Below, piece after piece: positions 1 to 64,000 of a stretch of 64,000 nt of DNA. The position numbers were made by a program, and so were the translations under genes. The notes beneath the pieces were generated by a model that was given only the letters and a program-made list of their open reading frames with translations, was not told the origin of the DNA and did not search any database. The number at the start of each line of letters is the position of its first letter. Positions within the stretch are counted from its first letter, which is position 1. Origin of the DNA: Minisyncoccota bacterium. GTDB lineage: Bacteria; Patescibacteriota; Minisyncoccia; Phycocordibacterales; UBA9973. The stretch is from the NCBI GenBank assembly GCA_041675085.1, contig JBAYUN010000004.1, positions 2,032 to 66,031 of the forward strand, in the 5' to 3' direction.

Positions 1-178
1 ACGCTCTCTAACGAAATGTTAGAATTATCTCGGTTTACGAGATAGGGTTTCCCCATTCGGAAATCTCCGGATCAAAGGTTGCTTTGCACCTCCCCGAAGC
101 TTATCGCAACAACGCTACGTCCTTCATCGCTACTTTTAGTCTAGGCATCCACCGTGTGCCCTTAAATTTCCTGTTAAG
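1..178 (-). rRNA. rrl: 23S rRNA, 5' terminal about 178 nt (gene continues beyond the left edge)
   Basis: The reverse complement matches the conserved 23S 5' domain (..ACACGGTGGATGCC.., GCGATGAAGGACGT, GCGATAAGC, ATTTCCGAATGGGGAAACCC). Confidence 0.85.
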
Positions 179-417
179 AAATTTATAAACCACAAATTTT
201 ATTTACTACAATCATAAATAAAATATCAAACACTTTCTTTTTATATATTTTATAAAATTAAAAATTAAATAAATATAAACAACTTGACCGCTCAAGTCTC
301 AGAAAGTTTGCTCCTGTTTATAGAAAGACCCTAATATACTTTGTAGTATATCAGACGACTATAACAGGAATTAAGTTTTCAAATTTCAATCGTTCGGAAG
401 GCCTCTAAGCCAAATAA

Positions 418-446
418 AAAACCGCTTTGTGCGGTTTACAGACAAA
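418..446 (-). terminator. Hairpin (accgc tttgtg cggt) plus T-run on the minus strand
   Basis: An inverted repeat is followed by a T-run when read on the minus strand, between the membrane-protein gene and the 23S 5' flank. Confidence 0.4.
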
Positions 447-530
447 ATAAAGTGTCTATAACTACCGCCACCTTTTTAAACTGTTTTTTATAATTTTCAT
501 ACTGATAAAAGGAGTATATACCAAACGAAA

Positions 531-562
531 AAGGATGTCAACTAGTGACATCCTTTTATCTA
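531..562 (-). terminator. Rho-independent terminator downstream of the 580..1272 gene
   Basis: ggatgtcaactagtgacatcc is a perfect hairpin flanked by A- and T-runs. Confidence 0.55.
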
Positions 563-579
563 AATAACCTATAAATAAC

Positions 580-1272
580 TTACTTTTGATTTACTTCTTC
601 ACTGATTTTTGAAATCAATTTTGAAGCATGATCTTTACCTCCAAGACCGAAAGCTATAGCTCCTGCAATAGCCAACATTGCGATGATTCCTGTGAAAAGA
701 ATTTGCATATATGCTGAGTTTACTCCCAATTGTTCTAGTGCTACGATAAAAGCAAAAGTCCAGACTGCATATTTTGCTACAGTCGCAAGCATATGAGATG
801 AAGACAAACTTAAAGTTTTTGCACCAGCTAAAACAGCTCTTGATATAGCATCAGAAACAATAGTAGCGATGATCAAAACAAAAGCTGCTACGATAACTCT
901 AGGTAAGAAAGTTAATACATCATATCTTAAGAAATCTCCGATTGATTCTAAACCAACCAAAGCCAAAGAAGGTAAGATAAAAATAATCAACACAAACCAT
1001 CTCATGATTTGTCCGATAAAATATCCTGTGTCCAAAGACAAACCAGCTTTATTTAAAACTTCAGACGCACCTGCTTTATTGAAAAGCTTGTCTACATTTA
1101 ATGCTTTGAAAACTTGTTCGAAAGCTTTTGCAATAATCGAACTAATAACCCAACCTAAAATAAAAAGAATAATTGCAAGGATAAGCTTTGGAGCAAATTG
1201 AATAAATCCCCACCATAATTCTTGTAGTGAAGAATTAAAAACCTCACCCCATGTATACCAAATGTTATTCAT
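580..1272 (-). CDS. Polytopic inner-membrane protein (conserved-TM-helix / small MscS-like family, tentative)
   Basis: 230-aa ORF with several hydrophobic helices; no catalytic motif was recognised. Confidence 0.55.
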   Translation of the reverse strand: MNNIWYTWGEVFNSSLQELWWGFIQFAPKLILAIILFILGWVISSIIAKAFEQVFKALNVDKLFNKAGASEVLNKAGLSLDTGYFIGQIMRWFVLIIFILPSLALVGLESIGDFLRYDVLTFLPRVIVAAFVLIIATIVSDAISRAVLAGAKTLSLSSSHMLATVAKYAVWTFAFIVALEQLGVNSAYMQILFTGIIAMLAIAGAIAFGLGGKDHASKLISKISEEVNQK

Positions 1273-1427
1273 AAAAAATAATTTTTAAACTAATAATAAT
1301 TTCCGCCAAGGGCGGATCAGCCTATGGCTGAAATAATAAAACTTTAAAAGTTCGACCTTAGAAAGCTTATTAGTATTATAACAACTTTTAACCCTTTTTT
1401 TAAGACTTATGTGGATAACTTTGAGTA

Positions 1428-3389
1428 TTATTTATTCAAAATAACACGTGATTGAGGTCCTAGTATACCGTCAGCTTTTAGTCCGTTGTCCGCTTGGAAT
1501 TTCTTTAATGCTACTAGAGTATTGTAGCCAAATTGATTCACCTCTCTGCCCCCTTCTGTGCCAGATACGTTGTAACCTTTTTGATTAAGTTTTTGTTGCA
1601 AACATTTTACTTCATTTGAGTTCTTGCCTTTTAGTAAAGTCCTACTGATTGTACAAATATTTGAATTCTTAGAAATACTAGCTCCCAAGACTTGCCCTCC
1701 TACACATTCTGTACTCATTGAAGTTCTCGGGTAAGAACCAGTATTACCTGCTGCCTTCCAAGAGCTAATAGTTTCGGTCTTGTAGTCTCTAGTACTCGTA
1801 GCACTCGGATACCATTTTTGACAATAAGTTAATGGGTCGATATTGGCACCACTACTACCGTCTGGATCTGTTTGCCAAGTGCCAGATGAATCTGTATGTT
1901 GATTTACTTTACCATACCAAAATGAAATGCGTGGAGTTGTATCGACTGATGGAGTTGTAGGTTCTGCTGGGACCACAGGGTCAGGTGTGACAGGATCTGG
2001 AGTGACTGGGTCGGGAGTAGTCGGAGTTGTCGGTTCTGTTGGAGTGGTAGGTGTAGTTGGAGTCTCTACTGGTGTAGTAGGGGTGACTGGATTTACTGGT
2101 GTAACAGGATTTGTGCCTGGGTCTATGACCGGAGTCTCAGGATTTTCTCCTTTTTTATTGATAGTGAAAAAATCTTTTGAAAAATCTTCAGCTTTTTTAT
2201 CATAAGACTCTGGGCCTAGATGGATTTTAAAATTTTTACCAAATACTATGTCTGGGAAGGAGCCCACAGCTAGAGAAATTTTCTCTTCTCCATCATTCGG
2301 GGTACCCTTCACCAAAATAACAATATATTCTTTTTGATTATTTTTATATATTAAAGATATATTTATTTTTTTATCAGCTGAAGCTTTATTATTTTTCCAA
2401 GTTACTAAAATACTTTCATCTAGATTATAAACTTCTCCACCATTAGGTGAAGTAATTTTAAAGAAGTAAGAATTATTTTCATCTTCATCTATACCAGCTT
2501 GAATACATAAATAAGACAACTTTGTAGAAGTGTGATTATTAAAATTGTATCTCTCATGCCAAGTACTAATAGTCTCTAATTTGTATTCTTTGATGCCAAT
2601 AGTTTTTGGATACCATTTTTTACAATAAGTTAGATAATCTAAATTCGCACCAGAGATACCGTCGGGATCTGTTTCCCATTTACCATTGGTTGTATTAATA
2701 TGTTGATTTACTTTCCCCCACCAAAACATAACTCTAGGTAATAAATCATCACTACCTGGTTTGTCTTCTCCTTTCTTTTCTTCCACGATAGCATCATCTG
2801 ATTTTTTGTCTTCTGTTTTTACCTCTGTGGTTTTTGCCTCTTCTTTGACCTCGGTTTTCACTTCACTTACTACTTCTTTTTGAACTTCTTCTTTAGCTTC
2901 ATCTTTCTTCGATTCTGTTGCATTTTCTGAATTTTCTATTTTTTTATCTTCTTCTTTAATTTCTGTTTTTTCTACATCTTTGACTTCGTTGGACTGAGTC
3001 TCAGAAACAACACTTTCTTCTTTTTGGACTTCTTCTGTACAAGTTAATTTATTGATAGTCTCGCGAGTAAGTGGACCCACGAAGCCAGCAGAGACTAGAT
3101 TGTTGTCTCTTTGAAAAGTCCTAACAGCTCCTAAAGTCTGCTCTCCAAAGTATCCATTTGGTTCTGCTTTTAGATAACCTTTTTCTTTTAAGAAATTCTG
3201 CAACAACAAAACATCTCTTGTATTAGACGCTCTGTCAGAAGCACGATATCTCAAACTCTTATTAATAGAAACACAAACAGCAGAATTCTCTGTGTTTTGA
3301 ATTTGCTCTATTTCAGCATTTTGAGCAAAAGAAAAAATAGGGCTAATTATAAAAGTTAAAACCAATACAAGCTTTATGATTTTTTGCAT
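1428..3389 (-). CDS. Secreted cell-wall-associated protein: signal peptide, N- and C-terminal PG_binding_1 domains, Glu/Lys-rich and Pro/Thr-rich linkers, two copies of the YWWGKVNQH..LTYCKKWYP domain
   Basis: 653-aa ORF with PG-binding motifs (LQNFLKEKGY..FG..T..AV..FQ, and C-terminal VKCLQQKLNQKGY..DGILGP). The repeated modules are PRVMFWWGKVNQH.. and PRISFWYGKVNQH... Confidence 0.8.
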   Translation of the reverse strand: MQKIIKLVLVLTFIISPIFSFAQNAEIEQIQNTENSAVCVSINKSLRYRASDRASNTRDVLLLQNFLKEKGYLKAEPNGYFGEQTLGAVRTFQRDNNLVSAGFVGPLTRETINKLTCTEEVQKEESVVSETQSNEVKDVEKTEIKEEDKKIENSENATESKKDEAKEEVQKEVVSEVKTEVKEEAKTTEVKTEDKKSDDAIVEEKKGEDKPGSDDLLPRVMFWWGKVNQHINTTNGKWETDPDGISGANLDYLTYCKKWYPKTIGIKEYKLETISTWHERYNFNNHTSTKLSYLCIQAGIDEDENNSYFFKITSPNGGEVYNLDESILVTWKNNKASADKKINISLIYKNNQKEYIVILVKGTPNDGEEKISLAVGSFPDIVFGKNFKIHLGPESYDKKAEDFSKDFFTINKKGENPETPVIDPGTNPVTPVNPVTPTTPVETPTTPTTPTEPTTPTTPDPVTPDPVTPDPVVPAEPTTPSVDTTPRISFWYGKVNQHTDSSGTWQTDPDGSSGANIDPLTYCQKWYPSATSTRDYKTETISSWKAAGNTGSYPRTSMSTECVGGQVLGASISKNSNICTISRTLLKGKNSNEVKCLQQKLNQKGYNVSGTEGGREVNQFGYNTLVALKKFQADNGLKADGILGPQSRVILNK

Positions 3390-3409
3390 AAAGATATTAT
3401 ATCAGTTAT

Positions 3410-3991
3410 TTATATCTTTTTTAGTGTTTGTGTGGATAAGTCTTTTGCTTGGATTATGATTTTATGAGGAAAATCCAATATATCTCGGACTAGCTTGTCA
3501 TACATACTCAATCTGTATATAAATTCTTTGTATTCAAAGATAGCATAAGTGATCTCTATACCTATCTCAGCTTCGAGCTTCTTTACACCTTCTTCTATTT
3601 TAGATCTGCGCATCTTGTCCCCTACTATTAATAAGTCTATCCTAGAATCTTTATTTTTAATAAAAACACCAGAGACTAAAAGTAATTTTATCTTGCCAAC
3701 TTTTTTAAATAATAAAGGTATAGTATCAGTATTCAAACTATCAGAACTCACCAATAGAGATTCAAATTCTTTTTCATATTTAAAAGTAGAATTGAAATAA
3801 TATCCGGATTGACGCTTTTTAATAAAATCTACACTAGATAATAATTTTAATTCTTTACGAATTGCTGGTGCCTTAACTAGACTTCTTTTTTCGATTTCTT
3901 TGATATCAAATATCTTGCCTTTATTCAACAAGAAGAGTCTCATTATTTTTATACGAGCTGGGCTACCCAATAATTTACCAAGAATTTCCAT
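3410..3991 (-). CDS. Winged-helix (ArsR-like) putative transcriptional regulator; the ORF extends to 4042 but the likely start is the Met at 3991
   Basis: The N-terminus reads GSPARIKIMRLFLL.. as a winged helix-turn-helix. The product call is tentative. Confidence 0.45.
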   Translation of the reverse strand: MEILGKLLGSPARIKIMRLFLLNKGKIFDIKEIEKRSLVKAPAIRKELKLLSSVDFIKKRQSGYYFNSTFKYEKEFESLLVSSDSLNTDTIPLLFKKVGKIKLLLVSGVFIKNKDSRIDLLIVGDKMRRSKIEEGVKKLEAEIGIEITYAIFEYKEFIYRLSMYDKLVRDILDFPHKIIIQAKDLSTQTLKKI

Positions 3992-4032
3992 GACGGGATT
4001 ATACTCTTTTTTGAAGCAAAAGACAAACAAAA

Positions 4033-4060
4033 AGCCCGGCAAGACTAGTCTTGCCGGGCT
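4033..4060 (-). terminator. Bidirectional terminator downstream of rplL
   Basis: agcccggcaagactagtcttgccgggct is a perfect 11-bp stem with T-runs on both sides. Confidence 0.6.
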
Positions 4061-4083
4061 TTTCCAAATAAGCTTTTTATAGA

Positions 4084-4452
4084 TTATTTTAATTCAACTT
4101 TAGCACCTGCGTCTTCAAGTTGTTTCTTAAGAGCTTCTGCTTCAGCTTTCTTCATACCTTCTTTTAGGTTTGCTGGAGCACCGTCTACTAAGTCCTTAGC
4201 TTCTTTAAGACCAAGTCCTAAAGCTTCTTTAACAACTTTCATAACAGCGATTTTTTGTTCACCTGCACCTGCTAATACTACAGTGAAAGAATCTTTTTCT
4301 TCACCTGCGTCTGCAGCGCCTGCAGCTGGACCAGCACTTGCTACAGCAGCTGCTGAAACTCCAAATTTTTCTTCTATTGCCTTAACGAGTTCGTTCAATT
4401 CAAGAACTGTTGCTCCATCAAGGTCTTTTAAAAATGCATCAAATTTTGACAT
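4084..4452 (-). CDS. rplL: 50S ribosomal protein L7/L12
   Basis: Ala-rich hinge and a C-terminal domain ([27 protein letters not shown]..). Confidence 0.95.
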
Positions 4453-4464
4453 ATGTTTTTTCTG

Positions 4465-4540
4465 TGTGAAATAAAATAAATTTTACTAGAGCCTTACCTT
4501 TATGACTTAACGAAGTAAAATTTGATTTTATTTCACGTTA
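4465..4540 (-). promoter_or_regulatory. Large imperfect stem-loop (about 22-bp stem, 28-nt loop) plus a roughly 45-bp direct duplication in the 182-bp rplJ-rplL spacer
   Basis: gtgaaataaaataaattttact .. agtaaaatttgattttatttcac. The unit ctagagcMttaMcttt..acttaacg occurs twice. Confidence 0.35.
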
Positions 4541-4634
4541 TATTTTTTTATAAATAAATTTTTCTAGAGCATTAACTTTTTAACTTAACGCAGAAAGATT
4601 TTATTTATAAAAAACATTAATTAAAACTAATAAT

Positions 4635-5114
4635 TTATTTTGTTTTAGCTACTTCATTAACTGCAATAGCCAAACGTTGCATCGGAGATTGCAATAAGAA
4701 TGCAACCTTTGAAAGCAACACTTCGCGACTAGGAATAGTAGCGATTTCTTTCATATATACTCCGTCCACAAATTTACCACCAAAGATACCACCTAAAATA
4801 TTTAGAGGAACTTTGTAAGTTTTTTGGAAATTGTATATTTCACGAGCTGGAGCTAATTCATCATCTGCATAAGCCATAGCGACTTCACCATTTAATTCTG
4901 GTAATTCACCAGTAGCCTTGCCGTCCAATGCACGCTTCAATAAAGTCTTGCGACTTATTTTGTAGCTCACTCCACTCTTTCTCAAGTCTTGACGCAAGAG
5001 AGTTTCGTCTCCTACTTTCAATCCATGGAAGTTTACGAAAACTACAGATTTACTATTAATAACTGCAGTCTCTAAACCTTTTATCATTTCTTCTTTTGTT
5101 GATTTTTTTAACAT
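4635..5114 (-). CDS. rplJ: 50S ribosomal protein L10
   Basis: Typical L10 sequence, lying upstream of rplL. Confidence 0.9.
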   Translation of the reverse strand: MLKKSTKEEMIKGLETAVINSKSVVFVNFHGLKVGDETLLRQDLRKSGVSYKISRKTLLKRALDGKATGELPELNGEVAMAYADDELAPAREIYNFQKTYKVPLNILGGIFGGKFVDGVYMKEIATIPSREVLLSKVAFLLQSPMQRLAIAVNEVAKTK

Positions 5115-5142
5115 ATTTTTTTACCAATTAATATTGGAAATT

Positions 5143-5166
5143 AAAAAACGGCTTTATTAAGCCGCA
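5143..5166 (-). promoter_or_regulatory. Leader hairpin plus T-run about 30 nt upstream of the rplJ start, consistent with an L10-leader attenuator
   Basis: cggcttaataaagccg is followed by TTTTTT on the minus strand. Autoregulatory attenuation of the L10 leader is established in other bacteria. Confidence 0.4.
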
Positions 5167-5276
5167 AGATTTTCTCCTTTATATATCTAAAATACATAAA
5201 GAATATCGACCCACTCAATAGGACTTATGGACGCCTATCGTCTTTGCGGTAACAGATATAATATAACATATTTTCT

Positions 5277-5426
5277 TTAATTTGCAAATGAAGGATTATT
5301 ATCACTCAATTCTGTACTTGCTGTCTGTTGTTCATCCAAATAACTCACAAGGAAAATGACTCCCAGTCCGAGCACTATCATACCCGTAAATAAAACCAAA
5401 GTTTTCATAAAATGTTTATTAATCAT
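5277..5426 (-). CDS. Small 49-aa single-TM peptide (MINKHFMKTLVLFTGMIVLGLGVIFLVSYLDEQ..); sits where secE would be relative to rplJ, not verified
   Basis: Intact ATG..TAA ORF, absent from the ORF track because it is shorter than 60 aa, with a hydrophobic core. Confidence 0.3.
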   Translation of the reverse strand: MINKHFMKTLVLFTGMIVLGLGVIFLVSYLDEQQTASTELSDNNPSFAN

Positions 5427-5511
5427 AAAGTGATTATACCAAGAATTCTACAATAAATACAAAAACCTCTCCTGTTTAACAAGAGAGGTTTTTGAGTAAA
5501 ATTTTATCCAA

Positions 5512-6006
5512 TTAGCTTTGTAATAAGATAGTAGATACGTTTTGAGATTTATCACAATCCACTAAATAAGTTACAGGTAACTTGCTAGCAGAAAGTTTGA
5601 TAATTTTGAAACCATAAGCTTTGATCGTATAAGTAGAACCGACTTTAACTGTACGTGATACAGGAGCACGGTTGTCTAGCATTATACTTGTGCCATTTTT
5701 GAAAGTCATCTTATCAGGACTTGCTTGGCAAGTTTTATCTAATTGAAGACGAGCATCTTTGTATTTTATTAAAGCTTGCTCATAACTCAAACTAACTGCA
5801 GGTGAAGTAGCTACGTCTTTGTCAGGAGTTGTATCTAATTCCCCTGCTACGTTTTCTTCTACTACAACTTCTTCTTGTACTATATTGTTTTCATTTTCCA
5901 ATACATCATCAGCATCATTTTTTTGTGTCGACATAAAAACAATAACTGCGATAACTACCAACACAATTCCACCTATCATCCAAATATTCTTATTTTTTTC
6001 TTCCAT
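5512..6006 (-). CDS. Membrane-anchored hypothetical protein
   Basis: 164-aa ORF with an N-terminal TM segment. Confidence 0.55.
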   Translation of the reverse strand: MEEKNKNIWMIGGIVLVVIAVIVFMSTQKNDADDVLENENNIVQEEVVVEENVAGELDTTPDKDVATSPAVSLSYEQALIKYKDARLQLDKTCQASPDKMTFKNGTSIMLDNRAPVSRTVKVGSTYTIKAYGFKIIKLSASKLPVTYLVDCDKSQNVSTILLQS

Positions 6007-6090
6007 ATAATTTATTTTTCTAAAAAACTTGATAATATTAATTATAACATTTACAAAATAAATTAGATAGTTTGTCCAGAGCTTTTGTCT

Positions 6091-6501
6091 TTATTTTTTA
6101 AGGGAATGGTAGAGTATCAGAATTACAGAAAAAACAAAATATAGCACAGAGAAATATAAAGCAAATATATCTTTTTCGATTCTAAAGTAAACGTCCCCTC
6201 CGTTCCATGGAGTAATCCATATAATTAAAAAATAAATTATTAAATAAAAAAACAAAGTTTTTATCCAGTATTTAAAAATCTTATTATTTAAAAAAATCAA
6301 AATAAAATTAGGAATTAAAATTGTAACAAATATAAGCAAAAACATTAGCACATAATTCATTGATTGCAAACAAGAACTTTTTTGAATACTACAAATATCC
6401 AACAGGATTGTTTTATTTAAAAATATAAAAAACAAAACAGTCAAAAAAGAGCTAAGCAAAAATAATTTCTTCGCGCTAAACCAATTCAAAATTTTATCCA
6501 T
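6091..6501 (-). CDS. Small polytopic membrane protein
   Basis: 136-aa hydrophobic ORF. Confidence 0.45.
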   Translation of the reverse strand: MDKILNWFSAKKLFLLSSFLTVLFFIFLNKTILLDICSIQKSSCLQSMNYVLMFLLIFVTILIPNFILIFLNNKIFKYWIKTLFFYLIIYFLIIWITPWNGGDVYFRIEKDIFALYFSVLYFVFSVILILYHSLKK

Positions 6502-6505
6502 AAAT

Positions 6506-9500
6506 TTAAATTTTAATAAATCTTTTAATTAAGAAACTGCTCAATAATACTATAAATATAATAACATAAAAAGAAGTATTTTTATTTGTATTTTTTTCTT
6601 TTAAGACATCTACTGATTCCTTCGGGCTATCATCTGCAATCTCTTCTGCTTCTATCTGCACAGCACCTTCACTCTTATTTTCGATCAATACTTTTTCTTC
6701 TTTTTGTATTTTTATATCTTCACTCTGACTAGGTATTTCTGACTCGACTCCTAGAACTATACCGATACTTGGAGTAATATTTTCTGTTTTTGATACTAGC
6801 TCTTTTTTAGCTTCATTATCTTTATTTATCAATATCACTACTCCATGAGAAGACGGAGGAGTAATAGGCTCCGGCGTCGCCACCTTGGGATAAATTGTAT
6901 CTATCGTCCCATCACCGTCTGAATCCACCTTGAGTTCGGCTTTACTAACTTCAAAATCTTCTCCAATATAAAGATACGCCAAAGTCTTATCCGAGCTAGG
7001 TATCATTTCAAAATAATTCTCTTGTATTATATTGTTGCCCTCTTGCCTCTCGACGTCTAAAGTAAAACTACCTTCTTCATAGCCGTCTAATTGCAAAGTG
7101 TACGGAATACCTGCAGGCGCTGAGATGAATTGAACTGTGCCAATCATATCATAATTCACATTAGGTATTTCTTGCTTTATCTCTTTTGTGACGGGATCGA
7201 GTCCTGTATATCTACCCTCTTTATCAAAGATACCCAAGGTTAAAGGTGAGTGTAAGGTGAAATGAAGACGAGCATTACTTGCAACAAAATTCAAATTATC
7301 ATTTTTTAAAACAATCCCTTCGTTGTCAGTGAAAACTTTATCAGTAATTTGCGCCTGAATAAATTGTATTAAATTCTGAATTTCTAAAATATTTTTATGG
7401 TCTCTTCTGGGTCCAGGTAAACTGTTAAAAAGAGGCAAATTAATAACCCACTCCTCCACATTCTCACGATTTTCCATCCACAAAGCACTTGGAAAAGCTA
7501 CTGTCGAATCTCCATCGACCGATACTATCGGTTTATGCGAAACGTATTCTCTACCTAGTCCGAGGAGTTTGCGTTTGATTACATATTTTAATCCTACTTT
7601 TGTTTCTTCGCCCCAACCTGCAACTTCTATGATTTTAGTGTTTGGACTCGGTTGCCAATTGTCTATGACTCCATGAGTTAGTTCTGCTTGAGAATATAAA
7701 TACTCATTTACTATGTTTGGCTTGTCGGTATCACTGACGCTAGGTTTAGCACGCCCGTCACCACCCAAAACAAAATCTTTTAATTCTTCTTTTGTGTTGA
7801 TAGAGCTACCGTATTTAGATATTAAATTTTCTAATAAAGGATGATCTTGGAATGATAGAATTGGATTTTGATCTGTATCTACAGTATTAAAATATCCACT
7901 AGATGGAGCTAGGTTGTATATCGTCGGCATATTCTCTCCGAATTCCCGAGACCGCTCAGAAGGCATCAGTATACCAAAAGGCCCTAAAGGTACGCCATGG
8001 AGCATAGCGATAGTCGCCTCTGGTGTGCCGACTTGAGGCACAGCTATAAAAATTATTTTTTCTATTTGGTTGTAGAGTGGATCATTTGTATCTTTTAATT
8101 TCTGAACCAAGGCTTTGATAACGAGTCCTCCGGTACTGTGGGCTATAAGAGTGACTTTGCCTGTCCTAGAAGTTCTCTGTAATTCACGCAACTCACTCAC
8201 AATAAATGATTCAGAAAAATCGCCACTATTTAAATATGACAAATTCTCTCCGATAACTTTCCCGTTTATAATAATATCTTCTAAAGAAAGTCTCCAATCA
8301 TAAGGAATCAGAGCATAGTCTTCAATCAAACTCAATTCAGTATTTTTCAAATTTCTTAAATCCGCAATAAATGATTTATAAATATTCACAGTCAAAGCTT
8401 CGTCAATAACTCCGAGCTCTCCGCCGTCCCCTTCTACACTCTCAGTATCATTTTTTGTATAAACATTATTTTTACTTTTCCCAAATTCATCTAAGAACAT
8501 AAACTCTTGCAAAACTTTATGTGGTGAAACCCAAAGTTGTTGCTCTCCACAGAACATAGGATCCCTAGGCGTAACCGAACTACAATCAAAAACTTCACCA
8601 TACATTCTAGAACCTTGCACTCCCGGGAAAAACATAACATTAGAATTACAATTTTTTACACACTCTTCTACTGGTGGCCAGCTAGGTAGCCAAGGTTCAA
8701 AAAGGATATGTTCACTCACAGAGTCGCCAAGCCCATTAGGATTTAAATCCACATGATACGGCCCAGTAGCGTCACCCCAATAATTATTGTTAAAATCTAA
8801 ATCTACGTCTCTAAATGTAAAAGCTCCCGATAGAATATTGTTATGTATATTACTTTTATTTGCTGAGAATACTGAGTCGTAAACAACAAAACCATATAAG
8901 TTATCAGTGATCTCGCTATCAGTTATTTTTACAAAACTATCTCCAAAATTATTAAAAACAATAAACCCAGAATCCATAGCCCCAAAGACTTTTACTTTTT
9001 TAAAATTAGCCTGTACGTTGTTGAATAAAGACATACCATAAACACCACAATTCACAGACCCAGTATTAAAATCCACCGCAGAATTATTGTAAACAGAAAT
9101 CCCAGTATTATCACAAGATATCTCAGAATTCAACATATTAAGATGAGAATCATTATAAACTAAAAATCCACCACGACTACCACTTAGGCTCCCGTCTTTG
9201 AAATTCAAATTACTATTACCAAATACAGATATGCCAGAATTAGATTGATCAAGACTCAGGATATCTACATTAGTGAATGATGCTGAAGCATTATTATAAA
9301 TATTTACAATAGAATCTTGATTAAGACTCTCAACTTTAGAATTTTTTAATATTAAATTGCTGTAATCCTGGACTTCTATTTTTGCCTCGCCCGAGAAAAG
9401 AGAGTCATTTATCTCAACCATACTAGAGTCGTACAAATACAAACTCGTCGCTTTTAAATCTGCAAATTCTGAATTAGTTTCAAAAAATAAAATATCATTA

Positions 9501-10477
9501 TTGGTATCTAGTCCAGTCGACTGCGCCCGACCACCCTCATAAAATACAAACAAATTTGACCTATTTATAATATAGTTCAAAACTGAATTTCCCGAATTGT
9601 CCCTAATCACAAGATCCACATAACCATCAAAATATACAGGGTCCTCCTCTGCACCCAAAACTTTCAAAACTCCTTCCACAAAGAAAATACTAGAATTAAA
9701 TTCTACCACTACTCCAGGCTCGATAACCAAAGTCGCTCCCGAGGCAAGAGTGATATCTTCGTTGACTACATACGGACTACCCTCTTTTGTCCAAGTTGTA
9801 TCTGTAGTAATATCGTCTAAGATTACTGTCCCAGTACCACTATCAGGAGAATCATCTTCACTATCTGATAAAATATAATTCACCGAAAGAGAAATAAAAT
9901 CATGCCCCGTAGTTGTACCGCTTGCCGTCGGAGTCGCGCGATATGCTGAAAATCTAACTTTAGTATTATTTATAAGACTCGCAGTATTCAAGACAGAACT
10001 AGCATCCAAGACATCAACATGATCAACGCTAGAAATACCCACAGTAGATCCAGATATCTCGACAAAACCAACTCCATCCCAAACTTCTATCTTCGATCCT
10101 GCCAAAGCACTCGAACGCTGAAATTCATGATTTATTTTTACTTCATTTATCACCGCATTTGCTGGAACATTTGGCGAAAAAATAAATTCGATGTACCTGT
10201 CGGCAACATACGTATTTTCATCTGGCCATTTATCGCTACGCATTCTATCTACTCCATTACCCGGCTCAGAATCAGAAAAACTTAATTTTTCAATATCACC
10301 TTCTGAAAAAATCTCGGCAACACCAGAACTTTGATCCACACCAGAAGTCACATAATAGACCCCCATATTTTCTGCAATAACTACAGAAATAAAAAAACTG
10401 TTCAACAGAACAGCCATAAGAACAAAAACAAAAAAGTTTTTAAAAATAGAAACCCTGGTTTTTCCTACCAGCGACAT
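6506..10477 (-). CDS. Giant (1323 aa) surface protein: signal peptide, parallel beta-helix repeats, alpha/beta-hydrolase (lipase-like, nucleophile elbow AHSTGG) domain, C-terminal TM anchor
   Basis: An N-terminal hydrophobic segment is followed by repeated N/D/G-rich beta-helix-like units. VTLIAHSTGGLVIKAL is a GxSxG nucleophile elbow, and the terminal FYVIIFIVLLSSFLIKRFIKI is a membrane anchor. Confidence 0.75.
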   Translation of the reverse strand: MSLVGKTRVSIFKNFFVFVLMAVLLNSFFISVVIAENMGVYYVTSGVDQSSGVAEIFSEGDIEKLSFSDSEPGNGVDRMRSDKWPDENTYVADRYIEFIFSPNVPANAVINEVKINHEFQRSSALAGSKIEVWDGVGFVEISGSTVGISSVDHVDVLDASSVLNTASLINNTKVRFSAYRATPTASGTTTGHDFISLSVNYILSDSEDDSPDSGTGTVILDDITTDTTWTKEGSPYVVNEDITLASGATLVIEPGVVVEFNSSIFFVEGVLKVLGAEEDPVYFDGYVDLVIRDNSGNSVLNYIINRSNLFVFYEGGRAQSTGLDTNNDILFFETNSEFADLKATSLYLYDSSMVEINDSLFSGEAKIEVQDYSNLILKNSKVESLNQDSIVNIYNNASASFTNVDILSLDQSNSGISVFGNSNLNFKDGSLSGSRGGFLVYNDSHLNMLNSEISCDNTGISVYNNSAVDFNTGSVNCGVYGMSLFNNVQANFKKVKVFGAMDSGFIVFNNFGDSFVKITDSEITDNLYGFVVYDSVFSANKSNIHNNILSGAFTFRDVDLDFNNNYWGDATGPYHVDLNPNGLGDSVSEHILFEPWLPSWPPVEECVKNCNSNVMFFPGVQGSRMYGEVFDCSSVTPRDPMFCGEQQLWVSPHKVLQEFMFLDEFGKSKNNVYTKNDTESVEGDGGELGVIDEALTVNIYKSFIADLRNLKNTELSLIEDYALIPYDWRLSLEDIIINGKVIGENLSYLNSGDFSESFIVSELRELQRTSRTGKVTLIAHSTGGLVIKALVQKLKDTNDPLYNQIEKIIFIAVPQVGTPEATIAMLHGVPLGPFGILMPSERSREFGENMPTIYNLAPSSGYFNTVDTDQNPILSFQDHPLLENLISKYGSSINTKEELKDFVLGGDGRAKPSVSDTDKPNIVNEYLYSQAELTHGVIDNWQPSPNTKIIEVAGWGEETKVGLKYVIKRKLLGLGREYVSHKPIVSVDGDSTVAFPSALWMENRENVEEWVINLPLFNSLPGPRRDHKNILEIQNLIQFIQAQITDKVFTDNEGIVLKNDNLNFVASNARLHFTLHSPLTLGIFDKEGRYTGLDPVTKEIKQEIPNVNYDMIGTVQFISAPAGIPYTLQLDGYEEGSFTLDVERQEGNNIIQENYFEMIPSSDKTLAYLYIGEDFEVSKAELKVDSDGDGTIDTIYPKVATPEPITPPSSHGVVILINKDNEAKKELVSKTENITPSIGIVLGVESEIPSQSEDIKIQKEEKVLIENKSEGAVQIEAEEIADDSPKESVDVLKEKNTNKNTSFYVIIFIVLLSSFLIKRFIKI

Positions 10478-10520
10478 ACTAAAATTATAATTTTTATAAA
10501 ATCAAAACAAAAGACAAAAT

Positions 10521-10553
10521 CTGTGGATAACTATCCAAGGGCATCCCTTGGAT
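10521..10553 (+). repeat. REP element copy A (ctgtggataactatccaagggcatcccttggat); overlaps the 3' end / stop region of the RAYT gene
   Basis: Nested palindromes tggata-ac-tatcca and atccaaggg-cat-cccttggat. The element contains TGTGGATAA, the reverse complement of the DnaA-box consensus TTATCCACA. Confidence 0.85.
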
Positions 10554-11193
10554 GATTTAACCATTCGTCTATTTCTTTTAGAAAATCTTGCTTTGAAGTA
10601 AAATATTCTGGAAAAGCTTTTATGTTTAGAATCAACACTTCCCTTCTAGGTACTTCTAAAAAATCTAAATAGCTCGAGTTGCTGTAACTGTACAAATAAT
10701 CTTTAGTTTTAGATAAATCATTTATACCTTGCTCCTTCCAAGTTGGGTCAAAAATCTTTACAGGATTGAGGTGAATATACATAAAAATATATTTTAAATA
10801 TTCATCAGAATCTAAATGCTCGGCTCGGAACCTACCTTCAAACAATTTACCCGTCCTGTCGTACTTCTTGTTGAAATACATAGAATACGCAGTCGATAAT
10901 TTCTCCATAAAAATACTAATACCGTTTTCTTGTTTTTCTTTTAGCAATAAATGAAAATGATTTGGCATCAAACAATAACTGCCAATATCGACAAGAGTTT
11001 CGCCTCGTTCTATCTTGTCCAAGGGCACCCCTTGGATAGTTTTAAAGACAACTGGTTTCGAGCCATTGCATACAAATAAAAGCTTTATAAACCTCTTGTA
11101 GTCAAAATCATCCAAAAATATCAAGGATTTATTGTTTCCCCTATTGTAAACATGATAGTATTCGTTAATTGAAAAATTTATCTTTCTTTCCAT
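10531..11193 (-). CDS. tnpA_REP: REP-associated tyrosine transposase (RAYT, IS200/IS605-type Y1 HUH transposase)
   Basis: HUH motif (YCLMPNHFHLLL), the HVYNRGNN motif and conserved Tyr residues downstream. A degenerate REP lies inside the ORF (11027-11050). Confidence 0.8.
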   Translation of the reverse strand: MERKINFSINEYYHVYNRGNNKSLIFLDDFDYKRFIKLLFVCNGSKPVVFKTIQGVPLDKIERGETLVDIGSYCLMPNHFHLLLKEKQENGISIFMEKLSTAYSMYFNKKYDRTGKLFEGRFRAEHLDSDEYLKYIFMYIHLNPVKIFDPTWKEQGINDLSKTKDYLYSYSNSSYLDFLEVPRREVLILNIKAFPEYFTSKQDFLKEIDEWLNHPRDALG

Positions 11194-11223
11194 ATTATCT
11201 AAATATCACCACTAACAAATAAA

Positions 11224-11247
11224 ATCCAAGGATTGACCTTGGATTTT
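11224..11247. repeat. Degenerate REP-like palindrome (atccaagg attgac cttggat)
   Basis: Same arms as the REP but a different loop. Confidence 0.5.
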
Positions 11248-11253
11248 ATGATT

Positions 11254-12000
11254 TTACAACTTATTTAATCTATCGATTTCTGTTTGGTAAACTGTTTTAT
11301 TTTGAGGATATACTTCTATCGCTTTATTCCAGACTGCTATCGCTTCGTTTTTCTGTCCATTATTTTCAGCTATGCGAGCAAAGTTGGTCATCAGGTTTAT
11401 CTTTGTTTTTGGATCAACTTTATTCATACCTTGATCGTACACTGCCTTTAAAACAGTAAAGCTCGCAGTAGTCTTTTCGTCCATAGCTACCAACTTGTAA
11501 ATCCAATAATCTGTGTAAGTCGGGTTGAGCTCTATCGCTTGGTCTATCATCTCGAGTGCTTTATTCCAATCCCCTTTGGCGCTATATGCAGAGAAAAGTC
11601 TCACATAAACTACATCGGATTTGCTATAAGTCAGAGCTTCATCAAAATAACTTATTGCTTTAGTGTAATCTTTATCATTAAAAGCAGTCGAACCATTAGC
11701 TAAAGCTGTATTGAATTTTGTTTTATTGGTATTTACTACTGGTTTTACTGTTGGGTCTGTCGCACTCGTATTAGTATTTTCTTCTACTTTTTCTGTTTCT
11801 GTAGTAGTGTTCTCATCTATTACCGTACTAGTATTATCTAAATCAATATTTTCTATATCTTCATCAATACCTTTCTTGTAATCCATGAGTCCAGCAATAA
11901 CCAATATGGCTATCATTGCTCCTATTATTATATAATTGATGTATTTTTTATTCATAGTATTAATTATATAGAAAAACAACAAAGAATCAATATTTACCAT
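11254..12000 (-). CDS. Membrane-anchored TPR-repeat protein (likely start at the Met at 11955)
   Basis: A TM segment is followed by TPR-like helical repeats. Confidence 0.6.
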   Translation of the reverse strand: MVNIDSLLFFYIINTMNKKYINYIIIGAMIAILVIAGLMDYKKGIDEDIENIDLDNTSTVIDENTTTETEKVEENTNTSATDPTVKPVVNTNKTKFNTALANGSTAFNDKDYTKAISYFDEALTYSKSDVVYVRLFSAYSAKGDWNKALEMIDQAIELNPTYTDYWIYKLVAMDEKTTASFTVLKAVYDQGMNKVDPKTKINLMTNFARIAENNGQKNEAIAVWNKAIEVYPQNKTVYQTEIDRLNKL

Positions 12001-12036
12001 TTATCCAAGGGATGCCCTTGGATAGTTATCCACAGG
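12001..12036 (-). repeat. REP copy D (reverse orientation)
   Basis: ttatccaagggatgcccttggatagttatccacagg. Confidence 0.85.
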
Positions 12037-12070
12037 TGGGCTTGGGTTGGTTTTTGGCTTAGTTTTTAGT

Positions 12071-13528
12071 TTAGTTTACTGAACTTAGCATCTTTTCTTT
12101 GGTTTTTGGACCTATTAGTCCGTCAGCAGTCAATCCATTATCCTTTTGCCATTGCTTGATAACTGCTATCGTCTTTGGTCCTAATTTACCGTCAACTACT
12201 AGACCTAGGTTTAAAACTTGATTCAAGAATCTTTGCAATTCTTTTACAGCTTCACCCTTGCTGCCATTTTTCAAGATAGTGTTTCCAAAATTGTATTTAA
12301 TTATCGGAGTTGCAGATAGAGTGCCAGTATTCACTACGCAAGACTTACCCGTAGTAGTACTAAAGCCAGTTGTTCTATTATCGCAACCTGGTATAACATT
12401 GTCGGCTACTGTAATACTGATACTAATAGGTACGATAATTTCAGAACCATTAGTAGAAATAGGAGTTACAGTCAAAGTCGGAGTCGCAGACACAACTAGA
12501 GGAGCAGGAGCAGGACTTCCACTTCCTCCACTATGCACCACAGCCACATAATCAAAAGTCGCTACTGGAGAAGTGTTATCAAAAAGATCACAACCTACGG
12601 CTTTGACTGTAGTCGAAGCTGTAACATTGAAAGGATTTGCTGTGAGGCCTGTAGTACAAGTCGGAGTCGAGCCATCTACAGTATAATGAATATCAGTAGA
12701 ACCAGTTGAAGATAAAGTCAGAGCTTGAGATGTGAGGTTTACTAAAATCATATTTGTAACGCTCGAAGTCGGAGTGCTTGGGATCTGACGATCAGATACG
12801 TCTTGGTTTTGAGTTGAAGCATTTGAATTTGCAAAAGGTGAAATATCGCGAACTGCATCAAGAGCTATATCTAAACCTGCTCCAGACCAAAAGTCAGGAT
12901 TAAGCAAAGGTTGAGTTGTAAGATTCACAATAGAAGCATCAGTACCATCGACAGCTGCGGCTGTTATCACTACACCATTAGCGGTCAAATCGAAATCAGA
13001 CCCATTAGCTTCTTGAACCGCTACATCTTCAGAAAAAGTAACTGCTATGTTTGTATTACTTGTGGCACTAGCAGAAACAAAAACAGGATTCTGATCATCG
13101 TTCACAGCCAGAGAAGCTCCATGAGCCACAACTTCATTCGTATCTCCGTTGGTGTCAGTTACAGCCAAAGCATCTACATACAATCCATGACTAGCGTCGT
13201 AAGCAGTAGCTGTATCAGAGAAAGGAGTACCTGCGAAAGTTAGAGTCGCTACCCAAGGGTTACCTGGAGTAGTAATAACAGCTGAGACAGGAGTCAGAGG
13301 GCTCACTCCCCCAGTATTCACGTCTATGTGGAATTTAGAGAAATCGATAGAAGCCAAGTTGTGTCCTGGATTATTAAAATAAACCTGAATAGTATTAGAG
13401 GAAACAATATTTCCTCCAGCTGTACCGATATCGGCAGCGGCATTCGCTTTTAGACTAAAAGAGTAAACAAAGACAAAAACCAAACTCGTCACCAATAAAG
13501 ACAAACTCAACTTTTTTATGATTTGCAT
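12071..13528 (-). CDS. Secreted surface protein with Ig-like/beta-rich repeats and a C-terminal PG_binding_1 domain
   Basis: Signal peptide, with the C-terminus GSKGEAVKELQRFLNQ..DGKLGPKT..IKQWQ. Confidence 0.7.
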   Translation of the reverse strand: MQIIKKLSLSLLVTSLVFVFVYSFSLKANAAADIGTAGGNIVSSNTIQVYFNNPGHNLASIDFSKFHIDVNTGGVSPLTPVSAVITTPGNPWVATLTFAGTPFSDTATAYDASHGLYVDALAVTDTNGDTNEVVAHGASLAVNDDQNPVFVSASATSNTNIAVTFSEDVAVQEANGSDFDLTANGVVITAAAVDGTDASIVNLTTQPLLNPDFWSGAGLDIALDAVRDISPFANSNASTQNQDVSDRQIPSTPTSSVTNMILVNLTSQALTLSSTGSTDIHYTVDGSTPTCTTGLTANPFNVTASTTVKAVGCDLFDNTSPVATFDYVAVVHSGGSGSPAPAPLVVSATPTLTVTPISTNGSEIIVPISISITVADNVIPGCDNRTTGFSTTTGKSCVVNTGTLSATPIIKYNFGNTILKNGSKGEAVKELQRFLNQVLNLGLVVDGKLGPKTIAVIKQWQKDNGLTADGLIGPKTKEKMLSSVN

Positions 13529-13589
13529 ATTAATTTATTTAGAAAACAATTTTAAATTTAATAATAGAAACAAATAACTAAATTAATTA

Positions 13590-13630
13590 TAACACAAACA
13601 AAAAGCTAAATCATAAATTTATGATTTAGC
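13590..13630. terminator. Bidirectional terminator (14-bp perfect palindrome agctaaatcataaa/tttatgatttagct flanked by A- and T-runs)
   Basis: Seen directly in the sequence. Confidence 0.55.
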
Positions 13631-13643
13631 TTTTTGTTCTACC

Positions 13644-13676
13644 CTGTGGATAATTATCCAAGGGCATCCCTTGGAT
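13644..13676 (+). repeat. REP copy E, followed by the gggaaggtc-aga-ccttccc hairpin (13680-13705)
   Basis: ctgtggataattatccaagggcatcccttggat. Confidence 0.85.
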
Positions 13677-13713
13677 TTTGGGAAGGTCAGACCTTCCCTT
13701 TTTTAAGATTAAA

Positions 13714-13956
13714 TTATTCAGTGTAAAAAATATTGTTTATCTCTTCAAGAGTTAGGAATGGTTTCAAAGCTCTGATTATAGCTTTCTGTGTTCCCCTATC
13801 TAATTCGTCATGATTTGGTATTGAGATATTTTGAGTTTCGTTTATATTAACACGACTTAATCTTATATGACTTCCTTTTTGCCTAACAACAACAAAACCA
13901 AGCGCTTCTAATTCTTTAATAATTTCTTTACCTGAAAGTCTTTTAAGATTAGGCAT
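13714..13956 (-). CDS. hicA: HicA-family mRNA-interferase toxin
   Basis: GSHIRL.. and IPNHDELDRGTQKAIIRAL match the HicA/YcfA fold signature. The gene overlaps hicB by 8 nt. Confidence 0.7.
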   Translation of the reverse strand: MPNLKRLSGKEIIKELEALGFVVVRQKGSHIRLSRVNINETQNISIPNHDELDRGTQKAIIRALKPFLTLEEINNIFYTE

Positions 13957-14170
13957 ATATCATATCTGCTAAATCAAAATTAATCATAACAGGATGAGAA
14001 ATATTATCCTTTTGATCAACTTCTTCGAAATACAAATCTGTAGCTTCTTTTATATTACTTACAAGCTCCTCAAAGGTTTTACCTTGAGTTACTATCGCAT
14101 AGTCATTTGCAGAGCCGACATAATAGCCGTCTTCTCCTTTTTCTATTTTAAATAATACTATTTTTGACAT
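13949..14170 (-). CDS. hicB: HicB-family antitoxin (short, UPF0150 domain only)
   Basis: YYVGSANDYAIVTQGKTFEELVSNIKEA motif, lying upstream of and overlapping hicA. Confidence 0.6.
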   Translation of the reverse strand: MSKIVLFKIEKGEDGYYVGSANDYAIVTQGKTFEELVSNIKEATDLYFEEVDQKDNISHPVMINFDLADMIYA

Positions 14171-14236
14171 ATTTATATTATATCACAAAATGTTAGAAAA
14201 GATAGGTTTTATTTTATAAAGGGTCTAAAAAAGGAG

Positions 14237-14269
14237 CTGTGGATAACTATCCAAGGGCATCCCTTGGAT
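14237..14269 (+). repeat. REP copy F
   Basis: Identical 33-mer. Confidence 0.85.
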
Positions 14270-14280
14270 GTGGCAAATAC

Positions 14281-14604
14281 TTATTTTTGTTTTTTCTTTT
14301 CTAATAAGTACACACGAGAAGCTAGTTCGTCAAACATACGATGAGTAACAAATTTATCACCTAGATCCAACATATCTCTACGAGTTGCTTTAACATTTTC
14401 GTCTATTTGTTTTACTTTTTCATCTAAAGCATCAAACTTAGAATCTATGCCATCGAATTTAGCATCTATAGCATCAAATTTAGAATCTATACGTTCAAAT
14501 CCCTTAGCAGTCATAATAGCTAAGTTGTTTACAGTTTCTGAAAGATTGTTAACAGTACCTGCTAAATCTTCGATAGTCATTTTCTTTTTTACGACTTTCT
14601 TCAT
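14281..14604 (-). CDS. Small coiled-coil protein with 8-aa tandem repeats (SKFDAIDAKFDGIDSKFDALD)
   Basis: 107-aa ORF with about 24-bp periodicity in the DNA at roughly 14425-14500. Confidence 0.6.
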   Translation of the reverse strand: MKKVVKKKMTIEDLAGTVNNLSETVNNLAIMTAKGFERIDSKFDAIDAKFDGIDSKFDALDEKVKQIDENVKATRRDMLDLGDKFVTHRMFDELASRVYLLEKKKQK

Positions 14605-14610
14605 TCTTTA

Positions 14611-14640
14611 ATTATATCACACAAGAATTTTGTGATGCAA
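14611..14640 (-). promoter_or_regulatory. Sigma70-like promoter TTGCAT-N18-TATAAT only 6 nt upstream of the ATG, which predicts a leaderless transcript
   Basis: The minus-strand read is ttgcatcacaaaattcttgtgtgatataattaaagaATG. The sequence is identical at 16459-16488. Confidence 0.5.
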
Positions 14641-14925
14641 TCTGTATTTATAAAGGGTCTAAAAAAGGAGCTGTGGATAACTATCCAAGGGCATCCCTTG
14701 GATTGGGAGTTTTGGATTTTGGGAAGGTCGGACCTTCCCAGATTTTGGTTTCTTGGTCTTGGGTAGGTCTGACCTCCCCTTTTTAAAATACAAATTGGAA
14801 CGCAAAAAGCCCTCGCTTTCGCGAGGGCTTTTTGCTGCTTTTTACGGCATCCCCTAAAAGTTTTCTTCTTTATTATTTCTTATTTATAAGATTGCATTAT
14901 TCTTTTAGTTGAGTCAAACTTACAA
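14611..14925 (-). repeat. Composite intergenic cassette, unit 1: promoter + REP copy G (14670-14702) + gggaaggtc hairpins + conserved terminator (14803-14843) + AT-rich tail
   Basis: Long stretches are shared with the units at 15735-15955 and 16456-16732. Confidence 0.7.
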
Positions 14926-15025
14926 ATTATTTTAAAGTTATCCACAATTATTTGCTTTTATTTTTAAAAAAATATATAATATAAGTGTTATTCAAAAAAG
15001 CCACCTGCAAAGGGGGCTTTTTTAT

Positions 15026-15649
15026 TTATATGGATACTACTGGTATTTCTTTCTTTATATTTTCTTTAATATCCAAAAGAGACATATAAAATACTTTATC
15101 TTTCTTTTCACTAACCAAAGCTCGTAGTTTAGTTGAATACACAGCAACAGTAAGCCCAGACTTGATGTCTCGACCAGCATAAGAAACTATTGTAACTTTT
15201 GTAACTCCTTTTTCAAGAGCCTTTCTTATAACATATTCAAAATCTCCATCCCCTGTAAAAATCAACAACTCAACGTCAGGAGCAGATTTATCAATAACAT
15301 CAACCGCCAGTTCCACATCACAATTAGCTTTCTTGCGATATCCCATATTTATAATTTGAATATTATCTTTCAAGCACCCAGAACATTTAAAAGCTATAAT
15401 TTTATCTTTATTTTTGTAAGAAAAAATTGATTTACTTTTAACGATACAACAAGGAGTTTTATTTAATAGATCAAATTCTTTTGCTGTTTCTATATCACCA
15501 TTATCGATACCTGTATAAAAAAGAACCTCAGAACAAGATTTTTTATTTTTTAAAAAGTCAGCTACTTTCATCCAGTCAACAACAAAGTCTAACATTTTTT
15601 CAGTTGTACTTGCTGTATTTTGAACATCCACAAAAGCATATCTTTTCAT
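15026..15649 (-). CDS. NYN-domain (LabA-like) putative RNase; the ORF extends to 15697 but the likely start is MKRYAFVDVQN
   Basis: The acidic residues FVDVQN.., DVELAVDVID and LIFTGDGDFEYVI are typical of PF01936. Confidence 0.65.
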   Translation of the reverse strand: MKRYAFVDVQNTASTTEKMLDFVVDWMKVADFLKNKKSCSEVLFYTGIDNGDIETAKEFDLLNKTPCCIVKSKSIFSYKNKDKIIAFKCSGCLKDNIQIINMGYRKKANCDVELAVDVIDKSAPDVELLIFTGDGDFEYVIRKALEKGVTKVTIVSYAGRDIKSGLTVAVYSTKLRALVSEKKDKVFYMSLLDIKENIKKEIPVVSI

Positions 15650-15734
15650 AAATAAAATTATACTATATTTTTTTCCTTCATTCAATACGATAAACATAAG
15701 CTGGATTTATGAAAGTTAATACATACAATCTGTT

Positions 15735-15955
15735 TTAAAACTAGGCTGTGGATAACTATCCAAGGGCATCCCTTGGATACGGGGTTTTGGTGAGTAGTGG
15801 GTAGTGGATATTGAGATTGGAACCCCAGTCAGTCGCGACTGACTGGGCAAGAACGCAAAAAGCCCTCGCTTTCGCGAGGGCTTTTTACTGCTTTTTGCGG
15901 CATCCCCTAAAAGTTTTCTTCTTTCTTATTTCTAAGATTGAATTATTCTTTTAGT
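15735..15955 (-). repeat. Composite cassette, unit 2: REP copy H (15746-15778) + 22-bp perfect palindrome ccagtcagtcgcgactgactgg (15825-15846) + terminator hairpin (15862-15881)
   Basis: Sequence identity with units 1 and 3 across aacgcaaaaagccctcgctttcgcgagggctttttgctgcttttt..attgaattattcttttagtt. Confidence 0.7.
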
Positions 15956-15963
15956 TCGAGATT

Positions 15964-16452
15964 TTAACTTAGAACTTTTTCTTCTAGGATTTCTATTCTT
16001 CTATCGTGATTATTTACAGTATCAGACATATCATCAAATTTTTCATTTAACTCTTTGAAGTTTTCTCTAGTTTCTATTTTAAATGATTTTAAATCTGTTT
16101 CAAGATTATTAAAATGAGTATTAGTTTCAAGTTTAAAAAGATTCAGATTAGTTTCTAAGCCATCAACTTTATCAGTTAGCTTAGAGACACTAATTGCAAC
16201 AGTTTCAACTAATTGAGTAAGGCTTCCTAGATCACTTTTTATATCAACTATGTCATTCTTAACACCAGCCATATCTCCTTTAAGACCACCTATGTCATTT
16301 TTAATGTCGAGCAAGTCTTCCTTGGTGGCGAAAGACTTTAGGTCTTCTTTGGTAGCGAAAGACTTTAGATCTTCTTTAGTGGCAAGATTTTCAAGATCTT
16401 TTTTGGTTAAGAATATTGAAGCTAATTTTTGTATGTCTTGATCTGTTAACAT
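15964..16452 (-). CDS. Coiled-coil tandem-repeat protein (LKSFATKEDL x3, 27-bp DNA repeats 16315-16395)
   Basis: 162-aa ORF; paralogous to 63119..63604 through the ATKEDL repeats, and shares its promoter with 14281..14604. Confidence 0.6.
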   Translation of the reverse strand: MLTDQDIQKLASIFLTKKDLENLATKEDLKSFATKEDLKSFATKEDLLDIKNDIGGLKGDMAGVKNDIVDIKSDLGSLTQLVETVAISVSKLTDKVDGLETNLNLFKLETNTHFNNLETDLKSFKIETRENFKELNEKFDDMSDTVNNHDRRIEILEEKVLS

Positions 16453-16455
16453 TCT

Positions 16456-16732
16456 TTAATTATATCACACAAGAATTTTGTGATGCAATCTGTATTTATA
16501 AAGGGTCTAAAAATGAACCTGTGGATAACTATCCAAGGGCATCCCTTGGATTTATGGTTTTGGGTTTTGGGGAGATCAGACCTTCCCTTTTCTTTTTTTT
16601 CCTTTTTTAAAATACAAATTGGAACGCAAAAAGCCCTCGCTTTCGCGGGGGCTTTTTGCTGCTTTTTACGGCATCCCTTAAAAGTTTTCTTCTTTCTTAT
16701 TTCTAAGATTGAATTATTCTTTTAGTTCAAAA
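16456..16732 (-). repeat. Composite cassette, unit 3: promoter (16459-16488) + REP copy I (16519-16551) + hairpin + terminator (16633-16652)
   Basis: As for units 1 and 2. Confidence 0.7.
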
Positions 16733-19700
16733 CTATGATTGTACAGTTTGAGAAATTGGAAGATTTTTAACTCCGTATTCTCCTGTCCAGTCATTAGTTG
16801 TTGTTGAGTGTCCTGAAGCTGAAACGTCAGACCAAATGATTGTTACATCAGAGTCAGCAGTTTCTACATCAGCTGCACTATCTGAAGCTGCGTAAGCAGC
16901 ATCACCAGCAAGCTTTGTAACTACGTAGTCAACATCAATGTCAACAGAAGCAGCAGTCATACGTAATTCGTATGTCTTTGTTCCTGAAACTTGTTGTACA
17001 GCTGTAGCATCGAACTCTATAGTTCCTGAAGTGTTTGTAGCACCTACAGTTGTAAGAGTATCAGTACCAGCAACTTCTGCGTTAGCAGTAACATCCCATA
17101 GTACAGCGTTAGTTAATACTGGGTCAGCAGTCTTTGAAACTTCAAAGAACAATCTTGACCATTCAATAGTACCACCGTTTGAAGTGATAGTGAATCTTGA
17201 AAGCACGTTTTCACCTGCTTTTAATTTATCACCACTCAAAGCAACAGCTGTAATAGTTGGAGTTGCAGCGTAAGCATACATTGCATTTCCAGCTGGACCA
17301 TTTTCTAATGCTTCACAAGTTGAGTTTCCACAACCTGCATCGTTAGCTGAAGCATCTGAAGTACCAGTTGAAGTATTTGTAGCTGTGAAAGTTGATAGAG
17401 TTACAAGTTGTGAAGAACCTGTATCACCTGCACCAATTCCAACAGAACCTAATACTAATTTAACAGTCAACACTTTGTTTTGGTTAGCTGGAACATTCCA
17501 GTTAAGACCATTGAAAGTAACTGGACTAGCACCTGGTTTTGAAGCAATCAAAGTAGCACCGTCGTAAAGTTCTACACTTTGTGCCACAGTAGTATTACCT
17601 AATGTGAAAGTAAGATCTGTTACGTTGTATCCAGCAGTAATTGCAGCGAATTTGAATGCAGCAGCAGTAACTGTTTGATTGTCATGGACAATCGCAGCAA
17701 CTGGAGTTGAAGCATCTGTAGTAGCTGTAATTGAAGCTGTACCTGCTGTAATTGTTTGACCAGTTGTAACAGCTGGGGCAACCGCAGTTCCTGAAACACT
17801 AGCTGTACCTGTCAAAGTTAAGTCTATGTCAAAGTCAGTACCTACTGTTGCAGCAGAACCAAGATTTGCATAAAGCTCAATTGACATATTTGTATTCTTA
17901 ACCAATGTGTGATTGATTGAGAAAGCATTTCCTGTAGCACTAACTGTAGCTAAAGGAGAAGGTTGTGAAACAATGTTTCCTGCTGCATCTTTAACAACAA
18001 TATACATGTTTGTTAAATCATCAGCAATATCAAAGTCGTCAGCAGAACCTCCTTCATCAAATGAAACTGTTGTTAAAAGAACATCTTCTACTGAAGAACC
18101 TGCAACGTTCCAAGAACCGATTTTGAAACCAGTAGCTGGAAGAGAAACAGATTGGTTAGCATAAGTTGCGTTCTTTGTAAGACTAACAGTTGCTGAAGCA
18201 ACAGTTAATGTATTACCATTAACAGCTGTACCAGGAGCATTGAATGATCCTAGAGAATCAACTTTTTGAGCGTTTGATGAACCAATAGCGATAACACCAA
18301 TTATAGTATCACCAGCTGTAAGGTCGTTTGTACCGTCATTGTCAAACATATCTGCATGTAAGTCCATAAGTACTGGTGTACCTGGGTTTACAGTGTAATT
18401 CAATGTGTATTGTGTATAAGCAGGTGTTGAAGAGTCTTCCATCAAAGTTGATGTAGAACCGTATTGAACACCACCTATAACGATACGTCCATTTCTTAAT
18501 GAATCTACAGCGTTATCAGAAGTTGTGAATGAAGCACGGATATTTTCGATCTTGATAGGTTCACCGTAAGCTGTAACTTTGTAAGTAGCGATTTTAACAT
18601 CGTTACCAGCTAAAGTTGCGTTTGTTGAAGAAGATGAAACATCTTTTTCAATGATTAATGAACCTCCACCTTGACCTGAAATTGTACTTTCAGTAGCAGG
18701 AGCCCATGGTAATGGATCAGTTGTTACACCACCTACAACACCAGGAACAATGTTAACTCCGAAAGATGAATCTACGAAATCAACATCAGCTGCACTTCTC
18801 AAAGAGAAATGAACTGTTCTTGAAGCACCAGATACGATATCAGCATCAACACGTACTACACGTGTTCCTGATTGTAGCATTACTGGAGTTGAAGTCATGT
18901 CAAAAGTAACATAACCGTTAACATCTACACCAGCAGCTGTCGCAACTTGAACTCCATTTACATAAAGTTTAAAGCCACCGAAAGCATTAGCTGGAGCTGA
19001 TCCAACATTTCTGAAAGCTACTCTTTTCATCCAAACATCTCTTTGTGAGATATTTAAACTTGATTGCCACACTGTTACGTTTGCACCTGGGTTAAGAGTT
19101 GCATTTGTAGGTGTTTCTATTCCAGAAGTAACGCCAGCTAATGTAGCATTAGCTATTGAATGAATGTTACCTGAAAGGTTAACAGTTGAAGTTGTGCCTC
19201 CAGCTGTAACTGTTGCAAGCATCATACCTACAGTTTGACCTGAAGTATTAGCAGCAATGTCAGACTTTACAGAAATAGTTTTTGTACCGTTAACTGTGAA
19301 GATTCCTGAAGGAACGTTGAATGTAACTGTACCGTTGTTTGAAACTGAAGCTGCATCTGTCAAACGTGTAGCACCGTCAAATAGGTAAACGTTTGAAGGA
19401 GTAGCGTCAGCTGAAACTCCGATTCTTTGTAAAGTAACAGCAGTAACTGTGCCTGATCCACTGAAAGTGAAGTTAGCTAAGTTAGCTGTAGCTTGTCCTG
19501 CAACAAGAGTAGATGAAGCTGGATTGTTTGAAGACAATGCAACTGTAACTGGTCCTGTTTGTGAAGTTGAACCTGAACATGGTTGTCCAGTTGTAGAACT
19601 GAATCCTGATGTTGATGAACAACCTGCTGGAAGAGTTGTACTAACTCCTGTAGAACAAGATACTCCTGTGATAGGAGAGAATCCTGCTGATGATGTACAT

Positions 19701-20046
19701 CCTGCTGGATAGTTACCTCCTGTTGAAGTTGTACCTGTCCATGAAGCTCTTGAAGCTGGTCCAAAGATACCGTCTGCTGTTAATCCCTTACTAGCTTGGT
19801 AAGCTTGTACGGCTGTTTTGGTTTTAGAACCGAAGTAGTTTGTTTCACTACCTACTGATCCTGCACCTGAAGTTGAAACAACGAATCCTTTTGAGTTAAG
19901 ACCTTGTTGAAGTTCTTTAACTTGACTGTTGTTTGAACCTAGTTTTAGTGTTGAAGTGATAGCAGCTGAAGCTGTTCCTGTTGAAAGGATAACTGCAGCA
20001 GCAACCATCAAACCTAAAACGAATTTTGATTTGAATAAATTACTCA
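16733..20046 (-). CDS. Giant Ser/Thr/Ala/Gly-rich secreted surface protein with an N-terminal PG_binding_1 domain (S-layer- or adhesin-like); the ORF reaches 20113 but the likely start is MSNLFKSKF at 20046
   Basis: A signal peptide and LKLGSNNSQVKELQQGLNSKGF..FG..T..AV..YQ..KGLTADG are followed by about 1000 aa of low-complexity beta-rich sequence. Confidence 0.7.
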
Positions 20047-20640
20047 TATTTTTTTTAATTACGCCATTAATAAGTTTCGACAAAACTAAAAGCGTATTTT
20101 CTATCGTCCTCATCCCTACTTAATTAATAAATAATAATAATGCGTAGTGACTTGCGAGGACAAAAAGATTTGAACTAAACTTGAAAACATAACTAAAGAC
20201 ATTTGCAATTGTGATGCAAACATTTTTATTGTATTAAGTTTTCAATGACCTTTCTTTTACCGAATCTTTGCAATAAATTTATTTTACTAAACTTAAAACA
20301 AAGACAGGCTTTGATCCTTTGTGTACTAAATCTTTTCGACGAAATTTAGCAACAAGATCTTATACTATATATAAGTATGAGAATAAGACTTTCGTAAAAT
20401 TCTTCACACTAATAATATATACGTATACATTATAATATAGACTCTCGAATAAGAGCAATATTACAACGTGTGGATAACCGATAATTTCGCATAAGAAAAA
20501 TAAATTCTTCGCTAGTTACTCCACCTATCTATATTGGCATATTTTTGACATAAAAGCAAACACAAATTAGGTTCTAGTCGCTAGGTTCTAGGTTCTAGGA
20601 AAATGCAAAAATGCAAAAAACAAAGAAAGGTTATTAGAGA

Positions 20641-21564
20641 TTATTTTTTGAAAAAATATCTGGACCATCTCTTCTCCCCTGTCTTATACAATAGGTTGTC
20701 CTTTACCAGGGAGACGAGTTCTCTCTGGAGAGTCTTCTCACTCATGGTGGTGAATTGACCTTTTGAGAGGGAGCGAACTTCGGTTATCGTGAGTCCGTTA
20801 GGGTTGTCCTTTATCACGGATACTATCTCTGTACGGCGTTCTTGCTTGCTCGTGTTATCTTTGATATTCTCTTTATTTTTATCGTAAACTTTTGGAATAT
20901 TTTTGTTCGTATCTCCTGCCTTGGTCTTCGTCTTTGCTTCGATTTCTTTCAAAGCTTTGAGTAGGGTGCTACCCTTTTGGAGTCCGATATTGGTCGGAGC
21001 TTGTCTGATAGATTTCTTTAATCTCTCCATGTGTGACCTCTGATCTGCGTGAGAGAATTCTTGCTTTACTTCGAACATTTTAGGGCGAGATTCTAGTCTG
21101 TCTTTTATCTCGCGATTTGGATTTTGGAGAGCGTTTTGATTTTGAGTATTTTCTTCATCTTTGAATAAGTCAGATAGTACTTGGTCGCTGTAGGGATTCC
21201 TATTACCGAGAGAATCTTCGACTGACTTTTTGAAAAGATAGAATTCTTTTTTTAAGATATCGGCATTCATCTGAGACATGAGTTTTACATTACTTGAGAT
21301 GTCTAATAGAACTAGAGTTTGAGATATTTTATTTAGTAGTCCGATAGATATGTAGTCTGTCCTTGATGAGAAGGTAGATATGTCCGATATGATTTCTAGC
21401 CCTATATTTCTGAGTTTATTCCTTATGCCTTCTTGTTTGTCCATTATGTCCGTGACCATAAAGAGAGCTGTGATGAGTTTGTGAGACTTGGTGTAAGAGA
21501 AAGACAAAGTTGTGTCTTTTATATGAAAACCGATGTCTCTTGTATTGTTTTCATTATTTTCCAT
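20641..21564 (-). CDS. Hypothetical protein with a C-terminal winged-helix DNA-binding domain
   Basis: The C-terminus reads ..LTITEVRSLS..SEKTLQRELVSLVKDNLLYKTGEKRWSRY; the N-terminal 220 aa are unassigned. Confidence 0.5.
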   Translation of the reverse strand: MENNENNTRDIGFHIKDTTLSFSYTKSHKLITALFMVTDIMDKQEGIRNKLRNIGLEIISDISTFSSRTDYISIGLLNKISQTLVLLDISSNVKLMSQMNADILKKEFYLFKKSVEDSLGNRNPYSDQVLSDLFKDEENTQNQNALQNPNREIKDRLESRPKMFEVKQEFSHADQRSHMERLKKSIRQAPTNIGLQKGSTLLKALKEIEAKTKTKAGDTNKNIPKVYDKNKENIKDNTSKQERRTEIVSVIKDNPNGLTITEVRSLSKGQFTTMSEKTLQRELVSLVKDNLLYKTGEKRWSRYFFKK

Positions 21565-21606
21565 GTGTCCATTATATATTTCTCTCGGACTTTTGCAAGC
21601 CCGAGA

Positions 21607-21715
21607 TTAGGTTCTAGTTTCTAGTTACTAGGGGCTAGGTTCTAAAATTAGTTTCTAGTTTCTAGTTGATAGGTTCTAGAAAGCAAACAACTAAACACTA
21701 GCACCTAGAAACTAA
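21607..21715. repeat. Array of CTAG-containing direct repeats (taggttctag / tagtttctag) phased at about 10-11 bp; shorter arrays at 20568-20599 and 26041-26068
   Basis: At least seven TTCTAG cores within 75 bp, in the divergent region between the winged-helix gene and ftsK. Confidence 0.6.
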
Positions 21716-21741
21716 TACCTAATCTATGCTAAAATATATCA

Positions 21742-23964
21742 ATGGCGAAAAAGAAATTAAAGAGGGTTAAACGAAATGAAACACAGAAGGCGGAGGTAGA
21801 AAAAAATAATTCTTTAAGTTTAAAAACAGAAACAAAACACGGAATATTGGCTGTTGTTTTTTTTGTTATAGCATTATTTTTATTTATGTCAGCTTTTGAA
21901 ATGGGAGGAGTAGCGGGAGAATTTTTTTATAAAATTCTTTCTTATGTATTCGGAGTTGGGTATGTATTGTTGCCGATACTTTTCTTGTTGTTAGGATCAT
22001 CTTATATCAAATCTGAGAGTCCAAATCTTGGAGGTGTGCGTATTGCGAGTTCTATTTTATTCTTGCTCTCAGGTCTCGGTATTATCGATATCGCGACTAG
22101 TAGCAATCCAGGAGAATTTAGTGGAGATCATGCGGGAGGATTTTTAGGAAAAATTCTCGCGACTCCACTCGTAAATCTTTTTGATGTGTATGCGAGTATC
22201 GTATTCCTCGGAGCGTTGCTCATCATCTCGATACTAATCATGTTTGATACAAAACCAAACTTGATAAAATTCTTTAACAGCATTTACAATTTCTTTACTG
22301 GTAAAAAAGACGAGAGTCTCGAAGGTGAAGAAGAGGACGAAACAGACGAGGAAGAAGAAACAGAAGACGAGGAAGAAGTAGTCGAGAAAATAAAAAAAGT
22401 TCCAGCAGTCGCAAGTACACGCGAACCTGAAATGAAAATCGCAGAGAAAGAAGAAGAGATGCCTATCAAGAAATTGAAACCTAGCACCATGTCTAACTAC
22501 GTCCCTCCTCCTCTGTCTCTACTAGAAGAAGATAAAGGTAAAGCCAATACCGGAGACATAAAAGCAAATTCAAATATCATAAAAAGAACTCTTATGAACT
22601 TTGGTATCGAAGTCGAAATGGACGAGATAACTATCGGGCCGACAGTGACCCGTTATGCATTGAAGCCTGCCGAAGGAGTGAAACTCTCTCGTATACTCGG
22701 ACTGCAAAATGACCTATCACTCGCACTCGCTGCTCACCCTCTCCGTATCGAAGCTCCTATCCCAGGCAAGTCTCTCGTCGGTATCGAAGTCCCAAACAAA
22801 ACTAAATCTACAGTCGGACTCGCTACCCTACTCGCTGATGATAAATTCCAACATTCACCAAAACCACTAACTCTAGCACTCGGTCGTTCTATCTCGGGCA
22901 AAGCGAGTTTTGGAAACTTGGCAAAAATGCCTCACTGTCTAGTCGCGGGTACTACTGGATCTGGAAAATCTGTGACCATACACTCGATGATAACTTCTCT
23001 ACTATATAGAAACGGACCTGAGGACTTGAAATTCATCATGGTAGACCCAAAACGTGTCGAGCTCACTCTATACAAAAACATCCCTCACCTATTGACCCCA
23101 GTCATCACCGAAGCCAAGAAAGCCATCCTCGCTCTAAAATGGGCGGCGAAAGAGATGGATAGAAGATACGACATATTGGAGCAAGAGTCTGTGCGTGATA
23201 TCGAATCTTATCACAACAACGTATTAGGAAAGAATAAGTCTCGAGCGGAAGGTGAAAAAGAATTAGAGCGCATGCCTTATATCGTGATATTTATCGACGA
23301 GTTGGCGGACATCATGACCACTTATCCTCGTGAACTCGAGTCTGGTATCGTGAGACTTGCTCAAATGTCTCGTGCGGTTGGTATTCACCTAGTACTATCT
23401 ACTCAAAGACCAGAGGTAAACGTCATCACAGGACTTATCAAGGCCAACGTCCCTGCTCGTATAGCTCTAAAAGTATCTTCACAAATAGACTCTCGTACAA
23501 TACTCGACACAGGAGGAGCCGAGAAATTGCTCGGAGCGGGAGACATGCTCTACTCTTCAGGTGAGGCACAACCAGAACGTCTACAAAGTGCCTTTATATC
23601 TGAGACTGAAGTTAAGAAAGTCGTGAGTTATCTATCTGATGCTTATAAAGATGAAATCAATGCAGAAATAAATCTAACTCCTGCTAGCGTGGGAAACGAC
23701 AAAGGGATATTCGAAAGTACTCTCGACGGCGAGGATGAAGTCGACGATGAGATGTATGAAGAAGCTCGTGCGACAGTTATCGAAGCTGGTAAAGCTAGTA
23801 CTTCATACCTACAAAGGAAACTCAAGCTCGGATATGCTCGTGCAGCGCGCCTAATAGACGTACTCGAAGCGAGAGGAGTTATCGGTCCTGGAGACGGAGC
23901 AAAGCCGAGAGAAGTATTGGAGAAAATCAACAGAGATGAGAACGGCGATAACGTCATGGAATAA
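21742..23964 (+). CDS. ftsK: DNA translocase FtsK/SpoIIIE
   Basis: N-terminal TM helices, an acidic linker, Walker A (VAGTTGSGKSV) and a C-terminal gamma (winged-helix) domain. Confidence 0.9.
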   Translation: MAKKKLKRVKRNETQKAEVEKNNSLSLKTETKHGILAVVFFVIALFLFMSAFEMGGVAGEFFYKILSYVFGVGYVLLPILFLLLGSSYIKSESPNLGGVRIASSILFLLSGLGIIDIATSSNPGEFSGDHAGGFLGKILATPLVNLFDVYASIVFLGALLIISILIMFDTKPNLIKFFNSIYNFFTGKKDESLEGEEEDETDEEEETEDEEEVVEKIKKVPAVASTREPEMKIAEKEEEMPIKKLKPSTMSNYVPPPLSLLEEDKGKANTGDIKANSNIIKRTLMNFGIEVEMDEITIGPTVTRYALKPAEGVKLSRILGLQNDLSLALAAHPLRIEAPIPGKSLVGIEVPNKTKSTVGLATLLADDKFQHSPKPLTLALGRSISGKASFGNLAKMPHCLVAGTTGSGKSVTIHSMITSLLYRNGPEDLKFIMVDPKRVELTLYKNIPHLLTPVITEAKKAILALKWAAKEMDRRYDILEQESVRDIESYHNNVLGKNKSRAEGEKELERMPYIVIFIDELADIMTTYPRELESGIVRLAQMSRAVGIHLVLSTQRPEVNVITGLIKANVPARIALKVSSQIDSRTILDTGGAEKLLGAGDMLYSSGEAQPERLQSAFISETEVKKVVSYLSDAYKDEINAEINLTPASVGNDKGIFESTLDGEDEVDDEMYEEARATVIEAGKASTSYLQRKLKLGYARAARLIDVLEARGVIGPGDGAKPREVLEKINRDENGDNVME

Positions 23965-23969
23965 TAGAT

Positions 23970-24320
23970 ATGGAAAAAGACTTTAAAACCAAATTAATAA
24001 TAGGAGCGACTGCGTTTTTCTCATTATTTATATTAGTTTATGCGGTTTTCCAGTTTAAAGATGTGATATTTGGAATACAAATACAAGAAGTAAATATCGT
24101 CGACGGTAGTACTATAGATCAGAATCCCTTACGCATTACTGGAATAGCAAGACATGCAGTATATCTATCTCTCAATGGTAGAGAGATATCGATAGACAAG
24201 GACGGAAATTGGGACGAGACTATTGCCCTACTCTCGGGATATAATATAATAGAAATAGAAGCCAGAGATAAATTTGGCAACACTGACGCAAAGAATTACA
24301 AACTAATGTATCCATTATAA
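23970..24320 (+). CDS. Small membrane-anchored hypothetical protein
   Basis: 116-aa ORF with an N-terminal TM segment. Confidence 0.45.
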   Translation: MEKDFKTKLIIGATAFFSLFILVYAVFQFKDVIFGIQIQEVNIVDGSTIDQNPLRITGIARHAVYLSLNGREISIDKDGNWDETIALLSGYNIIEIEARDKFGNTDAKNYKLMYPL

Positions 24321-24352
24321 AAGTTATAAATTATTAATATTAAATTAAATAT

Positions 24353-25408
24353 ATGAAGAAAAAAGAAAAAAAGGCAGATAAAGTAGTCGGAGGTGATAGT
24401 AGTATCTTAGAGAATACTCTAAAGGCTATCCAAACCAAGTTTGGTGAAGGCTCTATTATGAAGCTCGGTGATACACCGAAGGTGAATATAAATTCTATAT
24501 CTACAGGCTCACTAGGCCTTGATATGGCGCTAGGAATAGGAGGAATACCAAGAGGTAGAATCATAGAGATATTTGGACCAGAGTCTTCAGGTAAGACTAC
24601 CCTATCTCTCCACGTAGTCGCAGAGGCGCAAAAGCTCGGTGGAGTTTGTGCTTATATCGACGCGGAGCATGCTATGGATCCAGAATATACAAAGAAATTA
24701 GGCGTAAATATCAACGACCTGCTAATCTCTCAACCTGATAACGGTGAACAAGCGCTCGAAATAGTAGAGAGTCTAGTACGTACAGGTAAAATAGACGTCG
24801 TAGTTATCGACTCTGTAGCGGCTTTGACTCCAAAAGATGAAATCGAAGGAGATATGGGAGCGTATCATGTCGGTAAACAAGCTCGCCTTATGTCTCAAGC
24901 ATTACGTAAACTCACAGCTATCGTCGCAAAATCTAAAACTGCGGTGATATTTATCAACCAAATCCGTATGCAGATAGGAGTTATGTTCGGTAATCCTGAG
25001 ACAACACCAGGAGGTAAAGCTTTGAAATTCTACACTTCAGTCCGTCTAGATATCCGTCGTATTGCTCAAATCAAAAAAGGTGAAGAAGTAGTCGGAGGAA
25101 GAACACGCGTCAAAGTCGTAAAGAATAAAGTCGCAGCTCCTTTCAAACAAACTGAATTTGATATAATTTACAATGAAGGTATATCACGTGAAGGAGAAAT
25201 CATGGCTCTCGGCGAGAAGCTCGGTATTATAGAGAAGTCTGGGGCTTCATATTCATACAAAGGTAAAGACGGAGAAAAGATTTCTATGGGACGTGGATAT
25301 GATGCTACTCGTACATGGCTAAAGGAAAATCCTAAAGTAATGAAAGATTTTGAAAAAGAAGTCCGCACACGCTTTGGAGAAATACAAGTAGCTAGTTCTG
25401 GGGAATAA
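24353..25408 (+). CDS. recA: Recombinase RecA
   Basis: [10 protein letters not shown] Walker A and the canonical RecA core. Confidence 0.95.
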
Positions 25409-25444
25409 CTTGAAAATTATCAGATAAAAGTATAATATACCAAT

Positions 25445-26032
25445 ATGGCAACTTTAGAATACAGTGAAATAAGAGAAAAGAAGATTATTATTCATGATGA
25501 TGAACCTTGTGAAGTTATCGAGTCTCATGTAGCTCGGACTCAACAACGTAAACCTCAAAACCAAGTAAAACTAAAAAGTCTTGTCTCAGGAAAGACTTTT
25601 GCAGCTACTTTCCACGTATCTGATAAGGCAGACGAAGCTGATATCGAGAAAAGAGATGTAAAGTTCTTGTATGCAAACAAAGGTGAATACTGGTTCGCGG
25701 ATCCAGAAGACCCAAAGAGTAGATTTAAATTAGATGCGGCTTTGGTATCAGATTCAGCTAAATTCTTTAAAGAAAACGGACTAGTCCAAGCTATGGTCTG
25801 GGACGACGACGGTGAAGAGAAGACTATTAAAATCACTCTACCTATCAAGATAGACTTTAAGGTCAAAGAAGCTCCCCCTGCAGTCAAAGGTAATACCGCT
25901 CAAGGAGGCAACAAGATAATTACTCTAGAGAACGGCACTACTGTGAACGCTCCTATGTTTATCGAAGAAGGCGACGTTGTATCTGTAAATACTGAAACTG
26001 GGACTTATGTAGAGCGTGTGACTAAGATATAA
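25445..26032 (+). CDS. efp: Elongation factor P
   Basis: EF-P KOW/OB signature; 195 aa. Confidence 0.85.
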   Translation: MATLEYSEIREKKIIIHDDEPCEVIESHVARTQQRKPQNQVKLKSLVSGKTFAATFHVSDKADEADIEKRDVKFLYANKGEYWFADPEDPKSRFKLDAALVSDSAKFFKENGLVQAMVWDDDGEEKTIKITLPIKIDFKVKEAPPAVKGNTAQGGNKIITLENGTTVNAPMFIEEGDVVSVNTETGTYVERVTKI

Positions 26033-26083
26033 GAATTTGGTACTAGTTTCTAGTGACTAGGTTATAGGTTTAAATACAACAAT

Positions 26084-26120
26084 AAAAAAGCCCTCAGCCT
26101 AAGGCTGAGGGCTTTTTTAT
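26084..26120. terminator. Bidirectional terminator between convergent efp and rpsR (gccctcagcc taa ggctgagggc)
   Basis: Perfect 10-bp stem with A- and T-runs. Confidence 0.65.
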
Positions 26121-26137
26121 TTAATATTTATAGAATA

Positions 26138-26338
26138 TTATTTAGCTACGAAAGGCAATAATCCCATAAATCTAGCGTGCTTGATAGCATTTGCTAAAGA
26201 TCTTTGATTCTTTGCTGTTACACCTGTACGCTTATGGTTTAAAATCTTACCATTAGGGTTGATGAACTTTCTAAGGATATCAGTATCCTTGTAGTCTATA
26301 TATTTTATATTATTTGCTGAAAAGTAATCTTGTTTCAT
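26138..26338 (-). CDS. rpsR: 30S ribosomal protein S18
   Basis: S18 signature. Confidence 0.9.
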
Positions 26339-26351
26339 ATATTTATCTCTA

Positions 26352-26375
26352 CCCTGTCAGTCGCGACTGACGGGG
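26352..26375. repeat. Family-2 palindromic element ccctgtcagtcgcgactgacgggg, in the ssb-rpsR spacer
   Basis: Near-perfect 24-bp palindrome, also present at 15825, 62728 and 63646. Confidence 0.7.
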
Positions 26376-26394
26376 TTAACTTATAATTTAATTT

Positions 26395-26853
26395 CTAAAA
26401 TGGAATGTCTTCTGGGTTTATATCTTCTTCTGGATATTCTATAGAGTCCATTTCCCCTCCGTCTTGAGGCTTTGAAGCTTGAGCATTGTTCTCAGTTGGA
26501 GTATAACCACCGGTTGCGCCAGTCGGCTTTGGTCCAAATTGAGTCTTGTCAGCTACTATTTCGGTGCGGTATTTCTTCTCTCCACTATTCTTGTCATCCC
26601 AACTACGAGTCTGCATTCTTCCTTCGACTAGCATTGAGTTGCCCTTTTTCATGTATTGAGCAACAGTTTCTGCTTGGCGACCGAAAACCACAACGTTGTG
26701 ATAATCAGTAGATTCTTGGCGAGCTCCGTTTGCATCTTTCCAAACGCGATTCGTTGCTAAAGAAAAACTACAAACCTTGATTCCTGATGGCAGGGCTTTG
26801 AGCTCTGGATCACGAGTAAGGTTACCTATTACTATTGCTTTATTTAAATACAT
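26395..26853 (-). CDS. ssb: Single-stranded DNA-binding protein
   Basis: OB-fold core and an acidic C-terminal tail ending DIPF. Confidence 0.9.
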   Translation of the reverse strand: MYLNKAIVIGNLTRDPELKALPSGIKVCSFSLATNRVWKDANGARQESTDYHNVVVFGRQAETVAQYMKKGNSMLVEGRMQTRSWDDKNSGEKKYRTEIVADKTQFGPKPTGATGGYTPTENNAQASKPQDGGEMDSIEYPEEDINPEDIPF

Positions 26854-26878
26854 AATTTAATTAGTTAAATAATAAGGT

Positions 26879-27379
26879 TTACGCAGACACCATCTTCTCT
26901 ATCTCTTCATCGATTTCTTTTTCATCGATTGGAGCGACTTCTTCTTCACCTTCTTTTTTAGCGGTGAAAGTTTTTCTCTTGATACCACCTTCTTTAGTAG
27001 GAAATCTCTTTTGAGCAAGAGTATTTTCACGAACGGTCTTAAGTATCAAAAATCTAATAATGTTTGGATCTAGGTCTAGTTTCTTCTTTAATTCTAAGAT
27101 ACCGACTGAATCCATCTCAAACTTAACCCAACCGAAGTAAGCATCATCAAACTTACTACGCACGTTTTGCACCACCTTTAGCATTGTGTAGGCTAATGGT
27201 ATCATCTTTGGCATCTCTTCAGAGATGAATTCACCTTTCAAACTTGAAACAAGCTCTTTAAGGTTACCAACGATGGTAGGCACTTCTTCTTCAGACAAAG
27301 TTGGCGCCAAAAGGTAGCCCACTTCGTAGATTTTTGTGTTTAATTCGACTTCTTCTAAATTTTTTTCCTTTTCCTTCAT
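26879..27379 (-). CDS. rpsF: 30S ribosomal protein S6 (with a C-terminal acidic extension)
   Basis: S6 core, in the conserved rpsF-ssb-rpsR arrangement. Confidence 0.8.
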   Translation of the reverse strand: MKEKEKNLEEVELNTKIYEVGYLLAPTLSEEEVPTIVGNLKELVSSLKGEFISEEMPKMIPLAYTMLKVVQNVRSKFDDAYFGWVKFEMDSVGILELKKKLDLDPNIIRFLILKTVRENTLAQKRFPTKEGGIKRKTFTAKKEGEEEVAPIDEKEIDEEIEKMVSA

Positions 27380-27531
27380 ATCGCTATATATTAGCAGAAA
27401 GAGTCGGATATGTAAAGAGAGCTAAATATGAGGTAAAAATGATGTAAACAATAAAAATCTAAGATTTATATTTAAATAATAACAGTTGGTTTTTTGATAT
27501 TAACCATAAAAATGATAATATCATTAATATA

Positions 27532-28089
27532 ATGCATAAAAAAATAATTTTATTTGATTTTTTTGGAGTATTGTCTGGGTCAATTTATACGAACATTATT
27601 GAAAAATTCTTACCAACAGAAGATTATAATCTTTGGCTAGAAAAGCTAAATGAGCACGACAAGGGATATTTTTCTGAAATTGATTTTGTGAAGATGATTT
27701 CTAGAGATTCTGGAATTACAGAGAAAGAAATTTGGGTAGAAGTTACTAAACAATTTAATTTAAATATTGAATTGTTATTATTCATCAAAAACATTAAAAA
27801 TAAACACGGAATAGGATTACTTACCAATGCTACAAAAAGTTTAATTGAAAGAGTTTTAGGATCTTATATTGATATCTTTGATAGAAAATTTATTTCCTCG
27901 GAAATTGGACTATTAAAACCAGATCCAAACATTTTCAAATATGTTTTATCAAAAATTGACACGAATCATTATGAAATAATTTTTATTGATGACAATCCCA
28001 TAAATATAGAAGTAGCTAAGAGTTTTGGAATTAAAGGAATACTATACAAAAATAATAAATCTTTATTTTCAAAGATAAATAAATTTTAA
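27532..28089 (+). CDS. HAD-superfamily hydrolase (subfamily IA)
   Basis: Motif I FDFFGVL and motif IV IFIDDNPINI. Confidence 0.65.
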   Translation: MHKKIILFDFFGVLSGSIYTNIIEKFLPTEDYNLWLEKLNEHDKGYFSEIDFVKMISRDSGITEKEIWVEVTKQFNLNIELLLFIKNIKNKHGIGLLTNATKSLIERVLGSYIDIFDRKFISSEIGLLKPDPNIFKYVLSKIDTNHYEIIFIDDNPINIEVAKSFGIKGILYKNNKSLFSKINKF

Positions 28090-28091
28090 AA

Positions 28092-29474
28092 TCATCTTTG
28101 TGTTTTATACTTTCTGGGGCGTTCTTGGGTAATCAAATATCTTATTATAGCTATCCATGGACCAAAGGAATCAGTAAAAACTAAGAATATTGTTGAGTAA
28201 GAAACTTTAAACATGGATAGACTTTTTAATTTATTAGCATAAACTCCAAGTTTCTGTTTTTCCAAAATGCTTGGTAAATTTTTTAGCAAATAAAGTACTG
28301 GTAAAACCTGAAAAATAAAAAGCCCCACAACCCCAAGCACTATAACTATTATATTTTGATAAAAAAACCCAAAAATTATCGGGAAAAGATATAAAAATGA
28401 AGACACGAGCCAATACGAACCTCTTCCAATGCCTACAATCAAAAGTTTTAATTTTCGAGTCATTGATACATCTTGAACTTTTTTATCAAAAAAACACGAA
28501 AAATATTCAAGATAATTCCAAAACCAAACATTTCTTTGTTTGATATAGGAAGTAAAATCAAAAGGCACGTCTGCTACTTCTAAAACATCCAAATTTATAA
28601 TTGGAACTTTTTTAGCTGACAAAAAATATCCCAAAGTAAGGTCTTCTGTTAGTAAATTTTCTGGATAACCACCATTATTCAATAAAGTAGAGAATTTCAT
28701 TGAGGAACCATGACCAACAGAATAACCGAGCTGACTATTAAACAGTTCTTTCATGAACGGGATTTTTTGCTCTGCAATACTAGAAGTACTTATTTCATAA
28801 TTTTTAAGAATACGATTTTCGTGACCCAAGCAAAACCAGGTTTGATACAAAGAAAGTGCATTTACAAAATTATTCTTACCTATATCTTTAATAAATACAC
28901 AGGGTTGTTGTATTGCAAAATTATCCTCAGCAGAATGCTTTTTTAAATATTCTGTAAAATAATTTAAGGTTAAACTAGAAGGACGCGAATCAGCATTATA
29001 CAAAATATACGCCTCTTCTTTGTTTTTTATATCTAAACCCACTATTTCGTTAACAGCAAAATTTAACTGGGTTGCCATGTTTGAATTTTTATTCTCTTCA
29101 TTGAGTAATTTAATTCGGTCAGTATTATTATCCCACAAACGATTTTCTATGTCTTTTTTTATAAAATTAAACGTAGAATGCTCACCAATTTCTCTACTAG
29201 ATGTAATAATCACAATAAAAACATAAGGAGTGTTGAAATTTTCTAAAAAATAAGAAATAGTTTCTCTGTAAATTTTCTGTTCATTTAAAAGTGGAAGTAA
29301 AATAAAGATTTTTCTGGAACCATTTTCTTTAGCAGAAAAGAAATTATCATCTTTATTTTTTAATTTCTTTAAAAAAGTAATTAAATGTATGAAGTCTGGA
29401 ATACCTCTAATAGCTTGTAAAAATAAACAAATAAATGCTAATATAAATATATTCATATGAAATACAATAATCAT
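28092..29474 (-). CDS. Membrane glycosyltransferase family 2 (processive, cellulose/chitin-synthase-like)
   Basis: NADSRP, TEDLTLGY and QRNVW (QxxRW-like) motifs, with C-terminal TM helices. Confidence 0.55.
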   Translation of the reverse strand: MIIVFHMNIFILAFICLFLQAIRGIPDFIHLITFLKKLKNKDDNFFSAKENGSRKIFILLPLLNEQKIYRETISYFLENFNTPYVFIVIITSSREIGEHSTFNFIKKDIENRLWDNNTDRIKLLNEENKNSNMATQLNFAVNEIVGLDIKNKEEAYILYNADSRPSSLTLNYFTEYLKKHSAEDNFAIQQPCVFIKDIGKNNFVNALSLYQTWFCLGHENRILKNYEISTSSIAEQKIPFMKELFNSQLGYSVGHGSSMKFSTLLNNGGYPENLLTEDLTLGYFLSAKKVPIINLDVLEVADVPFDFTSYIKQRNVWFWNYLEYFSCFFDKKVQDVSMTRKLKLLIVGIGRGSYWLVSSFLYLFPIIFGFFYQNIIVIVLGVVGLFIFQVLPVLYLLKNLPSILEKQKLGVYANKLKSLSMFKVSYSTIFLVFTDSFGPWIAIIRYLITQERPRKYKTQR

Positions 29475-30443
29475 ATCATTTTAGAAGGACTTTGGGGAGT
29501 AGGAAAAACTAGAGTACTAAAAGAATTAGCAAAAAGTGGTTTTACTATTATTAAAGAACCAATCTATTATAATAAATACAAAAATAATGATAAAGATCGT
29601 TCTTTATGGTATGCAAAAAAGCACAAAGACAGAGAAAAATTAATTTTAAGTGAACTAAACCCTATCGCACTAGAAAGATCAGAGCTTTCCAATTTTGCTT
29701 ATCAATACGCAACAAAAAATAAACTACCAAGCAAGAAAGATTTATCTTTCTTGTCAAAAGTTGTAAGTTTAAAAAAAGTTTTATTAGTATATCTTTCTAT
29801 TAATAAAAACAACTCAATCATTAAAACAAATGACTTAATGCATGGAAAAGAAATAAAAAAAATAACTGAAAACAAAAAACGAATTAACTTATACGAACAT
29901 TGGTATAAATCAATATTACCTGAAAAATTTAATTTAACGTTATTGGAAATAGACCTAATTAACAGTGCGAGGAAAACACCCAATACCATATCAAACGAAA
30001 TACTGAAATGTTTAAAAAGCAATAGAGTTGCTCAAGTAAACATAGTAGTTTGTAGATATAATAATTCAAATGAATTAGAAGTTTTAGTATTGAAAAGAGC
30101 AAAAGACAGAGGTGATTTTTGGCAAACTATCACAGGAGGAATCCACATCGGAGAAAGTTTTTTACATGCTGGGAAAAGAGAACTTAAAGAAGAACTTTCT
30201 ATTGAAGTTAACAAAGTTTCATATGCAGATTTTTCATACTCCTTTACAGGCAATGAAGGCTATAAATTGAATGAATACGCTTGTTTTGTTTTATTAAATT
30301 ATAAAAAATCATTAAATATAAAAATAAGTGATGAGCACGTAGAATACAAATGGCTAGATCCAAAAAGTGCTATGAGTCTTTTAAAATTTAAAGAGAACAA
30401 AAGTGCCATAAAACATTCAATCAAAAAAATAGCACCCCGTTAA
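29457..30443 (+). CDS. Deoxynucleoside kinase - NUDIX hydrolase fusion protein
   Basis: N-terminal P-loop GLWGVGKT plus the dNK ERS motif (IALERSEL); C-terminal Nudix box GGIHIGESFLHAGKRELKEELSI. Confidence 0.65.
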   Translation: MKYNNHIILEGLWGVGKTRVLKELAKSGFTIIKEPIYYNKYKNNDKDRSLWYAKKHKDREKLILSELNPIALERSELSNFAYQYATKNKLPSKKDLSFLSKVVSLKKVLLVYLSINKNNSIIKTNDLMHGKEIKKITENKKRINLYEHWYKSILPEKFNLTLLEIDLINSARKTPNTISNEILKCLKSNRVAQVNIVVCRYNNSNELEVLVLKRAKDRGDFWQTITGGIHIGESFLHAGKRELKEELSIEVNKVSYADFSYSFTGNEGYKLNEYACFVLLNYKKSLNIKISDEHVEYKWLDPKSAMSLLKFKENKSAIKHSIKKIAPR

Positions 30444-31048
30444 TAACAGGGTGCTTGTATTATAGCCTCAACTTCTTTTTTGATAAGATCATGTATCTCA
30501 TCAACAGAACAAGTGGCATCTAAAATATGCCACCCTCTATCATTAGCAATTTGCAAATAAGTAGATTGAATTAATTCAAAATAATCATCAGACCTGTTTT
30601 CAAATCTCTCAAAATGCCCTCGCAGCCTCCTTCTTTCACGTGCTATTCCAGGAGAAAGTTTTAAAACAAATCCTAAATCTGGAATCAATTGATTGAAAGC
30701 TAACTGATTGAGCTTAATGCGCAAATTTTCATCATTAGATAATTCACCGAAATTTGAGTGATAAGCTAGATAACTTTCATCCCATCGATCAGCCAAAACT
30801 ATCTTGCCATTTTTTAAAGCGTGAATTGTATCTGAATGTTGCTGTGCATGTAAAGCTTGAAAAAGAAACATGATAGCCATATCATTCGTCCAATTATTCA
30901 TGTAACCACGCAAAATAATTTTTGCTTCGTGGTCATAAGCTTTAGTTATTTTAACTAAATGTTTGTTTCTGGTAAGCCAACCCGACAACATGTCAATCTG
31001 TGTCGATTTGCCACACCCATCAATTCCTGTAATTACAATAAGTTTCAT
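30440..31048 (-). CDS. tmk: Thymidylate kinase (dTMP kinase) family
   Basis: ITGIDGCGKSTQ P-loop and the LADRWDESYLAY (DR[YW]..S..AY) motif. Confidence 0.65.
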   Translation of the reverse strand: MKLIVITGIDGCGKSTQIDMLSGWLTRNKHLVKITKAYDHEAKIILRGYMNNWTNDMAIMFLFQALHAQQHSDTIHALKNGKIVLADRWDESYLAYHSNFGELSNDENLRIKLNQLAFNQLIPDLGFVLKLSPGIARERRRLRGHFERFENRSDDYFELIQSTYLQIANDRGWHILDATCSVDEIHDLIKKEVEAIIQAPCY

Positions 31049-31049
31049 T

Positions 31050-31505
31050 TTAACCTCCTTTTTTTAGATTTAGAAATTGGTTTGGTACGCACAATAATTT
31101 TTCTAAGTCATCCCATAATTGTTTTTTCAATCTTTCTGGGAAAAGTTCAAGAGACGATAATTCTGTTTTAAAGAACCATCGACTTTCTGCAACTATTCCT
31201 CCATTATCTAAATGAACTTTAGGTAAGACTGAACCATTTTTTGGATAAGCCAGCCAAAACATCTCAAGGTAAACCTCAGTCGAATTTGGTGAAAACTCCT
31301 GTAAATAGAGGAATCTATCCAAAGTTGCTTCTAAACCAGTTTCCTCTAAAATTTCTCTTGTGATACAATCAGATAGACTTTCTCCTGATTCTAATCCTCC
31401 TCCAGGAGGATACCAGAAATTTGCATTTTTATTTCTGACCAACAAAATACTTTCTTGTTGCTTGTCTAAAACAACTGCTCTACAAATAACACGCCTTTTT
31501 TTCAT
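31050..31505 (-). CDS. NUDIX hydrolase
   Basis: Nudix box PGGGLESGESLSDCITREILEETG. Confidence 0.8.
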   Translation of the reverse strand: MKKRRVICRAVVLDKQQESILLVRNKNANFWYPPGGGLESGESLSDCITREILEETGLEATLDRFLYLQEFSPNSTEVYLEMFWLAYPKNGSVLPKVHLDNGGIVAESRWFFKTELSSLELFPERLKKQLWDDLEKLLCVPNQFLNLKKGG

Positions 31506-31607
31506 GACTTAATCTACTTTTTTGATTTATTAATGTACATTTTTAGAAATCCATAATGGAAATCTTTTCCATACACACTATATCATGAATTTTTGTTTTT
31601 GCAATAC

Positions 31608-32546
31608 TCGCGTAATGGTTCAATAGCTTGGCACCACTCAAAGGAATACCATTGAGATATGCCATATACAACAAACAAAAATATGCCAAGAATTAGAAGA
31701 GAAGCTGCGGACTTAGTTCGTAGAGGTTGGAGTGCAAGAAAAGTAGGTAGAAGATTGGGGTTCCACCATACTGCAATCATGGAATGGGTAAGAAAATCTA
31801 AAATTATGGGATATGGGAATATACCAACAAAAAGTTCTCGTCCGTATTCACATCCTAAACAATTAAAGGAAGAAGTAATCATTAAAATCGTAAAGAAAAG
31901 ATTAGAGCATGGAAGGTGTGCTGAAGCTGTACATAAACAACTTCAAAACGATGGACTAAAAGTTTCTTTGTCTTCTGTAAAGAGAACTTTGGAAAGAAAA
32001 TATTTAATCAAGAAACGAAGTCCATGGAAACGATATCATCCACCTGTAGAACGTCCATATCCCCTTAAAAGTGGTGATTTAGTAGAGATTGATACTATTC
32101 ACAGAATGATAGACAAGAAGAAACGTTTGTATGTATTTGTATTGATAGATGTGTATTCTAGATGGATATATGCTAAAGCATATGAAAGAATGGGTGCAAA
32201 GGTTGGAGTGCGTTTTGTCAAAGAAGCACAGAGACATGCACAGTTTAATTTTAATATGTTACAAAGTGATCATGGACCAGAGTTTTCTAATTGGTTCGTA
32301 TCACGTATTGAAAAGAAACATAGATATACAAGAATTGGTAAACCTAATGACAATGCTCATATTGAAAGAGTTAACAGAACTATTCAAGAAGAATGTTTAG
32401 GTAAATTACCTAATGATGTTAAACAAATTAATTGCGAACTTAAAAAATATTTGCAATACTACAATTACAAAAGAGTACATGCAGGAATTAATTATTTAAC
32501 TCCTATGCAAGTGGTGTGAAGCTATTGGTTAGAATACGTACTCGAA
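31608..32546 (+). mobile_element. IS481-family-like insertion sequence (single DDE transposase ORF; candidate imperfect terminal inverted repeats (TIRs) at 31625-31642 and 32510-32527)
   Basis: CAATAGCTTGGCACCACT matches the reverse complement of agtggtgtgaagctattg at 16 of 18 positions; it encloses the transposase gene. Confidence 0.55.
31659..32519 (+). CDS. DDE (rve/integrase-core) transposase, IS481/IS3 superfamily
   Basis: An N-terminal HTH; ..DTIH..LIDVYSRW.. and the QSDHGPEF..KPNDNAHIERVNRTIQEE integrase-core signature. Confidence 0.8.
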   Translation: MPYTTNKNMPRIRREAADLVRRGWSARKVGRRLGFHHTAIMEWVRKSKIMGYGNIPTKSSRPYSHPKQLKEEVIIKIVKKRLEHGRCAEAVHKQLQNDGLKVSLSSVKRTLERKYLIKKRSPWKRYHPPVERPYPLKSGDLVEIDTIHRMIDKKKRLYVFVLIDVYSRWIYAKAYERMGAKVGVRFVKEAQRHAQFNFNMLQSDHGPEFSNWFVSRIEKKHRYTRIGKPNDNAHIERVNRTIQEECLGKLPNDVKQINCELKKYLQYYNYKRVHAGINYLTPMQVV

Positions 32547-34181
32547 TTATTTATTTGTTAAATCCAACTCTACAGAGAAAGTAGAACCAGCGCCTTCGCC
32601 TCCCGACTCCGCCCAGACACGGCCTCCATGAGCCTCTACTACGAGCTTTACAGAGAACAAACCATATCCAGTACTATCTACGTTTACCTTTACGGAATTC
32701 TTGCCTCTACCACCTTCGGTAAATAAATTCTTTTTATCTTCATCATTAATACCTACGCCGGTATCTTTAACAGTGAACAATAATTTATCATTATTTTTAG
32801 CTAGACCGACAGTAATGCTACCCTCTTTGGTATAACGGACTGCGTTTTCTATCAAATTATTTGTAACTTCTTTTAACCAAAAAGCGTCTCCTGAAATAGT
32901 AAAATCAACATCTTGAATTTCTAAATTCATCTTTAATCCTTTGGCCTCGGCTGGAGCACGACGAGATTCGGCACTATCTAGCACCATAGCTTTGAAGTCG
33001 AGTGGAGCCATCTCGTATTTCACTATTCCCTTTTCTAAGTTGAATGCATTTAATACAAGGTCTACAGTCTTAATACCTTCATTATCAGAGTCGAGTCCTT
33101 TTTTAGACATGTCTTTTAATTCGGCACTTAATTCACCAAATCCTCCACCCACCATCTCAGCAAAAATATATTTAGAGCGAGTAAAAGAAGCTTTGACTTT
33201 GTGAGTGATAAGGTGAACTAGAGATTCTCTCTGAGTGAGCAGTCCTTTTAATTCTTCATTTAGAATCTGGAGTTTTTCCCTTTGTTCTATTTCACGACGC
33301 ACCGAACTCACTAAAGCGCGACCTAGGAATAAAGTAAAGGTCAGCGTGAAAGCAACAACCAGCCTCACGTTTTCGATATTTCTAATAAAAGCGATAGATA
33401 GTACAAGAAAACCTAGAGAAAAAACTAGAGCTTGAGTACCGAGTAATTTGATATTGAAAGTCTTAAAACGCACTATCATGTACGCCAAGAAAGCTGCAAA
33501 AATAGGCATACCAATAAGCCCAGCTTGAGCTAAAACCCAATCCTCAGTAAAACTACCGATAAGATTACCCCAAGAAAAAGCCAAAAGAAACAAAACCATA
33601 CCAATACTAAATATACGTATTTCTTTTTTGCGAGCTATTTCTTTAGATTTAATAAATTCTAAAACTGAAAAAATAAATAAGCTCAAAATAATAACCAACT
33701 CCACAAAATAAGTATAGTATTGAGCTAGAGGACCTTCTATTGCTGTACAGTCATCCAGATTCACTCCTTGTAGATTTAATGAGGTGGTAAGAAATATAAT
33801 AATAGGAGCATATAAAGTAAGTAATAAAATTTTAAACTTAAAAGGTAAATCCCTTTCTTTAATAAATACATAAGACAAATAGAAAGCAAAAAGATAAACC
33901 AGAGGCTCTACCAGAACTTGGACAGACCAAGCAAACATAACGATGCGTGGATCGTTGGTAGCCCAGAGCACAAGGTCGATGAGAGACCAAATAGAAAACA
34001 TAATAGTCGTGATAAGTAGAGTGACGCCGACTTTGGATTTCTGAGTCTTGTAGTACACAATGAACCCTGCTAGTAATGCTACTATTAGTGCCGGAAAATG
34101 AGAGTAAAAGAATAACGTCGGTATGTTGCTAGAATAAATATAATAACTTGCTGATTCCCAAGGGCAAAATAATTGTTCCAT
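32547..34181 (-). CDS. Membrane sensor histidine kinase (multi-TM sensor, HisKA + HATPase_c); no response regulator adjacent
   Basis: N box NLIENAVRYT, G1 VKDTGVGI and G2 GYGLFSVK, with at least seven N-terminal TM helices. Confidence 0.8.
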   Translation of the reverse strand: MEQLFCPWESASYYIYSSNIPTLFFYSHFPALIVALLAGFIVYYKTQKSKVGVTLLITTIMFSIWSLIDLVLWATNDPRIVMFAWSVQVLVEPLVYLFAFYLSYVFIKERDLPFKFKILLLTLYAPIIIFLTTSLNLQGVNLDDCTAIEGPLAQYYTYFVELVIILSLFIFSVLEFIKSKEIARKKEIRIFSIGMVLFLLAFSWGNLIGSFTEDWVLAQAGLIGMPIFAAFLAYMIVRFKTFNIKLLGTQALVFSLGFLVLSIAFIRNIENVRLVVAFTLTFTLFLGRALVSSVRREIEQREKLQILNEELKGLLTQRESLVHLITHKVKASFTRSKYIFAEMVGGGFGELSAELKDMSKKGLDSDNEGIKTVDLVLNAFNLEKGIVKYEMAPLDFKAMVLDSAESRRAPAEAKGLKMNLEIQDVDFTISGDAFWLKEVTNNLIENAVRYTKEGSITVGLAKNNDKLLFTVKDTGVGINDEDKKNLFTEGGRGKNSVKVNVDSTGYGLFSVKLVVEAHGGRVWAESGGEGAGSTFSVELDLTNK

Positions 34182-34203
34182 GTTTATATTTTACACTTTA
34201 ATT

Positions 34204-35136
34204 TTAATAAGTGGAAGTAGTATAAAGTAAATAACTGCCAATTAAAATAATAATAATAGAAATTAAACGATGTATTATATGACCTTTTGAAATCCTTTCC
34301 ATAACGTATTTAGGTAAAAATATAGTCATTAAGATAGCAAAAAGAAAAACAAAAAGAGGTTGATATGTACCAACAACCAGAACTAGCACAACAGGTGCAA
34401 GCAAGAAAGCATAACTTGTAGCCAACCCACCCAACATAAATAATATTTCACTAAAAATATTAATCGAAGCAAATTTAAAATTTAAACCCATAATCATATC
34501 TTTGAAAGCAATTTTAAATTTTTTAGAAAAAATAATTAACCCAAAACCAAACAAAAACAAACCTAAATATTGCCAAAAAACAACAACCCAAAATTCTTCA
34601 ACCAATGCAATCTTCTTAAAGATAACATCATTTAAAGCGTAGAAAAAGGAAGAACCTATGACTAAAAATAAAACTTTTTTCTTAAAAATAAAAGATTTAT
34701 CTATATCTATTTCTACAGACAAAATAAAAGCTCCTACAACTATTATAAAAGAATACAGAAGCTGATTAATTGTTAAAGATTCTCCTAAAACAAAATAACT
34801 TAACACATAAGTAATAATAGGTAGTAGTTGAAATAAAGGAATGACTATTGAGACTTCTTCTGTATCAACAGCCTTCAAATAAAAATAAAAAGCTATAGAA
34901 CTAAAAATTCCCAGTAAAATTAAAATAAAATAATATTGTATGGGTATGCTAAATATTTCATTACTATAAAAAAATAATATAAAAGGCAGAACAATTATTG
35001 AAGATAAACAAGAAAAAGCAAGTAAAGCTTCTACTCCCTTTTCTTTGAAATATCTAAACAACATATATTTATCTATATGATTCACGATAGCCCACAAAAT
35101 AGGTGCAACCAAAGACAATAAAAACCAGTTATTCAT
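34204..35136 (-). CDS. EamA/DMT-family transporter (10 TM)
   Basis: Duplicated 5-TM EamA-like hydrophobic pattern. Confidence 0.6.
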   Translation of the reverse strand: MNNWFLLSLVAPILWAIVNHIDKYMLFRYFKEKGVEALLAFSCLSSIIVLPFILFFYSNEIFSIPIQYYFILILLGIFSSIAFYFYLKAVDTEEVSIVIPLFQLLPIITYVLSYFVLGESLTINQLLYSFIIVVGAFILSVEIDIDKSFIFKKKVLFLVIGSSFFYALNDVIFKKIALVEEFWVVVFWQYLGLFLFGFGLIIFSKKFKIAFKDMIMGLNFKFASINIFSEILFMLGGLATSYAFLLAPVVLVLVVGTYQPLFVFLFAILMTIFLPKYVMERISKGHIIHRLISIIIILIGSYLLYTTSTY

Positions 35137-35458
35137 AAAATTATTCTTGAAGAATTATAAAATCTTGATCAATAAAAGACCTTTGGTATGTAAAAAAAAC
35201 TGAGATTAAAATAGACAGAATAAGTAATACAACTAAAATCCACGACTTTTTATCCATATACATATTCTAACATACCAATACAAACTCGCAAATACAAAAC
35301 ACAACAAGGAATTTTTATTTAGCGCATGTTAGCTTTTAGCAAATTCTATGAACATTAATGATTTAAAGAAAAATTGCAACATGTTTAATTAAAATACTGT
35401 AATCTAAAGTAATATTTTTAAAAATATGGAAATCAAGCAATAAATTTTACAATACTCA

Positions 35459-36898
35459 CTAGTCCATTCTAGGTATTAAAAAAGATTCTTCTTCACTATC
35501 TTGAACAACATATCCTTTTGTAAAAATTTCTTTTTTTAATTTATCAGCTTCTTCCCAATTTTTTACATTTTTTGCTAAAGACCTTCTATGTAAAATATCT
35601 TTCATTGCAGGGTCTTTATTAATTTCTTCGCTTTTTTCACAAAACTCTTTTATATTAAAACCAAAAATTTCGTCAGATTCCATCAAAGCATCGAGTCTGT
35701 CTTGCTCAGAAATTGATTCATCCTTAATAATTTTCCATAATTCGCCGAGTGCTGTAGGTATATCAAAATCATTTAAAATAAATGGGAAAATTCTTTCTTC
35801 AAAAATTCTCACACTACCCACCTGGTTATTTTTTTTTGCTTTTCTGCTCAAATCTACTGCCTTATTATATAAATTCAGTAATGAGTTCTGGGCTGACTCT
35901 AAAGATTTCCAAGTAAAATTTAATTGTTTTTTATAAGAAGTCTGACTAAAAAGATACCTAATGGACAGAACATAAATATTTCTTTTTTTAAGATCATCCA
36001 AGCAATAAGCATTACCTAAACTTTTACTCATTTTACCACCATCCACAAGAAGAAAAGCTCCATGCAACCAATATTTTACAAAATTTTTTTTCAGAGATGC
36101 TGCTTGGGCTTGAGCAATCTCATTTTGATGATGAACATCTTTCAAGTCCTCTCCGCCTATATGAAAATCAAATGTTTGACCCAAATACTTAATACTCATA
36201 GCAGAACATTCTATATGCCAACCAGGGAAACCTCTCCCCCAAGGACTATCCCATTCCATATGTCTACGATCTTCTGGTTTACTGAATTTCCACAAAGCGA
36301 AGTCTCTTAAATCTTTTTTATTTTTATTTACATCAATTCGACTTTGCGCAATATTTTGAGCAATTTTTTCTTTTTCAGTTAAAACATAGTACTCGAAACC
36401 ACTTTTTTCATACTTTTGTACATCAAAATACAGTCCATCGTTAGGAATAGAATACACAAAACCATTTTTGTCTATTTTTTCAATTAGATTTATTTGTTCT
36501 TTAATGTATTCTGTGGCTTTTGTAAATTTTTGTGGATTTTTTAAATTCAATAATCTACGTTCTTTTATAAACTTATCTGAATAATGCGTAGAAATATCCC
36601 AAGCTGACTTGGATAGTTTTTTTGCTTCTTTTTCTAGCCTATCTTCACCTTGATCTGCGTCACCTAAATTATCACCAGTAAGATGACCTACATCGGTTAT
36701 ATTAGTGATAAATTTTACTTCATTTTGAGGGTACCCCACAGTCAAAGTTCTGTAAACTATATCTGTCAAATAATAAGTCCTCCAATTACCGATAGTAATA
36801 TCATTATAAACAGTAGGGCCACACGAGTATAGACCTATTTCTTTTCTGCTTGGTGAATACAATTCATATTCTTTTTTAATATTTAAAATTTTTAACAT
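35459..36898 (-). CDS. cysS: Cysteine--tRNA ligase
   Basis: [13 protein letters not shown] (HIGH region), KMSKSLGN and a Zn-binding Cys. Confidence 0.9.
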
Positions 36899-36973
36899 AC
36901 AAATATATTTTAAAAATCGCTACTAGTACTAATCTAGCACCAGCAGCGATAATTTTACAAACACAATTTTACT

Positions 36974-37513
36974 TTAACATCCACAACAAGCACCATTTTT
37001 GGCATCAATCGGCCAAAAATCCAAGGACGGATTACCAAAATGCTTGGCATGTAAAAGAATAGTGTTGTCTAAATAATCAGGCATTAAAGCATAATTTTCA
37101 TCTTCTGAAATTGTTGGTACATGATGAAGAAAAACACCACCAGCAACTTTGTTACAAAAATCATGATAATTCCTTGTTGAAAGCACGTGGGCATGCCACA
37201 TGTCATCTACTTTTTTCGACATTGGACACCTGAGGCTTGGGTACTTAATTTTAAGGAAAAGAAATTTTCTGTACTCCTCTTCCATCTTGTCAGCAATTTC
37301 TTTACTGTACCCAGCCCTTTCAATAAGCCAAGTGTTCTGTCTTGACAAATCCCAATCTAAAATTTTTTTGTAAAGATTAACATCTTCTTTACTATTAACA
37401 CCATGATGAGAAAAAGCATTAAGCGATTTTTCTATCTTCCCTAAGGAGGTAGGGTTCGTTGAAACTAACGATGCGTATTCCATAAGCCAAAAATGGATTT
37501 TGTTTGATTCCAC
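36974..37513 (-). CDS. Hypothetical protein (possible DUF1399/GRDP-like domain: D..WHAHVL....Y..FC)
   Basis: Only weak motif recognition; the protein ends CCGC. Confidence 0.3.
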   Translation of the reverse strand: MESNKIHFWLMEYASLVSTNPTSLGKIEKSLNAFSHHGVNSKEDVNLYKKILDWDLSRQNTWLIERAGYSKEIADKMEEEYRKFLFLKIKYPSLRCPMSKKVDDMWHAHVLSTRNYHDFCNKVAGGVFLHHVPTISEDENYALMPDYLDNTILLHAKHFGNPSLDFWPIDAKNGACCGC

Positions 37514-37581
37514 GAGACATTTCGAAGAACTTTTAAATCCATATCAAATAATAACTCTTATTAAGAGTATTTGTCAAATTT

Positions 37582-38118
37582 TTATTTTATTATCTTTTTT
37601 ACATCTCGATACAAAAAATAATCCTTAGCAAGTGGAATAAAATGTTTTAAATATATTTTCAAATTATCACTTTCTATTTCTGGCAAGTTATCTAAGGAAA
37701 AAATATTGCAATCAAGTGCCTCGTCTACACAAAACTGTTCTAGAGGTTCTTCTGTCTTTACAGCATAAAAAAGAATATAAGCTGGATTTGGATAATCCTC
37801 TCCAGTAGCTTTATTTATTTTAGGAATATCATTCATTATTTCAAGATAACCAACAGGCTCTCTAGAAGATTCAAAATGCCTAATACCAGCTTCTTCAAGT
37901 ATTTCTCTAGCAAGGGTTTCTTTTAAAGATTCACCTATCTCTCTATGACCGCCTGGTAATTCCCAGCCTCTATTGTGATTTTTAATCATCACAAGACCGT
38001 CTGTGTGAAAAGGTATTCCAAAAACAGCCGTGACGTTATCTTCATTTGGTATAGTTCCAGAGGTAAACAATCTCCATTCAGCATTTGCCCATCTACCTTT
38101 TTCTTTAAAGTTTTCCAT
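37582..38118 (-). CDS. NUDIX hydrolase
   Basis: Nudix box ELPGGHREIGESLKETLAREILEEAG. Confidence 0.8.
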   Translation of the reverse strand: MENFKEKGRWANAEWRLFTSGTIPNEDNVTAVFGIPFHTDGLVMIKNHNRGWELPGGHREIGESLKETLAREILEEAGIRHFESSREPVGYLEIMNDIPKINKATGEDYPNPAYILFYAVKTEEPLEQFCVDEALDCNIFSLDNLPEIESDNLKIYLKHFIPLAKDYFLYRDVKKIIK

Positions 38119-38123
38119 AATTT

Positions 38124-38630
38124 TTAAAATTTAAGATTATTCATCTTGCTAGACAATTTCTCTAATTTTTTAAAATCAGCTTTTGGTCCATCATTAGAAG
38201 ATATATAGCCTTCATATTTTTTAAAATAATCAGAATTATCACTTAAATACTGCTTCCAAATACCCTTTTTCATATGTGCGGTACCATGCATCGGTGTTAG
38301 TTTTATGTGGGCATGATCAATACCTGTCCCTTCCATAATTAAACCAACTCTACCAACATCTTTAAATACTTCAATAAGTTTCTTTGAAATTTTTTTAGAA
38401 ATTAACAAAAACTGACTTAATTCTTTATCAGGCATTTGCAGAACATCTGAACCATAATGCTTTTTCGGTATCACTACAGTAAACCCTTCGGTATTAGGAA
38501 AAGGAGACAACCAAGCCATGTATTTCTTATCTTCATAAATTTTACTATTACCCAAAGGTAACATTTTCCCAGATGCTATTTCACAAAAGATACACTTTCC
38601 TTCTTTGGTTTTTGAATCATATTTTGGCAT
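38124..38630 (-). CDS. HIT-family (histidine triad-like) protein
   Basis: CIFCEI near the N-terminus and a DHAHIKL His cluster. Confidence 0.5.
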   Translation of the reverse strand: MPKYDSKTKEGKCIFCEIASGKMLPLGNSKIYEDKKYMAWLSPFPNTEGFTVVIPKKHYGSDVLQMPDKELSQFLLISKKISKKLIEVFKDVGRVGLIMEGTGIDHAHIKLTPMHGTAHMKKGIWKQYLSDNSDYFKKYEGYISSNDGPKADFKKLEKLSSKMNNLKF

Positions 38631-38795
38631 TATTTAATTTTAACACTTTTAAGATTATTTTAATATACTGAACTTTATACTAAATAATTTTATTAATAAA
38701 TAAAAATACAAAAACCATTCCTCTGTTTGAGGAGTGGTTTTTGGAGAAATATTTATTTAGGAATATTATATTTTTGAAATTAAATTAAATGACGA

Positions 38796-39278
38796 TTATA
38801 AACCACCGATGCCCATACCCATCATGTGACCTATCTTTTTGCCTTTACCCTTTCCTGCTTTGTCACCCATTTTTTCTAAACGAGCTTGCATGAAAGTCAT
38901 ACGTGCATCTGCTTGAGCTTGCGTTATCACTCCTTTTGATACGAGAGTAGATAATTCGACTTTCATCTTTTCTTGTGCTGTGGCTTTCATCTTGGCTTTT
39001 AGTACTTCTTCGGTAATGCCTTTAGATTTAGCGAGTTCCATAAAACTAGTACCTTTAGACCAAGCTTCTTTGACTTCAGATACACTTAGGCCCAAGAGCT
39101 TAGCTTGTTCTTCGAACATGGTTTGATGCATGTTCGCTTTTTCTTCTACTGTAAATTTAGAAAACTGCCCCATACCGCTATTGCCTAAAAAGGCTGAAGC
39201 TGGAGAAGTAAAACCAAAATAAAAAGCTAAAGCGAACGCACCGAGACCGACATAAGATAATACTTTTTTATTTTTCAT
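38796..39278 (-). CDS. Secreted hypothetical protein (signal peptide, Lys/Gly-rich tail)
   Basis: 160-aa ORF. Confidence 0.45.
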   Translation of the reverse strand: MKNKKVLSYVGLGAFALAFYFGFTSPASAFLGNSGMGQFSKFTVEEKANMHQTMFEEQAKLLGLSVSEVKEAWSKGTSFMELAKSKGITEEVLKAKMKATAQEKMKVELSTLVSKGVITQAQADARMTFMQARLEKMGDKAGKGKGKKIGHMMGMGIGGL

Positions 39279-39369
39279 ATTTTTTGAATTTATCCTGATG
39301 TTAAGCAGGACAGAATTAGTTAATAATATTTAGCAGTGATATCTCCTGCTATATATTATTACAAGCGAG

Positions 39370-39942
39370 TTACTGAAATATTTCAATACGATATGTTCTC
39401 TGTATCTGAATATTCCCTTCGGGACGCATCATAGGTCTATTCTTAAAATCTATTTTTTGAATATCACCACGATAATATCTATGCATCGGACCAAAGACTG
39501 GCACACGAGGATCTTCGCCCCATCTAGGGATACGATTTTGTCTATCTATTTTTGCCATAACAAAACTAAATAAAACCACAAAGAAAACAAGTACAAATAA
39601 AGTATAAGCAATAGGCTTCTTGTAAACAAAAGAATATTTACGGACCAATATCTCTAAAACTAAAAGCATACCCAGAGAGAATAAAAATATTAGCCAAGGT
39701 AAAGAAAAAATAAATCTACTCCAAGCCAAGAATGATCCCGGATAACCACCAAAAGCTACTTTTTCTTTAAAAACTAAAACTAGAAAACTAGAAAAATACA
39801 ACACTATCAGAAAACCAACTATAAAAAACAAAATCTTTAAAAGAGATTTTAACACAAAATACCAACGAGGCTTCATCTTGATTTTGCCTTGTTCTATCAA
39901 GTCTGTTATCTTTTCTTCTATTTTTTTTATTTGCTCAGTCAT
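39370..39942 (-). CDS. Membrane protein; candidate anti-sigma factor (translationally coupled to the ECF sigma gene)
   Basis: Overlaps the sigma gene by 4 nt (ATGA) and has TM helices. Confidence 0.4.
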   Translation of the reverse strand: MTEQIKKIEEKITDLIEQGKIKMKPRWYFVLKSLLKILFFIVGFLIVLYFSSFLVLVFKEKVAFGGYPGSFLAWSRFIFSLPWLIFLFSLGMLLVLEILVRKYSFVYKKPIAYTLFVLVFFVVLFSFVMAKIDRQNRIPRWGEDPRVPVFGPMHRYYRGDIQKIDFKNRPMMRPEGNIQIQRTYRIEIFQ

Positions 39943-40526
39943 AAACTTTTATCTTTAATTAATACTTTTAATTTTTCTTTAGCACGAATTATACGTACAC
40001 CCACAGTAGATACAGGAATAGCCAAAACTTCTCCAATCTGTTTGTAGTCCATCTCTTCATAAAAATAAAGAACTAATACTTCGCGATATTTTGGGTCCAA
40101 TTTATTTAGATATTCTTCTAGTATCTTCTCGGTAAAAAAAGCTTCGGTATCAGTATCTGCTTTCTCAAAAGCTTCGGGATGCGGGAAAAAAGTATCAAAA
40201 TCTATTGGCAAAATCTTTTGGGTTATTTTCTTTCTTATCTGATTTACGAATTCATTGTGAGCTATGCGGTATATCCAAGGCGAGAATTTCCTCGACTCAT
40301 CAAAGCTTTGAATATTCTGAAAAGATTTGATAAAAACATCTTGGACCAAGTCTTCGATATCTACCCTATCTTGCATAAACTTTCTCGCATAACGCTTTAA
40401 TTTCTCTACATAACGACTTATCAATATCCCAAATTTTTCTGTATCTCCGTTCTTTATTTCTATGACTATTTCTTCATCTGTTTTGTCATTTAAAATGGCT
40501 TTTGGCTCCATTACTATATAATACAA
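39939..40526 (-). CDS. ECF-type RNA polymerase sigma factor
   Basis: Region 2 (DLVQDVFIKSF..FSPWIYRIAHNE) and region 4 (YREVLVLYFYEEMDYKQIGEVLAIPVSTVGVRIIRAKEKL). Confidence 0.8.
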   Translation of the reverse strand: MYYIVMEPKAILNDKTDEEIVIEIKNGDTEKFGILISRYVEKLKRYARKFMQDRVDIEDLVQDVFIKSFQNIQSFDESRKFSPWIYRIAHNEFVNQIRKKITQKILPIDFDTFFPHPEAFEKADTDTEAFFTEKILEEYLNKLDPKYREVLVLYFYEEMDYKQIGEVLAIPVSTVGVRIIRAKEKLKVLIKDKSL

Positions 40527-40595
40527 CTATTATTGGATTTTATTACAAAAGGCCTGGAATATAAATTCCAAGCCTTTTTGAGTTTTTCCAAAAAT

Positions 40596-41018
40596 TTAGT
40601 TGTTTTGGAACATGGTCTTTTTGAAATTGTCTATTGCTAGATCAATCTCTTCTTTGTGGAGGTTTATATCATAGTCAGGTATCTCTATAATTACACCAGA
40701 GAACACCCTAACAATAATATTTTTTTCTGCAAAAAAATTAATAAGGTTGTCGGCTAACTTAAGATATGAACCTTTGTGGGGTACGATTATCTCAATTTCA
40801 GCAAGGATCAAACCCTTCTCTTTCAACCAAGTCTCGCAAAACCCTATCGTATAGCACATAGAGTCTGCCATTCCGTCTTGAACTTCAGTACTAGCTAAAA
40901 CCCCAATAGGAACTTCAGCAGAAATTTTTAAAGCAAAACTAAGTTTGCATTTCCAATTTCCCAAATCAACAAGAGTAACTTGATCGACTGGGAACATTTC
41001 TAAACTATCACTGTCCAT
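40596..41018 (-). CDS. Hypothetical protein
   Basis: 140-aa ORF. Confidence 0.4.
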   Translation of the reverse strand: MDSDSLEMFPVDQVTLVDLGNWKCKLSFALKISAEVPIGVLASTEVQDGMADSMCYTIGFCETWLKEKGLILAEIEIIVPHKGSYLKLADNLINFFAEKNIIVRVFSGVIIEIPDYDINLHKEEIDLAIDNFKKTMFQNN

Positions 41019-41117
41019 ATATTTAATTGTTTTATTATGAAATTAAAAAACTTGTCTAATTTAATAGAAACATAATTTTTATAAAATGTCAATAATAAAA
41101 GATTCAGTTAACGATTG

Positions 41118-41191
41118 TCCGTCCTCATGGATTCGAACCATGGACCCCAGAGGTATAAGCTCTGTGCTCTAACCAACTGAGCTAAGGACGG
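41118..41191 (-). tRNA. tRNA with anticodon UAU (reads AUA), i.e. tRNA-Ile(UAU)
   Basis: Manual cloverleaf: acceptor CCGTCCT/AGGACGG, D-arm GCTC-AGTTGGTTA-GAGC, anticodon stem CAGAG/CTCTG with loop CTTATAC, T-arm CATGG-TTCGAAT-CCATG, discriminator A. Confidence 0.65.
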
Positions 41192-41245
41192 ATACACCCC
41201 TTTCGGGGCTTTGGTTACTATATATTTTTAACTTAAAAAACAAAT

Positions 41246-43141
41246 TTAAGCAACTTCTAATTCTTTCTTCTTTGGCATGATACCAAACACAGCGATAACT
41301 TTCTCATATTCTTCTTGCTCTAAAGTCTCTACTTCTATCAATTTATCTGCTATAGCTTTTAGAGCTTTTTGATTTTCTCTCAAAACTTCTTCTGCTTTTG
41401 CTAAAGCTCCGTGAATAATCTTTGAGACTTCGCTATCTATGACAGTTGAGACAGTTTCGGAATAAGGAGAATTATCTTTACCTTCACGTCCTCCAGCATA
41501 CGCCACAGGTCCCAATGCATCTGACATACCCCAGCGTGTAACCATAGCTTCGGCCATAGATTTAGCTCCTTGTAAGTCTGAAGAAGGACCAGTAGTCAAA
41601 TCTCCGAAGATCATTTTCTCAGCGACGTATCCGCCGAGAGACATAGCAATATCGTCTAAGAATTCTTTGCGGGATTGGAGTTTGCGGTCTTCGAGAGGAA
41701 GCTTTAAAGTATAACCTCCTGCAGAACCACGAGCAATAATAGAGACTTTGTGCACAGGGTCAGCATTCGGTAATACAGAAGCGACTAGGGCATGACCTGC
41801 TTCATGATAAGCAGTAATTTCTTTTTCTTTCTTAGAAAGTAAATGACTCTTTCTCTCAGGTCCAAGCATGACTTTTTCTATCGCACGGATAAGGTCGAAT
41901 TGAGAAACTTTTTTCCTATTTTCACGTGCTGCTAGTATCGCGCCTTCGTTCATAACAGAATGCAAATCCGCTCCTGAGAATCCAGGAGTACGTTCGGCAA
42001 TAGTTTTAAAATTAATATCTTCAGCTAAAGGTTTCTTCAATGAGTGAATTTTCAATATTTCTTCGCGGTCATTGCGGTCTGGTAGATCTAGCATAACTTT
42101 ACGATCAAAACGGCCTGGGCGGACTAGAGCTGGGTCCAAGACGTCGGGTCTATTAGTAGCAGCCATAACTATGACTTTATCTGTAGGTTCGAATCCGTCC
42201 ATCTCAACAAGGATTTGGTTCAAAGTTTGCTCACGCTCATCGTTACCTCCTCCGTATCCCCCTCCACGCACGCGACCGATAGCATCTATCTCATCTACGA
42301 AAATAATAGCCGGTGCTGCACGTTTTGCCATCTTGAAAAGATCACGTACACGAGAAGCTCCAACTCCGACGAACATTTCTACGAATTCAGACCCAGAAAG
42401 GTGAAAAAAAGGTACTCCCGCCTCTCCGGCGACTGCACGAGCGAGCATGGTCTTACCTGTACCTGGAGCTCCATTTAGCATAACTCCTTTGGGAATACGA
42501 GCTCCAATATCTAAGAATTTCTTTGGGCTTTTTAGGAAATCTACGATTTCTTTCAATTCTTCTTTCGCTTCTTTGGCTCCAGCTACGTCTTTGAAAGTCA
42601 CTCTGTTGTTCTTGTCATTTGGATCAGTGATGCGGGCTTTGGATTGACCGAAAGTAAAAGCTTGCATACCTTGACCTTTGACCTGACGAGATAGGTACCA
42701 GAAGAAAAATACAATAAATAGTATCGGCAATAAGAAAGGTAAAATATTGAGAAGTACGACTAAAGCTCCGCTAGGATTTTTAATCGCTATTTCTACAATA
42801 GATAGAGACTCTTTGTCTACGCCATAGTTATATAAAGTTTGAGACAAACTGGACTCAACTTCTTTTTTAGATTCTTTGGTAGTCTCGTCGTTATAAACTA
42901 TTTGAAGCTTCTCGCCTTCTACTGTTATCTTCTTTACCTCACCTAGAGAGACATCACTCGCAAGTTGTGAGATCGGTATCTCGACTACTGGAGTACCTGA
43001 TTTATCAAGTATCAAATACAATGCTGTCAGAAGCATAAATATTAAAATAGTAGTGACGATACTACCTGAGAGACTGCTCCCCTCTTTTTTGTCTTTGTTG
43101 TTATTATTGTCGTCTTTTTTATTTAAAAATTTAAAATCCAT
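41246..43141 (-). CDS. ftsH: ATP-dependent zinc metalloprotease FtsH
   Basis: GAPGTGKT Walker A, second region of homology (SRH), and the HEAGHA zinc site. Confidence 0.95.
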
Positions 43142-43345
43142 AGACTATATAATAACATAAAATTTGAGAAAATTAAAGGATAAAAAACCGACTTTTAAAT
43201 GTTGGGTTTTGGGTAGAGTTTTGTGATACTCCGCTCGTTTGTACTCGCGGAGTCCTACAAAAATATAATTCTTTTTTGGTTTTGTGGCGCCGTATGATTA
43301 CATACGGCATCCTACAAAAATATAGTCGCTATGCTCCTTATTTTT

Positions 43346-43746
43346 GTGGAGATGACGGGAATTGAACCCGTGTGCAAAAGATGACTATATTAAAATCTAC
43401 ATGTGTAGCTTGTTTATATTTTTAAATTAAAAAATTCTTAAAGAAGCAAAATATTTTTTAATCGAGCTTGAATTTTCATAAATACGTTCAGCACGTGTAT
43501 CTCTTATCCCGATAATATTTTGCCAGTTTTCATATATCGGAAGTCTATGAAACTGACACCAACCTGCGCGCTTAGGCGAAAGCTGGAGCGAAAGCAAAGT
43601 CCTTCATACCGAAGTATGGAGAAACTCCTGCCTTAACCTTAGAAGCTAATTTTGCAATTAGACATTTGAACTTTGATTTACGAGAAAACTTCCCTACTCG
43701 ACATGCATTAATATAGCGAGACCTCTTGTCTATGCCTTGCATCCCC
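43346..43746 (-). ncRNA. ssrA: tmRNA (SsrA), tag reading frame ..GMKDFAFAPAFA*
   Basis: 5' GGGGATGCAAGG.. pairs with the 3' ..CATCTCCAC acceptor; the T-arm is GGGTTCAATTCCCG; the in-frame tag ends AFA then TAA; it lies next to smpB. Confidence 0.75.
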
Positions 43747-43835
43747 CTAAAACACTTGCTAAGCAAGTGTTCGGGCGATCCGCCAAGGGCGGATTTAGCC
43801 ATAAAACCTGTTTAGCACAGTGCGTGACAAATATT

Positions 43836-44096
43836 TTATTTCAAATTGTCAAAATACTTCTGGCGCAATTTTTTCTTAAACCGCGCAGACCATAAGCTCT
43901 TTAAATATCTTTCTCTTTGAAAAGCTTCTGTTTTGTCAGAAATCTCTTCATGGTATAAAAGTTCTAATGGTCTACGTACTTTTGTTGCTTCCACAAAACC
44001 AGAATTATGTCTATGTAATCTGTTTTTTATATCTTGAGTACAGCCAACATATAATTTTCCATCTTTTTTACTTATAAGGATATAAACATAATACAT
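43836..44096 (-). CDS. GIY-YIG nuclease-domain protein
   Basis: YYVYIL..DGKLYVGCTQDIKNRLHRHN. Confidence 0.7.
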   Translation of the reverse strand: MYYVYILISKKDGKLYVGCTQDIKNRLHRHNSGFVEATKVRRPLELLYHEEISDKTEAFQRERYLKSLWSARFKKKLRQKYFDNLK

Positions 44097-44104
44097 AAAA
44101 TTAT

Positions 44105-44548
44105 TTATCTCTTGTATTCTCGACGCAACTCTCTATCTGTCTCGCGTTTCTTGGTAGTCTCGCGTTTGTCGTGTTGCTTTTTACCCTTTACTAGGGCTAT
44201 CTCTATCTTGATTTTACGTCCTTTATTATACAGTGAAATAGGTATTATTGTCAAACTCTTATTCTTCTCACTTTCAGCGAGTTCGGCTATCTCTTTTTTA
44301 GTTAAAAGGATTTTACGATTGCGTAAGGGATTATAATCCTTGGGAGCGTTTTTAGGCTGATAAGGGTCGATATTTGCATTGATCAAGAAAACTTCACCTC
44401 CACGCACGATAACAAAGGCCCCTTCTAAAGACATACGTCCGCCTCGTACGGATTTCACTTCATTGCCCTCGAGCTCTATTCCGCCTTCGTATTTCTCAAG
44501 GACTTCATAGTTAAAGTGAGCTTTTCTATTTTGGATATATGCGACCAT
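44105..44548 (-). CDS. smpB: SsrA-binding protein SmpB
   Basis: NRKAHFNYEV..EGIELEGNEVKS signature. Confidence 0.9.
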   Translation of the reverse strand: MVAYIQNRKAHFNYEVLEKYEGGIELEGNEVKSVRGGRMSLEGAFVIVRGGEVFLINANIDPYQPKNAPKDYNPLRNRKILLTKKEIAELAESEKNKSLTIIPISLYNKGRKIKIEIALVKGKKQHDKRETTKKRETDRELRREYKR

Positions 44549-44966
44549 ATTGTTATCTTAACATAAACAAAAGTTGTCCACACATAAAATTGTCAGAAAA
44601 TTGTATTGGTGATACTATTTTAAATATACATTGTTCTTTTTCTTCACCTAAAATTTAATAAAGCATGAATACAACAAATTAACGTTTTTTTATCACGTAG
44701 TGCCTTTCAATGATAGCTCACAACATCTTGTATGAAGTGAGCTATTTTTATTGATCTTAAAATGAAAAAAAGTTATCCACAGTTAGTATTGAGTTTTTAA
44801 AATAAAAGTATACACTCTTATTTATATAAGGTTCTTTGTAAACAGACTTGGAGATAAGTGAAAATAAGATATAAAAAGTTAGCTCGCCTTGTGCTTAAAA
44901 ATTTTGAGCTTAAAGCGAGTTAACTCTTTTATTTAATTTTATTTAATCACCTTTAAATCTTTAGTT

Positions 44967-45371
44967 ATGAAGCATTTAATTATGTTCCTCTTTCTTATTG
45001 GCTTTGGTACAACCTTTGCCATACCGCCAACAATTTCAACATCAGACAATAATGATGTGGCAAAAATTAGCTGTGTAAGTCAAGCATTAACAGCTGGGGT
45101 TTCGAATTTTCAGATGACAGACGCGACGTTTACAGTCGATGCTGTCCCAATTTCTTTTTCTGGTTGTTTATTAAACCAAGCACAAGATTGCAATGTTGAA
45201 GATTTGCAATCAAATAATGCTGTTATGGTTGAAAAAACGAAGGCTGTGGTTACGAAGTATCAGGTAGGGGCTCTCTCCTTTAAAACTGAAGCTGATATTA
45301 ATGCTTCACAAAATTTGAAAGGTAAAATAATTGCAATCTCCCTGCCTGCCCAGAAAATTTTTTCGTCTTGA
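44967..45371 (+). CDS. Secreted hypothetical protein
   Basis: 134 aa with a signal peptide. Confidence 0.45.
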   Translation: MKHLIMFLFLIGFGTTFAIPPTISTSDNNDVAKISCVSQALTAGVSNFQMTDATFTVDAVPISFSGCLLNQAQDCNVEDLQSNNAVMVEKTKAVVTKYQVGALSFKTEADINASQNLKGKIIAISLPAQKIFSS

Positions 45372-45678
45372 GCCTCCAGGAAATTTAGGAGGCAAAAATT
45401 CGAAATTTTTTTTACTCTATAAAGAGTTCACTTCGGCAAGCCTGCAATTCGCAGGCACAACAGCAACCAACCAAGTCGGGTACTGATTAGCGAAAGCAGA
45501 TCAACAAAAAAAATTTAGTCTTTTAATAAGACAAAAGAGTTTAAGTAGTTTATTTAAACCAAAATTTATTTTTATTTAAATATAATGAAAAAACAAATTA
45601 GCTAAACGCTAAACCTTAGAGCCTTACGTAAGTAAGGCTCTTTTTTTATTTCCTATTTTTATATGTTAAAATTAAGGC

Positions 45679-47055
45679 ATGCCAATAAAACCAACTTTTA
45701 CAGTTTCTGGATACAGAGGTGTCTGGGGAGATACCATGAATACAGAGATAGCGAGCCTTTATGCTCGTGCTTTTATTAAATTTTTAAAACATGATCAAGA
45801 AAATATTCGTCCAAAGATATTAATAGGACGAGACGGACGCGAGAGTGGACCGGAGATAAAAGAAGCAATAATAAAAGAACTTATCAAATACGGAGTGGAT
45901 TTCGTAGATGGAGAGATACTCCCTACCCCGACTGTTATGTTCTCAGTCAGAAAGCACGGCTATGACGGAGCGATAATAATCACCGCAAGTCATAATCCAA
46001 TAGAATACAACGGCTTAAAATTTGTAAACAACAAAGCATTCTTTTTAGAAGAACATGAAGCAACAAAAATAAATAGTTATATGCAGGCGGACGAAGATAT
46101 GTTAGCAGACAAGACTCCAGGTACATGCATCAACGATGTTATGGAAATTCCCAACTTTACAAAAGAGCATGGCGACAAGATAGTAGAGAGCGTAGACAAA
46201 TTCCTAATCCGAGACAAAGCTTTTAGGGTTGCTGTCGATATGATAAATGCTTCGGCTTGCGAAGTCGACCCTTATCTCTTTGGAGAGCTTGGCGTTGAAT
46301 TAGTACCGATAAACAATATTCCAAATGGTAAATTTGCTCACAAACCTGAACCAAATACCGAAAACTTAAAAGACGTATCAGAGTTTGTTAAAAATTCTAA
46401 TGTGGACTTAGGTTTTGTTCACGACCCTGACGCCGACAGATTGGTAGTCATAGACGAACATGGAGAAGTAGTCTTTGAAGAATACACTCTAGCTCTTTGT
46501 GTGGAAAATATATTATCCAAGAATCCAAATCAAAAAATTGCTATCAATCTCTCTACTTCTAGGATGAGTCTCGATATAGCAGAAAAATACGACAGCACTT
46601 GCTATATGGCAAAAGTCGGCGAACCTAATGTAGTCAGAGAAATGATAAAAAATAATACAATTATCGGAGGTGAAGGTAACGGCGGAGTTATCTACCCTAC
46701 TGTCAATCTCGCTCGTGATAGTTTTGTAGGTATAGCTTTGATATTAGAGCTCTTGGCTATGAGAGATCAAAAAGTGAGTGAAGTTATCGCAACCTTACCA
46801 AAACATTTTATGAAAAAAGGAAAATATCCTATGACCGAAGCACTCGATAATAAGATAAATAAACTCAAAGAGCGTTTCAGTGAAGCAAAAAGTATCGAGA
46901 TAGATGGGGTAAGGCTCGACTTTCCTGATAAAGCTTGGCTACACTTGCACCCTTCAAATACGGAGCCAATATTCCGACTATATGGAGAAGCTAGCACGAG
47001 CGAGCGAATCGAGGAGCTTTTTGCCCAAGCCGAGTTGACTTTTGAGTCTAATTAG
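45679..47055 (+). CDS. Phosphohexomutase (phosphoglucosamine mutase / phosphomannomutase family)
   Basis: Active-site TASHNP and metal site FVHDPDADR. Confidence 0.8.
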   Translation: MPIKPTFTVSGYRGVWGDTMNTEIASLYARAFIKFLKHDQENIRPKILIGRDGRESGPEIKEAIIKELIKYGVDFVDGEILPTPTVMFSVRKHGYDGAIIITASHNPIEYNGLKFVNNKAFFLEEHEATKINSYMQADEDMLADKTPGTCINDVMEIPNFTKEHGDKIVESVDKFLIRDKAFRVAVDMINASACEVDPYLFGELGVELVPINNIPNGKFAHKPEPNTENLKDVSEFVKNSNVDLGFVHDPDADRLVVIDEHGEVVFEEYTLALCVENILSKNPNQKIAINLSTSRMSLDIAEKYDSTCYMAKVGEPNVVREMIKNNTIIGGEGNGGVIYPTVNLARDSFVGIALILELLAMRDQKVSEVIATLPKHFMKKGKYPMTEALDNKINKLKERFSEAKSIEIDGVRLDFPDKAWLHLHPSNTEPIFRLYGEASTSERIEELFAQAELTFESN

Positions 47056-47085
47056 GCTAAAATCTTCAAGAACCAAAAAAATAAA

Positions 47086-47592
47086 TTGCGAGAAAGAATA
47101 AACAACCAAATACGAGCAAAAGAACTACGAGTTATAGATAGTAACAATGATAATCTCGGTGTCTTAAGCCTAAAAGATGCTTTGGAGCTGGCAATGAAGC
47201 AAGGTCTTGATTTGATAGAAATATCTGCAACCTCAAATCCCCCAGTCGCAAGAATAACAGATTTTGGAAAGTATCAGTACGAAGCCAACAAGAAATTAAA
47301 GAAAGCTCGTGCAAATGCAAGTTCTACTGAAACCAAATCTATCCAAATCAAAATAGGTACAGGAGATCATGACTTGGAATTAAAAGCAAAAACTGCTTCT
47401 AAATGGTTGAAAGAAGGTCACAGAATTAAAATCGAACTTTTCTTGGCTGGACGTGCAAAATATATGGACGAAAGGTTCTTGAGAGAAAGATTAGAAAGGG
47501 TTTTACATTTTATAACAGAGGAATACAAAATATCTGATGGAATAAAAAAAGGACCGAAAGGATTATTGATCACAATAGAGAAAGCTAAATAG
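47086..47592 (+). CDS. infC: Translation initiation factor IF-3 (non-ATG start, as is usual for infC)
   Basis: IN.QIRAKELRVID.. N-domain and C-domain, lying upstream of rpmI-rplT. Confidence 0.9.
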   Translation: MRERINNQIRAKELRVIDSNNDNLGVLSLKDALELAMKQGLDLIEISATSNPPVARITDFGKYQYEANKKLKKARANASSTETKSIQIKIGTGDHDLELKAKTASKWLKEGHRIKIELFLAGRAKYMDERFLRERLERVLHFITEEYKISDGIKKGPKGLLITIEKAK

Positions 47593-47623
47593 TTATAAAG
47601 TAATAAAAACACAAAACAATTTT

Positions 47624-47812
47624 ATGATGAAAACAAATAAAAGTTTCGCAAAAAGATTAAAGCTGACAAAGACTGGGAAAGTTATTGCTAGAAAAGCGGG
47701 CTTCAACCACTTTAATGCTAAGCAATCAAGAACAACCCAGCTTGCTGGACGTAAAGGTCAAAATTTCGTAATTAAAAACAAACCTAAGAGTCATTTATTG
47801 CCTTTTAGTTAG
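47624..47812 (+). CDS. rpmI: 50S ribosomal protein L35
   Basis: 62 aa, basic, with the L35 signature. Confidence 0.9.
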   Translation: MMKTNKSFAKRLKLTKTGKVIARKAGFNHFNAKQSRTTQLAGRKGQNFVIKNKPKSHLLPFS

Positions 47813-47874
47813 AAAATATTTAATAACAGTTAATATAATTAGTGATTTTCGTAGAAAACGAATAATATAAAACA

Positions 47875-48219
47875 ATGACAAGAGTAAAAAAGGGAGTACA
47901 TGCATTAAAAAGAAGAAGAAGCGTATTGAAGCAAACAAAAGGTTTCCGCCATGGTAGAAGTACAAAAGAACGTCAAGCAAAAGACGCTCTACTTCACTCA
48001 GGTAACTACGCTTTCGCTCACAGAAAAGACAAGAAAGCAGATTTTAGAACTCTATGGAATATCAAGATTAACGCAGGTTCTAGAGAAGTAGGTATGACTT
48101 ATTCTAAACTTATAGCTTCTCTGAAGACTAACAAAGTTGTATTGGATAGAAAAATACTTGCAGACTTGGCTGAAAACAACGTTGATACATTCAAAAGAGT
48201 ATTAGCTTCACTTAAATAA
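47875..48219 (+). CDS. rplT: 50S ribosomal protein L20
   Basis: L20 signature. Confidence 0.95.
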   Translation: MTRVKKGVHALKRRRSVLKQTKGFRHGRSTKERQAKDALLHSGNYAFAHRKDKKADFRTLWNIKINAGSREVGMTYSKLIASLKTNKVVLDRKILADLAENNVDTFKRVLASLK

Positions 48220-48228
48220 AAATTAAAA

Positions 48229-48257
48229 AACCTCTCAACACTGAGAGGTTTTTTAAT
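48229..48257 (+). terminator. Rho-independent terminator after rplT (cctctcaacactgagagg + T6)
   Basis: Seen directly in the sequence. Confidence 0.65.
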
Positions 48258-48276
48258 TTGAGATTGTGTTAATTTA

Positions 48277-48873
48277 CTATAACTTGTATTCCCCTACTTT
48301 GTCAGCATTAATCAAAGTTATCAAATCTTTCACCATTTTCTTTGGGTCATCTGTCGCTACTATCGTCGGGTTGCCTTTATGACTTTTAGCTACTATATCT
48401 TTCAATTGATCGCCCATCTCCCAAGGACCTTCAAATATTCCTATCGGCTTATTTTCTTGCAAGGCTGTAGTAAAGTTGTGAATAGTACCTACACGCCCAC
48501 AACCACAAATCAGCGCGTCTGTAGAGCGGACTAGAAGTATATCTCTACCTCCATAACCAAAACCTGTGTAGATAACTAAGTCCATGTAATCTATCGGTAG
48601 TTTGTATACTTCTATATGCTCGCGTTCGTTGGCTGCTGGAGAAAATCCTATAACCATACCTCCCTCTTCTTTTGCTCCCATAGCTACCCAAAGAGAGAAT
48701 CCAGTCGCAGCTCCCATGACAAGCACTGCACCATTACGAGCTATTTCGCGACCGAGTTCTTTAGCTTTATCAAGAGCATCGATACCACAATGCCCCGTCT
48801 CAGCAGCACCTGATACACATATCTTCAATACTTTATGACCATGCTTATTTAAATTTAAGTTATTTGGATTCAT
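48277..48873 (-). CDS. TIGR00725/LOG-like Rossmann-fold nucleotide-binding protein
   Basis: ..VSGAAETGHCGIDAL.. and GAATGFS.. patterns; 198 aa. Confidence 0.45.
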   Translation of the reverse strand: MNPNNLNLNKHGHKVLKICVSGAAETGHCGIDALDKAKELGREIARNGAVLVMGAATGFSLWVAMGAKEEGGMVIGFSPAANEREHIEVYKLPIDYMDLVIYTGFGYGGRDILLVRSTDALICGCGRVGTIHNFTTALQENKPIGIFEGPWEMGDQLKDIVAKSHKGNPTIVATDDPKKMVKDLITLINADKVGEYKL

Positions 48874-48880
48874 CCCGTTA

Positions 48881-48974
48881 AATGTTTTTGATTAATTTAT
48901 AATTTAATTATACTTTATTTTTTAATAATTATATTTATTTATCTCTACCCGTTTTTTAAAACATTTAACGGGAT
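48881..48974. promoter_or_regulatory. 17-bp perfect inverted repeat (atcccgttaaatgtttt / aaaacatttaacgggat) enclosing a roughly 58-bp AT-rich spacer
   Basis: Seen directly in the sequence, between the beta-CASP gene stop and the LOG-like gene start. Confidence 0.5.
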
Positions 48975-48993
48975 TCATATTTTAATTATATAA

Positions 48994-50358
48994 TTAACAA
49001 ACAAGCGTAATAACATCCCCTTGATCTGGAGCGTAAGCTTCTAGTCCTAGATTGTCTCTCAACTTTTGAACTAAGAATAAAGCGGATTTTGGCTCACCCA
49101 TGACTACGAAAACTTTCTTTAAAGTCTCAGATGTGTCTTCTACGAAGTTTATAAGATTATCACTGTCTTTGTGTCCTGAATATCCTGAGATAGTAGTGAT
49201 GTGGGCACGGACTTCGACGTATTCACCCGAGATACGTACAGTCTTCACCCCTTCTTGAATCATACGTCCTGGAGTGCCAGCAGATTGATATCCAGTGAGC
49301 AAGAGAGTGTTATTAGGATCAGGCAAGAAATGACGCTCATGATGCACTACACGTCCTCCAGAGGACATACCCGAGCCCGCAATGATGACTTTTGGATTTG
49401 GGAAATGATTGATAGTTTTTGATTCTTCAGATTTGAGAGTGGTGTGAAGTCCAGGGAAATCAAATATGTATTTATCGTGCACCATGACGGCTTTAGCTTC
49501 GTCATTAAAATAATCTTTGTATTTTTTGAAAACTTCAGTGAGCTTAATAGCTAGCGGTGAATCAAAGAAAATAGGCATGACAGGGATTCTTTTATTTTCT
49601 ACTAGTTCGTTCAACTCAAATAGTAATTCTTGGGAACGTTCGAGAGAGAAAGTCGGGATTATCAAAGTCCCCTTTCGGTTATAATTATCTTCTATAGCTT
49701 TCTCCAAGAACTTCCTACGGTCATCACGTGATTCGTGATTTCTGTCTCCATAGACTGATTCCATAATCATATAATCAATATCAGTGACTTTATCTGTATC
49801 GGGTAATATTGGGGAGGGACTGTTGCCAAGGTCTCCTGTGAACAATATCTTTTTGCCATTGTAGACAAATTTAAACATAGATGAGCCTAGGATATGACCT
49901 GCATTTAGCATGGTGACTTCAAGATCAGGTGTGATTTGTATTTTTTCATAATATTTAAAACCAGTCCAAAGATTCATAGCTGTCTTGATATTCTCTGGAG
50001 TATAGATAACATCTAAACCAAATTCAGTATTTTTAGAAAGTATCATTGCCGTATCTTCCATCATAGGCAAAGCGAGCGCCTTGGTCGGTTCGGTAGAATA
50101 GATAGCTCCCTTGAAACCTTCAGAGATTAATTTCGGAATACGTCCAACGTGATCGATATGAGCATGAGTTACAAATAAAATATCTATTTCTTTTGGATCA
50201 TAGGGAAATTTATCCCAGTTCAAATCATCAGCGAGTTTTACACCTTGAGTCAAACCACAATCTATTAATATTTTCTTTCCATCAACTTCAAAAAGAAAAT
50301 TTGCACCAGTTACGGTACCTGTTCCCCCTGCGAATGTTATCTTGGCTACTTTTTGCAT
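48994..50358 (-). CDS. MBL-fold beta-CASP family ribonuclease (RNase J / CPSF-like)
   Basis: HAHIDHVG (HxHxDH); 454 aa. Confidence 0.7.
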   Translation of the reverse strand: MQKVAKITFAGGTGTVTGANFLFEVDGKKILIDCGLTQGVKLADDLNWDKFPYDPKEIDILFVTHAHIDHVGRIPKLISEGFKGAIYSTEPTKALALPMMEDTAMILSKNTEFGLDVIYTPENIKTAMNLWTGFKYYEKIQITPDLEVTMLNAGHILGSSMFKFVYNGKKILFTGDLGNSPSPILPDTDKVTDIDYMIMESVYGDRNHESRDDRRKFLEKAIEDNYNRKGTLIIPTFSLERSQELLFELNELVENKRIPVMPIFFDSPLAIKLTEVFKKYKDYFNDEAKAVMVHDKYIFDFPGLHTTLKSEESKTINHFPNPKVIIAGSGMSSGGRVVHHERHFLPDPNNTLLLTGYQSAGTPGRMIQEGVKTVRISGEYVEVRAHITTISGYSGHKDSDNLINFVEDTSETLKKVFVVMGEPKSALFLVQKLRDNLGLEAYAPDQGDVITLVC

Positions 50359-50376
50359 TTACTAATTATAACTTAT

Positions 50377-50769
50377 TTAATCTCTTTTAGAAATATTTTT
50401 AAAAATTAAATACGCAGATACACCACCAGTAAGATCAGCAATCATATCAGTAGAAGTATCAAACAAATCAAAAGTATTTTTGGCTAATAAATCGTTCACA
50501 ACGATTTCATAAATCTCCCAACCAAAGCCCACAAACAAAACTCCAAGTACGATTTTAATAAAATTATCTTTTGCGAGGTTTTTCTTATCTAAATCTTTAT
50601 AAAAAAGCCACAAGAATACTAAACCCAGCCAAAATCCTCCCAAAAAATGCATTAAAACATCAAACCACCAAATAGAAGAATACCAATACAATTTGCTAGC
50701 AGCAAAATTTAAAGAAAATATAAAAAATACACAAAGAGACAATAATAGAAATAAACTTTTTCTTTTCAT
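50377..50769 (-). CDS. Small membrane protein (VanZ-like, tentative); the ORF extends to 50913
   Basis: Three or four TM helices, ending ..ADLTGGVSAYLIF. Confidence 0.4.
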   Translation of the reverse strand: MKRKSLFLLLSLCVFFIFSLNFAASKLYWYSSIWWFDVLMHFLGGFWLGLVFLWLFYKDLDKKNLAKDNFIKIVLGVLFVGFGWEIYEIVVNDLLAKNTFDLFDTSTDMIADLTGGVSAYLIFKNISKRD

Positions 50770-51092
50770 GATATAAATATTATATATTAAAACTACAAAA
50801 TAAAAAACCCTGTCTACTTTACAGTAAACAGAGTTGTCTATTAGGGCTATCTTTTTTTTATTACCGTAGCTTTTTAGGCTAAGTGGGTGATAGACAATTA
50901 AGACCAAAGTCATAACCGATCGAACCTCCCAAAAAATAATGTTCTAGGTAATAATAAAAAATAACCCTACTTAAATCTTACCTTACTCTAAGAATTTTGC
51001 AAGAATTTTTTTCAAAAAACCACAGAAATTTTTAAAAAACAACTTTGACCATACAAAAAAATTGTGTACCAATTTTTATTTTGTTTGACAAA

Positions 51093-51569
51093 TTAATCTT
51101 TGTGCTCAGCGTAGATAAAATCAGTGTCGATTTTTTTGTATGAGAAGATTTCTTCCTCTCCAAAAAATCTTTTTACTTCTATTTCTCCAGTCTCCACAGA
51201 ATCAGATGCGTGTACGATATTTGATTGAGTAGAAAGTGAATAATCTCCTCTGATTGTACCTGCATTCGCTTCCCAAGCTTTTGTTGGTCCGACGATAAGT
51301 CTGATAGCTGAGACAGCATTGATACCAGATAAAGCCATAACAACAACAGGACAAACTGTCATAAAGTCACGAGTACCTGGGAAAAAAGGCTTGTCTTTGA
51401 TGTGAGCATAGTGCTCTTCTATTAAAGCGTCTTTGATAGACATCATCTTTAAACCTACTATTTTTAATCCTTTTTTCTCGAAACGAGCTATGATTTCCCC
51501 TACTAGATTGCGTTGCAATGCGTCTGGCTTGATAATAATTAAAGATTTCTCTTCATTTGGTCTTGTCAT
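51093..51569 (-). CDS. ndk: Nucleoside diphosphate kinase
   Basis: IIKPDALQRNLVGEII and NIVHASDS. Confidence 0.9.
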   Translation of the reverse strand: MTRPNEEKSLIIIKPDALQRNLVGEIIARFEKKGLKIVGLKMMSIKDALIEEHYAHIKDKPFFPGTRDFMTVCPVVVMALSGINAVSAIRLIVGPTKAWEANAGTIRGDYSLSTQSNIVHASDSVETGEIEVKRFFGEEEIFSYKKIDTDFIYAEHKD

Positions 51570-51639
51570 ATATTTTTACAAATTAAATACTAATATCAAA
51601 ACAATACCATATTTAAAGAGTTTATTCAAATAAAGAAAA

Positions 51640-54399
51640 TTATTGCATTCCACTATAACGAGCCATGATCTCAGACTCTACTTCTTCGCGGTCGCGTCCG
51701 TATTTTAGATATGAAAGTTGTTTCAAACTATCTACTATCTTCATACTACCCTCTTCTGGAGCGAGAGTTTGGATATTGAAAGGTTTGGTCGGTTGACCAC
51801 GGACTAGCATCGATACATACGCATTGTAGTTATCTATCTTAGTAATATCTCTTGCTGTGAAAACTGGTTTGAATTTTGCTTCCAAGAAATTCGCATCCTC
51901 AGGTGAAACACGAAACACAGCCATAGAACCTACGTTACCAAAAACCGCATTCTTGATACCTTCGTCAAGTTGAGAGATGTATTGGTGAGCAACATTTAAG
52001 GACAATCTATATTTACGAGCTTCAGACAAAATAGAAGAAATAGAATCTGTGGTCACGTTTTGGAACTCGTCTATGTATAGATAAAAATCATTCATTTGTT
52101 TTCCAAACATATCGACGCGAGATAGAGCCGCCATCTGAATTTTACCAACAAGCACAAGACCGATAAGGTTCGCGTTAATATCACCCAGACGTCCTTTGGA
52201 TAAATTCACTAAAAGAATCTTTTTCTCGTCCATGATTTTCCTAAAGTTAAATACAGATTCTTGTTGCAAGACTACAGGACGCATAATATCGTTACTGATA
52301 AAGTTGTCGAACTTGGATGAGATATAAGGTACAAAGTTAGCGAGAGATTGATCTCCACTCGTCTCTTCGGCAGATTTCCAGAATTGTTTAATGATAGGGT
52401 TCTTGCATTTCGCCAATTTCATATCACGGAAATTCTTGTCGGCTAGGACGCGAGTAATCTCGAGCATAGTCGAACCAGACTCAGGATCTTCCATCACAAG
52501 AAAAGCACTATTTCTAAAGTATTGCTCAAACATAGCTCCTCCTCCGACTTTCATGTCGAAAAGTTTATTGAAAATACCCATGAGTTCATTGACCACGAAA
52601 GTCTTTTGTTCCGGATAACGTGGATCGAATTCCAACATATTTAGACCCATAGGTCTCTCAGTATAAGCAGGATCGAAGTATATCACATCATCCATACGTT
52701 CACGTGGAATACGAGAAAGTATAGTCTGAATATCTGTACCGTGAGGATCGATATAACAAACTCCATCTCCATTCCTAATATCCTGAGTTATCATATTTAA
52801 CAAGATATTCGTCTTACCTGTTCCTGTCTGACCGATGACGTAAAAGTGACGCATTCTATCTTCGCGAGTCATACGAATAGGAGTCTCACGACCTCGATAA
52901 CTATTCATACCGAGAATAATGCCTTCAGAACCCATATCCATAGGTGCCGGAGCAATACCAGACTTTGCTTCTTTGAGTTGAGACATATTGCCGATACCTA
53001 CAGGGAAATGAAAAATAGAAGCTAGTTCTTTTAGATTTAAAGGCAGAACTTTGTCATGAGAAAAGATACGGAAAGAGAAATCGTGAAAAAGTTTCTTCAA
53101 ACTACTACCGTTCATGCGTTCGAAAACTATAGAGTTACTTGCAACTTCAGTAAATTGGTTGAAAGAGGATTCTATTTCAGTTAGAATAGCGTCGGCTCTT
53201 TCTTTAGTCTCAGCGGAAGTTATAATTCTGATGTTAGCTTTCATGATAGAGCTTTTCAATTTATTATTGATTTTCTCAGGTGCGCCTTCGTCTACTGCTC
53301 TCCTACCCTTCATGAATTTTGGGTCATCCTTTTTTTTAGTAGGACCAAAAAATAAATCTTTAGAAGCATTCAAAAAAGCAACGTGGAATTTATAAAATTT
53401 ATCTGATGCATTTTTAACAGAAGTCCCACTCTTTACATCATCTAAAATTTTGTGAAAATCTACGATAAATTGGTTGCCAGCGGGAGCTATCAAGAGTTGA
53501 ATAGAGGCACCTTCACCTTCGGTTTTGAGTTTAGAAAATACTCCCAAGATATTCTTCATCGGATCATGATCGATATTTTCATAGGTACGTATAGGTAATA
53601 CTGGTTTTTCTGACAAATAAGCATAAGCACCCGAAGAATGACCTTCATTATTAAAAATATTAAAATCGTCTTTTACTTCTTTGACTTTAGCATCATGATA
53701 AAAAGCCAAGATTTGTTTCTCAAAAAGATTTAGATGTTTATTTGGAACACTTGCATATATCACTACTTGATCCGTCTGACTATCTAAAGCTACCTCAAGA
53801 GTAAAATATTCTTCTTTGGGATTATTTTTATCGAGCGAAATAGAAGCCATACCAGCATAAAACTGCTCCATAGCTCCGATAAATTCTTTGAAACTTTTGA
53901 CCTTATCGGCTTCATCCTCTGGAGGAGGTAGAGTAATTTCAAAAAGAGTCATTTTTAAAGCTCGGTCTAAATACCCACCTTCAGTGAGGTCTTTCACTAT
54001 TTCACCTGTTTTTAAATATTGGATTAAAAGCCTGTGAAAATCATCATCGATATGAGGATTGTTCATCGCTTCTACGATAGATAGAGTATTGCGTATACCT
54101 TTTGTTAAAACGAGTCCCAAGAGCTCTTCCATAACAGTATCGTGAAGCTCGGGTTTTAATTTGAGCACAATGCCGTCTTGTTCTTTTTGAGTTAGATTGT
54201 GATTTGTGGCGAGGACTTCTTCTTTTGGCGCTTCTTTATAATCGAGAATAGTTTCAGTCACAACCGCATTTTCTGCACTTTCAAAATGACCCAAGCTTAC
54301 TAGCTCTTGTTCTTTTTTTGCAATATGCGCCCGTAAATAAGAAAGTTCTTCTTCAGGGTTTTTAAATTTCGGCATTTCATTTAGAAATGATTTTTCCAT
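51640..54399 (-). CDS. Large soluble P-loop ATPase of the FtsK/HerA/TraD(VirD4) superfamily (type IV coupling-protein-like, no TM anchor); the ORF extends to 54438
   Basis: Walker A GQTGTGKT, DPHG, Walker B FYLYIDEFQ and the coupling-protein-like RKYRLSLNVAHQYISQL. Confidence 0.6.
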   Translation of the reverse strand: MEKSFLNEMPKFKNPEEELSYLRAHIAKKEQELVSLGHFESAENAVVTETILDYKEAPKEEVLATNHNLTQKEQDGIVLKLKPELHDTVMEELLGLVLTKGIRNTLSIVEAMNNPHIDDDFHRLLIQYLKTGEIVKDLTEGGYLDRALKMTLFEITLPPPEDEADKVKSFKEFIGAMEQFYAGMASISLDKNNPKEEYFTLEVALDSQTDQVVIYASVPNKHLNLFEKQILAFYHDAKVKEVKDDFNIFNNEGHSSGAYAYLSEKPVLPIRTYENIDHDPMKNILGVFSKLKTEGEGASIQLLIAPAGNQFIVDFHKILDDVKSGTSVKNASDKFYKFHVAFLNASKDLFFGPTKKKDDPKFMKGRRAVDEGAPEKINNKLKSSIMKANIRIITSAETKERADAILTEIESSFNQFTEVASNSIVFERMNGSSLKKLFHDFSFRIFSHDKVLPLNLKELASIFHFPVGIGNMSQLKEAKSGIAPAPMDMGSEGIILGMNSYRGRETPIRMTREDRMRHFYVIGQTGTGKTNILLNMITQDIRNGDGVCYIDPHGTDIQTILSRIPRERMDDVIYFDPAYTERPMGLNMLEFDPRYPEQKTFVVNELMGIFNKLFDMKVGGGAMFEQYFRNSAFLVMEDPESGSTMLEITRVLADKNFRDMKLAKCKNPIIKQFWKSAEETSGDQSLANFVPYISSKFDNFISNDIMRPVVLQQESVFNFRKIMDEKKILLVNLSKGRLGDINANLIGLVLVGKIQMAALSRVDMFGKQMNDFYLYIDEFQNVTTDSISSILSEARKYRLSLNVAHQYISQLDEGIKNAVFGNVGSMAVFRVSPEDANFLEAKFKPVFTARDITKIDNYNAYVSMLVRGQPTKPFNIQTLAPEEGSMKIVDSLKQLSYLKYGRDREEVESEIMARYSGMQ

Positions 54400-54430
54400 T
54401 TCTAAATTATAGCAAGAAAAAAACATATTA

Positions 54431-54509
54431 AAAAGCAAAATGTTAAAATTTTCATGGTCTGGTTGAGCAAAGCGACCCGAGGACCTGAAAATTTTAATAT
54501 TTTGCTTTT
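54431..54509. promoter_or_regulatory. Imperfect 28-bp inverted repeat with a 22-nt loop, about 35-110 nt upstream of the probable start of the ATPase gene
   Basis: aaaagcaaaatgttaaaattttcatggtc .. gacctgaaaattttaatattttgctttt. Confidence 0.4.
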
Positions 54510-54617
54510 TAATTAAAAAAATAAATAGTATTTAAAAAACGCACATAAAAATCTGCTGATTTTTTGCTATGCTCGGACCGTCGTCCTGTGCAATGTTTTT
54601 TAAATACTATTTCTTTT

Positions 54618-55394
54618 TTATTTTTTAGTTAAAATTTCTCCTCCACTTTTACCTACAGCAATAGTTAATTCAAAGTGCGCGCTGTATTTACCGTCATTGG
54701 TTTTGAAAGTCCAATCATCACTATCAACAAAAACATTTTTAGTTCCCATATTTAGCATCGGCTCGAGAGCGAGGACCATACCTTCTACAAGCTTCTCGCC
54801 TGTACCCTTTTTACCAAAATTCGGCACATAAGGATCTTCGTGAATATATTTCCCAACTCCATGCCCAGAGAGAATATCGACAATCCCGTATTTATGTTTT
54901 TGTTTTCTTACAAAAGTCTCAATAGCATAACCTATATCCCCAACTCTTTTACCAATTTTCGCAGCCTTGATACCTATCATTAGAGCTTCTTCAGTGATTT
55001 GCAAAAGTTTCTTGTATTCATCCTTAATCTCGCCGACAGGTACAGTGATAGCCATATCGGTGAAATAACCCTTGTGCTTTACTCCACAATCAATAGCTAC
55101 GATATCCCCGTCATTCAGAATACGATCAGGACGAGGAATACCATGCACAACTTCGTCGTTAATAGATACGCACAAAGTCGCCGGGAAAGGAGTCTTGGCC
55201 CCGTAAGGTTTATAATTCTTGAAAGCTGGTTCGTCGCCGTATTCACGGATAAGTTTTTCCGCATATTCATCGAGCTCTTTTACCGAAACGCCAGGCGCCA
55301 CCATATCACGCACTTTATAAAGCACGGTAGCTAAATGTTTGCCCCCTTCTCGAATTATCTCTATTTCTTCTTTTGTTTTAATTATTATTGCCAT
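54618..55394 (-). CDS. map: Methionine aminopeptidase type I
   Basis: Metal ligands in AIDCGVKHKGYFTDMA.. and HGVGKYIHEDP. Confidence 0.9.
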   Translation of the reverse strand: MAIIIKTKEEIEIIREGGKHLATVLYKVRDMVAPGVSVKELDEYAEKLIREYGDEPAFKNYKPYGAKTPFPATLCVSINDEVVHGIPRPDRILNDGDIVAIDCGVKHKGYFTDMAITVPVGEIKDEYKKLLQITEEALMIGIKAAKIGKRVGDIGYAIETFVRKQKHKYGIVDILSGHGVGKYIHEDPYVPNFGKKGTGEKLVEGMVLALEPMLNMGTKNVFVDSDDWTFKTNDGKYSAHFELTIAVGKSGGEILTKK

Positions 55395-55397
55395 ATT

Positions 55398-56081
55398 TTA
55401 CGAAATCGTAGTACCTTTGAATTCTTCCCCATCTAAGCATTTAGCTAGATTCTCTATCGGGTTACCATTTAGTATAAAAACAGAGATACCCTCAGCTTCA
55501 GCCATTTTTGAAGCCACAGGATCAAACGGACTAGACAGTCCAGGATTCCATTCAGCTGGTATCAGACTTCTATATTCGCTCCAAGAAATTTTCTCAAATT
55601 TTTTAGCGTCAGGATTCATGCGAGGATCCGAATCATAAACATAATCAATATTGGAAAGATTGATAACTTTTGTAGCGCCGATATTCTTGGCACCCAATAC
55701 TGCACCATAGTCTGTGCTCTGTCCTGGTTTATATGCTGAAGCTACTAAGACTGGTTTCTCAAAATGAAAGTCTAGTGACAAATCTGGGATAACATTATGA
55801 TTTGCATAATCTCCAAACATAACTCTGACTAATTCTGCGTTCAAACGTAGCGCAGCGATACCAATCCAATCCAAATCATCATTCACAGGAGTAGATAAAG
55901 CTTTAGCGCCGTCTTGATATTTGCGACAGATCTTCCCTCCTCCAGTAATTATAAGAAACTTTCTACCTTTATTTACGTGAGATATTATTAATTCTTTAAA
56001 GCTTTTCAGAAATTCAATATCTAGCTCATTCGGAACTATGAGCGATCCACCCAATGAAATTACAAAAGTTTCTTTTTCCAT
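55398..56081 (-). CDS. pyrH: UMP kinase, archaeal-type (amino-acid-kinase family)
   Basis: VISLGGSLIVP.., ITGGGKICRKY and the C-terminal GTTIS resemble archaeal PyrH rather than bacterial PyrH. Confidence 0.65.
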   Translation of the reverse strand: MEKETFVISLGGSLIVPNELDIEFLKSFKELIISHVNKGRKFLIITGGGKICRKYQDGAKALSTPVNDDLDWIGIAALRLNAELVRVMFGDYANHNVIPDLSLDFHFEKPVLVASAYKPGQSTDYGAVLGAKNIGATKVINLSNIDYVYDSDPRMNPDAKKFEKISWSEYRSLIPAEWNPGLSSPFDPVASKMAEAEGISVFILNGNPIENLAKCLDGEEFKGTTIS

Positions 56082-56082
56082 A

Positions 56083-56673
56083 TTAATTATTTAAATTTAA
56101 TGAACTGATAATATCTTGATGAACTTTTTCTATTTCTTGTTGCCCATCAATCTCAATAACTTCTATTCCTTTATTTTTCAAAAATTCCATAGACGGAACG
56201 ACATTGTTCTTGTATTCATCAAATCTCCTCTTTAGACCTTCTTCGGTATCATCTGAACGTCCACGCAACAAATTTCTTCTCATAGCTTCTTCTTCAGAAA
56301 GCTTAATATAAATAATCTTGATATCTGTTCTCTTAAAGAAATTCATTTGTTTCAAAAATTCTTCAGATTGCGATATTGTACGAGGATAACCGTCGGCTAT
56401 CAGGTTCAAGTCTTGATTTAATTCATTGATTAGAATATTTACAAAAATAGAGTTGGTCAAAAAATCAGGTTGGAGACTGCCACGCTCTAAAGTCTCTTTG
56501 ATTAGAGATGAGATTTGATTCTTGGAACTTATTATTTTCCTATATTCGTTACCAGGATAAGCATGAATAGAGTCTTGATTGTTATTTTTCTTTAAAAAAT
56601 CAATCAAGAGATTGATTTGGGTTCCTTTTCCAGAACCAACTATTCCAAAAAAAACAAAAGTTTTAGATTGCAT
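56083..56673 (-). CDS. adk: Adenylate kinase family
   Basis: GIVGSGKGTQ P-loop and an Arg-rich LID (RRNLLRGRSDD). Confidence 0.7.
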   Translation of the reverse strand: MQSKTFVFFGIVGSGKGTQINLLIDFLKKNNNQDSIHAYPGNEYRKIISSKNQISSLIKETLERGSLQPDFLTNSIFVNILINELNQDLNLIADGYPRTISQSEEFLKQMNFFKRTDIKIIYIKLSEEEAMRRNLLRGRSDDTEEGLKRRFDEYKNNVVPSMEFLKNKGIEVIEIDGQQEIEKVHQDIISSLNLNN

Positions 56674-56736
56674 ATGATATAGATAATACAAGATTTAGCT
56701 TGAAAAATCAACATTTTTAGAATAGAATGGATTTAT

Positions 56737-57306
56737 ATGAAAAAAGAGATAATTACTATTAGTGGACTACCTGGAAGCGGCAAAAGTAGCACAGCAGACA
56801 ATGTTGCCAAAAAGTTAGGATTCAGTCGCTTTTCTTCTGGAGATTTTATGAGACGCATAGCTCTCGAAAAAGGAATCAGTCTAAACGAATTATCCAAAAT
56901 AGCAGAACAAGATCAAGGTCAAATAGATAAAGAGATAGATGATAGTGTTACTGAAATGTCAAAAGAAAACAAAGTAGTTTTAGATTCTAGACTCGCTTTT
57001 CATTTTATCCCCAATAGTTTCAAAATCTTTTTAGACCTTCCTCCAGAAATAGCAAAAGAAAGAATCTTGAATAATTTAAAAACAAATACCCTCAGGGCTC
57101 AAAGCGAAAATGCAACTACAACAGATGAGGTGTTCCAAAAAATAACTGAAAGACTAGAGAGTGAAAAAAAGAGGTACCGCGAACTTTATAATCTTGACTA
57201 TACCAATAAAGAAAATTTTGACCTAGTGATAGATACAAATAAAAATAATTTAGAAGAAGTCGTAGAAATAATTCTCAAGGAATATCAGGCTTGGCTACAA
57301 TCTTAA
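56737..57306 (+). CDS. cmk: Cytidylate kinase family
   Basis: ITISGLPGSGKSS..FSSGDFMRRIA. Confidence 0.65.
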   Translation: MKKEIITISGLPGSGKSSTADNVAKKLGFSRFSSGDFMRRIALEKGISLNELSKIAEQDQGQIDKEIDDSVTEMSKENKVVLDSRLAFHFIPNSFKIFLDLPPEIAKERILNNLKTNTLRAQSENATTTDEVFQKITERLESEKKRYRELYNLDYTNKENFDLVIDTNKNNLEEVVEIILKEYQAWLQS

Positions 57307-57343
57307 ATTAAAAATCCTCCCAAATGGGAGGATTTTTAATTTA

Positions 57344-58729
57344 CTATCTAAAGTTGATAACGTTACCGTTCTCAAGAATGATAGCCCCTTCAGGACAGCC
57401 TAATAAGAAATTGGCATAAGCACGAGTAGTTTTGTATGTATAACCCGTAGCTTCGGAAATTACCCAAGGAATTAGCACGTATTGTCTGTATTTAGTTTGG
57501 AATGCACGAATTGCTATTTCAGTATTGCCTCCATACAGGCCGTCTAAAACTAAATTAAAGCCTTCGTATTTGTTCAAAAATGCTTGCCACAATCTAACTT
57601 CTTGAGGATCATTGTTGATATCACCTTTTTTCAAATATTTAGTAAAGACAGGACAAGCTCTTTGGGTATTATCAATAGGAGAATTTACAAAAACTGTATT
57701 GTTGTTATTTATTGGCGGATTCTGAACTTGGATTTGTTGTTGGACTGGTACATACACAGAATTAGATGAAGTACCATTCGGTCCAGTACAAGTCAGGATA
57801 AAGGTTGTAGAAGCAGTCATGTTGCCAATAGTTTGATTGCCGCTATTTGCACTCTTCTCTCCTGTCCAACCATTACTTGCAACACAGCTTGTAGCATCAG
57901 TCACATTCCAATTTAGAGTGACGATACCTCCGTATGGTGTAGGTATAGGAGAAGCATTTAAGAAGACTGCAGGTGGATTTGATATTGGTTGAGACACAGG
58001 CACATATACAGAAGCATTAGAGCTACCTCCAGGACCCGTACAAGTCAAAACGAAAGTAGTACTAGCACTCATATTACCAATAGATTGATAACCACCATTT
58101 GCGTTTTTGGTACCAGTCCAACCATTACTTGCAATACAGTTTGTAGCATTACTGATATTCCAACTTAGGTTAGTAACTCCATTATAGGGAGAAGGATTTG
58201 GAGATGCTGATAGAGATATTTGAGGTGGATTTTGAGGCTGAGCAACATCAGTAGGAGGATTTATCGGAGGGTATGAAACTGGTGGTGTTCCAGATTGAAT
58301 ACACTCTAGAGAAGTAGTAACTCTAATATAGTCCCCTTGCTCGTAGTATTTAGATCTTTTCCAATTTGTAATAGTTTCTACTTTATAATCCCTAATACCT
58401 ATTGTTTGTGGATACCATTTTTGACAATAAGTAAGCTTATCTAAATCAGCTCCACTAACGCCATCCGGATCTGGTCTCCAGAATCCAGCAGGATCTACGT
58501 GCTGATTCACTTTACCCCACCAGTACGCAATACGAGGAGTTGTATCATTACTAGATACTAAAGGCAGAGAAACTTGAGAAGCAGGATTTACCAGATTGCT
58601 AAATTTATCGGCCACGTTATTAAATACACTTGCTAGACTTAATTCTCCAGGACTTTTCAAGACAACAAAACCTACTAATAAAACTCCGAAAATCAAAGAG
58701 AAGAGTGCTACATTTTTTTTAATCAACAT
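57344..58729 (-). CDS. Secreted protein: YWWGKVNQH..LTYCQKWYP domain, two Ig-like repeat domains, C-terminal PG_binding_1-like domain
   Basis: PRIAYWWGKVNQHVDPAGFWRPDPDGVSGADLDKLTYCQKWYP; two near-identical modules of about 75 aa (SPNPSPYNG..TCTGPGG / SPIPTPYGG..TCTGPNG); the C-terminus reads LYGGNTEIAIRAFQ. Confidence 0.75.
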   Translation of the reverse strand: MLIKKNVALFSLIFGVLLVGFVVLKSPGELSLASVFNNVADKFSNLVNPASQVSLPLVSSNDTTPRIAYWWGKVNQHVDPAGFWRPDPDGVSGADLDKLTYCQKWYPQTIGIRDYKVETITNWKRSKYYEQGDYIRVTTSLECIQSGTPPVSYPPINPPTDVAQPQNPPQISLSASPNPSPYNGVTNLSWNISNATNCIASNGWTGTKNANGGYQSIGNMSASTTFVLTCTGPGGSSNASVYVPVSQPISNPPAVFLNASPIPTPYGGIVTLNWNVTDATSCVASNGWTGEKSANSGNQTIGNMTASTTFILTCTGPNGTSSNSVYVPVQQQIQVQNPPINNNNTVFVNSPIDNTQRACPVFTKYLKKGDINNDPQEVRLWQAFLNKYEGFNLVLDGLYGGNTEIAIRAFQTKYRQYVLIPWVISEATGYTYKTTRAYANFLLGCPEGAIILENGNVINFR

Positions 58730-58792
58730 TTAGATATTATAACAAAAAAACATCCAAAGGTGTACTTTGGATGTTTTTTGAATTTATTATAT

Positions 58793-60064
58793 TTAGTATT
58801 CTCTCATTGAGAGTTGAGCGTCTATTTTCTTGATCAAATCTAGAACCACAGACACAACGATAAGCAAAGCTGTACCTCCTAAAGCTAGAGCTGCGATACC
58901 AGAAGCAGCTTGCATAATCAAAGGCAATACGGCAATAACACCCAAGAATAAAGCTCCAAATAAAGTAATACGAGTTAGAACTTTAGAGATATAATCTGAA
59001 GTCGATGCACCTGGACGGATACCTGGAACGAAAGCTCCATTCTTTTGTAGATTGGTAGACAAAGCATCTGGATCAAAAGTAACAGCAGTATAGAAGTAAG
59101 TAAACAAGAATACAAAGATAAAATACAATATACCATACAATAATGATGTTTGAGAGAAAGTACTTAGTGATTGTGCTATTTTTGCAATAGTTGGGTTTGA
59201 AGCTCCTGATAGTACATTACCGATGATTTGTGGGAAAAGAAGGATAGACAAAGCAAAGATAATAGGCATAACTCCAGATTGATTTACACGAAGAGGAATA
59301 TAAGTTGAACCTCCACCGTAAACCTTAGTACCACGTACTTGTTTTGCATAAGTTACAGGTATAGGTCTCTCAGCTTCAGTAACATACACAACTCCAGCAA
59401 TAACAAGCAAACTCAAAACTACGAATAATATATAAAGTGGAATTTGAGAAGGATCGAAAGTAAATATAAGTTGACTGACTTGTGTAGGTAGACTAGCTAC
59501 GATACCAGCAAAGATTATGATAGAGACACCATTACCAATACCGAATTCACTCATAAGCTCACCCAACCACATAATAAGCATTGCACCAGCAACAACTATG
59601 ATAAGATTAGTCATTCTCTCAAAAGTAGTTAGTTCTCCTAAGATACTTTGATTTTCTAATATAGCTAAAAGACTAAAACCTTGGATAGCTGCTAGGGGTA
59701 CGGTCAATATTCTTGAGTATTGAGTAAATTTCTTACGTCCAATATCCCCTTCTTCTTGGTACATTCTCTTTAGAGCAGGCACCATAACAGTTAGAAGTTG
59801 CATGATAATAGAACCTGTAATATAAGGTCCTACTCCAAGCATGATTATAGAAAGATTAGAAAGTCCTCCTCCAGAGAAAATATTTAAAATACCGAAAAAT
59901 TGATTGTTTGATAGGAAACGATTTAATTGCAGAGTATCCACTCCCGGAATTGGAATGGAAGAAAGTAATCTAAATATGATAAGTGAACCTAAAACAAACA
60001 GAATTTTATTTCTGATTTGTTTATCAAACATCATCATTTTCATTTTACTTAGAAATTTTTGCAT
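58793..60064 (-). CDS. secY: Preprotein translocase SecY
   Basis: 10-TM SecY pattern, downstream of rplO. Confidence 0.9.
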   Translation of the reverse strand: MQKFLSKMKMMMFDKQIRNKILFVLGSLIIFRLLSSIPIPGVDTLQLNRFLSNNQFFGILNIFSGGGLSNLSIIMLGVGPYITGSIIMQLLTVMVPALKRMYQEEGDIGRKKFTQYSRILTVPLAAIQGFSLLAILENQSILGELTTFERMTNLIIVVAGAMLIMWLGELMSEFGIGNGVSIIIFAGIVASLPTQVSQLIFTFDPSQIPLYILFVVLSLLVIAGVVYVTEAERPIPVTYAKQVRGTKVYGGGSTYIPLRVNQSGVMPIIFALSILLFPQIIGNVLSGASNPTIAKIAQSLSTFSQTSLLYGILYFIFVFLFTYFYTAVTFDPDALSTNLQKNGAFVPGIRPGASTSDYISKVLTRITLFGALFLGVIAVLPLIMQAASGIAALALGGTALLIVVSVVLDLIKKIDAQLSMREY

Positions 60065-60075
60065 AAAAATATTTA

Positions 60076-60513
60076 TTATTCTGATACGGTACCACCTGCC
60101 TTCTCGATCTTAGCTTTAGCAACAGAAGAAACAATAACTTTTGAGAAATCAGCCTTTACAGCAAAATCATTCTTACCAGCTAAAACTTTTACAGCTGGAG
60201 TAAATCCTTTTCTAGTTTTGATAGCTTTAGCTTCAACTAGGATAGTAGGATTAATAGAACCACCTTTTGGGAAGAATTTAGCGATAGTATCAAGAGAGAT
60301 AGCAGTAGGTTCTTTTGCGAAAGAATTAAATCTATAACCACGAAGTTTTGGCAATTTCTTGATTATAACTCTTAATTCTGGGCGGCGCTTGTTACCAGCA
60401 CGAGCTGTTTGCCCCTTGCCTCCTCTTCCCGCAGTTTTGGCGTGCTTACCTCCACGTCCAACGATACGGTCTTTCTTGTTTTTATTTTTTCTTTTTAAAT
60501 CGTGTATTTGCAT
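60076..60513 (-). CDS. rplO: 50S ribosomal protein L15
   Basis: GRGGKHAKTAGRGGKG. Confidence 0.9.
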   Translation of the reverse strand: MQIHDLKRKNKNKKDRIVGRGGKHAKTAGRGGKGQTARAGNKRRPELRVIIKKLPKLRGYRFNSFAKEPTAISLDTIAKFFPKGGSINPTILVEAKAIKTRKGFTPAVKVLAGKNDFAVKADFSKVIVSSVAKAKIEKAGGTVSE

Positions 60514-60524
60514 AAAATTTAATT

Positions 60525-61082
60525 TTATTTTTCTTCTCTAACTACTTCTTTTCCTGCTACGACTGTTACTTCTGGTGTAGCTTTAACGTATTTTGAAGAG
60601 ATTTGAGAAAGTGCAGATATAACTGCTTTTGAGTTGTTTAATTTATTCTTTGTACCACCTAGAACTTTAGCTGTTACGTCTTTAACTCCAGCTAATTTTA
60701 GTATATCACGAACTACTGTTCCTGCTACAAGTCCGCGTCCTTTGTTTGGCATGATTTTTAGAGCAGAACTAGAGAACTTTGCAGAGATTTCATGAGGAAT
60801 AGACATAGACTTAGTTAGATTTAACTTAATCATGTTTTTCTTTGCATTTCTTAATGCTTTATTGATAGCAAGAGCTGTATCTCCAGCTTTACCAAGACCG
60901 AATCCTACGTTGCCTTTTCTGTCTCCAGCGATTAGAGCGACACTAAAAGAGAATCTTCTTCCTCCTGCTACAACACGTGTAACACGACGAATACTAACCA
61001 TCTTTTGATCAAACTCAGGCTTTGGTCTTCCAAAAGAAGAAGTTCTTCTACCGTTATTCTTTTTTTGATTATCTTTATCCAT
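60525..61082 (-). CDS. rpsE: 30S ribosomal protein S5
   Basis: S5 double-stranded RNA-binding domain and C-terminal domain; followed directly by rplO with no rpmD. Confidence 0.9.
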   Translation of the reverse strand: MDKDNQKKNNGRRTSSFGRPKPEFDQKMVSIRRVTRVVAGGRRFSFSVALIAGDRKGNVGFGLGKAGDTALAINKALRNAKKNMIKLNLTKSMSIPHEISAKFSSSALKIMPNKGRGLVAGTVVRDILKLAGVKDVTAKVLGGTKNKLNNSKAVISALSQISSKYVKATPEVTVVAGKEVVREEK

Positions 61083-61093
61083 ATCGAATTTAA

Positions 61094-61435
61094 TTAAAAT
61101 TTAAGCCCACCCTCGCGTGCTTGATCTGCTACTAATTTAATACGTCCTGTATATTTAAAACCGTTTCTATCAAAAACAATTTGTGTGATCTTTTTTGCTA
61201 TAGCTTTTTTAGCGATTTCAGTACCTACGATTTTAGCGCGTTCAGTCTTTGTGCCTTTGTCCATTTTGATATCACTTGCTTCCACTAAAGTTACTCCTTT
61301 TGTGTCGTCAATGATTTGAGCATAGATGAATTTATTAGAACGGAAAACTGAAAGTCTTGGGCGTGTTTCAACACCATTAACCTTTGCTCTAATTTTCTTC
61401 TTTAATCTTATTCTTTTGTCTGTTTTTGTATTCAT
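61094..61435 (-). CDS. rplR: 50S ribosomal protein L18
   Basis: L18 signature. Confidence 0.9.
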   Translation of the reverse strand: MNTKTDKRIRLKKKIRAKVNGVETRPRLSVFRSNKFIYAQIIDDTKGVTLVEASDIKMDKGTKTERAKIVGTEIAKKAIAKKITQIVFDRNGFKYTGRIKLVADQAREGGLKF

Positions 61436-61453
61436 ATTTTTATAAATGAGTTA

Positions 61454-61987
61454 TTATGCAGTTTTCTTACCTTGCTTACGTCTAATAACTTCGTCATGGT
61501 AACGCATACCCTTTCCTTTATATGGTTCTGGTTTCTTTAAAGCACGTACAGAAGCTGTAAAGCTACCTACTAGTTCTTTGTCGATACCTGTGATTGTGAT
61601 GTTGTTCTTTTCAACTACAGCAGTCAAACCTTCTGGTACAGTGACTACTACAGGGTGAGAGAAACCTAAAGCAAAATGAATTTCTTTACCTTTAAGTTCT
61701 GATTTGAAACCGACTCCTTCTAAGATCAATTTCTTTTCGTATGGAGTCTCTACTCCTTTTACCATGTTGATTATATGTGAAGCATAAGTACCCCAAAGAG
61801 AACGAGAGAATTTATCATTTCTTTTGATGTTTAGAGTTACTTTATCGCCTTCGATATTTACTACGATATCATCACGAAATTCTTTAGTTAAAGTTCCTTT
61901 TGGTCCAACCACTTTCAAAATCATACCATCTTTGGTAACGGTAACTCCTTTCGGTATTATTATTTCTTTTTTTCCAATTCTACTCAT
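61454..61987 (-). CDS. rplF: 50S ribosomal protein L6
   Basis: L6 duplicated-domain signature. Confidence 0.9.
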   Translation of the reverse strand: MSRIGKKEIIIPKGVTVTKDGMILKVVGPKGTLTKEFRDDIVVNIEGDKVTLNIKRNDKFSRSLWGTYASHIINMVKGVETPYEKKLILEGVGFKSELKGKEIHFALGFSHPVVVTVPEGLTAVVEKNNITITGIDKELVGSFTASVRALKKPEPYKGKGMRYHDEVIRRKQGKKTA

Positions 61988-62000
61988 AATATTTTATAAA

Positions 62001-62387
62001 TTACCAAACTTTGAATAATGCTTCCCCACCGACTTGTTCTTTTCTAGCTTCTTTACCTGATAGGATTCCTTTTGGTGTTGAAAAAACAAAAATACCAGAA
62101 CCGTTTCTAACTGTGTGAATATCTGCTACACCGTAATAAACACGTCTTGATGGTTTTGAAATTCTTTGAACTTCTGTGATCTTTGGTTTGTTGTTGTTGT
62201 AAATAAGACCTATTTCTATAACAGGCATACCTTTCTTAGTTTTCTTTGAAACACCAGTAACAAAGCCTTCTTTTTGTAAACACAAAGCTATTGCGTACTT
62301 TAATTTTGAATAAGGAATAGCAACAGACTCGTGTCCTACGAGACTTGCATTCTTTATTGTTATTATCATTTGTGAAATTATATCCAT
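62001..62387 (-). CDS. rpsH: 30S ribosomal protein S8
   Basis: S8 signature. Confidence 0.9.
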   Translation of the reverse strand: MDIISQMIITIKNASLVGHESVAIPYSKLKYAIALCLQKEGFVTGVSKKTKKGMPVIEIGLIYNNNKPKITEVQRISKPSRRVYYGVADIHTVRNGSGIFVFSTPKGILSGKEARKEQVGGEALFKVW

Positions 62388-62405
62388 AAAATTTGATCTA
62401 TTTAA

Positions 62406-62591
62406 TTACCAAGAAGATTTACGTACGCCTGGTAAATTACCTTCGTTTGCTTGCTCTCTAAAACAGATACGACATAAGTCGAAATCTCTCATATAACCCT
62501 TTCCGCGACCACAACGAAAACATCGATTCTTTTGACGAGTCGAAAATTTTGGGGTCTTTAGTGATCTTGCTATTACTGATGTTTTTGCCAT
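62406..62591 (-). CDS. rpsZ: 30S ribosomal protein S14 type Z (zinc-binding)
   Basis: C..C..C..C; 61 aa. Confidence 0.9.
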
Positions 62592-62727
62592 ATATAAATA
62601 TCGTCTTTTATCTAAGTGATATCTTGTGTAATTTCTTAAAGCTTCTTAAAAACCTTAAGGAGAAACACAGATCAGTCTTAAATAATGAAGACTTCTATAT
62701 CCTAGCAAATCTATAAAAATAAGTCAA

Positions 62728-62751
62728 CCCTGTCAGCCGCGACTGACGGGG
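62728..62751. repeat. Family-2 palindromic element (ccctgtcagccgcgactgacgggg), followed by a hairpin terminator at 62763-62783
   Basis: Seen directly in the sequence. Confidence 0.65.
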
Positions 62752-62798
62752 TCAAATAAAAAAGAGGTTATGTATTAACCTCTTTGTAATTTAAATTT

Positions 62799-63014
62799 CT
62801 AATTTTTAGGCAAAATTTTTAATCCTAGATGCGCAACCAGATATCCGATTAATAAAAAACCAAAAAACAAGGGCAAGAATCCTGATTCTACATAAAGATT
62901 ATTTAAAAATTCGGCATAACTCCTTATGCATAAAAGTGGATTCATGTCGCTCGCCTGCAAGCACAGAGTAAACCCCAATAAAAAAACAATTAAACCTAGA
63001 AAATTCCGAGCCAT
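62799..63014 (-). CDS. Small membrane peptide (71 aa), low confidence
   Basis: Hydrophobic ORF between two terminators. Confidence 0.3.
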   Translation of the reverse strand: MARNFLGLIVFLLGFTLCLQASDMNPLLCIRSYAEFLNNLYVESGFLPLFFGFLLIGYLVAHLGLKILPKN

Positions 63015-63118
63015 GGTTTTAAATTTTAAAAATGAAAAGAAATATTATTCCAACTCTTTATACCACAAAGTAATTAAAAAAACAAAATCCCTTTTCGGGG
63101 ATTTTTATTTTTATTAGT

Positions 63119-63604
63119 TTATTTACCCAAGAGTATTTCGTGACGAACTTCTTCTTTAAATGATTTCACATCTTGAGAAATACCAGTTATTTGGTCTTGT
63201 AGTCTTGCTTCGGTTTCTAGTAGGTCTGTTTTAGTAGCAAAAGCTTTTAAATCTTCTTTATTAGTCATATTTTCTAAAATATAAGCAGTAGTTTTTGCAA
63301 TTAAATCTACCTTTGTATCTGTTTCTAGCAAATCGGTTTTAGTGGCAAGAGCTTTTAAATCTTCTTTAGTAGCCATATTTTGCTCCAAAGTACTTAAATC
63401 TTCTTTAGTAGCCATATTTTGCTCCAAAGTACTTAAATCTTCTTTGGTGGCCATTTTTTGTTCCAAAGTACTTAAATCTTCTTTGGTCGCCATTTTTTGT
63501 TCCAAAGTACTTAAATCTTCTTTGGTCGCCATTTTTTGTTCCAAAGTAATAAACCTCCTATTTATAGATTCTAGTAATTCTTTATTGGAGATATCTTTTT
63601 CCAT
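63119..63604 (-). CDS. Coiled-coil tandem-repeat protein (TLEQKMATKEDLS x5), paralogue of 15964..16452
   Basis: Five head-to-tail 39-bp DNA repeats at 63356-63550. Confidence 0.6.
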   Translation of the reverse strand: MEKDISNKELLESINRRFITLEQKMATKEDLSTLEQKMATKEDLSTLEQKMATKEDLSTLEQNMATKEDLSTLEQNMATKEDLKALATKTDLLETDTKVDLIAKTTAYILENMTNKEDLKAFATKTDLLETEARLQDQITGISQDVKSFKEEVRHEILLGK

Positions 63605-63645
63605 GCAACTATTATAATATAAAAACTAAATTTGGGTCAACTCTA

Positions 63646-63659
63646 CCAGTCGCGACTGG
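63646..63659. repeat. Family-2 palindromic core ccagtcgcgactgg, with an adjacent terminator hairpin at 63675-63694
   Basis: Seen directly in the sequence. Confidence 0.55.
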
Positions 63660-63715
63660 AGGATAAAATAAAAAAGGCTCTAATTAAAGAGCCTTTTAAA
63701 AAAAATAACTAAAAG

Positions 63716-63985
63716 TTAGACACCTAGTTCTGCTTTAGATTGCAGGATTTTATCTTTAATTGAGATATAATCTTTTTGATTTTCAAATTTAGGATCTAGG
63801 CAAAGACCCATTGAATTATTAACCATCTTAAATTCTTCATCATCAAAAAACAATTTTTCCAAACTAAATGCAGACCAATAATTATCACAAGCTTTATTTT
63901 CAAAAACAAAGTTGAGATCAAAAGCTGAAAAATAACCTTCATCAAGAGCAAAATACTCACTATATAAAATTTGTACTTCTGACAA
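63716..63985 (-). CDS. Hypothetical protein (may continue past the right edge)
   Basis: 89-aa ORF. Confidence 0.3.
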   Translation of the reverse strand: MSEVQILYSEYFALDEGYFSAFDLNFVFENKACDNYWSAFSLEKLFFDDEEFKMVNNSMGLCLDPKFENQKDYISIKDKILQSKAELGV

Positions 63986-64000
63986 TTTTAATTTTTCATC

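Follow-up and report, generated by a model that had tools for sequence, protein, structure and literature searches.

We find that the CTAG-rich repeats around the gene for an uncharacterised 307-aa protein (here gene X; 20641..21564, minus strand) are very probably heterogeneous intergenic heptanucleotide tandem repeats of a known kind, and neither iterons nor a conserved operator of X. In arrays next to ftsK, the CTA cores recur every 7 bp as a ladder whose register is fixed relative to the extended -10 element of the ftsK promoter. In the window, the whole stretch of 64,000 nucleotides that was analysed, the arrays are wholly intergenic and occupy three consecutive intergenic regions (20114-20640, 21565-21741 and 26033-26137) of the 28 that are at least 80 bp long.

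Array A (20568..20599, plus strand) starts 42 bp 3' of the X stop codon and consists of 4.6 heptamers (TAGGTTC TAGTCGC TAGGTTC TAGGTTC TAGG; TRF period 7, consensus TAGGTTC), with matches to TAGKTTCTAG at 20568, 20582 and 20589. It lies within a variable stretch, which has X on one side and a conserved non-coding block of ~450 bp on the other, and is adjoined by 2.5 copies of an 8-bp tandem repeat, AAAATGCA (20600..20619, plus strand; TRF, 100% matches). Array B (21608..21683, plus strand), detected by TRF and a TAG-run scan, starts 9 bp upstream of the X -35 hexamer and comprises 11 heptamers, one of which is a 6-bp unit (TAGGTTC TAGTTTC TAGTTAC TAGGGGC TAGGTTC TAAAAT TAGTTTC TAGTTTC TAGTTGA TAGGTTC TAGAAAG); the TRF call covers 21608-21679, with period 7, 10.4 copies and consensus TAGTTTC. 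TA is invariant in 11/11 of these units, and positions 4-7 vary. Array C (26044..26071, plus strand; read from the sequence and by the TAG-run scan) has four heptamers, TAGTTTC TAGTGAC TAGGTTA TAGGTTT, and starts 11 bp past the efp stop codon, upstream of a bidirectional intrinsic terminator hairpin common to efp and rpsR (26081..26121; terminator scan, 19-pair stem, both strands). The terminator is context and does not belong to the repeat family.

An inverted array, B' (21691..21725, minus strand), had been missed in the earlier note on this DNA. Its five heptamers, which read CTAAACA CTAGCAC CTAGAAA CTAATAC CTAATCT on the plus strand, were recognised as a run of five CTA at period 7 and through their complementarity to 21604-21638 (inverted repeat I2; 35 nt, 80%), with which B' makes up a large imperfect palindrome, B' being its right arm. 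With B' added to B, heptamers fill 122 of the 177 bp between the start codons of X and ftsK. A miniature transposon was considered for the B/B' palindrome and rejected, as the block shows no visible target-site duplication and arrays A and C have no inverted partner. Searches for known RNAs in or beside the arrays gave only sub-threshold Rfam matches, explained by the efp/rpsR terminator hairpin or by the array palindrome.

The three places named in the earlier note do carry arrays, and these are far from chance: TAGKTTCTAG occurs 10 times in the window versus 0.39 expected, none of 100 shuffles reached 10, and all 10 matches fall in the three array-bearing intergenic regions. When the window was scanned for runs of at least three TAG or CTA at a fixed spacing, essentially only period 7 was returned, and only in the array regions; TAG runs of 4-5 were seen at period 7 alone. 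The other ~58 kb of the window yielded no further arrays, and neither did the 10 kb past its left end, where the 23S and 5S rRNA genes lie. The helical phasing of 10-11 bp read earlier into array B has to be replaced by period 7, which is given both by TRF and by the gaps between exact cores, the heptamers being arranged head-to-tail. Exact TTCTAG occurs on the plus strand at 21612, 21619, 21653, 21660 and 21674 (gaps of 7, 34, 7 and 14), that is, five times rather than at least seven, the other units being degenerate (TTACTAG, GGGCTAG, TTGATAG); the element that recurs 11 times in array B is TA(G/A) at 7-bp steps. The supposed under-representation of CTAG is also absent here, with 187 occurrences in the window versus 186 (Markov) to 204 (mononucleotide) expected, and CTAG scarcity is therefore no argument for selection.

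We compared the surroundings of X in relatives. The order PG-binding gene, X, ftsK, small gene, recA, efp, with the first two genes transcribed leftwards and the others rightwards, is fixed in about 80 genomes of Paceibacteria (candidate phyla radiation), and X is divergent from ftsK in every genome examined; judged by this gene order, X is a chromosomal core gene. The ftsK gene (21742..23964, plus strand), identified by synteny and by the Pfam domains FtsK_4TM, FtsK_alpha, FtsK_SpoIIIE and FtsK_gamma, heads the conserved row ftsK / Glucodextran_B-like / recA / efp. Its predicted promoter, TAGAAA-18-TG-c-TAAAAT (21706..21735, plus strand; promoter scan), has an extended -10 element, and its -35 region and spacer are covered by array B'. 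An alignment of 64 loci shows TGnTAAAAT and, after it, ATGGCAAA to be conserved (TG at 98%); the scan and this alignment together bear out the earlier placing of the main array in the ftsK promoter region. Since the ftsK ATG (21742) lies 6 nt past the -10 box, the ftsK mRNA is probably leaderless. The predicted X promoter, TTGCAA-16-TATAAT (21571..21598, minus strand; consensus scan, 10/12 matches), has a layout that is kept across loci; the X ATG also lies 6 nt past the -10 box, and the X mRNA is thus probably leaderless too. Between these divergent promoters, B and B' form two mirror-image blocks, with ~11 units facing X and 5 inverted.

The register of the ladder was seen when 72 ftsK promoters were aligned on TGnTAAAAT. 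CTA counts peaked at -11 (11), -18 (8), -25 (12), -32 (6) and -39 (3), with 0-4 at other offsets. Roughly one in six relatives carries units at ftsK, and the register was found in genomes of several clades. It could be that the phase lock partly reflects shared ancestry, not constraint.

Arrays of the same kind are found in the relatives at large. In 844 kb we counted 67 TAG/CTA period-7 runs versus 3-16 in block shuffles, and period 7 was the commonest among arrays of at least three copies (36 arrays, of which 20 had a TAG/CTA core). The unit of the window arrays is TAGKTTC, and the conserved core is Y-TA-R (CTAG, TTAG or CTAA) every 7 bp. In 75 units the mismatches to the consensus of their own array numbered 1, 2, 13, 24, 22, 27 and 17 at positions 1-7, a test of core conservation that is biased because the register was chosen on TA; position 3 was G (58 units) or A (13), and position 7 was C or T in 64/75. 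Occupied sites include the interval between the small gene and recA and the post-efp position equivalent to array C (locus L061). Mirror arrangements like B/B' recur in L001, L021, L049 and L078, and inverted pairs are common downstream of X and efp (L017, L037, L061, L070, L076). The same intergenic sites are occupied again, with rapid turnover of length and sequence: the site of array A holds an 8-mer array in L001, a plain, GC-rich, REP-like hairpin in L203 and no repeat in L206 and L003. The unit differs by lineage, being TAGGTTC, TAGGCTC or AATTTTC, or is absent altogether, and the one feature common to arrays of different lineages is a TAGG/CCTA core. The distribution across the X tree is patchy; the closest relatives (L203, L204, L206 and L003, with X 71-76% identical) have no arrays, and a period-7/8 array is present in 15/125 X-flanking intergenic regions (12%). 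Array density is 0.48 per kb in X-flanking intergenic regions versus 0.22 elsewhere, an enrichment explained in part by the X-flanking regions being twice as long (333 versus 172 bp). Array sites, whose joint occupancy could have pointed to a trans-acting factor, were not significantly co-occupied within genomes (7 loci with at least two occupied sites versus ~4.5 expected by a rough hand estimate). Heptamer-like runs seemingly inside ftsK in eight relatives were rejected, being coding sequence for a conserved linker peptide.

Beyond these relatives, CTAGG heptamer arrays were found in at least 120 unrelated metagenome contigs (GC 0.33-0.72) with no X homologue detected nearby. In scans of viral contigs, CTAG-core heptamer stretches numbered 61 versus 66, 68 and at least 120 for three control cores of the same base composition. 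The control cores being equally common or commoner, the CTAG core is nothing special at large, and the idea of a special cross-phylum family of CTAG heptamers is weakened.

As found here, the arrays consist of at least three 7-bp units arranged head-to-tail, are non-coding and heterogeneous around a core, occur in inverted pairs and re-occupy their sites, which places them among the heptameric repeats. Intergenic heptamers are known as GGGAATC in Xanthomonas and GGGGA(T/C)T in Nostoc (PMC4692102), and as TAACTGA in marine Beggiatoaceae, cyanobacteria and Bacteroidetes, as well as the STRR heptamers of Calothrix (PMC4679880). Such repeats are heterogeneous with a conserved core, occur in inverted pairs and keep their site as length and sequence vary (PMC4692102, PMC4679880). 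The likeness extends to the copy number (about 2-26), to the few conserved positions, to the frequency of inverted pairs, which can fold into stem-loops or cruciforms, and to the high variability of length and sequence at one intergenic site in related genomes. In contrast to the known repeats, the unit here has a CTAG/YTAR core rather than TAACTGA, the host genome is a Paceibacteria chromosome, all arrays of the 74 kb examined lie in a single conserved gene cluster instead of being scattered, and at ftsK they stand in fixed register with a -10 element. With a CTAG/YTAR core and not a G-tract, they also have no G-quadruplex potential. No firmly established function has been assigned to heptameric repeats (PMC4692102, PMC4679880), and slippage has been proposed as their origin generally (PMC4679880, PMC4692102).

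A regulatory role remains plausible, given that the arrays are non-random, that they lie at the shared X/ftsK promoter location and that a winged-helix protein is encoded beside them. In our fullest account, which we judge to be close to evenly balanced, the arrays would arise and turn over by replication slippage, and those at the promoters would serve as a lattice of contiguous weak sites, to which a small dimeric DNA-binding protein, probably other than X, could bind cooperatively; the arrays after X and after efp, which are unpaired, would belong to the same repeat family and lie in 3' flanks that tolerate them. The bound protein would block the ftsK promoter and lie immediately upstream of that of X. 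The binding-lattice function in itself we put forward tentatively. Counting against a lattice, the arrays are dispensable over evolution, as their absence from the closest relatives and their patchiness on the X tree indicate, and arrays A and C lie off promoters and in opposite orientations relative to the transcripts that would hold them.

The logic of the proposed lattice would be that of the 7-bp heptad operators, or centromeres (parS), of plasmid pSM19035. There, the sites of the ParB-type protein omega are runs of 7-10 contiguous 7-bp repeats in direct or inverted orientation, which overlap promoters and take up one dimer per heptad, with cooperativity between neighbours, a tested mechanism for a 7-bp lattice (PMC9499535). 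The locus studied here likewise has at least four contiguous 7-bp repeats (11 + 5), with the inverted block over the -35 region and spacer of ftsK. However, the unit is YTAGKNN and not WATCACW, and the setting is a chromosomal core synteny with no ParA adjacent, rather than a plasmid with a ParA partner. Omega is a ribbon-helix-helix protein encoded beside its sites, in contrast to the present locus, where the protein encoded next door has a winged helix and a separate palindrome of its own; no ribbon-helix-helix protein was found beside the arrays, the neighbours being X, ftsK and the PG-binding protein, and inspection of the window's small ORFs revealed no evident candidate. Cooperative dimer binding over a promoter is also known from the met-box arrays of MetJ and the tandem operators of TrpR in E. 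coli, whose CTAG steps follow one another at a short, constant interval. The tandem short repeats and the recurring CTAG step are shared with the arrays here; the MetJ/TrpR sites, however, have a period of 8 bp rather than 7, number 2-5 repeats and are well conserved with their repressor, and neither a MetJ nor a TrpR family member was detected at this locus.

The main rival to the lattice is that the arrays are a neutral product of slippage, that is, heptameric microsatellites without a function of their own that expand and decay in those few intergenic regions of a compact genome that are long and permissive, the core and the register reflecting recent common descent of the units and shared ancestry of those nearest the promoter. 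We consider this rather unlikely. Among the long simple repeats of prokaryotes, heptamers are reported to be the most abundant, and slippage is their proposed source (PMC4679880, PMC4692102). The absence of arrays from the closest relatives, the patchy phylogeny, the low occupancy of X-flanking regions and the replacement of the unit by unrelated repeats at the same site all fit neutrality, as do the control cores that are equally common in viral contigs and the greater length of X-flanking regions, which accounts for part of the enrichment. Uniform decay, however, would not leave TA invariant as positions 4-7 vary in the same arrays, and an AT-biased mutation does not explain this invariance, because T at positions 5 and 6 varies freely. 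Three further observations argue against neutrality: the CTA ladder keeps its register with the ftsK -10 box across several clades, the blocks at the promoters are arranged mirror-symmetrically, and the same two or three intergenic sites are re-occupied in distant lineages, in genomes whose coding density is 87%. No copy-number difference was seen in the only independent assembly found, L208, which matches at 100% across 6073 bp that take in the arrays; as a point against neutrality this is a single comparison, and probably of the same strain.

We analysed X itself as a possible reader of the arrays. The AlphaFold model (pLDDT 73.5) predicts an N-terminal four-helix bundle (~27-119), a low-confidence linker with a conserved motif, TRIGVQKGSTLLKAL, and a C-terminal winged helix-turn-helix (~230-305). 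Foldseek matched the bundle to four-helix-bundle proteins (2gsc/2rld) and the C-terminal part to winged helices of Fur, PerR, ArsR and TubR (E 0.01-0.1), and PADLOC matched it to the C-terminal region of SoFic (E 4e-4), which upholds the C-terminal winged helix proposed earlier for the 307-aa protein. PHROGs and PADLOC returned weak matches to winged-helix regions only, and X could not be assigned to a family by a Pfam, NCBIfam or PDB match. Its 959 homologues, where named, belong to Paceibacterota, Nomurabacteria or Patescibacteria, and residues K277, T278, L279, Q280, R281 and L283 of the recognition helix are invariant in 45 sequences.

A different element is conserved with X. A GTCC-N16-GGAC inverted repeat across the X -10 box (21567..21590; inverted-repeat reading of the window) is the local variant of a family-wide palindrome, TGTCC-N10-GGACA. 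The exact palindrome was found in 24 loci, in one copy each and always at the X start, and AATGGACA(N0-2)ATG stands at the X start in 61/82 loci. As expected of an operator, the palindrome overlaps the promoter of X, is co-conserved with X and is specific to it; on these sequence grounds we regard it as the candidate autoregulatory operator of X. In this X resembles autoregulated winged-helix repressors in general (MarR/ArsR/Fur-like folds), a likeness that concerns the palindrome and not the heptamer arrays. X differs from such repressors in its extra N-terminal four-helix bundle, which resembles 23S rRNA intervening-sequence (S23-type) proteins, and in belonging to no curated family.

It was thought earlier that X might be an autoregulated repressor with the heptamer arrays as its operators, controlling both X and ftsK, and we now find this improbable. 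The winged helix of X, its invariable divergence from ftsK, the arrays on both sides of it in the window and their ~2-fold enrichment per kb beside it in relatives would be consistent with such a role, and the TAGG/CCTA core common to lineages could match the invariant recognition helix. The comparison of loci, however, goes the other way. Operators would be co-conserved with X, whereas most of the 82 loci, including those of the most similar homologues, have no arrays, and some lineages have AATT-core or other units at the same sites, so that the unit changes between lineages and the recognition helix does not. Arrays also occur after efp, between the small gene and recA and in the metagenome contigs described above. 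In contrast to the heptamer, to which it has no likeness, the palindrome is conserved with X at its promoter and nowhere else, and it has the form expected for the operator of a dimeric winged-helix protein. X is unlikely to bind the arrays because this palindrome is its conserved candidate operator.

It is also conceivable, and in our judgement quite doubtful, that the arrays act through structure or translation: the mirror-image arrays might extrude a cruciform or form RNA hairpins at 3' ends, as a supercoiling buffer or terminator, or the Y-TA-R core might be a six-frame stop insulator between leaderless genes. Folded as single-stranded DNA, 21600-21740 is significantly stable (-22.6 kcal/mol, z = -4.97), inverted pairs are frequent downstream of X and efp in relatives, the second arm of the pair in L017 ends in TTTT, and the hairpin of L203 stands at an array site. 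However, arrays A and C of the window are unpaired, a canonical terminator already follows array C, and B/B', lying between divergent promoters, is probably not transcribed. As to stops, the core variation C/T-TA-G/A keeps a stop codon on both strands, and TAACTGA repeats likewise supply stops in all forward frames (PMC4679880). This Y/R variation is weak evidence for stop-codon selection because transitions are the commonest substitutions anyway, and the AATTTTC and ATTTTGT units at the same sites give no six-frame stops.

Conserved synteny effectively refutes, and leaves with very little probability, the idea of an iteron origin, a plasmid-like partition site or a site-specific recombination site, in which X would be the initiator, the centromere-binding protein or the recombination directionality factor, an idea raised by the direct repeats that flank the gene of a DNA-binding protein, by a perfect TTATCCACA box ~90 bp from array A and by the 7-bp centromere arrays of omega/ParB on pSM19035 (PMC9499535). 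The gene order is kept in the chromosomes of about 80 species-level genomes, and this fixed synteny of a core gene rules out an iteron or partition module of a plasmid; the neighbours include no Rep, ParA, ParB, integrase or recombinase, and X itself has no match to these families; and recombination between A and C would delete ftsK and recA. Plasmid iterons of the RepA/Pi type are about 17-22 bp long, are roughly helically spaced and lie beside a Rep gene and an AT-rich unwinding element; direct repeats near a winged-helix gene are shared with the present locus, where the unit is 7 bp and the other hallmarks do not apply. A nearby oriC, suggested by 13 perfect TTATCCACA boxes, was rejected: seven lie in a dispersed 33-bp REP-like element, the rest upstream of ordinary promoters, and the locus has no GC-skew switch.

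The above results separate the arrays from the neighbouring winged-helix gene, and for the uncharacterised, Paceibacteria-wide X family they provide a candidate operator and, with it, a candidate circuit of autoregulation. Gene regulation in these organisms has hardly been studied, and the locus is a small and testable case of a repeat family whose register is fixed relative to a promoter, strongly conserved and apparently leaderless, of an essential division gene; if the arrays are neutral, it is an ordinary example of microsatellite turnover. A bolder possibility, which we think unlikely, is that the Y-TA-R lattices are cis-elements of an undescribed control system for the conserved division/repair cluster of X, ftsK, recA and efp, read by an oligomeric X or by a heptad-binding protein. 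If so, many Paceibacteria would have a chromosomal, candidate-phyla-radiation counterpart of the omega-type heptad operators, one whose arrays are locked in phase with a leaderless promoter that has an extended -10 element, and, should X regulate ftsK and recA, it could stand in for an SOS-type repressor in these organisms.

The CTAG-rich arrays around X, the 307-aa protein gene at 20641-21564 on the minus strand, are real and far from chance, but the earlier note mis-measured them. Direct reading showed that 122 bp (21604-21725) of the 177 bp from the start codon of X to the start of ftsK (21742) consist of 7-bp units. Array B (21608-21683) has eleven of them (TAGGTTC TAGTTTC TAGTTAC TAGGGGC TAGGTTC TAAAAT TAGTTTC TAGTTTC TAGTTGA TAGGTTC TAGAAAG), and after a 7-bp gap array B' (21691-21725) follows with five inverted units (CTAAACA CTAGCAC CTAGAAA CTAATAC CTAATCT). 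Tandem Repeats Finder placed arrays of period 7 at 21608-21679 (10.4 copies) and, on the other side of X, at 20568-20599 (array A, 4.6 copies); a further four units lie 3' of efp (array C, 26044-26071). TAGKTTCTAG occurs 10 times in the window against 0.39 expected, always within these three intergenic regions, and runs of at least three TAG or CTA at constant spacing were found essentially at period 7 alone, and at these arrays alone. The three regions are consecutive, and the others among 28 intergenic regions are free of arrays; 74 kb of the genome was covered. The spacing is 7 bp rather than the helically phased 10-11 bp claimed before, with exact TTCTAG cores 7, 34, 7 and 14 bp apart; the plus strand holds five of these, not seven, and CTAG is not under-represented in the window (187 observed, 186-204 expected), which has 35% GC and a coding density of 87%.

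X matched no Pfam or NCBIfam family. Its 959 homologues come, where the source is named, from Paceibacterota, Nomurabacteria or Patescibacteria. With each species represented by a single genome, 80 loci were recovered, and essentially all had the same gene order: X and, downstream of it, a PG-binding protein gene in one direction, and, divergently, ftsK, a small Glucodextran_B-like gene, recA and efp. X is thus a chromosomal core gene of the Paceibacteria lineage, which on its own disposes of the earlier suggestion of a plasmid iteron or partition module. The AlphaFold model (45-sequence alignment, pLDDT 73.5) has a confident four-helix bundle (residues 27-119) and a confident C-terminal winged helix (residues 230-305), joined by a poorly ordered linker with a single conserved motif, TRIGVQKGSTLLKAL. 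Foldseek matched the bundle to 2gsc and 2rld, four-helix-bundle proteins of the 23S-rRNA-intervening-sequence type, and the winged helix to those of Fur, PerR, ArsR and TubR, all with weak E-values (0.01-0.1), while residues 211-304 matched the PADLOC SoFic model (E 4e-4). The model and both sets of matches support the winged helix first seen in the sequence. In its recognition helix K277, T278, L279, Q280, R281 and L283 are identical across the 45 sequences.

Arrays travel with X only loosely. Period-7 TAG/CTA runs numbered 67 in 844 kb of related loci, compared with 3-16 in shuffles, and lay mostly just 3' of X (25), between ftsK and X (12) and between the small gene and recA (7). Array density was 0.48 per kb beside X and 0.22 per kb elsewhere between genes; only 15 of 125 X-flanking regions carried period-7 or -8 arrays detectable by Tandem Repeats Finder, and the closest relatives (L203, L204, L206 and L003; X 71-76% identical) lack CTAG heptamers. 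Between the promoters of L203 and L206 lie three copies of AAAATAC and an unrelated inverted repeat of 18 bp; at the site of array A there is an 8-mer array in L001 (AGTTATAA x4.4), a GC-rich hairpin in L203 and no repeat in L206 or L003. On the X protein tree array-bearing genomes are scattered, often with array-free sisters, and the unit varies by lineage (TAGGTTC, TAGGCTC/TAGGCNT, AATTTTC, CAATTAA). AATT-core arrays of period 7 or 8 (AATTTTC/TGAAAAT, CAATTAA, AATTCGT) occur at both X-flanking sites in other lineages, between ftsK and X in L024 and L076 (in L076 as inverted pairs), and 3' of X in L067, L051 and L004. The X-flanking site is conserved, and the unit is not. An exact scan for CTAGGNN x3 + CTAG hit at least 120 metagenome contigs (GC 0.33 to 0.72), and no homologue of X, ftsK or recA was detectable on those listed. 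Given their patchiness near X, units that change by lineage while the recognition helix is invariant, and metagenome arrays apart from X homologues, the arrays are not the conserved operators of X that the earlier note had suggested as one possibility.

The ftsK coding sequence of eight relatives (L017 4824-4858, L021 5058-5092, L025 3254-3288, L067 5056-5090; also L069, L076, L052 and L056) likewise contains 35 nt in which five TAG/CTA are spaced by 7 nt. The stretch encodes a conserved linker peptide, KLKPKAYGLTPNY, immediately ahead of the alpha domain, and one unit reads TAT, not TAA, so that the frame stays open. Either chance or the absorption of an array may account for it.

Among the long simple repeats of prokaryotes, heptanucleotide repeats are the most abundant in most genomes (summarised in PMC4679880, PMC4692102), and in 920 kb of Paceibacteria sequence period 7 was likewise the commonest among arrays of at least three copies (n=36, 20 with a TAG/CTA core). 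Those of Xanthomonas (GGGAATC) and Nostoc (GGGGA(T/C)T) are intergenic, have heterogeneous units with few conserved positions, frequently form inverted pairs, and share intergenic sites between related species while varying extensively in length and sequence (PMC4692102); the TAACTGA repeats of Beggiatoaceae are a further example (PMC4679880). Heterogeneous units with conserved positions, intergenic location, inverted pairs and shared sites of varying length and sequence were each looked for and found here, the differences being the CTAG core and the Paceibacteria host. The arrays belong to this known class. A control in viral contigs weakened the case for a special CTAG-core heptamer: the CTAGG-core pattern gave 61 stretches, and three other cores matched in base composition gave 68, 66 and at least 120. 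The wide occurrence of CTAGG arrays in metagenome contigs is thus that of heptamer repeats in general.

The window contains other repeats. A 33-bp element, ATCCAAGGGATGCCCTTGGATAGTTATCCACAG, made up of a hairpin and a perfect DnaA box, has seven copies, six of them perfect (10521-10553, 12003-12035, 13644-13676, 14237-14269, 14671-14703, 15746-15778, 16519-16551). The copy at 12003 is inverted, and past those at 14671 and 16519 the sequence stays identical for about 70 bp more. A Y1 (IS200/IS605-type) transposase-like gene (10531-11193) overlaps one copy with its 3' end; the arrangement resembles a REP element accompanied by its REP-associated tyrosine transposase. Stand-alone perfect TTATCCACA boxes at 1410, 3431, 14938, 20469 and 44773 have AAAG/CGG ahead and a TATAAT-like -10 box about 28-43 nt downstream, which suggests not an origin but a recurring upstream promoter element, for DnaA in a transcriptional role or for another factor. 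One such box lies in a non-coding block of about 450 bp between X and the PG-binding gene (20114-20560, minus sense), next to the site of array A, together with a TTGCTC-N17/18-TATAAT promoter and a leader of about 300 nt ahead of the PG-binding gene. Mean column identity in the block is 77%, and long runs are invariant, although the X proteins compared are only 71-76% identical to that of the window; it matched no Rfam family, and a regulatory leader RNA is one possibility for it. A second palindrome, CC(C/T)GTCAGTCGCGACTGACGGG, is dispersed too (26353-26374, 15825-15846, 62729-62750); it is common to different Paceibacteria genomes (L203, L005, L001), and in L203 stands at the site of array A. 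A 39-bp unit is repeated 5.0 times at 63355-63548, close to the right end (96% identity, TRF score 325). As read by eye, two small overlapping ORFs at 13714-14170 (80 and 73 aa) look like a HicA/HicB toxin-antitoxin pair. Directly beyond the left end lie 23S and 5S rRNA genes (11097-14901 of L209, the fetched stretch there), with no 16S rRNA gene adjacent within that stretch.

The earlier note was right about a regulatory region and a winged-helix neighbour. Consensus scans predicted TTGCAA-16-TATAAT as the promoter of X (21598..21571, minus strand) and, for ftsK, TAGAAA-18-TAAAAT with TG ahead of the -10 box (21706..21735). Relatives support both. The X start reads TTGMNT, spacer, TATAATGGACA, N0-2 and ATG in 61 of 82 loci; the order -35, TATAAT, GGACA and ATG within 0-2 nt is strongly conserved (L003-L082; window 21560-21600). 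Upstream of ftsK, 64 aligned loci share TGnTAAAAT-A-N5-ATGGCAAA (window 21727-21744) with TG at 98%, an extended -10 promoter; a conserved -35 element was not seen in most genomes. As the ATG of both X and ftsK lies 6-7 nt past the -10 box, their mRNAs are probably leaderless. In most relatives the palindrome TGTCC-N10-GGACA brackets the -10 box of X. Its exact form was found in 24 loci, one copy each and at the X start only, across all fetched loci (about 12 kb per locus), and the window has the variant GTCC-N16-GGAC. Operators of dimeric winged-helix autorepressors usually look like this. The palindrome, and not the arrays, is the element co-conserved with X, and it is a candidate autoregulatory operator of this uncharacterised family (four-helix bundle plus winged helix) in many Paceibacteria.

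The arrays themselves show signs of constraint. Over 75 units, mismatches to each array's own consensus at positions 1-7 numbered 1, 2, 13, 24, 22, 27 and 17, a comparison biased by the unit register having been picked on TA; nearly all units keep the TA dinucleotide and have G or A as third base, positions 4-7 vary, and the last base is C or T in most units. Even with this bias, array B keeps TA in 11 of 11 units, whereas other positions change 3-5 times. Followed inward from their outer ends, the two blocks between the promoters correspond unit for unit (35 nt, 80% complementarity; single-strand fold z = -4.97), and L001, L021, L049 and L078 likewise have mirror-image arms. When 72 ftsK promoters were aligned on TGnTAAAAT, CTA peaked upstream at -11 (11 loci), -18 (8), -25 (12), -32 (6) and -39 (3), compared with 0-4 at remaining offsets. 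The heptamers adjoining ftsK keep a single fixed register relative to the -10 element in genomes of several clades.

Replication slippage is the accepted proposal for the origin and turnover of heptanucleotide repeats, and fits the patchy distribution here. On contiguous heptamers a small dimeric protein would bind as a cooperative lattice, covering the ftsK -35 region and spacer and abutting the X promoter. Such lattices work: omega/ParB of pSM19035 binds 7-10 contiguous 7-bp heptads, direct and inverted, over promoters, one dimer per heptad with cooperating neighbours (PMC9499535). The likeness is one of working, not of family membership, as inspection of the window's small ORFs found no ribbon-helix-helix protein and the adjacent genes no ParA. 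We favour the cooperative lattice as array function with moderate-to-low confidence. The chief alternative takes the arrays for neutral products of slippage: their dispensability over evolution counts for it, core constraint and the ftsK phase lock against it. Less likely than neutral slippage is that X reads the arrays, which is improbable. A structural or six-frame-stop role is weakly supported and a shade more doubtful still. An iteron, partition or recombination site is effectively refuted.

Two by-products are the more informative: the palindrome of X, a candidate autoregulatory element, and the promoter-phase-locked heptamer ladder at ftsK.

Follow-up and report, generated by a model that had tools for sequence, protein, structure and literature searches.

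Within a 64,000-nucleotide stretch of DNA from a Minisyncoccota bacterium (contig JBAYUN010000004.1; the whole stretch is hereafter called the window), we find a gene whose product is a genuine bifunctional protein. Its N-terminal half is a P-loop kinase domain that forms a family of its own in the thymidylate-kinase/deoxynucleoside-kinase/ribosylnicotinamide-kinase (TMPK/dNK/RNK) fold group, and its C-terminal half is, as judged from sequence matches, a Nudix pyrophosphohydrolase closest to NudB and Ap4A hydrolases and not to MutT. In related genomes, the set comprising this kinase, a Nudix domain, a TMK or NDK-like-Nudix protein and a glycosyltransferase (GT) stays together through many rearrangements. 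We predict, tentatively and at somewhat less than an even chance, that the protein acts as a salvage kinase and NTP pyrophosphatase managing a nucleotide pool that is coupled to envelope glycosylation. The relevant features are collected in Table 1.

Table 1. Coordinates in the window of the fusion gene, its parts, its neighbors and other nucleotide-related genes.
Feature	Position	Strand	Evidence
Integral-membrane family-2 glycosyltransferase (GT2)	28092..29474	-	Pfam Glyco_trans_2_3 7.5e-6, 26.3 bits vs cut-off 27
Kinase-Nudix fusion gene	29457..30443	+	Intact ORF, 328 aa + stop
N-terminal P-loop kinase domain, aa 1-188, "Trp-P-loop" family, TMPK/dNK/RNK fold group	29457..30020	+	
Walker A loop G11-L-W13-G-V-G16-K17-T18 (GLWGVGKT, aa 11-18)	29487..29510	+	
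E34-P35, candidate general base, "EP" motif as in dNKs	29556..29561	+	
E73-R74-S75, "ERS" motif	29673..29681	+	
Nudix domain, aa 189-328, NudB/Ap4A-hydrolase-like	30021..30440	+	Pfam NUDIX, NCBIfam, PDB, Foldseek
Nudix box GGIHIGESFLHAGKRELKEELSI	30135..30203	+	19-sequence alignment
dTMP kinase (tmk)	30440..31048	-	TIGR00041 92.8 bits vs 83.25; Pfam Thymidylate_kin 3.4e-23
Stand-alone Nudix hydrolase	31050..31505	-	Pfam NUDIX 7.4e-15; full Nudix box GGLESGESLSDCITREILEETG
Third Nudix	37582..38118		
HIT protein	38124..38630		
ndk	51093..51569		
AA_kinase/pyrH	55398..56081		Best PDB matches UMP kinases 2bmu/2ij9/2j4j
adk	56083..56691		
cmk-like gene	56737..57306		

The protein is 100% identical to one from a Candidatus Paceibacterota metagenome-assembled genome, a tiny bacterium of symbiotic type, where its sole annotation is "NUDIX domain-containing protein." The first-pass annotation had raised the possibility that a frameshift artificially joins two genes; we regard the probability of such a frameshift, or of an assembly error with the same effect, as negligible. 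No evidence in favor of an artifact was found, the reading frame is uninterrupted, and the two-domain AF2 model of the protein is compact and confident (pLDDT 92.7, pTM 0.90). The identical two-domain layout is present in independent assemblies and sources, its architecture and length are common to nearly all of 19 homologs, and alignment of these homologs reveals a junction motif, N-R-V-A-Q-V-N, that is kept between the two domains. Kinase-Nudix fusions account for at least 58 of the 150 representatives listed at 50% identity, and dozens of sequence clusters contain the full-length fusion, far above chance expectation. One lineage (L032) carries the kinase and Nudix as two adjacent, truly unfused genes, illustrating what the split form looks like. 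Literature searches returned no description of a kinase-Nudix fusion or of the larger module.

The kinase family is distinguished by the hallmarks EG-x-W-x-x-GK[ST], Glu34-Pro35, Trp51-Tyr52, His56 and (E/D)-Arg74-Ser75, with the signature G-x-W-x-x-GK[ST] found across family representatives. Among 149 family domains clustered at 50%, the Walker A residues W13, K17 and T/S18 are conserved at 91%, 99% and 99%, respectively, as are E34 (97%) and P35 (88%) of the EP motif and E/D73 (99%), R74 (99%) and S75 (87%) of the ERS motif. The EP motif lines up with that of Giardia deoxyadenosine kinase (dAK), and ERS lines up with the ERS or DRS of NDUFA10 and dAK. The closest sequence relatives of the domain are dNK-family proteins and TMPK, and its closest relatives by sequence and fold all act on nucleosides or nucleotides. 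The kinase occurs alone, fused to a Nudix domain from one of two clades, of which the second is Ap4A-hydrolase-like, or fused to a family-4 glycosyltransferase (GT4) with or without an epimerase.

The label "dNK-type" that had been applied to this domain survives with regard to the Glu-Pro and (E/D)-R-S motifs and the profile likeness, but not with regard to the Pfam and NCBIfam thresholds or the Arg-rich lid. Among curated families, no kinase model reaches its threshold with the fusion protein; AAA_33 and AAA_18 are the sole ones reported, and each scores under its cut-off. The dNK family model (PF01712, gathering threshold 27 bits) yields no match to the protein at E<=0.01 and is matched weakly by 9 of the 19 homologs (best 1.7e-5), such that the relationship to dNKs appears only through profiles built from the family itself. 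The Arg-rich lid (RxxxRxR in dNKs, where it contacts the transferred phosphate), on which dNKs and TMPKs alike rely for catalysis, is absent: from aa 115 to 141, Lys/Arg reaches no more than 50% at any position over the 149 domains. The domain likewise falls below the TMK equivalog (TIGR00041, 21.6 bits vs a cut-off of 83.25) and lacks TMPK hallmarks, having a Trp at the carboxylate position, ERS in place of DRY, and no lid arginines. Single-sequence PDB searches with the N-terminal domain, GT2 and GT4 gave no informative match.

The top profile match of the kinase family is NDUFA10, a non-catalytic dNK relative. Together with the missing lid and the retention of the Nudix domain by some members whose P-loop has been lost, this match is consistent with an N-terminal domain that would bind or sense a nucleotide and regulate the attached Nudix or GT. 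We consider such a non-catalytic role very unlikely, as the 97-99% conservation of the Walker A Lys and Thr, E34 and R74 across the same 149 domains is hard to explain without catalysis, and the forms lacking a P-loop (P0009, P0014-16, P0039 and P0057) are few and have lost the GT and TMK context as well.

The C-terminal domain belongs to the Nudix superfamily (PF00293 on aa 194-313, E 3.8e-15, 56.5 bits vs a cut-off of 21.1). Its Nudix box reads G227-x5-E233-x7-R241-E242-x2-E245-E246, in which all of the catalytic REx2EE residues are present; across the 19 aligned sequences, R241, E242, E245 and E246 never vary. Measured against the canonical GX5EX7REUXEEXGU, the last Gly is replaced by Ser, a position at which E. 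coli NudB also departs from the consensus. The initial description of this gene therefore holds for the GLWGVGKT P-loop, the ERS motif and the catalytic Nudix residues, but the box is not complete in the strict sense. The best NCBIfam match is NudB (NF006961, 68.2 bits, under the cut-off of 103), and the best PDB matches are 3son (2.5e-19), E. coli NudB (5.9e-14) and Ap4A hydrolases, with concordant Foldseek results. Because the domain resembles these enzymes and not the MutT 8-oxo-dGTPase (TIGR00586, 21.9 bits vs 97.9), the "pool sanitation" proposed at first is a guess.

Adjoining the fusion gene are a convergent tmk, whose stop codon overlaps that of the fusion, and a small, MutT-like Nudix gene that precedes tmk in the same orientation, a single nucleotide apart, confirming the neighbors assigned by the first-pass annotation. 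The adk, cmk-like, pyrH, ndk, third Nudix and HIT genes that it named were all located in the window as well; the UMP kinases matched in the PDB by the pyrH product are archaeal, and pyrH itself is of archaeal type. The adk gene lies beside secY and map, which is ordinary synteny. Where seven NMP/NDP kinases had been claimed, we count six, the fusion included, and the window ORFs scanned contain neither gmk nor another P-loop kinase. No de novo nucleotide genes are found among the scanned ORFs of the window, which covers 64 kb of a 529-kb contig; the scanned set leaves out 6506..10477, 16733..20113 and 41246..43141. CPR bacteria often lack nucleotide synthesis, and for them in general a reliance on imported nucleotides is plausible (PMC7304191). 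Kinase density is a weak argument for nucleoside import, because a cell requires adk, cmk, pyrH, tmk and ndk whether or not it makes nucleotides de novo.

On its other side, the fusion gene is divergent from GT2, in whose translation hydrophobic N- and C-terminal segments are visible. The true start of GT2 is probably Met7 at 29456, leaving no intergenic space before the fusion. A GT2 gene occupies the equivalent position in related lineages (L001, L003/4, L007/13, L008/14, L011, L034 and L035), and a glycosyltransferase of the GT2 or GT4 type is fused to the kinase, adjacent to it or at most three genes away in 17 of 17 lineages with visible neighbors. These comprise 14 informative lineages at 60% identity, represented by 28 kinase genes with a visible upstream neighbor (GT fused in 5, adjacent in 20 and within three genes in 3), and three further lineages, in two of which (L034 and L035) GT2 is adjacent and in the third (L036) three genes away. 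The five kinase genes outside this count are all first ORFs at contig ends. The glycosyltransferase association, which is the strongest contextual signal, had been missed in the first-pass annotation.

The remaining partners are similarly persistent. TMK is an immediate neighbor in the window as well as in L001-4, L007-9, L013-15, L032 and L034-36, and in L036 the kinase and TMK genes overlap. A stand-alone Nudix is a conserved partner in related loci, and other loci encode NDK-like proteins fused to NudB-like domains, with the catalytic His retained. The linkage of tmk and a second Nudix in distant relatives fits a kinase cascade with pyrophosphatase counter-activities. A GalE-like epimerase is also often nearby.

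Several arrangements bear on whether the GT is functionally connected to the kinase. In direct fusions, the kinase is joined to GT4 alone (P0046) or to an epimerase and GT4 (P0045), and L032 carries the unfused operon epimerase-GT4-kinase-Nudix. GT2 and GT4, which have different folds, substitute for one another beside the kinase, and the two kinase paralogs of L026 each lie beside their own GT. Inherited synteny by itself does not account for the covalent fusions, the GT exchange or the paired paralogs. For this reason we judge it unlikely that the protein is a deoxynucleoside kinase with a sanitizing Nudix serving only the salvage of DNA precursors, the GT being a neighbor devoid of functional meaning. 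The dNK-like motifs and profile matches, the linkage to TMK and a small MutT-like Nudix, and the frequent lack of nucleotide synthesis among CPR bacteria (PMC7304191) would all be in keeping with such a role; the fused Nudix, however, is not of the MutT type.

Conversely, the universal GT association in the sampled lineages and the direct fusions could mean that the kinase-Nudix pair is a GT accessory whose substrates are not free nucleosides. One and the same monophosphate acceptor or carrier (candidates being a polyprenyl phosphate or a sugar phosphate) would then be made in two ways, by kinase action on a hydroxyl and by Nudix trimming of a diphosphate; or the pair might hydrolyze and re-phosphorylate NDP-sugars in the manner of Gmm/NudD. 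The GT4 partners resemble enzymes with lipid-linked acceptors (PglA at 8e-9, PimB′, WbnH and PimA with a GT4 profile), and a TylF-like sugar O-methyltransferase often adjoins GT2. Arabidopsis NUDX1 (5gp0), a weak sequence match of the Nudix domain, hydrolyzes DHNTP and prenyl diphosphates, and hydroxyls outside nucleosides are the targets of P-loop kinases such as LpxK, gluconate kinase and shikimate kinase. We nevertheless hold an accessory role of this kind to be distinctly unlikely, given that the nearest sequence and fold relatives are nucleoside or nucleotide enzymes, as are the conserved partners TMK and NDK-like proteins, and that no membrane-binding segment is visible in the kinase sequence.

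In the salvage-to-glycosylation mechanism that we favor, the kinase domain would use ATP to phosphorylate the 5′-OH of a (deoxy)nucleoside. The favored substrate may be a pyrimidine, perhaps thymidine, because dTMP kinase is the constant partner and is translationally coupled to the kinase in one lineage. TMK, and NDK or NDK-like proteins, would take the product to the di- and triphosphate, and the Nudix domains would return the triphosphate, or a polyphosphate by-product, to the monophosphate level, such that the block as a whole would set the size and composition of the salvaged nucleotide pool. Since a glycosyltransferase (here GT2) invariably accompanies the block, this pool would probably supply the nucleotide carrier of envelope glycan synthesis (NDP-sugars) no less than DNA precursors. 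The specific reading that dTDP-sugars are involved is weakened because the epimerase is GalE/LegB-like and not RmlB-like, and the 10-kb flanks examined showed no rml or sugar-nucleotidyltransferase genes. Points against the mechanism are the sub-threshold kinase models, the missing lid, NDUFA10 as the top match, and the loss of the P-loop in a few members; nor did literature searches yield a precedent for a glycosyltransferase that requires a kinase/Nudix pair of its own.

Several other candidates were rejected. For an anti-phage defense system, PADLOC gave only weak, generic Nudix-like or TMK-like candidate models (PDC-S07, PDC-M51B and VakA). A phage or mobile origin with T4-like DNA glycosylation is at odds with the absence of relatives in viral contigs, the integral-membrane nature of GT2, and the location of related loci among housekeeping genes. 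A reversible GT4 of the SuSy/TreT type, making NDP-sugar from kinase-supplied NDP, was set aside on the basis of profile matches to lipid-acceptor transferases of the PglA, PimA/B and WbnH type, and a dTDP-rhamnose-type pathway is unsupported by the epimerase and flanking genes described above. A conserved neighbor of ~250 aa (alignment A4) was dismissed as a sugar nucleotidyltransferase, as its similarity to MNT/DUF4037 is faint and its DxD is mostly degenerate.

The genomes of CPR/Patescibacteria are tiny, and genes kept across many of their lineages are likely to matter. The kinase family defined here is left unnamed by current pipelines, which annotate the protein only as "NUDIX domain-containing" or "dATP pyrophosphohydrolase." The family is repeatedly fused to two Nudix clades and to glycosyltransferases, and the four-part module to which it belongs is conserved. 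The Saccharibacteria sampled do not carry the module. Possibly, although we think it rather doubtful, the Trp-P-loop kinase, Nudix, TMK or NDK-like-Nudix and GT constitute an undescribed and widely conserved Patescibacteria system in which a phosphorylation cascade and pyrophosphatase "reverse gears" are physically coupled to envelope glycosylation. Such a system might recycle nucleotide carriers in cells auxotrophic for nucleotides; another option is that the monophosphate on which kinase and Nudix both converge is a non-nucleotide acceptor, for example polyprenyl phosphate. If salvage is indeed coupled to glycan synthesis, the module would show how nucleotide-auxotrophic episymbionts divide a limited supply between their DNA and their surface, and would make CPR envelope biosynthesis more accessible to experimental test. 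A module serving only salvage and pool cleaning would add modestly to what is known of nucleotide metabolism.

Among known systems, the dNK family (PF01712), which includes Drosophila dNK, human dCK and dGK, the Mycoplasma and Giardia deoxyadenosine kinases, and the inactive NDUFA10, shares its fold with the kinase domain and is its best neighbor by sequence profile and Foldseek. Common to both are the EG before Walker A, the Glu-Pro after strand 2 and the (E/D)-R-S after strand 3. Unlike dNKs, the domain scores below the Pfam threshold, lacks the RxxxRxR lid, has Trp at the third Walker A position, and is fused to Nudix or GT domains; by-eye comparison of motifs, as opposed to a computed alignment, also places His56 (helix W51-Y52-x3-H56) where dNKs have a base-binding Gln. 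From TMPK (PF02223/TIGR00041) it differs in score and lid arginines, as noted above, and in its P-loop: in E. coli and human TMPK a Glu or Asp of this loop binds the 3′-OH, and the corresponding residue in the fusion is Trp. Given that a bona fide TMK is always present alongside, the two kinases are not redundant. NadM-Nudix and NadR, which carries an RNK domain, provide another comparison, but the fusion has no NMN adenylyltransferase domain, its partners are TMK and GT and not NAD genes, and its AAA_28 matches are weaker than its dNK matches.

For the Nudix domain, the best relatives (30% identity over ~139 aligned columns) are Listeria 3son and E. coli NudB, a dihydroneopterin triphosphate/dATP pyrophosphohydrolase, with which it shares an FWQ-x-x-TG stretch and a Nudix box ending in a non-Gly residue. 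It is unlike NudB in its score (68 vs 103 bits), in having no folate or pterin genes nearby, and in being fused to a kinase. Finally, in the colanic-acid cluster, the Nudix gene Gmm/NudD (WcaH) lies among SDR epimerase/dehydratase and GT4 genes. Gmm is a GDP-mannose mannosyl hydrolase from another Nudix subfamily, and its cluster, unlike the loci described here, includes no kinase, TMK or NDK partner, but the fused or linked Nudix is likewise encoded together with epimerase and GT4 genes.

The uninterrupted 328-residue reading frame at the centre of this analysis belongs to a metagenome-assembled genome of Candidatus Paceibacterota (CPR/Patescibacteria) and joins an unnamed kinase family, related to deoxynucleoside kinases (dNK) and thymidylate kinases (TMPK), to a Nudix domain of the NudB/Ap4A type. 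Together with a dTMP kinase (TMK), a second Nudix protein and a glycosyltransferase (GT), it forms a conserved module that has apparently not been described so far. The first-pass annotation was largely correct in what it observed, and its interpretation is supported in part only. Both motif sets that it reported are present: Walker A (G11-LWGVGKT-18) and E73-R74-S75 in the N-terminal half, where E34-P35 also occurs, and a Nudix box (G227-x5-E-x7-RE-x2-EE) in the C-terminal half. A database entry named solely 'NUDIX domain-containing protein' matches the fusion with 100% identity; residues 194-313 match Pfam NUDIX (3.8e-15), and AAA_33 and AAA_18, both below threshold, are the sole Pfam matches of the N-terminal half.

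Nearly all of the 19 relatives recovered by a first homology search are two-domain proteins of 320-350 aa that retain the junction N-R-V-A-Q-V-N, and an AlphaFold2 model based on their alignment is compact, two-domain and confident (pLDDT 92.7, pTM 0.90). An exhaustive profile search with the N-terminal domain yielded 535 representatives at 50% clustering (130 at E<=1e-10); the 150 listed include 58 kinase-Nudix fusions, ~80 stand-alone kinases (~190 aa) and two fusions of greater length. The shared architecture, conserved junction, confident model and 58 fused representatives rule out an artefact. A true split form, with kinase and Nudix encoded by two adjacent genes, occurs at one locus (L032).

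Among curated models, the Nudix domain matches NudB best, at 68.2 bits, below the equivalog cut-off of 103, and it scores 21.9 bits against a MutT cut-off of 97.9. Searches of the PDB and with Foldseek both place it nearest to Listeria 3son and E. coli NudB (30% identity), followed by Ap4A/Ap6A hydrolases. A different Nudix clade (LPQGH...REx2EE) is found in 19 of the 58 fusions, and its best PDB relatives are Ap4A hydrolases. Both clades fall in the superfamily branch whose members hydrolyse nucleoside tri- and tetraphosphates, releasing NMP, and the pool sanitation initially proposed, in the specific sense known from MutT, is not indicated.

The adjoining tmk encodes a bona fide dTMP kinase (TIGR00041, 92.8 bits versus 83.25), and a small stand-alone Nudix gene also adjoins the fusion, as had been claimed. 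The window's ndk, AA-kinase-type UMP kinase, adk, cmk-like kinase, third Nudix and HIT protein are likewise present, although the seven NMP/NDP kinases originally counted number six, fusion included; no further kinases or pur/pyr enzymes were found among the other scanned ORFs of the 64-kb window. Nucleotide biosynthesis is commonly missing in CPR bacteria (PMC7304191). The UMP kinase gene lies within an adk-pyrH-map block after secY, and its product best matches 2bmu, 2ij9 and 2j4j (1e-24 to 1e-18), which we take to be archaeal UMP kinases, with the presumably bacterial 3ek5 and 2a1f at ~1e-6. Because NMP/NDP kinases are needed with or without de novo synthesis, and the proximity of adk to secY and map is a standard arrangement, kinase density says little about the dependence on salvage that it was thought to signal. 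The third Nudix and HIT genes, separated by 5 nt, probably form an operon. In most bacteria the AUA codon is decoded by a CAU tRNA that carries lysidine, and a UAU tRNA-Ile like the window's is therefore unusual; an amyloid A4 N-terminal heparin-binding domain (APP_N) is likewise unexpected in a bacterium.

Coordinates of features in the window and at related loci (L numbers)
Sequence	Feature	Position (strand)	Details
Window	653-aa protein	1428..3389 (-)	PG_binding_1 repeats; Pfam APP_N, 7.8e-14
Window	IS200-like Y1 transposase	10531..11193 (-)	further upstream of module
Window	GT2	28092..29474 (-)	integral membrane protein
Window	GT2/fusion junction	29456..29457	divergent, 0-18 nt apart
Window	kinase-Nudix fusion	29457..30443 (+)	328 aa
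Window	tmk	30440..31048 (-)	convergent with fusion; stop codons overlap
Window	second Nudix	31050..31505 (-)	
Window	rve-type (IS3/IS481-like) transposase	31659..32519 (+)	directly beside module
Window	third Nudix	37582..38118 (-)	weakly YtkD/RNA-pyrophosphohydrolase-like
Window	HIT protein	38124..38630 (-)	HinT-like
Window	tRNA-Ile, anticodon TAT	41117..41191 (-)	ARAGORN; Rfam tRNA
Window	932-aa ORF	51640..54438 (-)	Walker A GQTGTGKT at aa 536; no Pfam family at E<=1e-5
Window	UMP kinase	55398..56081 (-)	
Window	161-aa protein	63119..63604 (-)	tandem LSTLEQKMATKED-type repeats
L020	NDK-like + NudB-like fusion	7783..8631	
L028	NDK-like + NudB-like fusion	7773..8603	
L031	NDK-like + NudB-like fusion	10462..11298	
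L031	513-aa Nudix + polyprenyl synthase protein	13916..15457	few genes from epimerase-GT4-kinase fusion
L033	NDK-like + NudB-like fusion	7619..8455	

Neighbours were mapped in 31 loci from gene calls, supplemented by local searches with HMMs and jackhmmer; grouping the kinases at 60% identity gives 14 informative lineages. Wherever the upstream neighbour of the kinase gene can be seen (28 genes), there is a link to a GT, which is fused (5), adjacent (20) or within three genes (3); only five kinase genes lack one, and each of these is the terminal (first) ORF of its contig. The gene set recurs in three more lineages (L034-36), among them a GC-rich one and one whose stand-alone kinase is distant; GT2 adjoins the kinase in two of them and lies three genes off in L036. 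The arrangements vary: GT2 (-), fusion (+), then TMK and Nudix (both -), as in the window; Nudix and TMK (both -) followed by GT4 and fusion (both +); operons of overlapping genes for an SDR epimerase, GT4, kinase and Nudix; single polypeptides combining GT4 and kinase (P0046) or epimerase, GT4 and kinase (P0045); and, in L036, a kinase gene overlapping TMK beside a Nudix-GT2 pair. In L026, two paralogous kinase genes each lie beside a GT of their own. Since this coupling includes covalent fusions and an exchange between GT2 and GT4, which have unrelated folds, inherited gene order cannot explain it.

The divergent GT2 and fusion genes have essentially no spacer (12-13 nt in L003 and L008), so the promoter of each would have to lie within the other. 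Where the window has the rve-type transposase, the close relatives L001 and L009 have enolase. The full window-type block also occurs in a MAG labelled 'uncultured Bdellovibrionales' (L008, CAZIBB010000015.1), a label that could reflect a binning error or a wider distribution. A defence-system or phage origin of the module is not supported.

A further recurrent partner is an NDK-like domain, shortened in the Kpn-loop region and with the catalytic His kept, fused to a NudB-like Nudix; a conserved ~250-aa protein with faint MNT/DUF4037 similarity adjoins each such fusion. The dNK-like kinase, TMK and NDK-like protein would supply three successive phosphorylation steps, each paired with a Nudix able to reverse the chain. 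This repeated co-location supports the core of the bifunctional reading first proposed, in which the fusion would handle (deoxy)nucleoside phosphorylation and triphosphate hydrolysis. Thymidine or another pyrimidine is the favoured candidate substrate, because the kinase is translationally coupled to TMK in L036 and TMK is constant. Plain DNA-precursor salvage may account for such a chain; the GT coupling implies that the module's nucleotide pool is probably tied to envelope synthesis from NDP-sugars. The other recurrent partners are a GalE/LegB-like SDR and, beside GT2, a TylF-like methyltransferase. A specific dTDP-sugar mechanism is weakened by the epimerase, which resembles the UDP-hexose type more than the dTDP type, and by the finding of no sugar-nucleotidyltransferase near the module. 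The GT4 partners resemble transferases with lipid-linked acceptors (PglA, PimA/B, WbnH), and kinase and Nudix may act on a prenyl phosphate, a sugar phosphate or another acceptor that is not a nucleotide. The Nudix of the 513-aa L031 protein is possibly of the IPP-isomerase type. We found no precedent in the literature for pairing a glycosyltransferase with a dedicated kinase and Nudix, and a functional tie of nucleotide salvage to glycan synthesis, if true, would give the feature greater interest.

Across 149 kinase domains, E10, G11, W13 (91%), G16, K17 (99%), T/S18, E34 (97%), P35, W51, Y52 (94%), H56 (77%), E/D73, R74 (99%), S75, S78 and A81 are near-invariant. The domain may be a non-catalytic sensor, and some family members do lack the P-loop; these also lack the GT/TMK context. 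Catalysis is the probable function predicted from the motifs, with a nucleoside 5'-OH as the probable target. The Glu-Pro and ERS motifs are dNK hallmarks, in which the Glu serves as general base for the 5'-OH and the Arg of ERS makes contact with it; the window's own TMK lacks the Glu-Pro motif. Unlike both dNKs and TMPKs, the family has no Arg-rich lid. Its Walker A Trp stands where TMPKs carry the 3'-OH-binding Asp/Glu and replaces a small hydrophobic residue of dNKs, and His56 is conserved in a helix whose dNK counterpart recognises the base. On the grounds of the missing lid, the Trp and the His, we class the N-terminal kinase as a distinct family within the dNK/TMPK lineage.

Follow-up and report, generated by a model that had tools for sequence, protein, structure and literature searches.

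A putative AUA-reading tRNA-Ile(UAU), encoded beside ftsH and shared by many Patescibacteria

The 64-kb window studied here, by which we mean the whole stretch of DNA that was analysed, carries the gene for a tRNA-Ile with a genomically encoded UAU anticodon. We estimate at about 0.75 the probability that this tRNA is functional and vertically inherited, that it is charged with isoleucine and reads AUA directly, and that TilS and the CAU precursor tRNA have been lost in the lineage to which the window belongs. In textbooks, lysidine (TilS) is described as nearly universal in bacteria, and AUA is a codon that tRNA-Ile(GAU) cannot read. According to the explanation we propose, a minor tRNA-Ile would pair directly with the frequent AUA codons by means of its UAU anticodon, and it would represent an old, vertically inherited tRNA family that became fixed beside ftsH in many Patescibacteria.

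When ARAGORN was run on the window, it called one tRNA and no other, tRNA-Ile(tat), on the minus strand at 41117-41191, and the Rfam family RF00005 matched end to end (model positions 1-71) at 41118-41191(-) with 68.9 bits (E=6e-13, gathering score 29). From 5' to 3' on the minus strand the molecule is CCGUCCU UA GCUC AGUUGGUUA GAGC A CAGAG CUUAUAC CUCUG GGGUC CAUGG UUCGAAU CCAUG AGGACGG A, with the loop CUUAUAC at 41159-41153 and the anticodon UAU at 41157-41155 (Table 1). The stems comprise 7+4+5+5 = 21 pairs, every one of them Watson-Crick, and the conserved nucleotides U8, A14, G18G19, U33, A37, the T-loop UUCGAAU and the discriminator A73 are all present. A sequence-only reading of this DNA had described a canonical cloverleaf and a loop C-U-U-A-U-A-C with the anticodon UAU, U33 and A37, and had suggested that ARAGORN be used as a check: the loop is exactly what the minus strand encodes, ARAGORN returned the same anticodon, and the cloverleaf is borne out by that program, by the RF00005 score and by 21 standard pairs out of 21, to which we can add the strand, absent from the earlier account. 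The single-sequence MFE fold of the window tRNA does not place the D and anticodon arms in a cloverleaf, as is common for tRNAs, and we set it aside because it is outweighed by the covariance-model alignment and by the comparative data given below. Position 34 is a T in the gene (41157, minus strand), not the encoded C34 of a canonical tRNA-Ile2(CAU), and because the encoded base is U34, lysidine is neither possible on this tRNA nor needed. The acceptor stem is closed by C1:G72 (41191 / 41118) in place of the usual G1:C72.

Table 1. Coordinates of the tRNA-Ile(UAU) gene and its neighbours in the window
Feature	Coordinates	Strand	Basis or content
tRNA-Ile(UAU) gene, 74 nt, CCA not encoded	41118-41191	-	ARAGORN, Rfam RF00005, sequence, covariation
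Anticodon loop C32-U33-U34-A35-U36-A37-C38	41153-41159	-	Sequence; ARAGORN anticodon at gene position 35
Spacer from the ftsH stop to the tRNA, 54 nt	41192-41245	-	Sequence
ftsH, 631 aa, upstream neighbour of the tRNA	41246-43141	-	NCBIfam TIGR01241, 765 bits
Region upstream of ftsH (position of tilS in TilS-bearing relatives)	43142-44548	-	Holds tmRNA and smpB; PP-loop ORF absent
tmRNA	43346-43746	-	ARAGORN; Rfam, 131 bits; between smpB and ftsH
smpB	44105-44548	-	Housekeeping gene

Relatives of the gene came from two sources. GTDB species representatives were scanned with a deliberately narrow pattern (D-arm, CTTATA, T-arm), which returned at least 120 loci/species, and an FtsH-anchored scan of JGI metagenomes yielded 28 further UAU tRNAs; from the GTDB matches listed and the JGI metagenomes, 145 distinct tRNA(UAU) sequences were parsed to cloverleaf positions. 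All 21 standard pairs are retained in 131 of these 145 sequences, and at most positions of the acceptor stem, the anticodon stem and the T stem there are 4-7 pair types, which amounts to abundant compensatory change. Both A73 and U12:A23, present in the window tRNA as well, occur in 144 of the 145. Judging from the intact pairs, the compensatory changes and these near-invariant positions, the window tRNA belongs to a family under purifying selection and is not a pseudogene. The C1:G72 pair is common to 29 of the 145, a subgroup of Nomura-/Taylor-/Kaiser-/Paceibacteria type that includes the window. Among the matches listed, the closest tRNAs (L014, L031, L081, L090) are identical at 72 of 74 positions, and what separates them from the window tRNA is one compensatory T-stem pair; the tRNAs and the FtsH proteins (76-78% identity) that come nearest to those of the window are from MAGs with the titles Candidatus Nomurabacteria, Candidatus Paceibacterota or 'Patescibacteria group'. 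The window's organism is accordingly a Paceibacteria-type, Nomurabacteria-like member of the CPR.

These comparisons also bear on a more trivial explanation, namely that the gene is a decayed copy of tRNA-Ile2(CAU) or of tRNA-Met in which a chance C-to-T change has produced a pseudogene or a mis-called anticodon. A single transition does separate CAT from TAT, and the MFE fold of the single sequence is not a cloverleaf. However, the score of 68.9 bits falls within the 48.5-76.9 bits of the other tRNAs scanned in related loci, all 21 pairs are intact, and the TAT anticodon recurs in all 145 distinct homologues, which keep their cloverleaf through compensatory substitutions. The sequence-only reading had itself named a pseudogene as a possible outcome, and having checked for one we find this explanation contradicted by the data and grant it next to no probability.

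Besides ftsH, smpB and the tmRNA gene, the window holds ribosomal-protein genes, recA, ftsK and many genes for large proteins with peptidoglycan-binding domains. In the GTDB set, ftsH and the UAU tRNA share one (arbitrary) 8-kb block in 33 of the 120 loci listed, often together with smpB, and a UAU tRNA is found near ftsH in 16 of 18 metagenomic loci whose FtsH is at least 60% identical and which provide at least 1.5 kb of downstream sequence. The linkage of ftsH and tRNA(UAU) is conserved among relatives, and several CPR loci have the order ftsH-tRNA-Ile(UAU)-tRNA-Val(GAC). An AT-rich stretch that resembles a promoter lies in the spacer between ftsH and the tRNA, as does a small hairpin, GCCCC-GAAA-GGGGU (41209-41196), which ends 4 nt before the tRNA. 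Transcription of the tRNA may start at a promoter of its own or continue from ftsH; a scan for consensus promoters and terminators around the tRNA gene returned nothing significant, that is, nothing better than in shuffled sequence. Four related loci (L014, L081, L090, L037) have a common motif, CTTTGC-N(13-15)-TTTTGTAGTATTAAA, about 20-60 nt upstream of tRNA-Ile(UAU), which looks like a dedicated promoter predicted for the tRNA in these loci and from which the window spacer differs.

Other features of this neighbourhood were recorded. The tmRNA of the window has a predicted tag that is unusually long, at 27 residues (AKLASKVKAGVSPYFGMKDFAFAPAFA), and between smpB and ftsH the source gene calls place a GIY-YIG ORF (86 aa) and a 76-aa ORF, the latter apparently overlapping the tmRNA gene. 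A DUF8128 / TrwB-like ATPase of 932 aa is encoded at 51640-54438 (-) in the window, and nine other CPR loci (L005, L022, L039, L052, L072, L105, L107, L114, L119) encode homologues of it, 32-45% identical, within the 8-kb block that also carries the UAU tRNA. In L072, 40 nt separate the end of the homologue from the tRNA(UAU) that follows.

Synteny of this kind is relevant to the suggestion that the tRNA is an auxiliary one, contributed by a phage or mobile element, which the genome would have gained recently as an aid to AUA decoding and which would stand outside the core translation apparatus. A 5-kb contig classed as viral in IMG/VR (L003, IMGVR_UViG_3300020047_008110) does carry a tRNA(UAU) with exactly the anticodon arm of the window tRNA, CAGAGCUUAUACCUCUG, and this could be the tRNA of a CPR phage or a misclassified CPR fragment. 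In two other loci (L134 and L056) a second copy of the tRNA 3' half lies within about 30-60 nt downstream of tRNA-Ile(UAU), resembling an integration site and read by us as the predicted signature of a mobile element integrated in the tRNA gene. The window, too, has mobile genes in an otherwise streamlined region, an IS200-type Y1 transposase at 10531-11193 (-) and an rve-family integrase at 31659-32519 (+); a duplicated tRNA half, which would mark an att site, was searched for in the window and none was found. Against a recent acquisition, the position after ftsH is constant among relatives at 60-78% FtsH identity, the tRNA sequence tracks FtsH divergence, and the neighbours (smpB, ssrA, ftsH) are housekeeping genes. 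We therefore consider a mobile origin very improbable, and vertical inheritance beside ftsH remains our preferred reading.

The need for such a tRNA is apparent from codon usage. ATA accounts for 521 of the 17,991 codons in 61 ORFs of the window, or 29 per 1000 and 36% of the isoleucine codons, and among housekeeping genes it amounts to 40 per 1000 codons in recA, 65 in infC and 55 in rpsH. The G+C content of the window is 30-38%. An AT-rich genome heavy in AUA was what the sequence-only reading had anticipated, and the codon count agrees with it; use of AUA at this frequency, housekeeping genes included, means that an efficient decoder is needed. The meaning of the codon was addressed by aligning FtsH with 104 homologues. 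At its ATA positions the homologues have isoleucine in 64.6% of cases, valine in 13%, leucine in 11% and methionine in 1.7%, a profile that is the same as for ATT and ATC, and at its ATG positions methionine is found in 40%. Since the ATA positions align with isoleucine and not with methionine, AUA is, on the indirect evidence of this alignment, an isoleucine codon in the window's organism and not a methionine codon.

Clues to the origin of the tRNA were obtained from an unexpected Rfam match. The family RF04354 ('Plastid-ycf2 5'UTR') matches the antisense (plus) strand of the window tRNA with 38.7 bits; its printed consensus contains UUAUGAG, and its reverse complement is what we take to be plastid trnI-CAU. 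In a comparison that comprised 25 tRNAs in five loci, RF04354 matched only four, three of them UAU tRNAs (55.5, 48.2 and 34.0 bits) and the fourth a CAU tRNA directly adjoining tilS in L183 (33.9 bits), and no initiator, elongator Met, Val, Leu, Phe, Gly or Cys tRNA was matched. Because the matches are limited to UAU tRNAs and a tilS-adjacent CAU tRNA, the UAU tRNAs can be said, from this profile comparison, to resemble tRNA-Ile2(CAU) in body, and this resemblance makes an origin by a C34-to-U34 change most likely, the same route as has been proposed for M. mobile (PMC3575796). An ancestral tRNA-Ile2(CAU) would thus have become a UAU tRNA, after which TilS and the CAU precursor tRNA would have been dispensable and could have been lost in the window's lineage.

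As for charging, A73 and U12:A23 give the window tRNA a body of isoleucine type. Nureki et al. reportedly identified in 1994 C4:G69, C29:G41 and A38 as determinants for the IleRS of E. coli. The window tRNA has U4:A69, G29:C41 and C38 at these places, determinants that are defined for E. coli and may not apply to this phylum; among the 145 tRNA(UAU) sequences, C4:G69 is present in 105, C29:G41 in 22 and A38 in 59. We infer that the IleRS of the window's organism accepts the UAU anticodon. A search of 209 loci revealed no IleRS of the window's clade, the synthetases encountered being ValRS, LeuRS and one IleRS in a MAG labelled 'archaeon' (L033). In that MAG (contig JBAZUY010000001.1, 863-3851, minus strand) a tRNA(UAU) lies 20 nt upstream of, and on the same strand as, the gene for the isoleucyl-tRNA synthetase (TIGR00392, 791 bits), and the two look like one operon.

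If the window tRNA reads AUA without lysidine, tilS would be expected to be absent from the genome, and none was seen in the sequence available. No ORF in the six frames of the window has the TilS PP-loop motif SGGxDS, the gene calls for the 10 kb by which L124 extends the sequence beyond the 23S gene record no PP-loop domain, and no TilS-like gene is present in the approximately 84 kb read of the 529,268-bp source contig, the ENA metagenome contig ERZ27247358:k141_557398. Likewise, no credible PP-loop ORF was found in the 120 GTDB blocks listed or in the 28 UAU-bearing metagenome loci, about 150 UAU loci in all; three matches to the motif in the GTDB blocks are short ORFs (23-120 aa) that were judged spurious by eye. 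ARAGORN detected no CAU tRNA in the window, where the UAU tRNA is the only one, or in the adjacent 10 kb of L124, and it called no tRNA of any kind in L124.

In five more distant FtsH loci tilS lies directly upstream of ftsH (Pfam ATP_bind_3, with TilS_C in three). The UAU tRNA is missing from all five, and CAU tRNAs are found close by in two; three of the five, at 58-68% G+C, probably do not belong to the CPR. In L162, which is CPR, the TilS is 51-64% identical to TilS proteins that NCBI names as Candidatus Moranbacteria, and both this locus and the complete Moranbacteria genome CP064994.1 have the order tilS-ftsH-membrane protein-tRNA-Val(GAC) without a UAU tRNA. The ftsH locus therefore exists in two complementary states, with tilS or with tRNA-Ile(UAU), as is seen when the Moranbacteria order tilS-ftsH-tRNA-Val is set against the ftsH-tRNA-Ile(UAU)-tRNA-Val of other CPR. 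Over 80 FtsH-anchored loci, 28 have the UAU tRNA, five have TilS and none has both, a distribution that is not significant on its own (Fisher p about 0.11-0.16). A search for TilS homologues gave 6480 matches, and within the best 120 the matches named by organism were Moranbacteria in eight of nine cases and Zixibacteria in the other; these 120, which cannot establish absence from any given genome, contained no organism-named match from Nomura-, Kaiser-, Taylor- or Paceibacteria-type taxa and none from the window's source contig.

The alternative that these data bring into focus is a redundant decoder, in which tRNA-Ile(UAU) is functional and tilS and tRNA-Ile2(CAU) are retained elsewhere in the genome, so that AUA has two readers. 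Taniguchi et al. (PMC3575796) proposed that evolution passed through such a stage with two AUA decoders, and they report that LAU and UAU decoders occur together in some bacteria. It is also true that about 84% of the source contig lies outside the sequence read, that TilS is present in at least one CPR lineage, the Moranbacteria, and that a MAG labelled Moraniibacteriota (L042) carries a UAU tRNA. On the other hand, the lack of a PP-loop ORF in any of the approximately 150 UAU-bearing loci, the complementary states of the ftsH locus, and the taxa named among the best 120 of 6480 TilS matches all argue against redundancy, as do three UAU clusters (L006, L022, L072) in which the only two CAU tRNAs are, by eye, one initiator-like and one elongator-like. 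Two coexisting readers of AUA are in our opinion unlikely, although clearly less so than a mobile origin. Because adjacency of tilS and ftsH is not universal, an empty slot upstream of ftsH is no proof of loss, and with only about 84 kb of the 529-kb contig covered, genome-wide loss of tilS, which the sequence-only reading had described as the usual companion of such an anticodon, is likely but unproven. We hold it probable, from this part of the contig, that the window's genome lacks tilS, and tRNA-Ile2(CAU) would likewise be missing genome-wide.

Direct reading of AUA by a UAU tRNA following the loss of TilS, which is the reading we favor, has precedents that differ from the present case in instructive ways. 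The reduced, AT-rich genome of Mycoplasma mobile (PMC3575796), like that of the window's organism, encodes a UAU anticodon for AUA; tilS is missing from it and unseen here, and for both tRNAs the proposed ancestor is a tRNA-Ile(CAT) gene in which C changed to T. The U34 of M. mobile tRNA-Ile2(UAU) is unmodified, its IleRS has Arg865 in place of a conserved Trp, the residue that is Trp905 in E. coli, and its own ribosome bars AUG (PMC3575796). Those features, the unmodified U34, the adapted IleRS and the co-adapted ribosome, were established by experiment in M. mobile. That species belongs to the Mollicutes, and the tRNA described here comes from an unrelated lineage, the Patescibacteria, shows C1:G72 and C38, and has become fixed in a very large clade instead of a few species. 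In Bifidobacterium and Neorickettsia, which are without tilS, tRNA-Ile(UAU) also replaces tRNA-Ile2(CAU), with an IleRS that is of the eukaryote type (PMC3575796). A tilS deletion in B. subtilis survives on tRNA1-Ile(G34U), whose U34 is unmodified and which binds AUA far better than AUG, with a Met-to-Ile error of about 10^-3 (PMC3919564). This suppressor shows that a bacterial tRNA-Ile with U34 can substitute for TilS, but it arose in the laboratory as a mutant of the major tRNA-Ile(GAU), while the window tRNA is natural and ancient and looks Ile2-like, not Ile1-like. In Nanoarchaeum equitans and Korarchaeum, ultrasmall reduced organisms as well, a tRNA-Ile(UAU) likewise stands in for a modified-C system (PMC8450103, PMC3919564); these are archaea, and the system replaced is TiaS/agmatidine. 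Compared with the canonical pairing of tRNA-Ile2(CAU) and TilS, the task (AUA as isoleucine) is the same and the body similar, and the tilS of Moranbacteria sits in the same ftsH neighbourhood; the difference is at position 34, with an encoded U instead of C.

By analogy with these systems, the window tRNA most likely reads AUA directly with U34. The examples of M. mobile and of the B. subtilis tilS-deletion suppressor also lead us to infer that AUG would not be misread by it. Rejection of AUG might be due to weak pairing of an unmodified U with G, to the context of the anticodon loop (C32/C38 in the subgroup), or to the ribosome, and U34 of the window tRNA may carry a modification.

In terms of distribution, at least 71 of the 120 species listed by the narrow GTDB scan have CPR names, and the CPR labels among the matches listed include Nomura-, Taylor-, Kaiser-, Uhr-, Magasanik-, Falkow-, Kuenen-, Dojka-, Woese-, Collier-, Peri- and Saccharibacteria. 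Labels of MAGs are those of their submitters, and the 13 titles 'Gammaproteobacteria'/'Pseudomonadales' are doubtful, at least two of these loci (L005, L022) having CPR-like neighbours. UAU tRNAs with the same general body were also seen in MAGs labelled Chloroflexota/Chloroflexia/Limnocylindrales (L004, L055, L073, L083, L092, L108, L115, L121), Dormibacterota (L027, L086), Ignavibacteria (L015, L117), Planctomycetota (L046), Bacteroidota (Pedobacter, Flavihumibacter; L102, L116) and Bacilli (L089), which implies that bacterial tRNA-Ile(UAU) extends well past the published list. We consider it slightly more probable than its opposite that most Patescibacteria, except for lineages such as Moranbacteria, have abandoned the supposedly essential TilS/lysidine system and read AUA with a vertically inherited tRNA-Ile(UAU) anchored at ftsH.

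Published accounts give a different impression. One survey puts TilS in 98.18% of bacteria and describes it as 'evolutionarily stable' (PMC6063277), and tRNA-Ile(UAU) has been reported from 19 bacterial species (PMC4013482) or from 17 bacterial genomes that belong to Bifidobacterium, Mycoplasma and Neorickettsia (PMC8450103); tRNAs of the window type are the 'tRNA-Ile3' of tRNAscan-SE 2.0 (PMC8450103), and 'rare cases' is still the wording of a preprint from 2026 (bioRxiv 10.64898/2026.02.03.703510). The sequence-only reading had also called an encoded UAU anticodon rare, which holds for this literature, with its 17-19 bacterial genomes, but is wrong for Patescibacteria, given the CPR names on at least 71 of the 120 species listed, where the tRNA is widespread and syntenic. 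Bacterial tRNA-Ile(UAU) is thus already known; our literature search found no relevant paper on lysidine, tilS or UAU in CPR/Patescibacteria, and a clade-wide distribution in Patescibacteria was not found described in the literature searched.

A few further observations on the window are reported here for completeness. The 5' end of a 23S rRNA gene lies at its edge (1-175, minus strand; L124 10694-14979). What precedes this gene is a mechanosensitive-channel-like gene, where a 16S gene and spacer tRNAs might have stood, and the tRNA-Ile(GAU)/tRNA-Ala spacer is absent here; for this reason the rRNA genes appear to be unlinked. A protein of 653 aa (1428-3389, minus strand) has two peptidoglycan-binding domains and a match to Pfam APP_N (E = 8e-14), the amyloid precursor N-terminal heparin-binding domain, which is odd for a bacterium. 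A metallo-beta-lactamase / beta-CASP ribonuclease is encoded at 48994-50358 (-), and its best NCBIfam match is the type VII CRISPR Cas14 model (397 bits, cut-off 800), followed by archaeal aCPSF1; from these matches it is probably a housekeeping RNase.

Taken at the level of the phylum, our results indicate that a whole bacterial radiation routinely uses the UAU solution, with AUA common even in housekeeping genes. For annotation, this means that a tRNA with a TAT anticodon in a CPR genome should not be flagged as suspect. If a loss of lysidine on the scale of the phylum is true, this would be the largest known bacterial clade without lysidine and a natural test of how the ribosome and IleRS discriminate AUA from AUG with U34, and it might hold an undescribed modification of U34 or an anticodon-loop solution such as C32/C38. 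Should the genome-wide absence of tilS be confirmed, the picture of how AUA/AUG discrimination evolved would have to be revised, TilS would no longer be a universal bacterial marker, or a drug target for this phylum, and cultivable Saccharibacteria would provide a system in which the modification of U34 and the misreading of codons can be measured.
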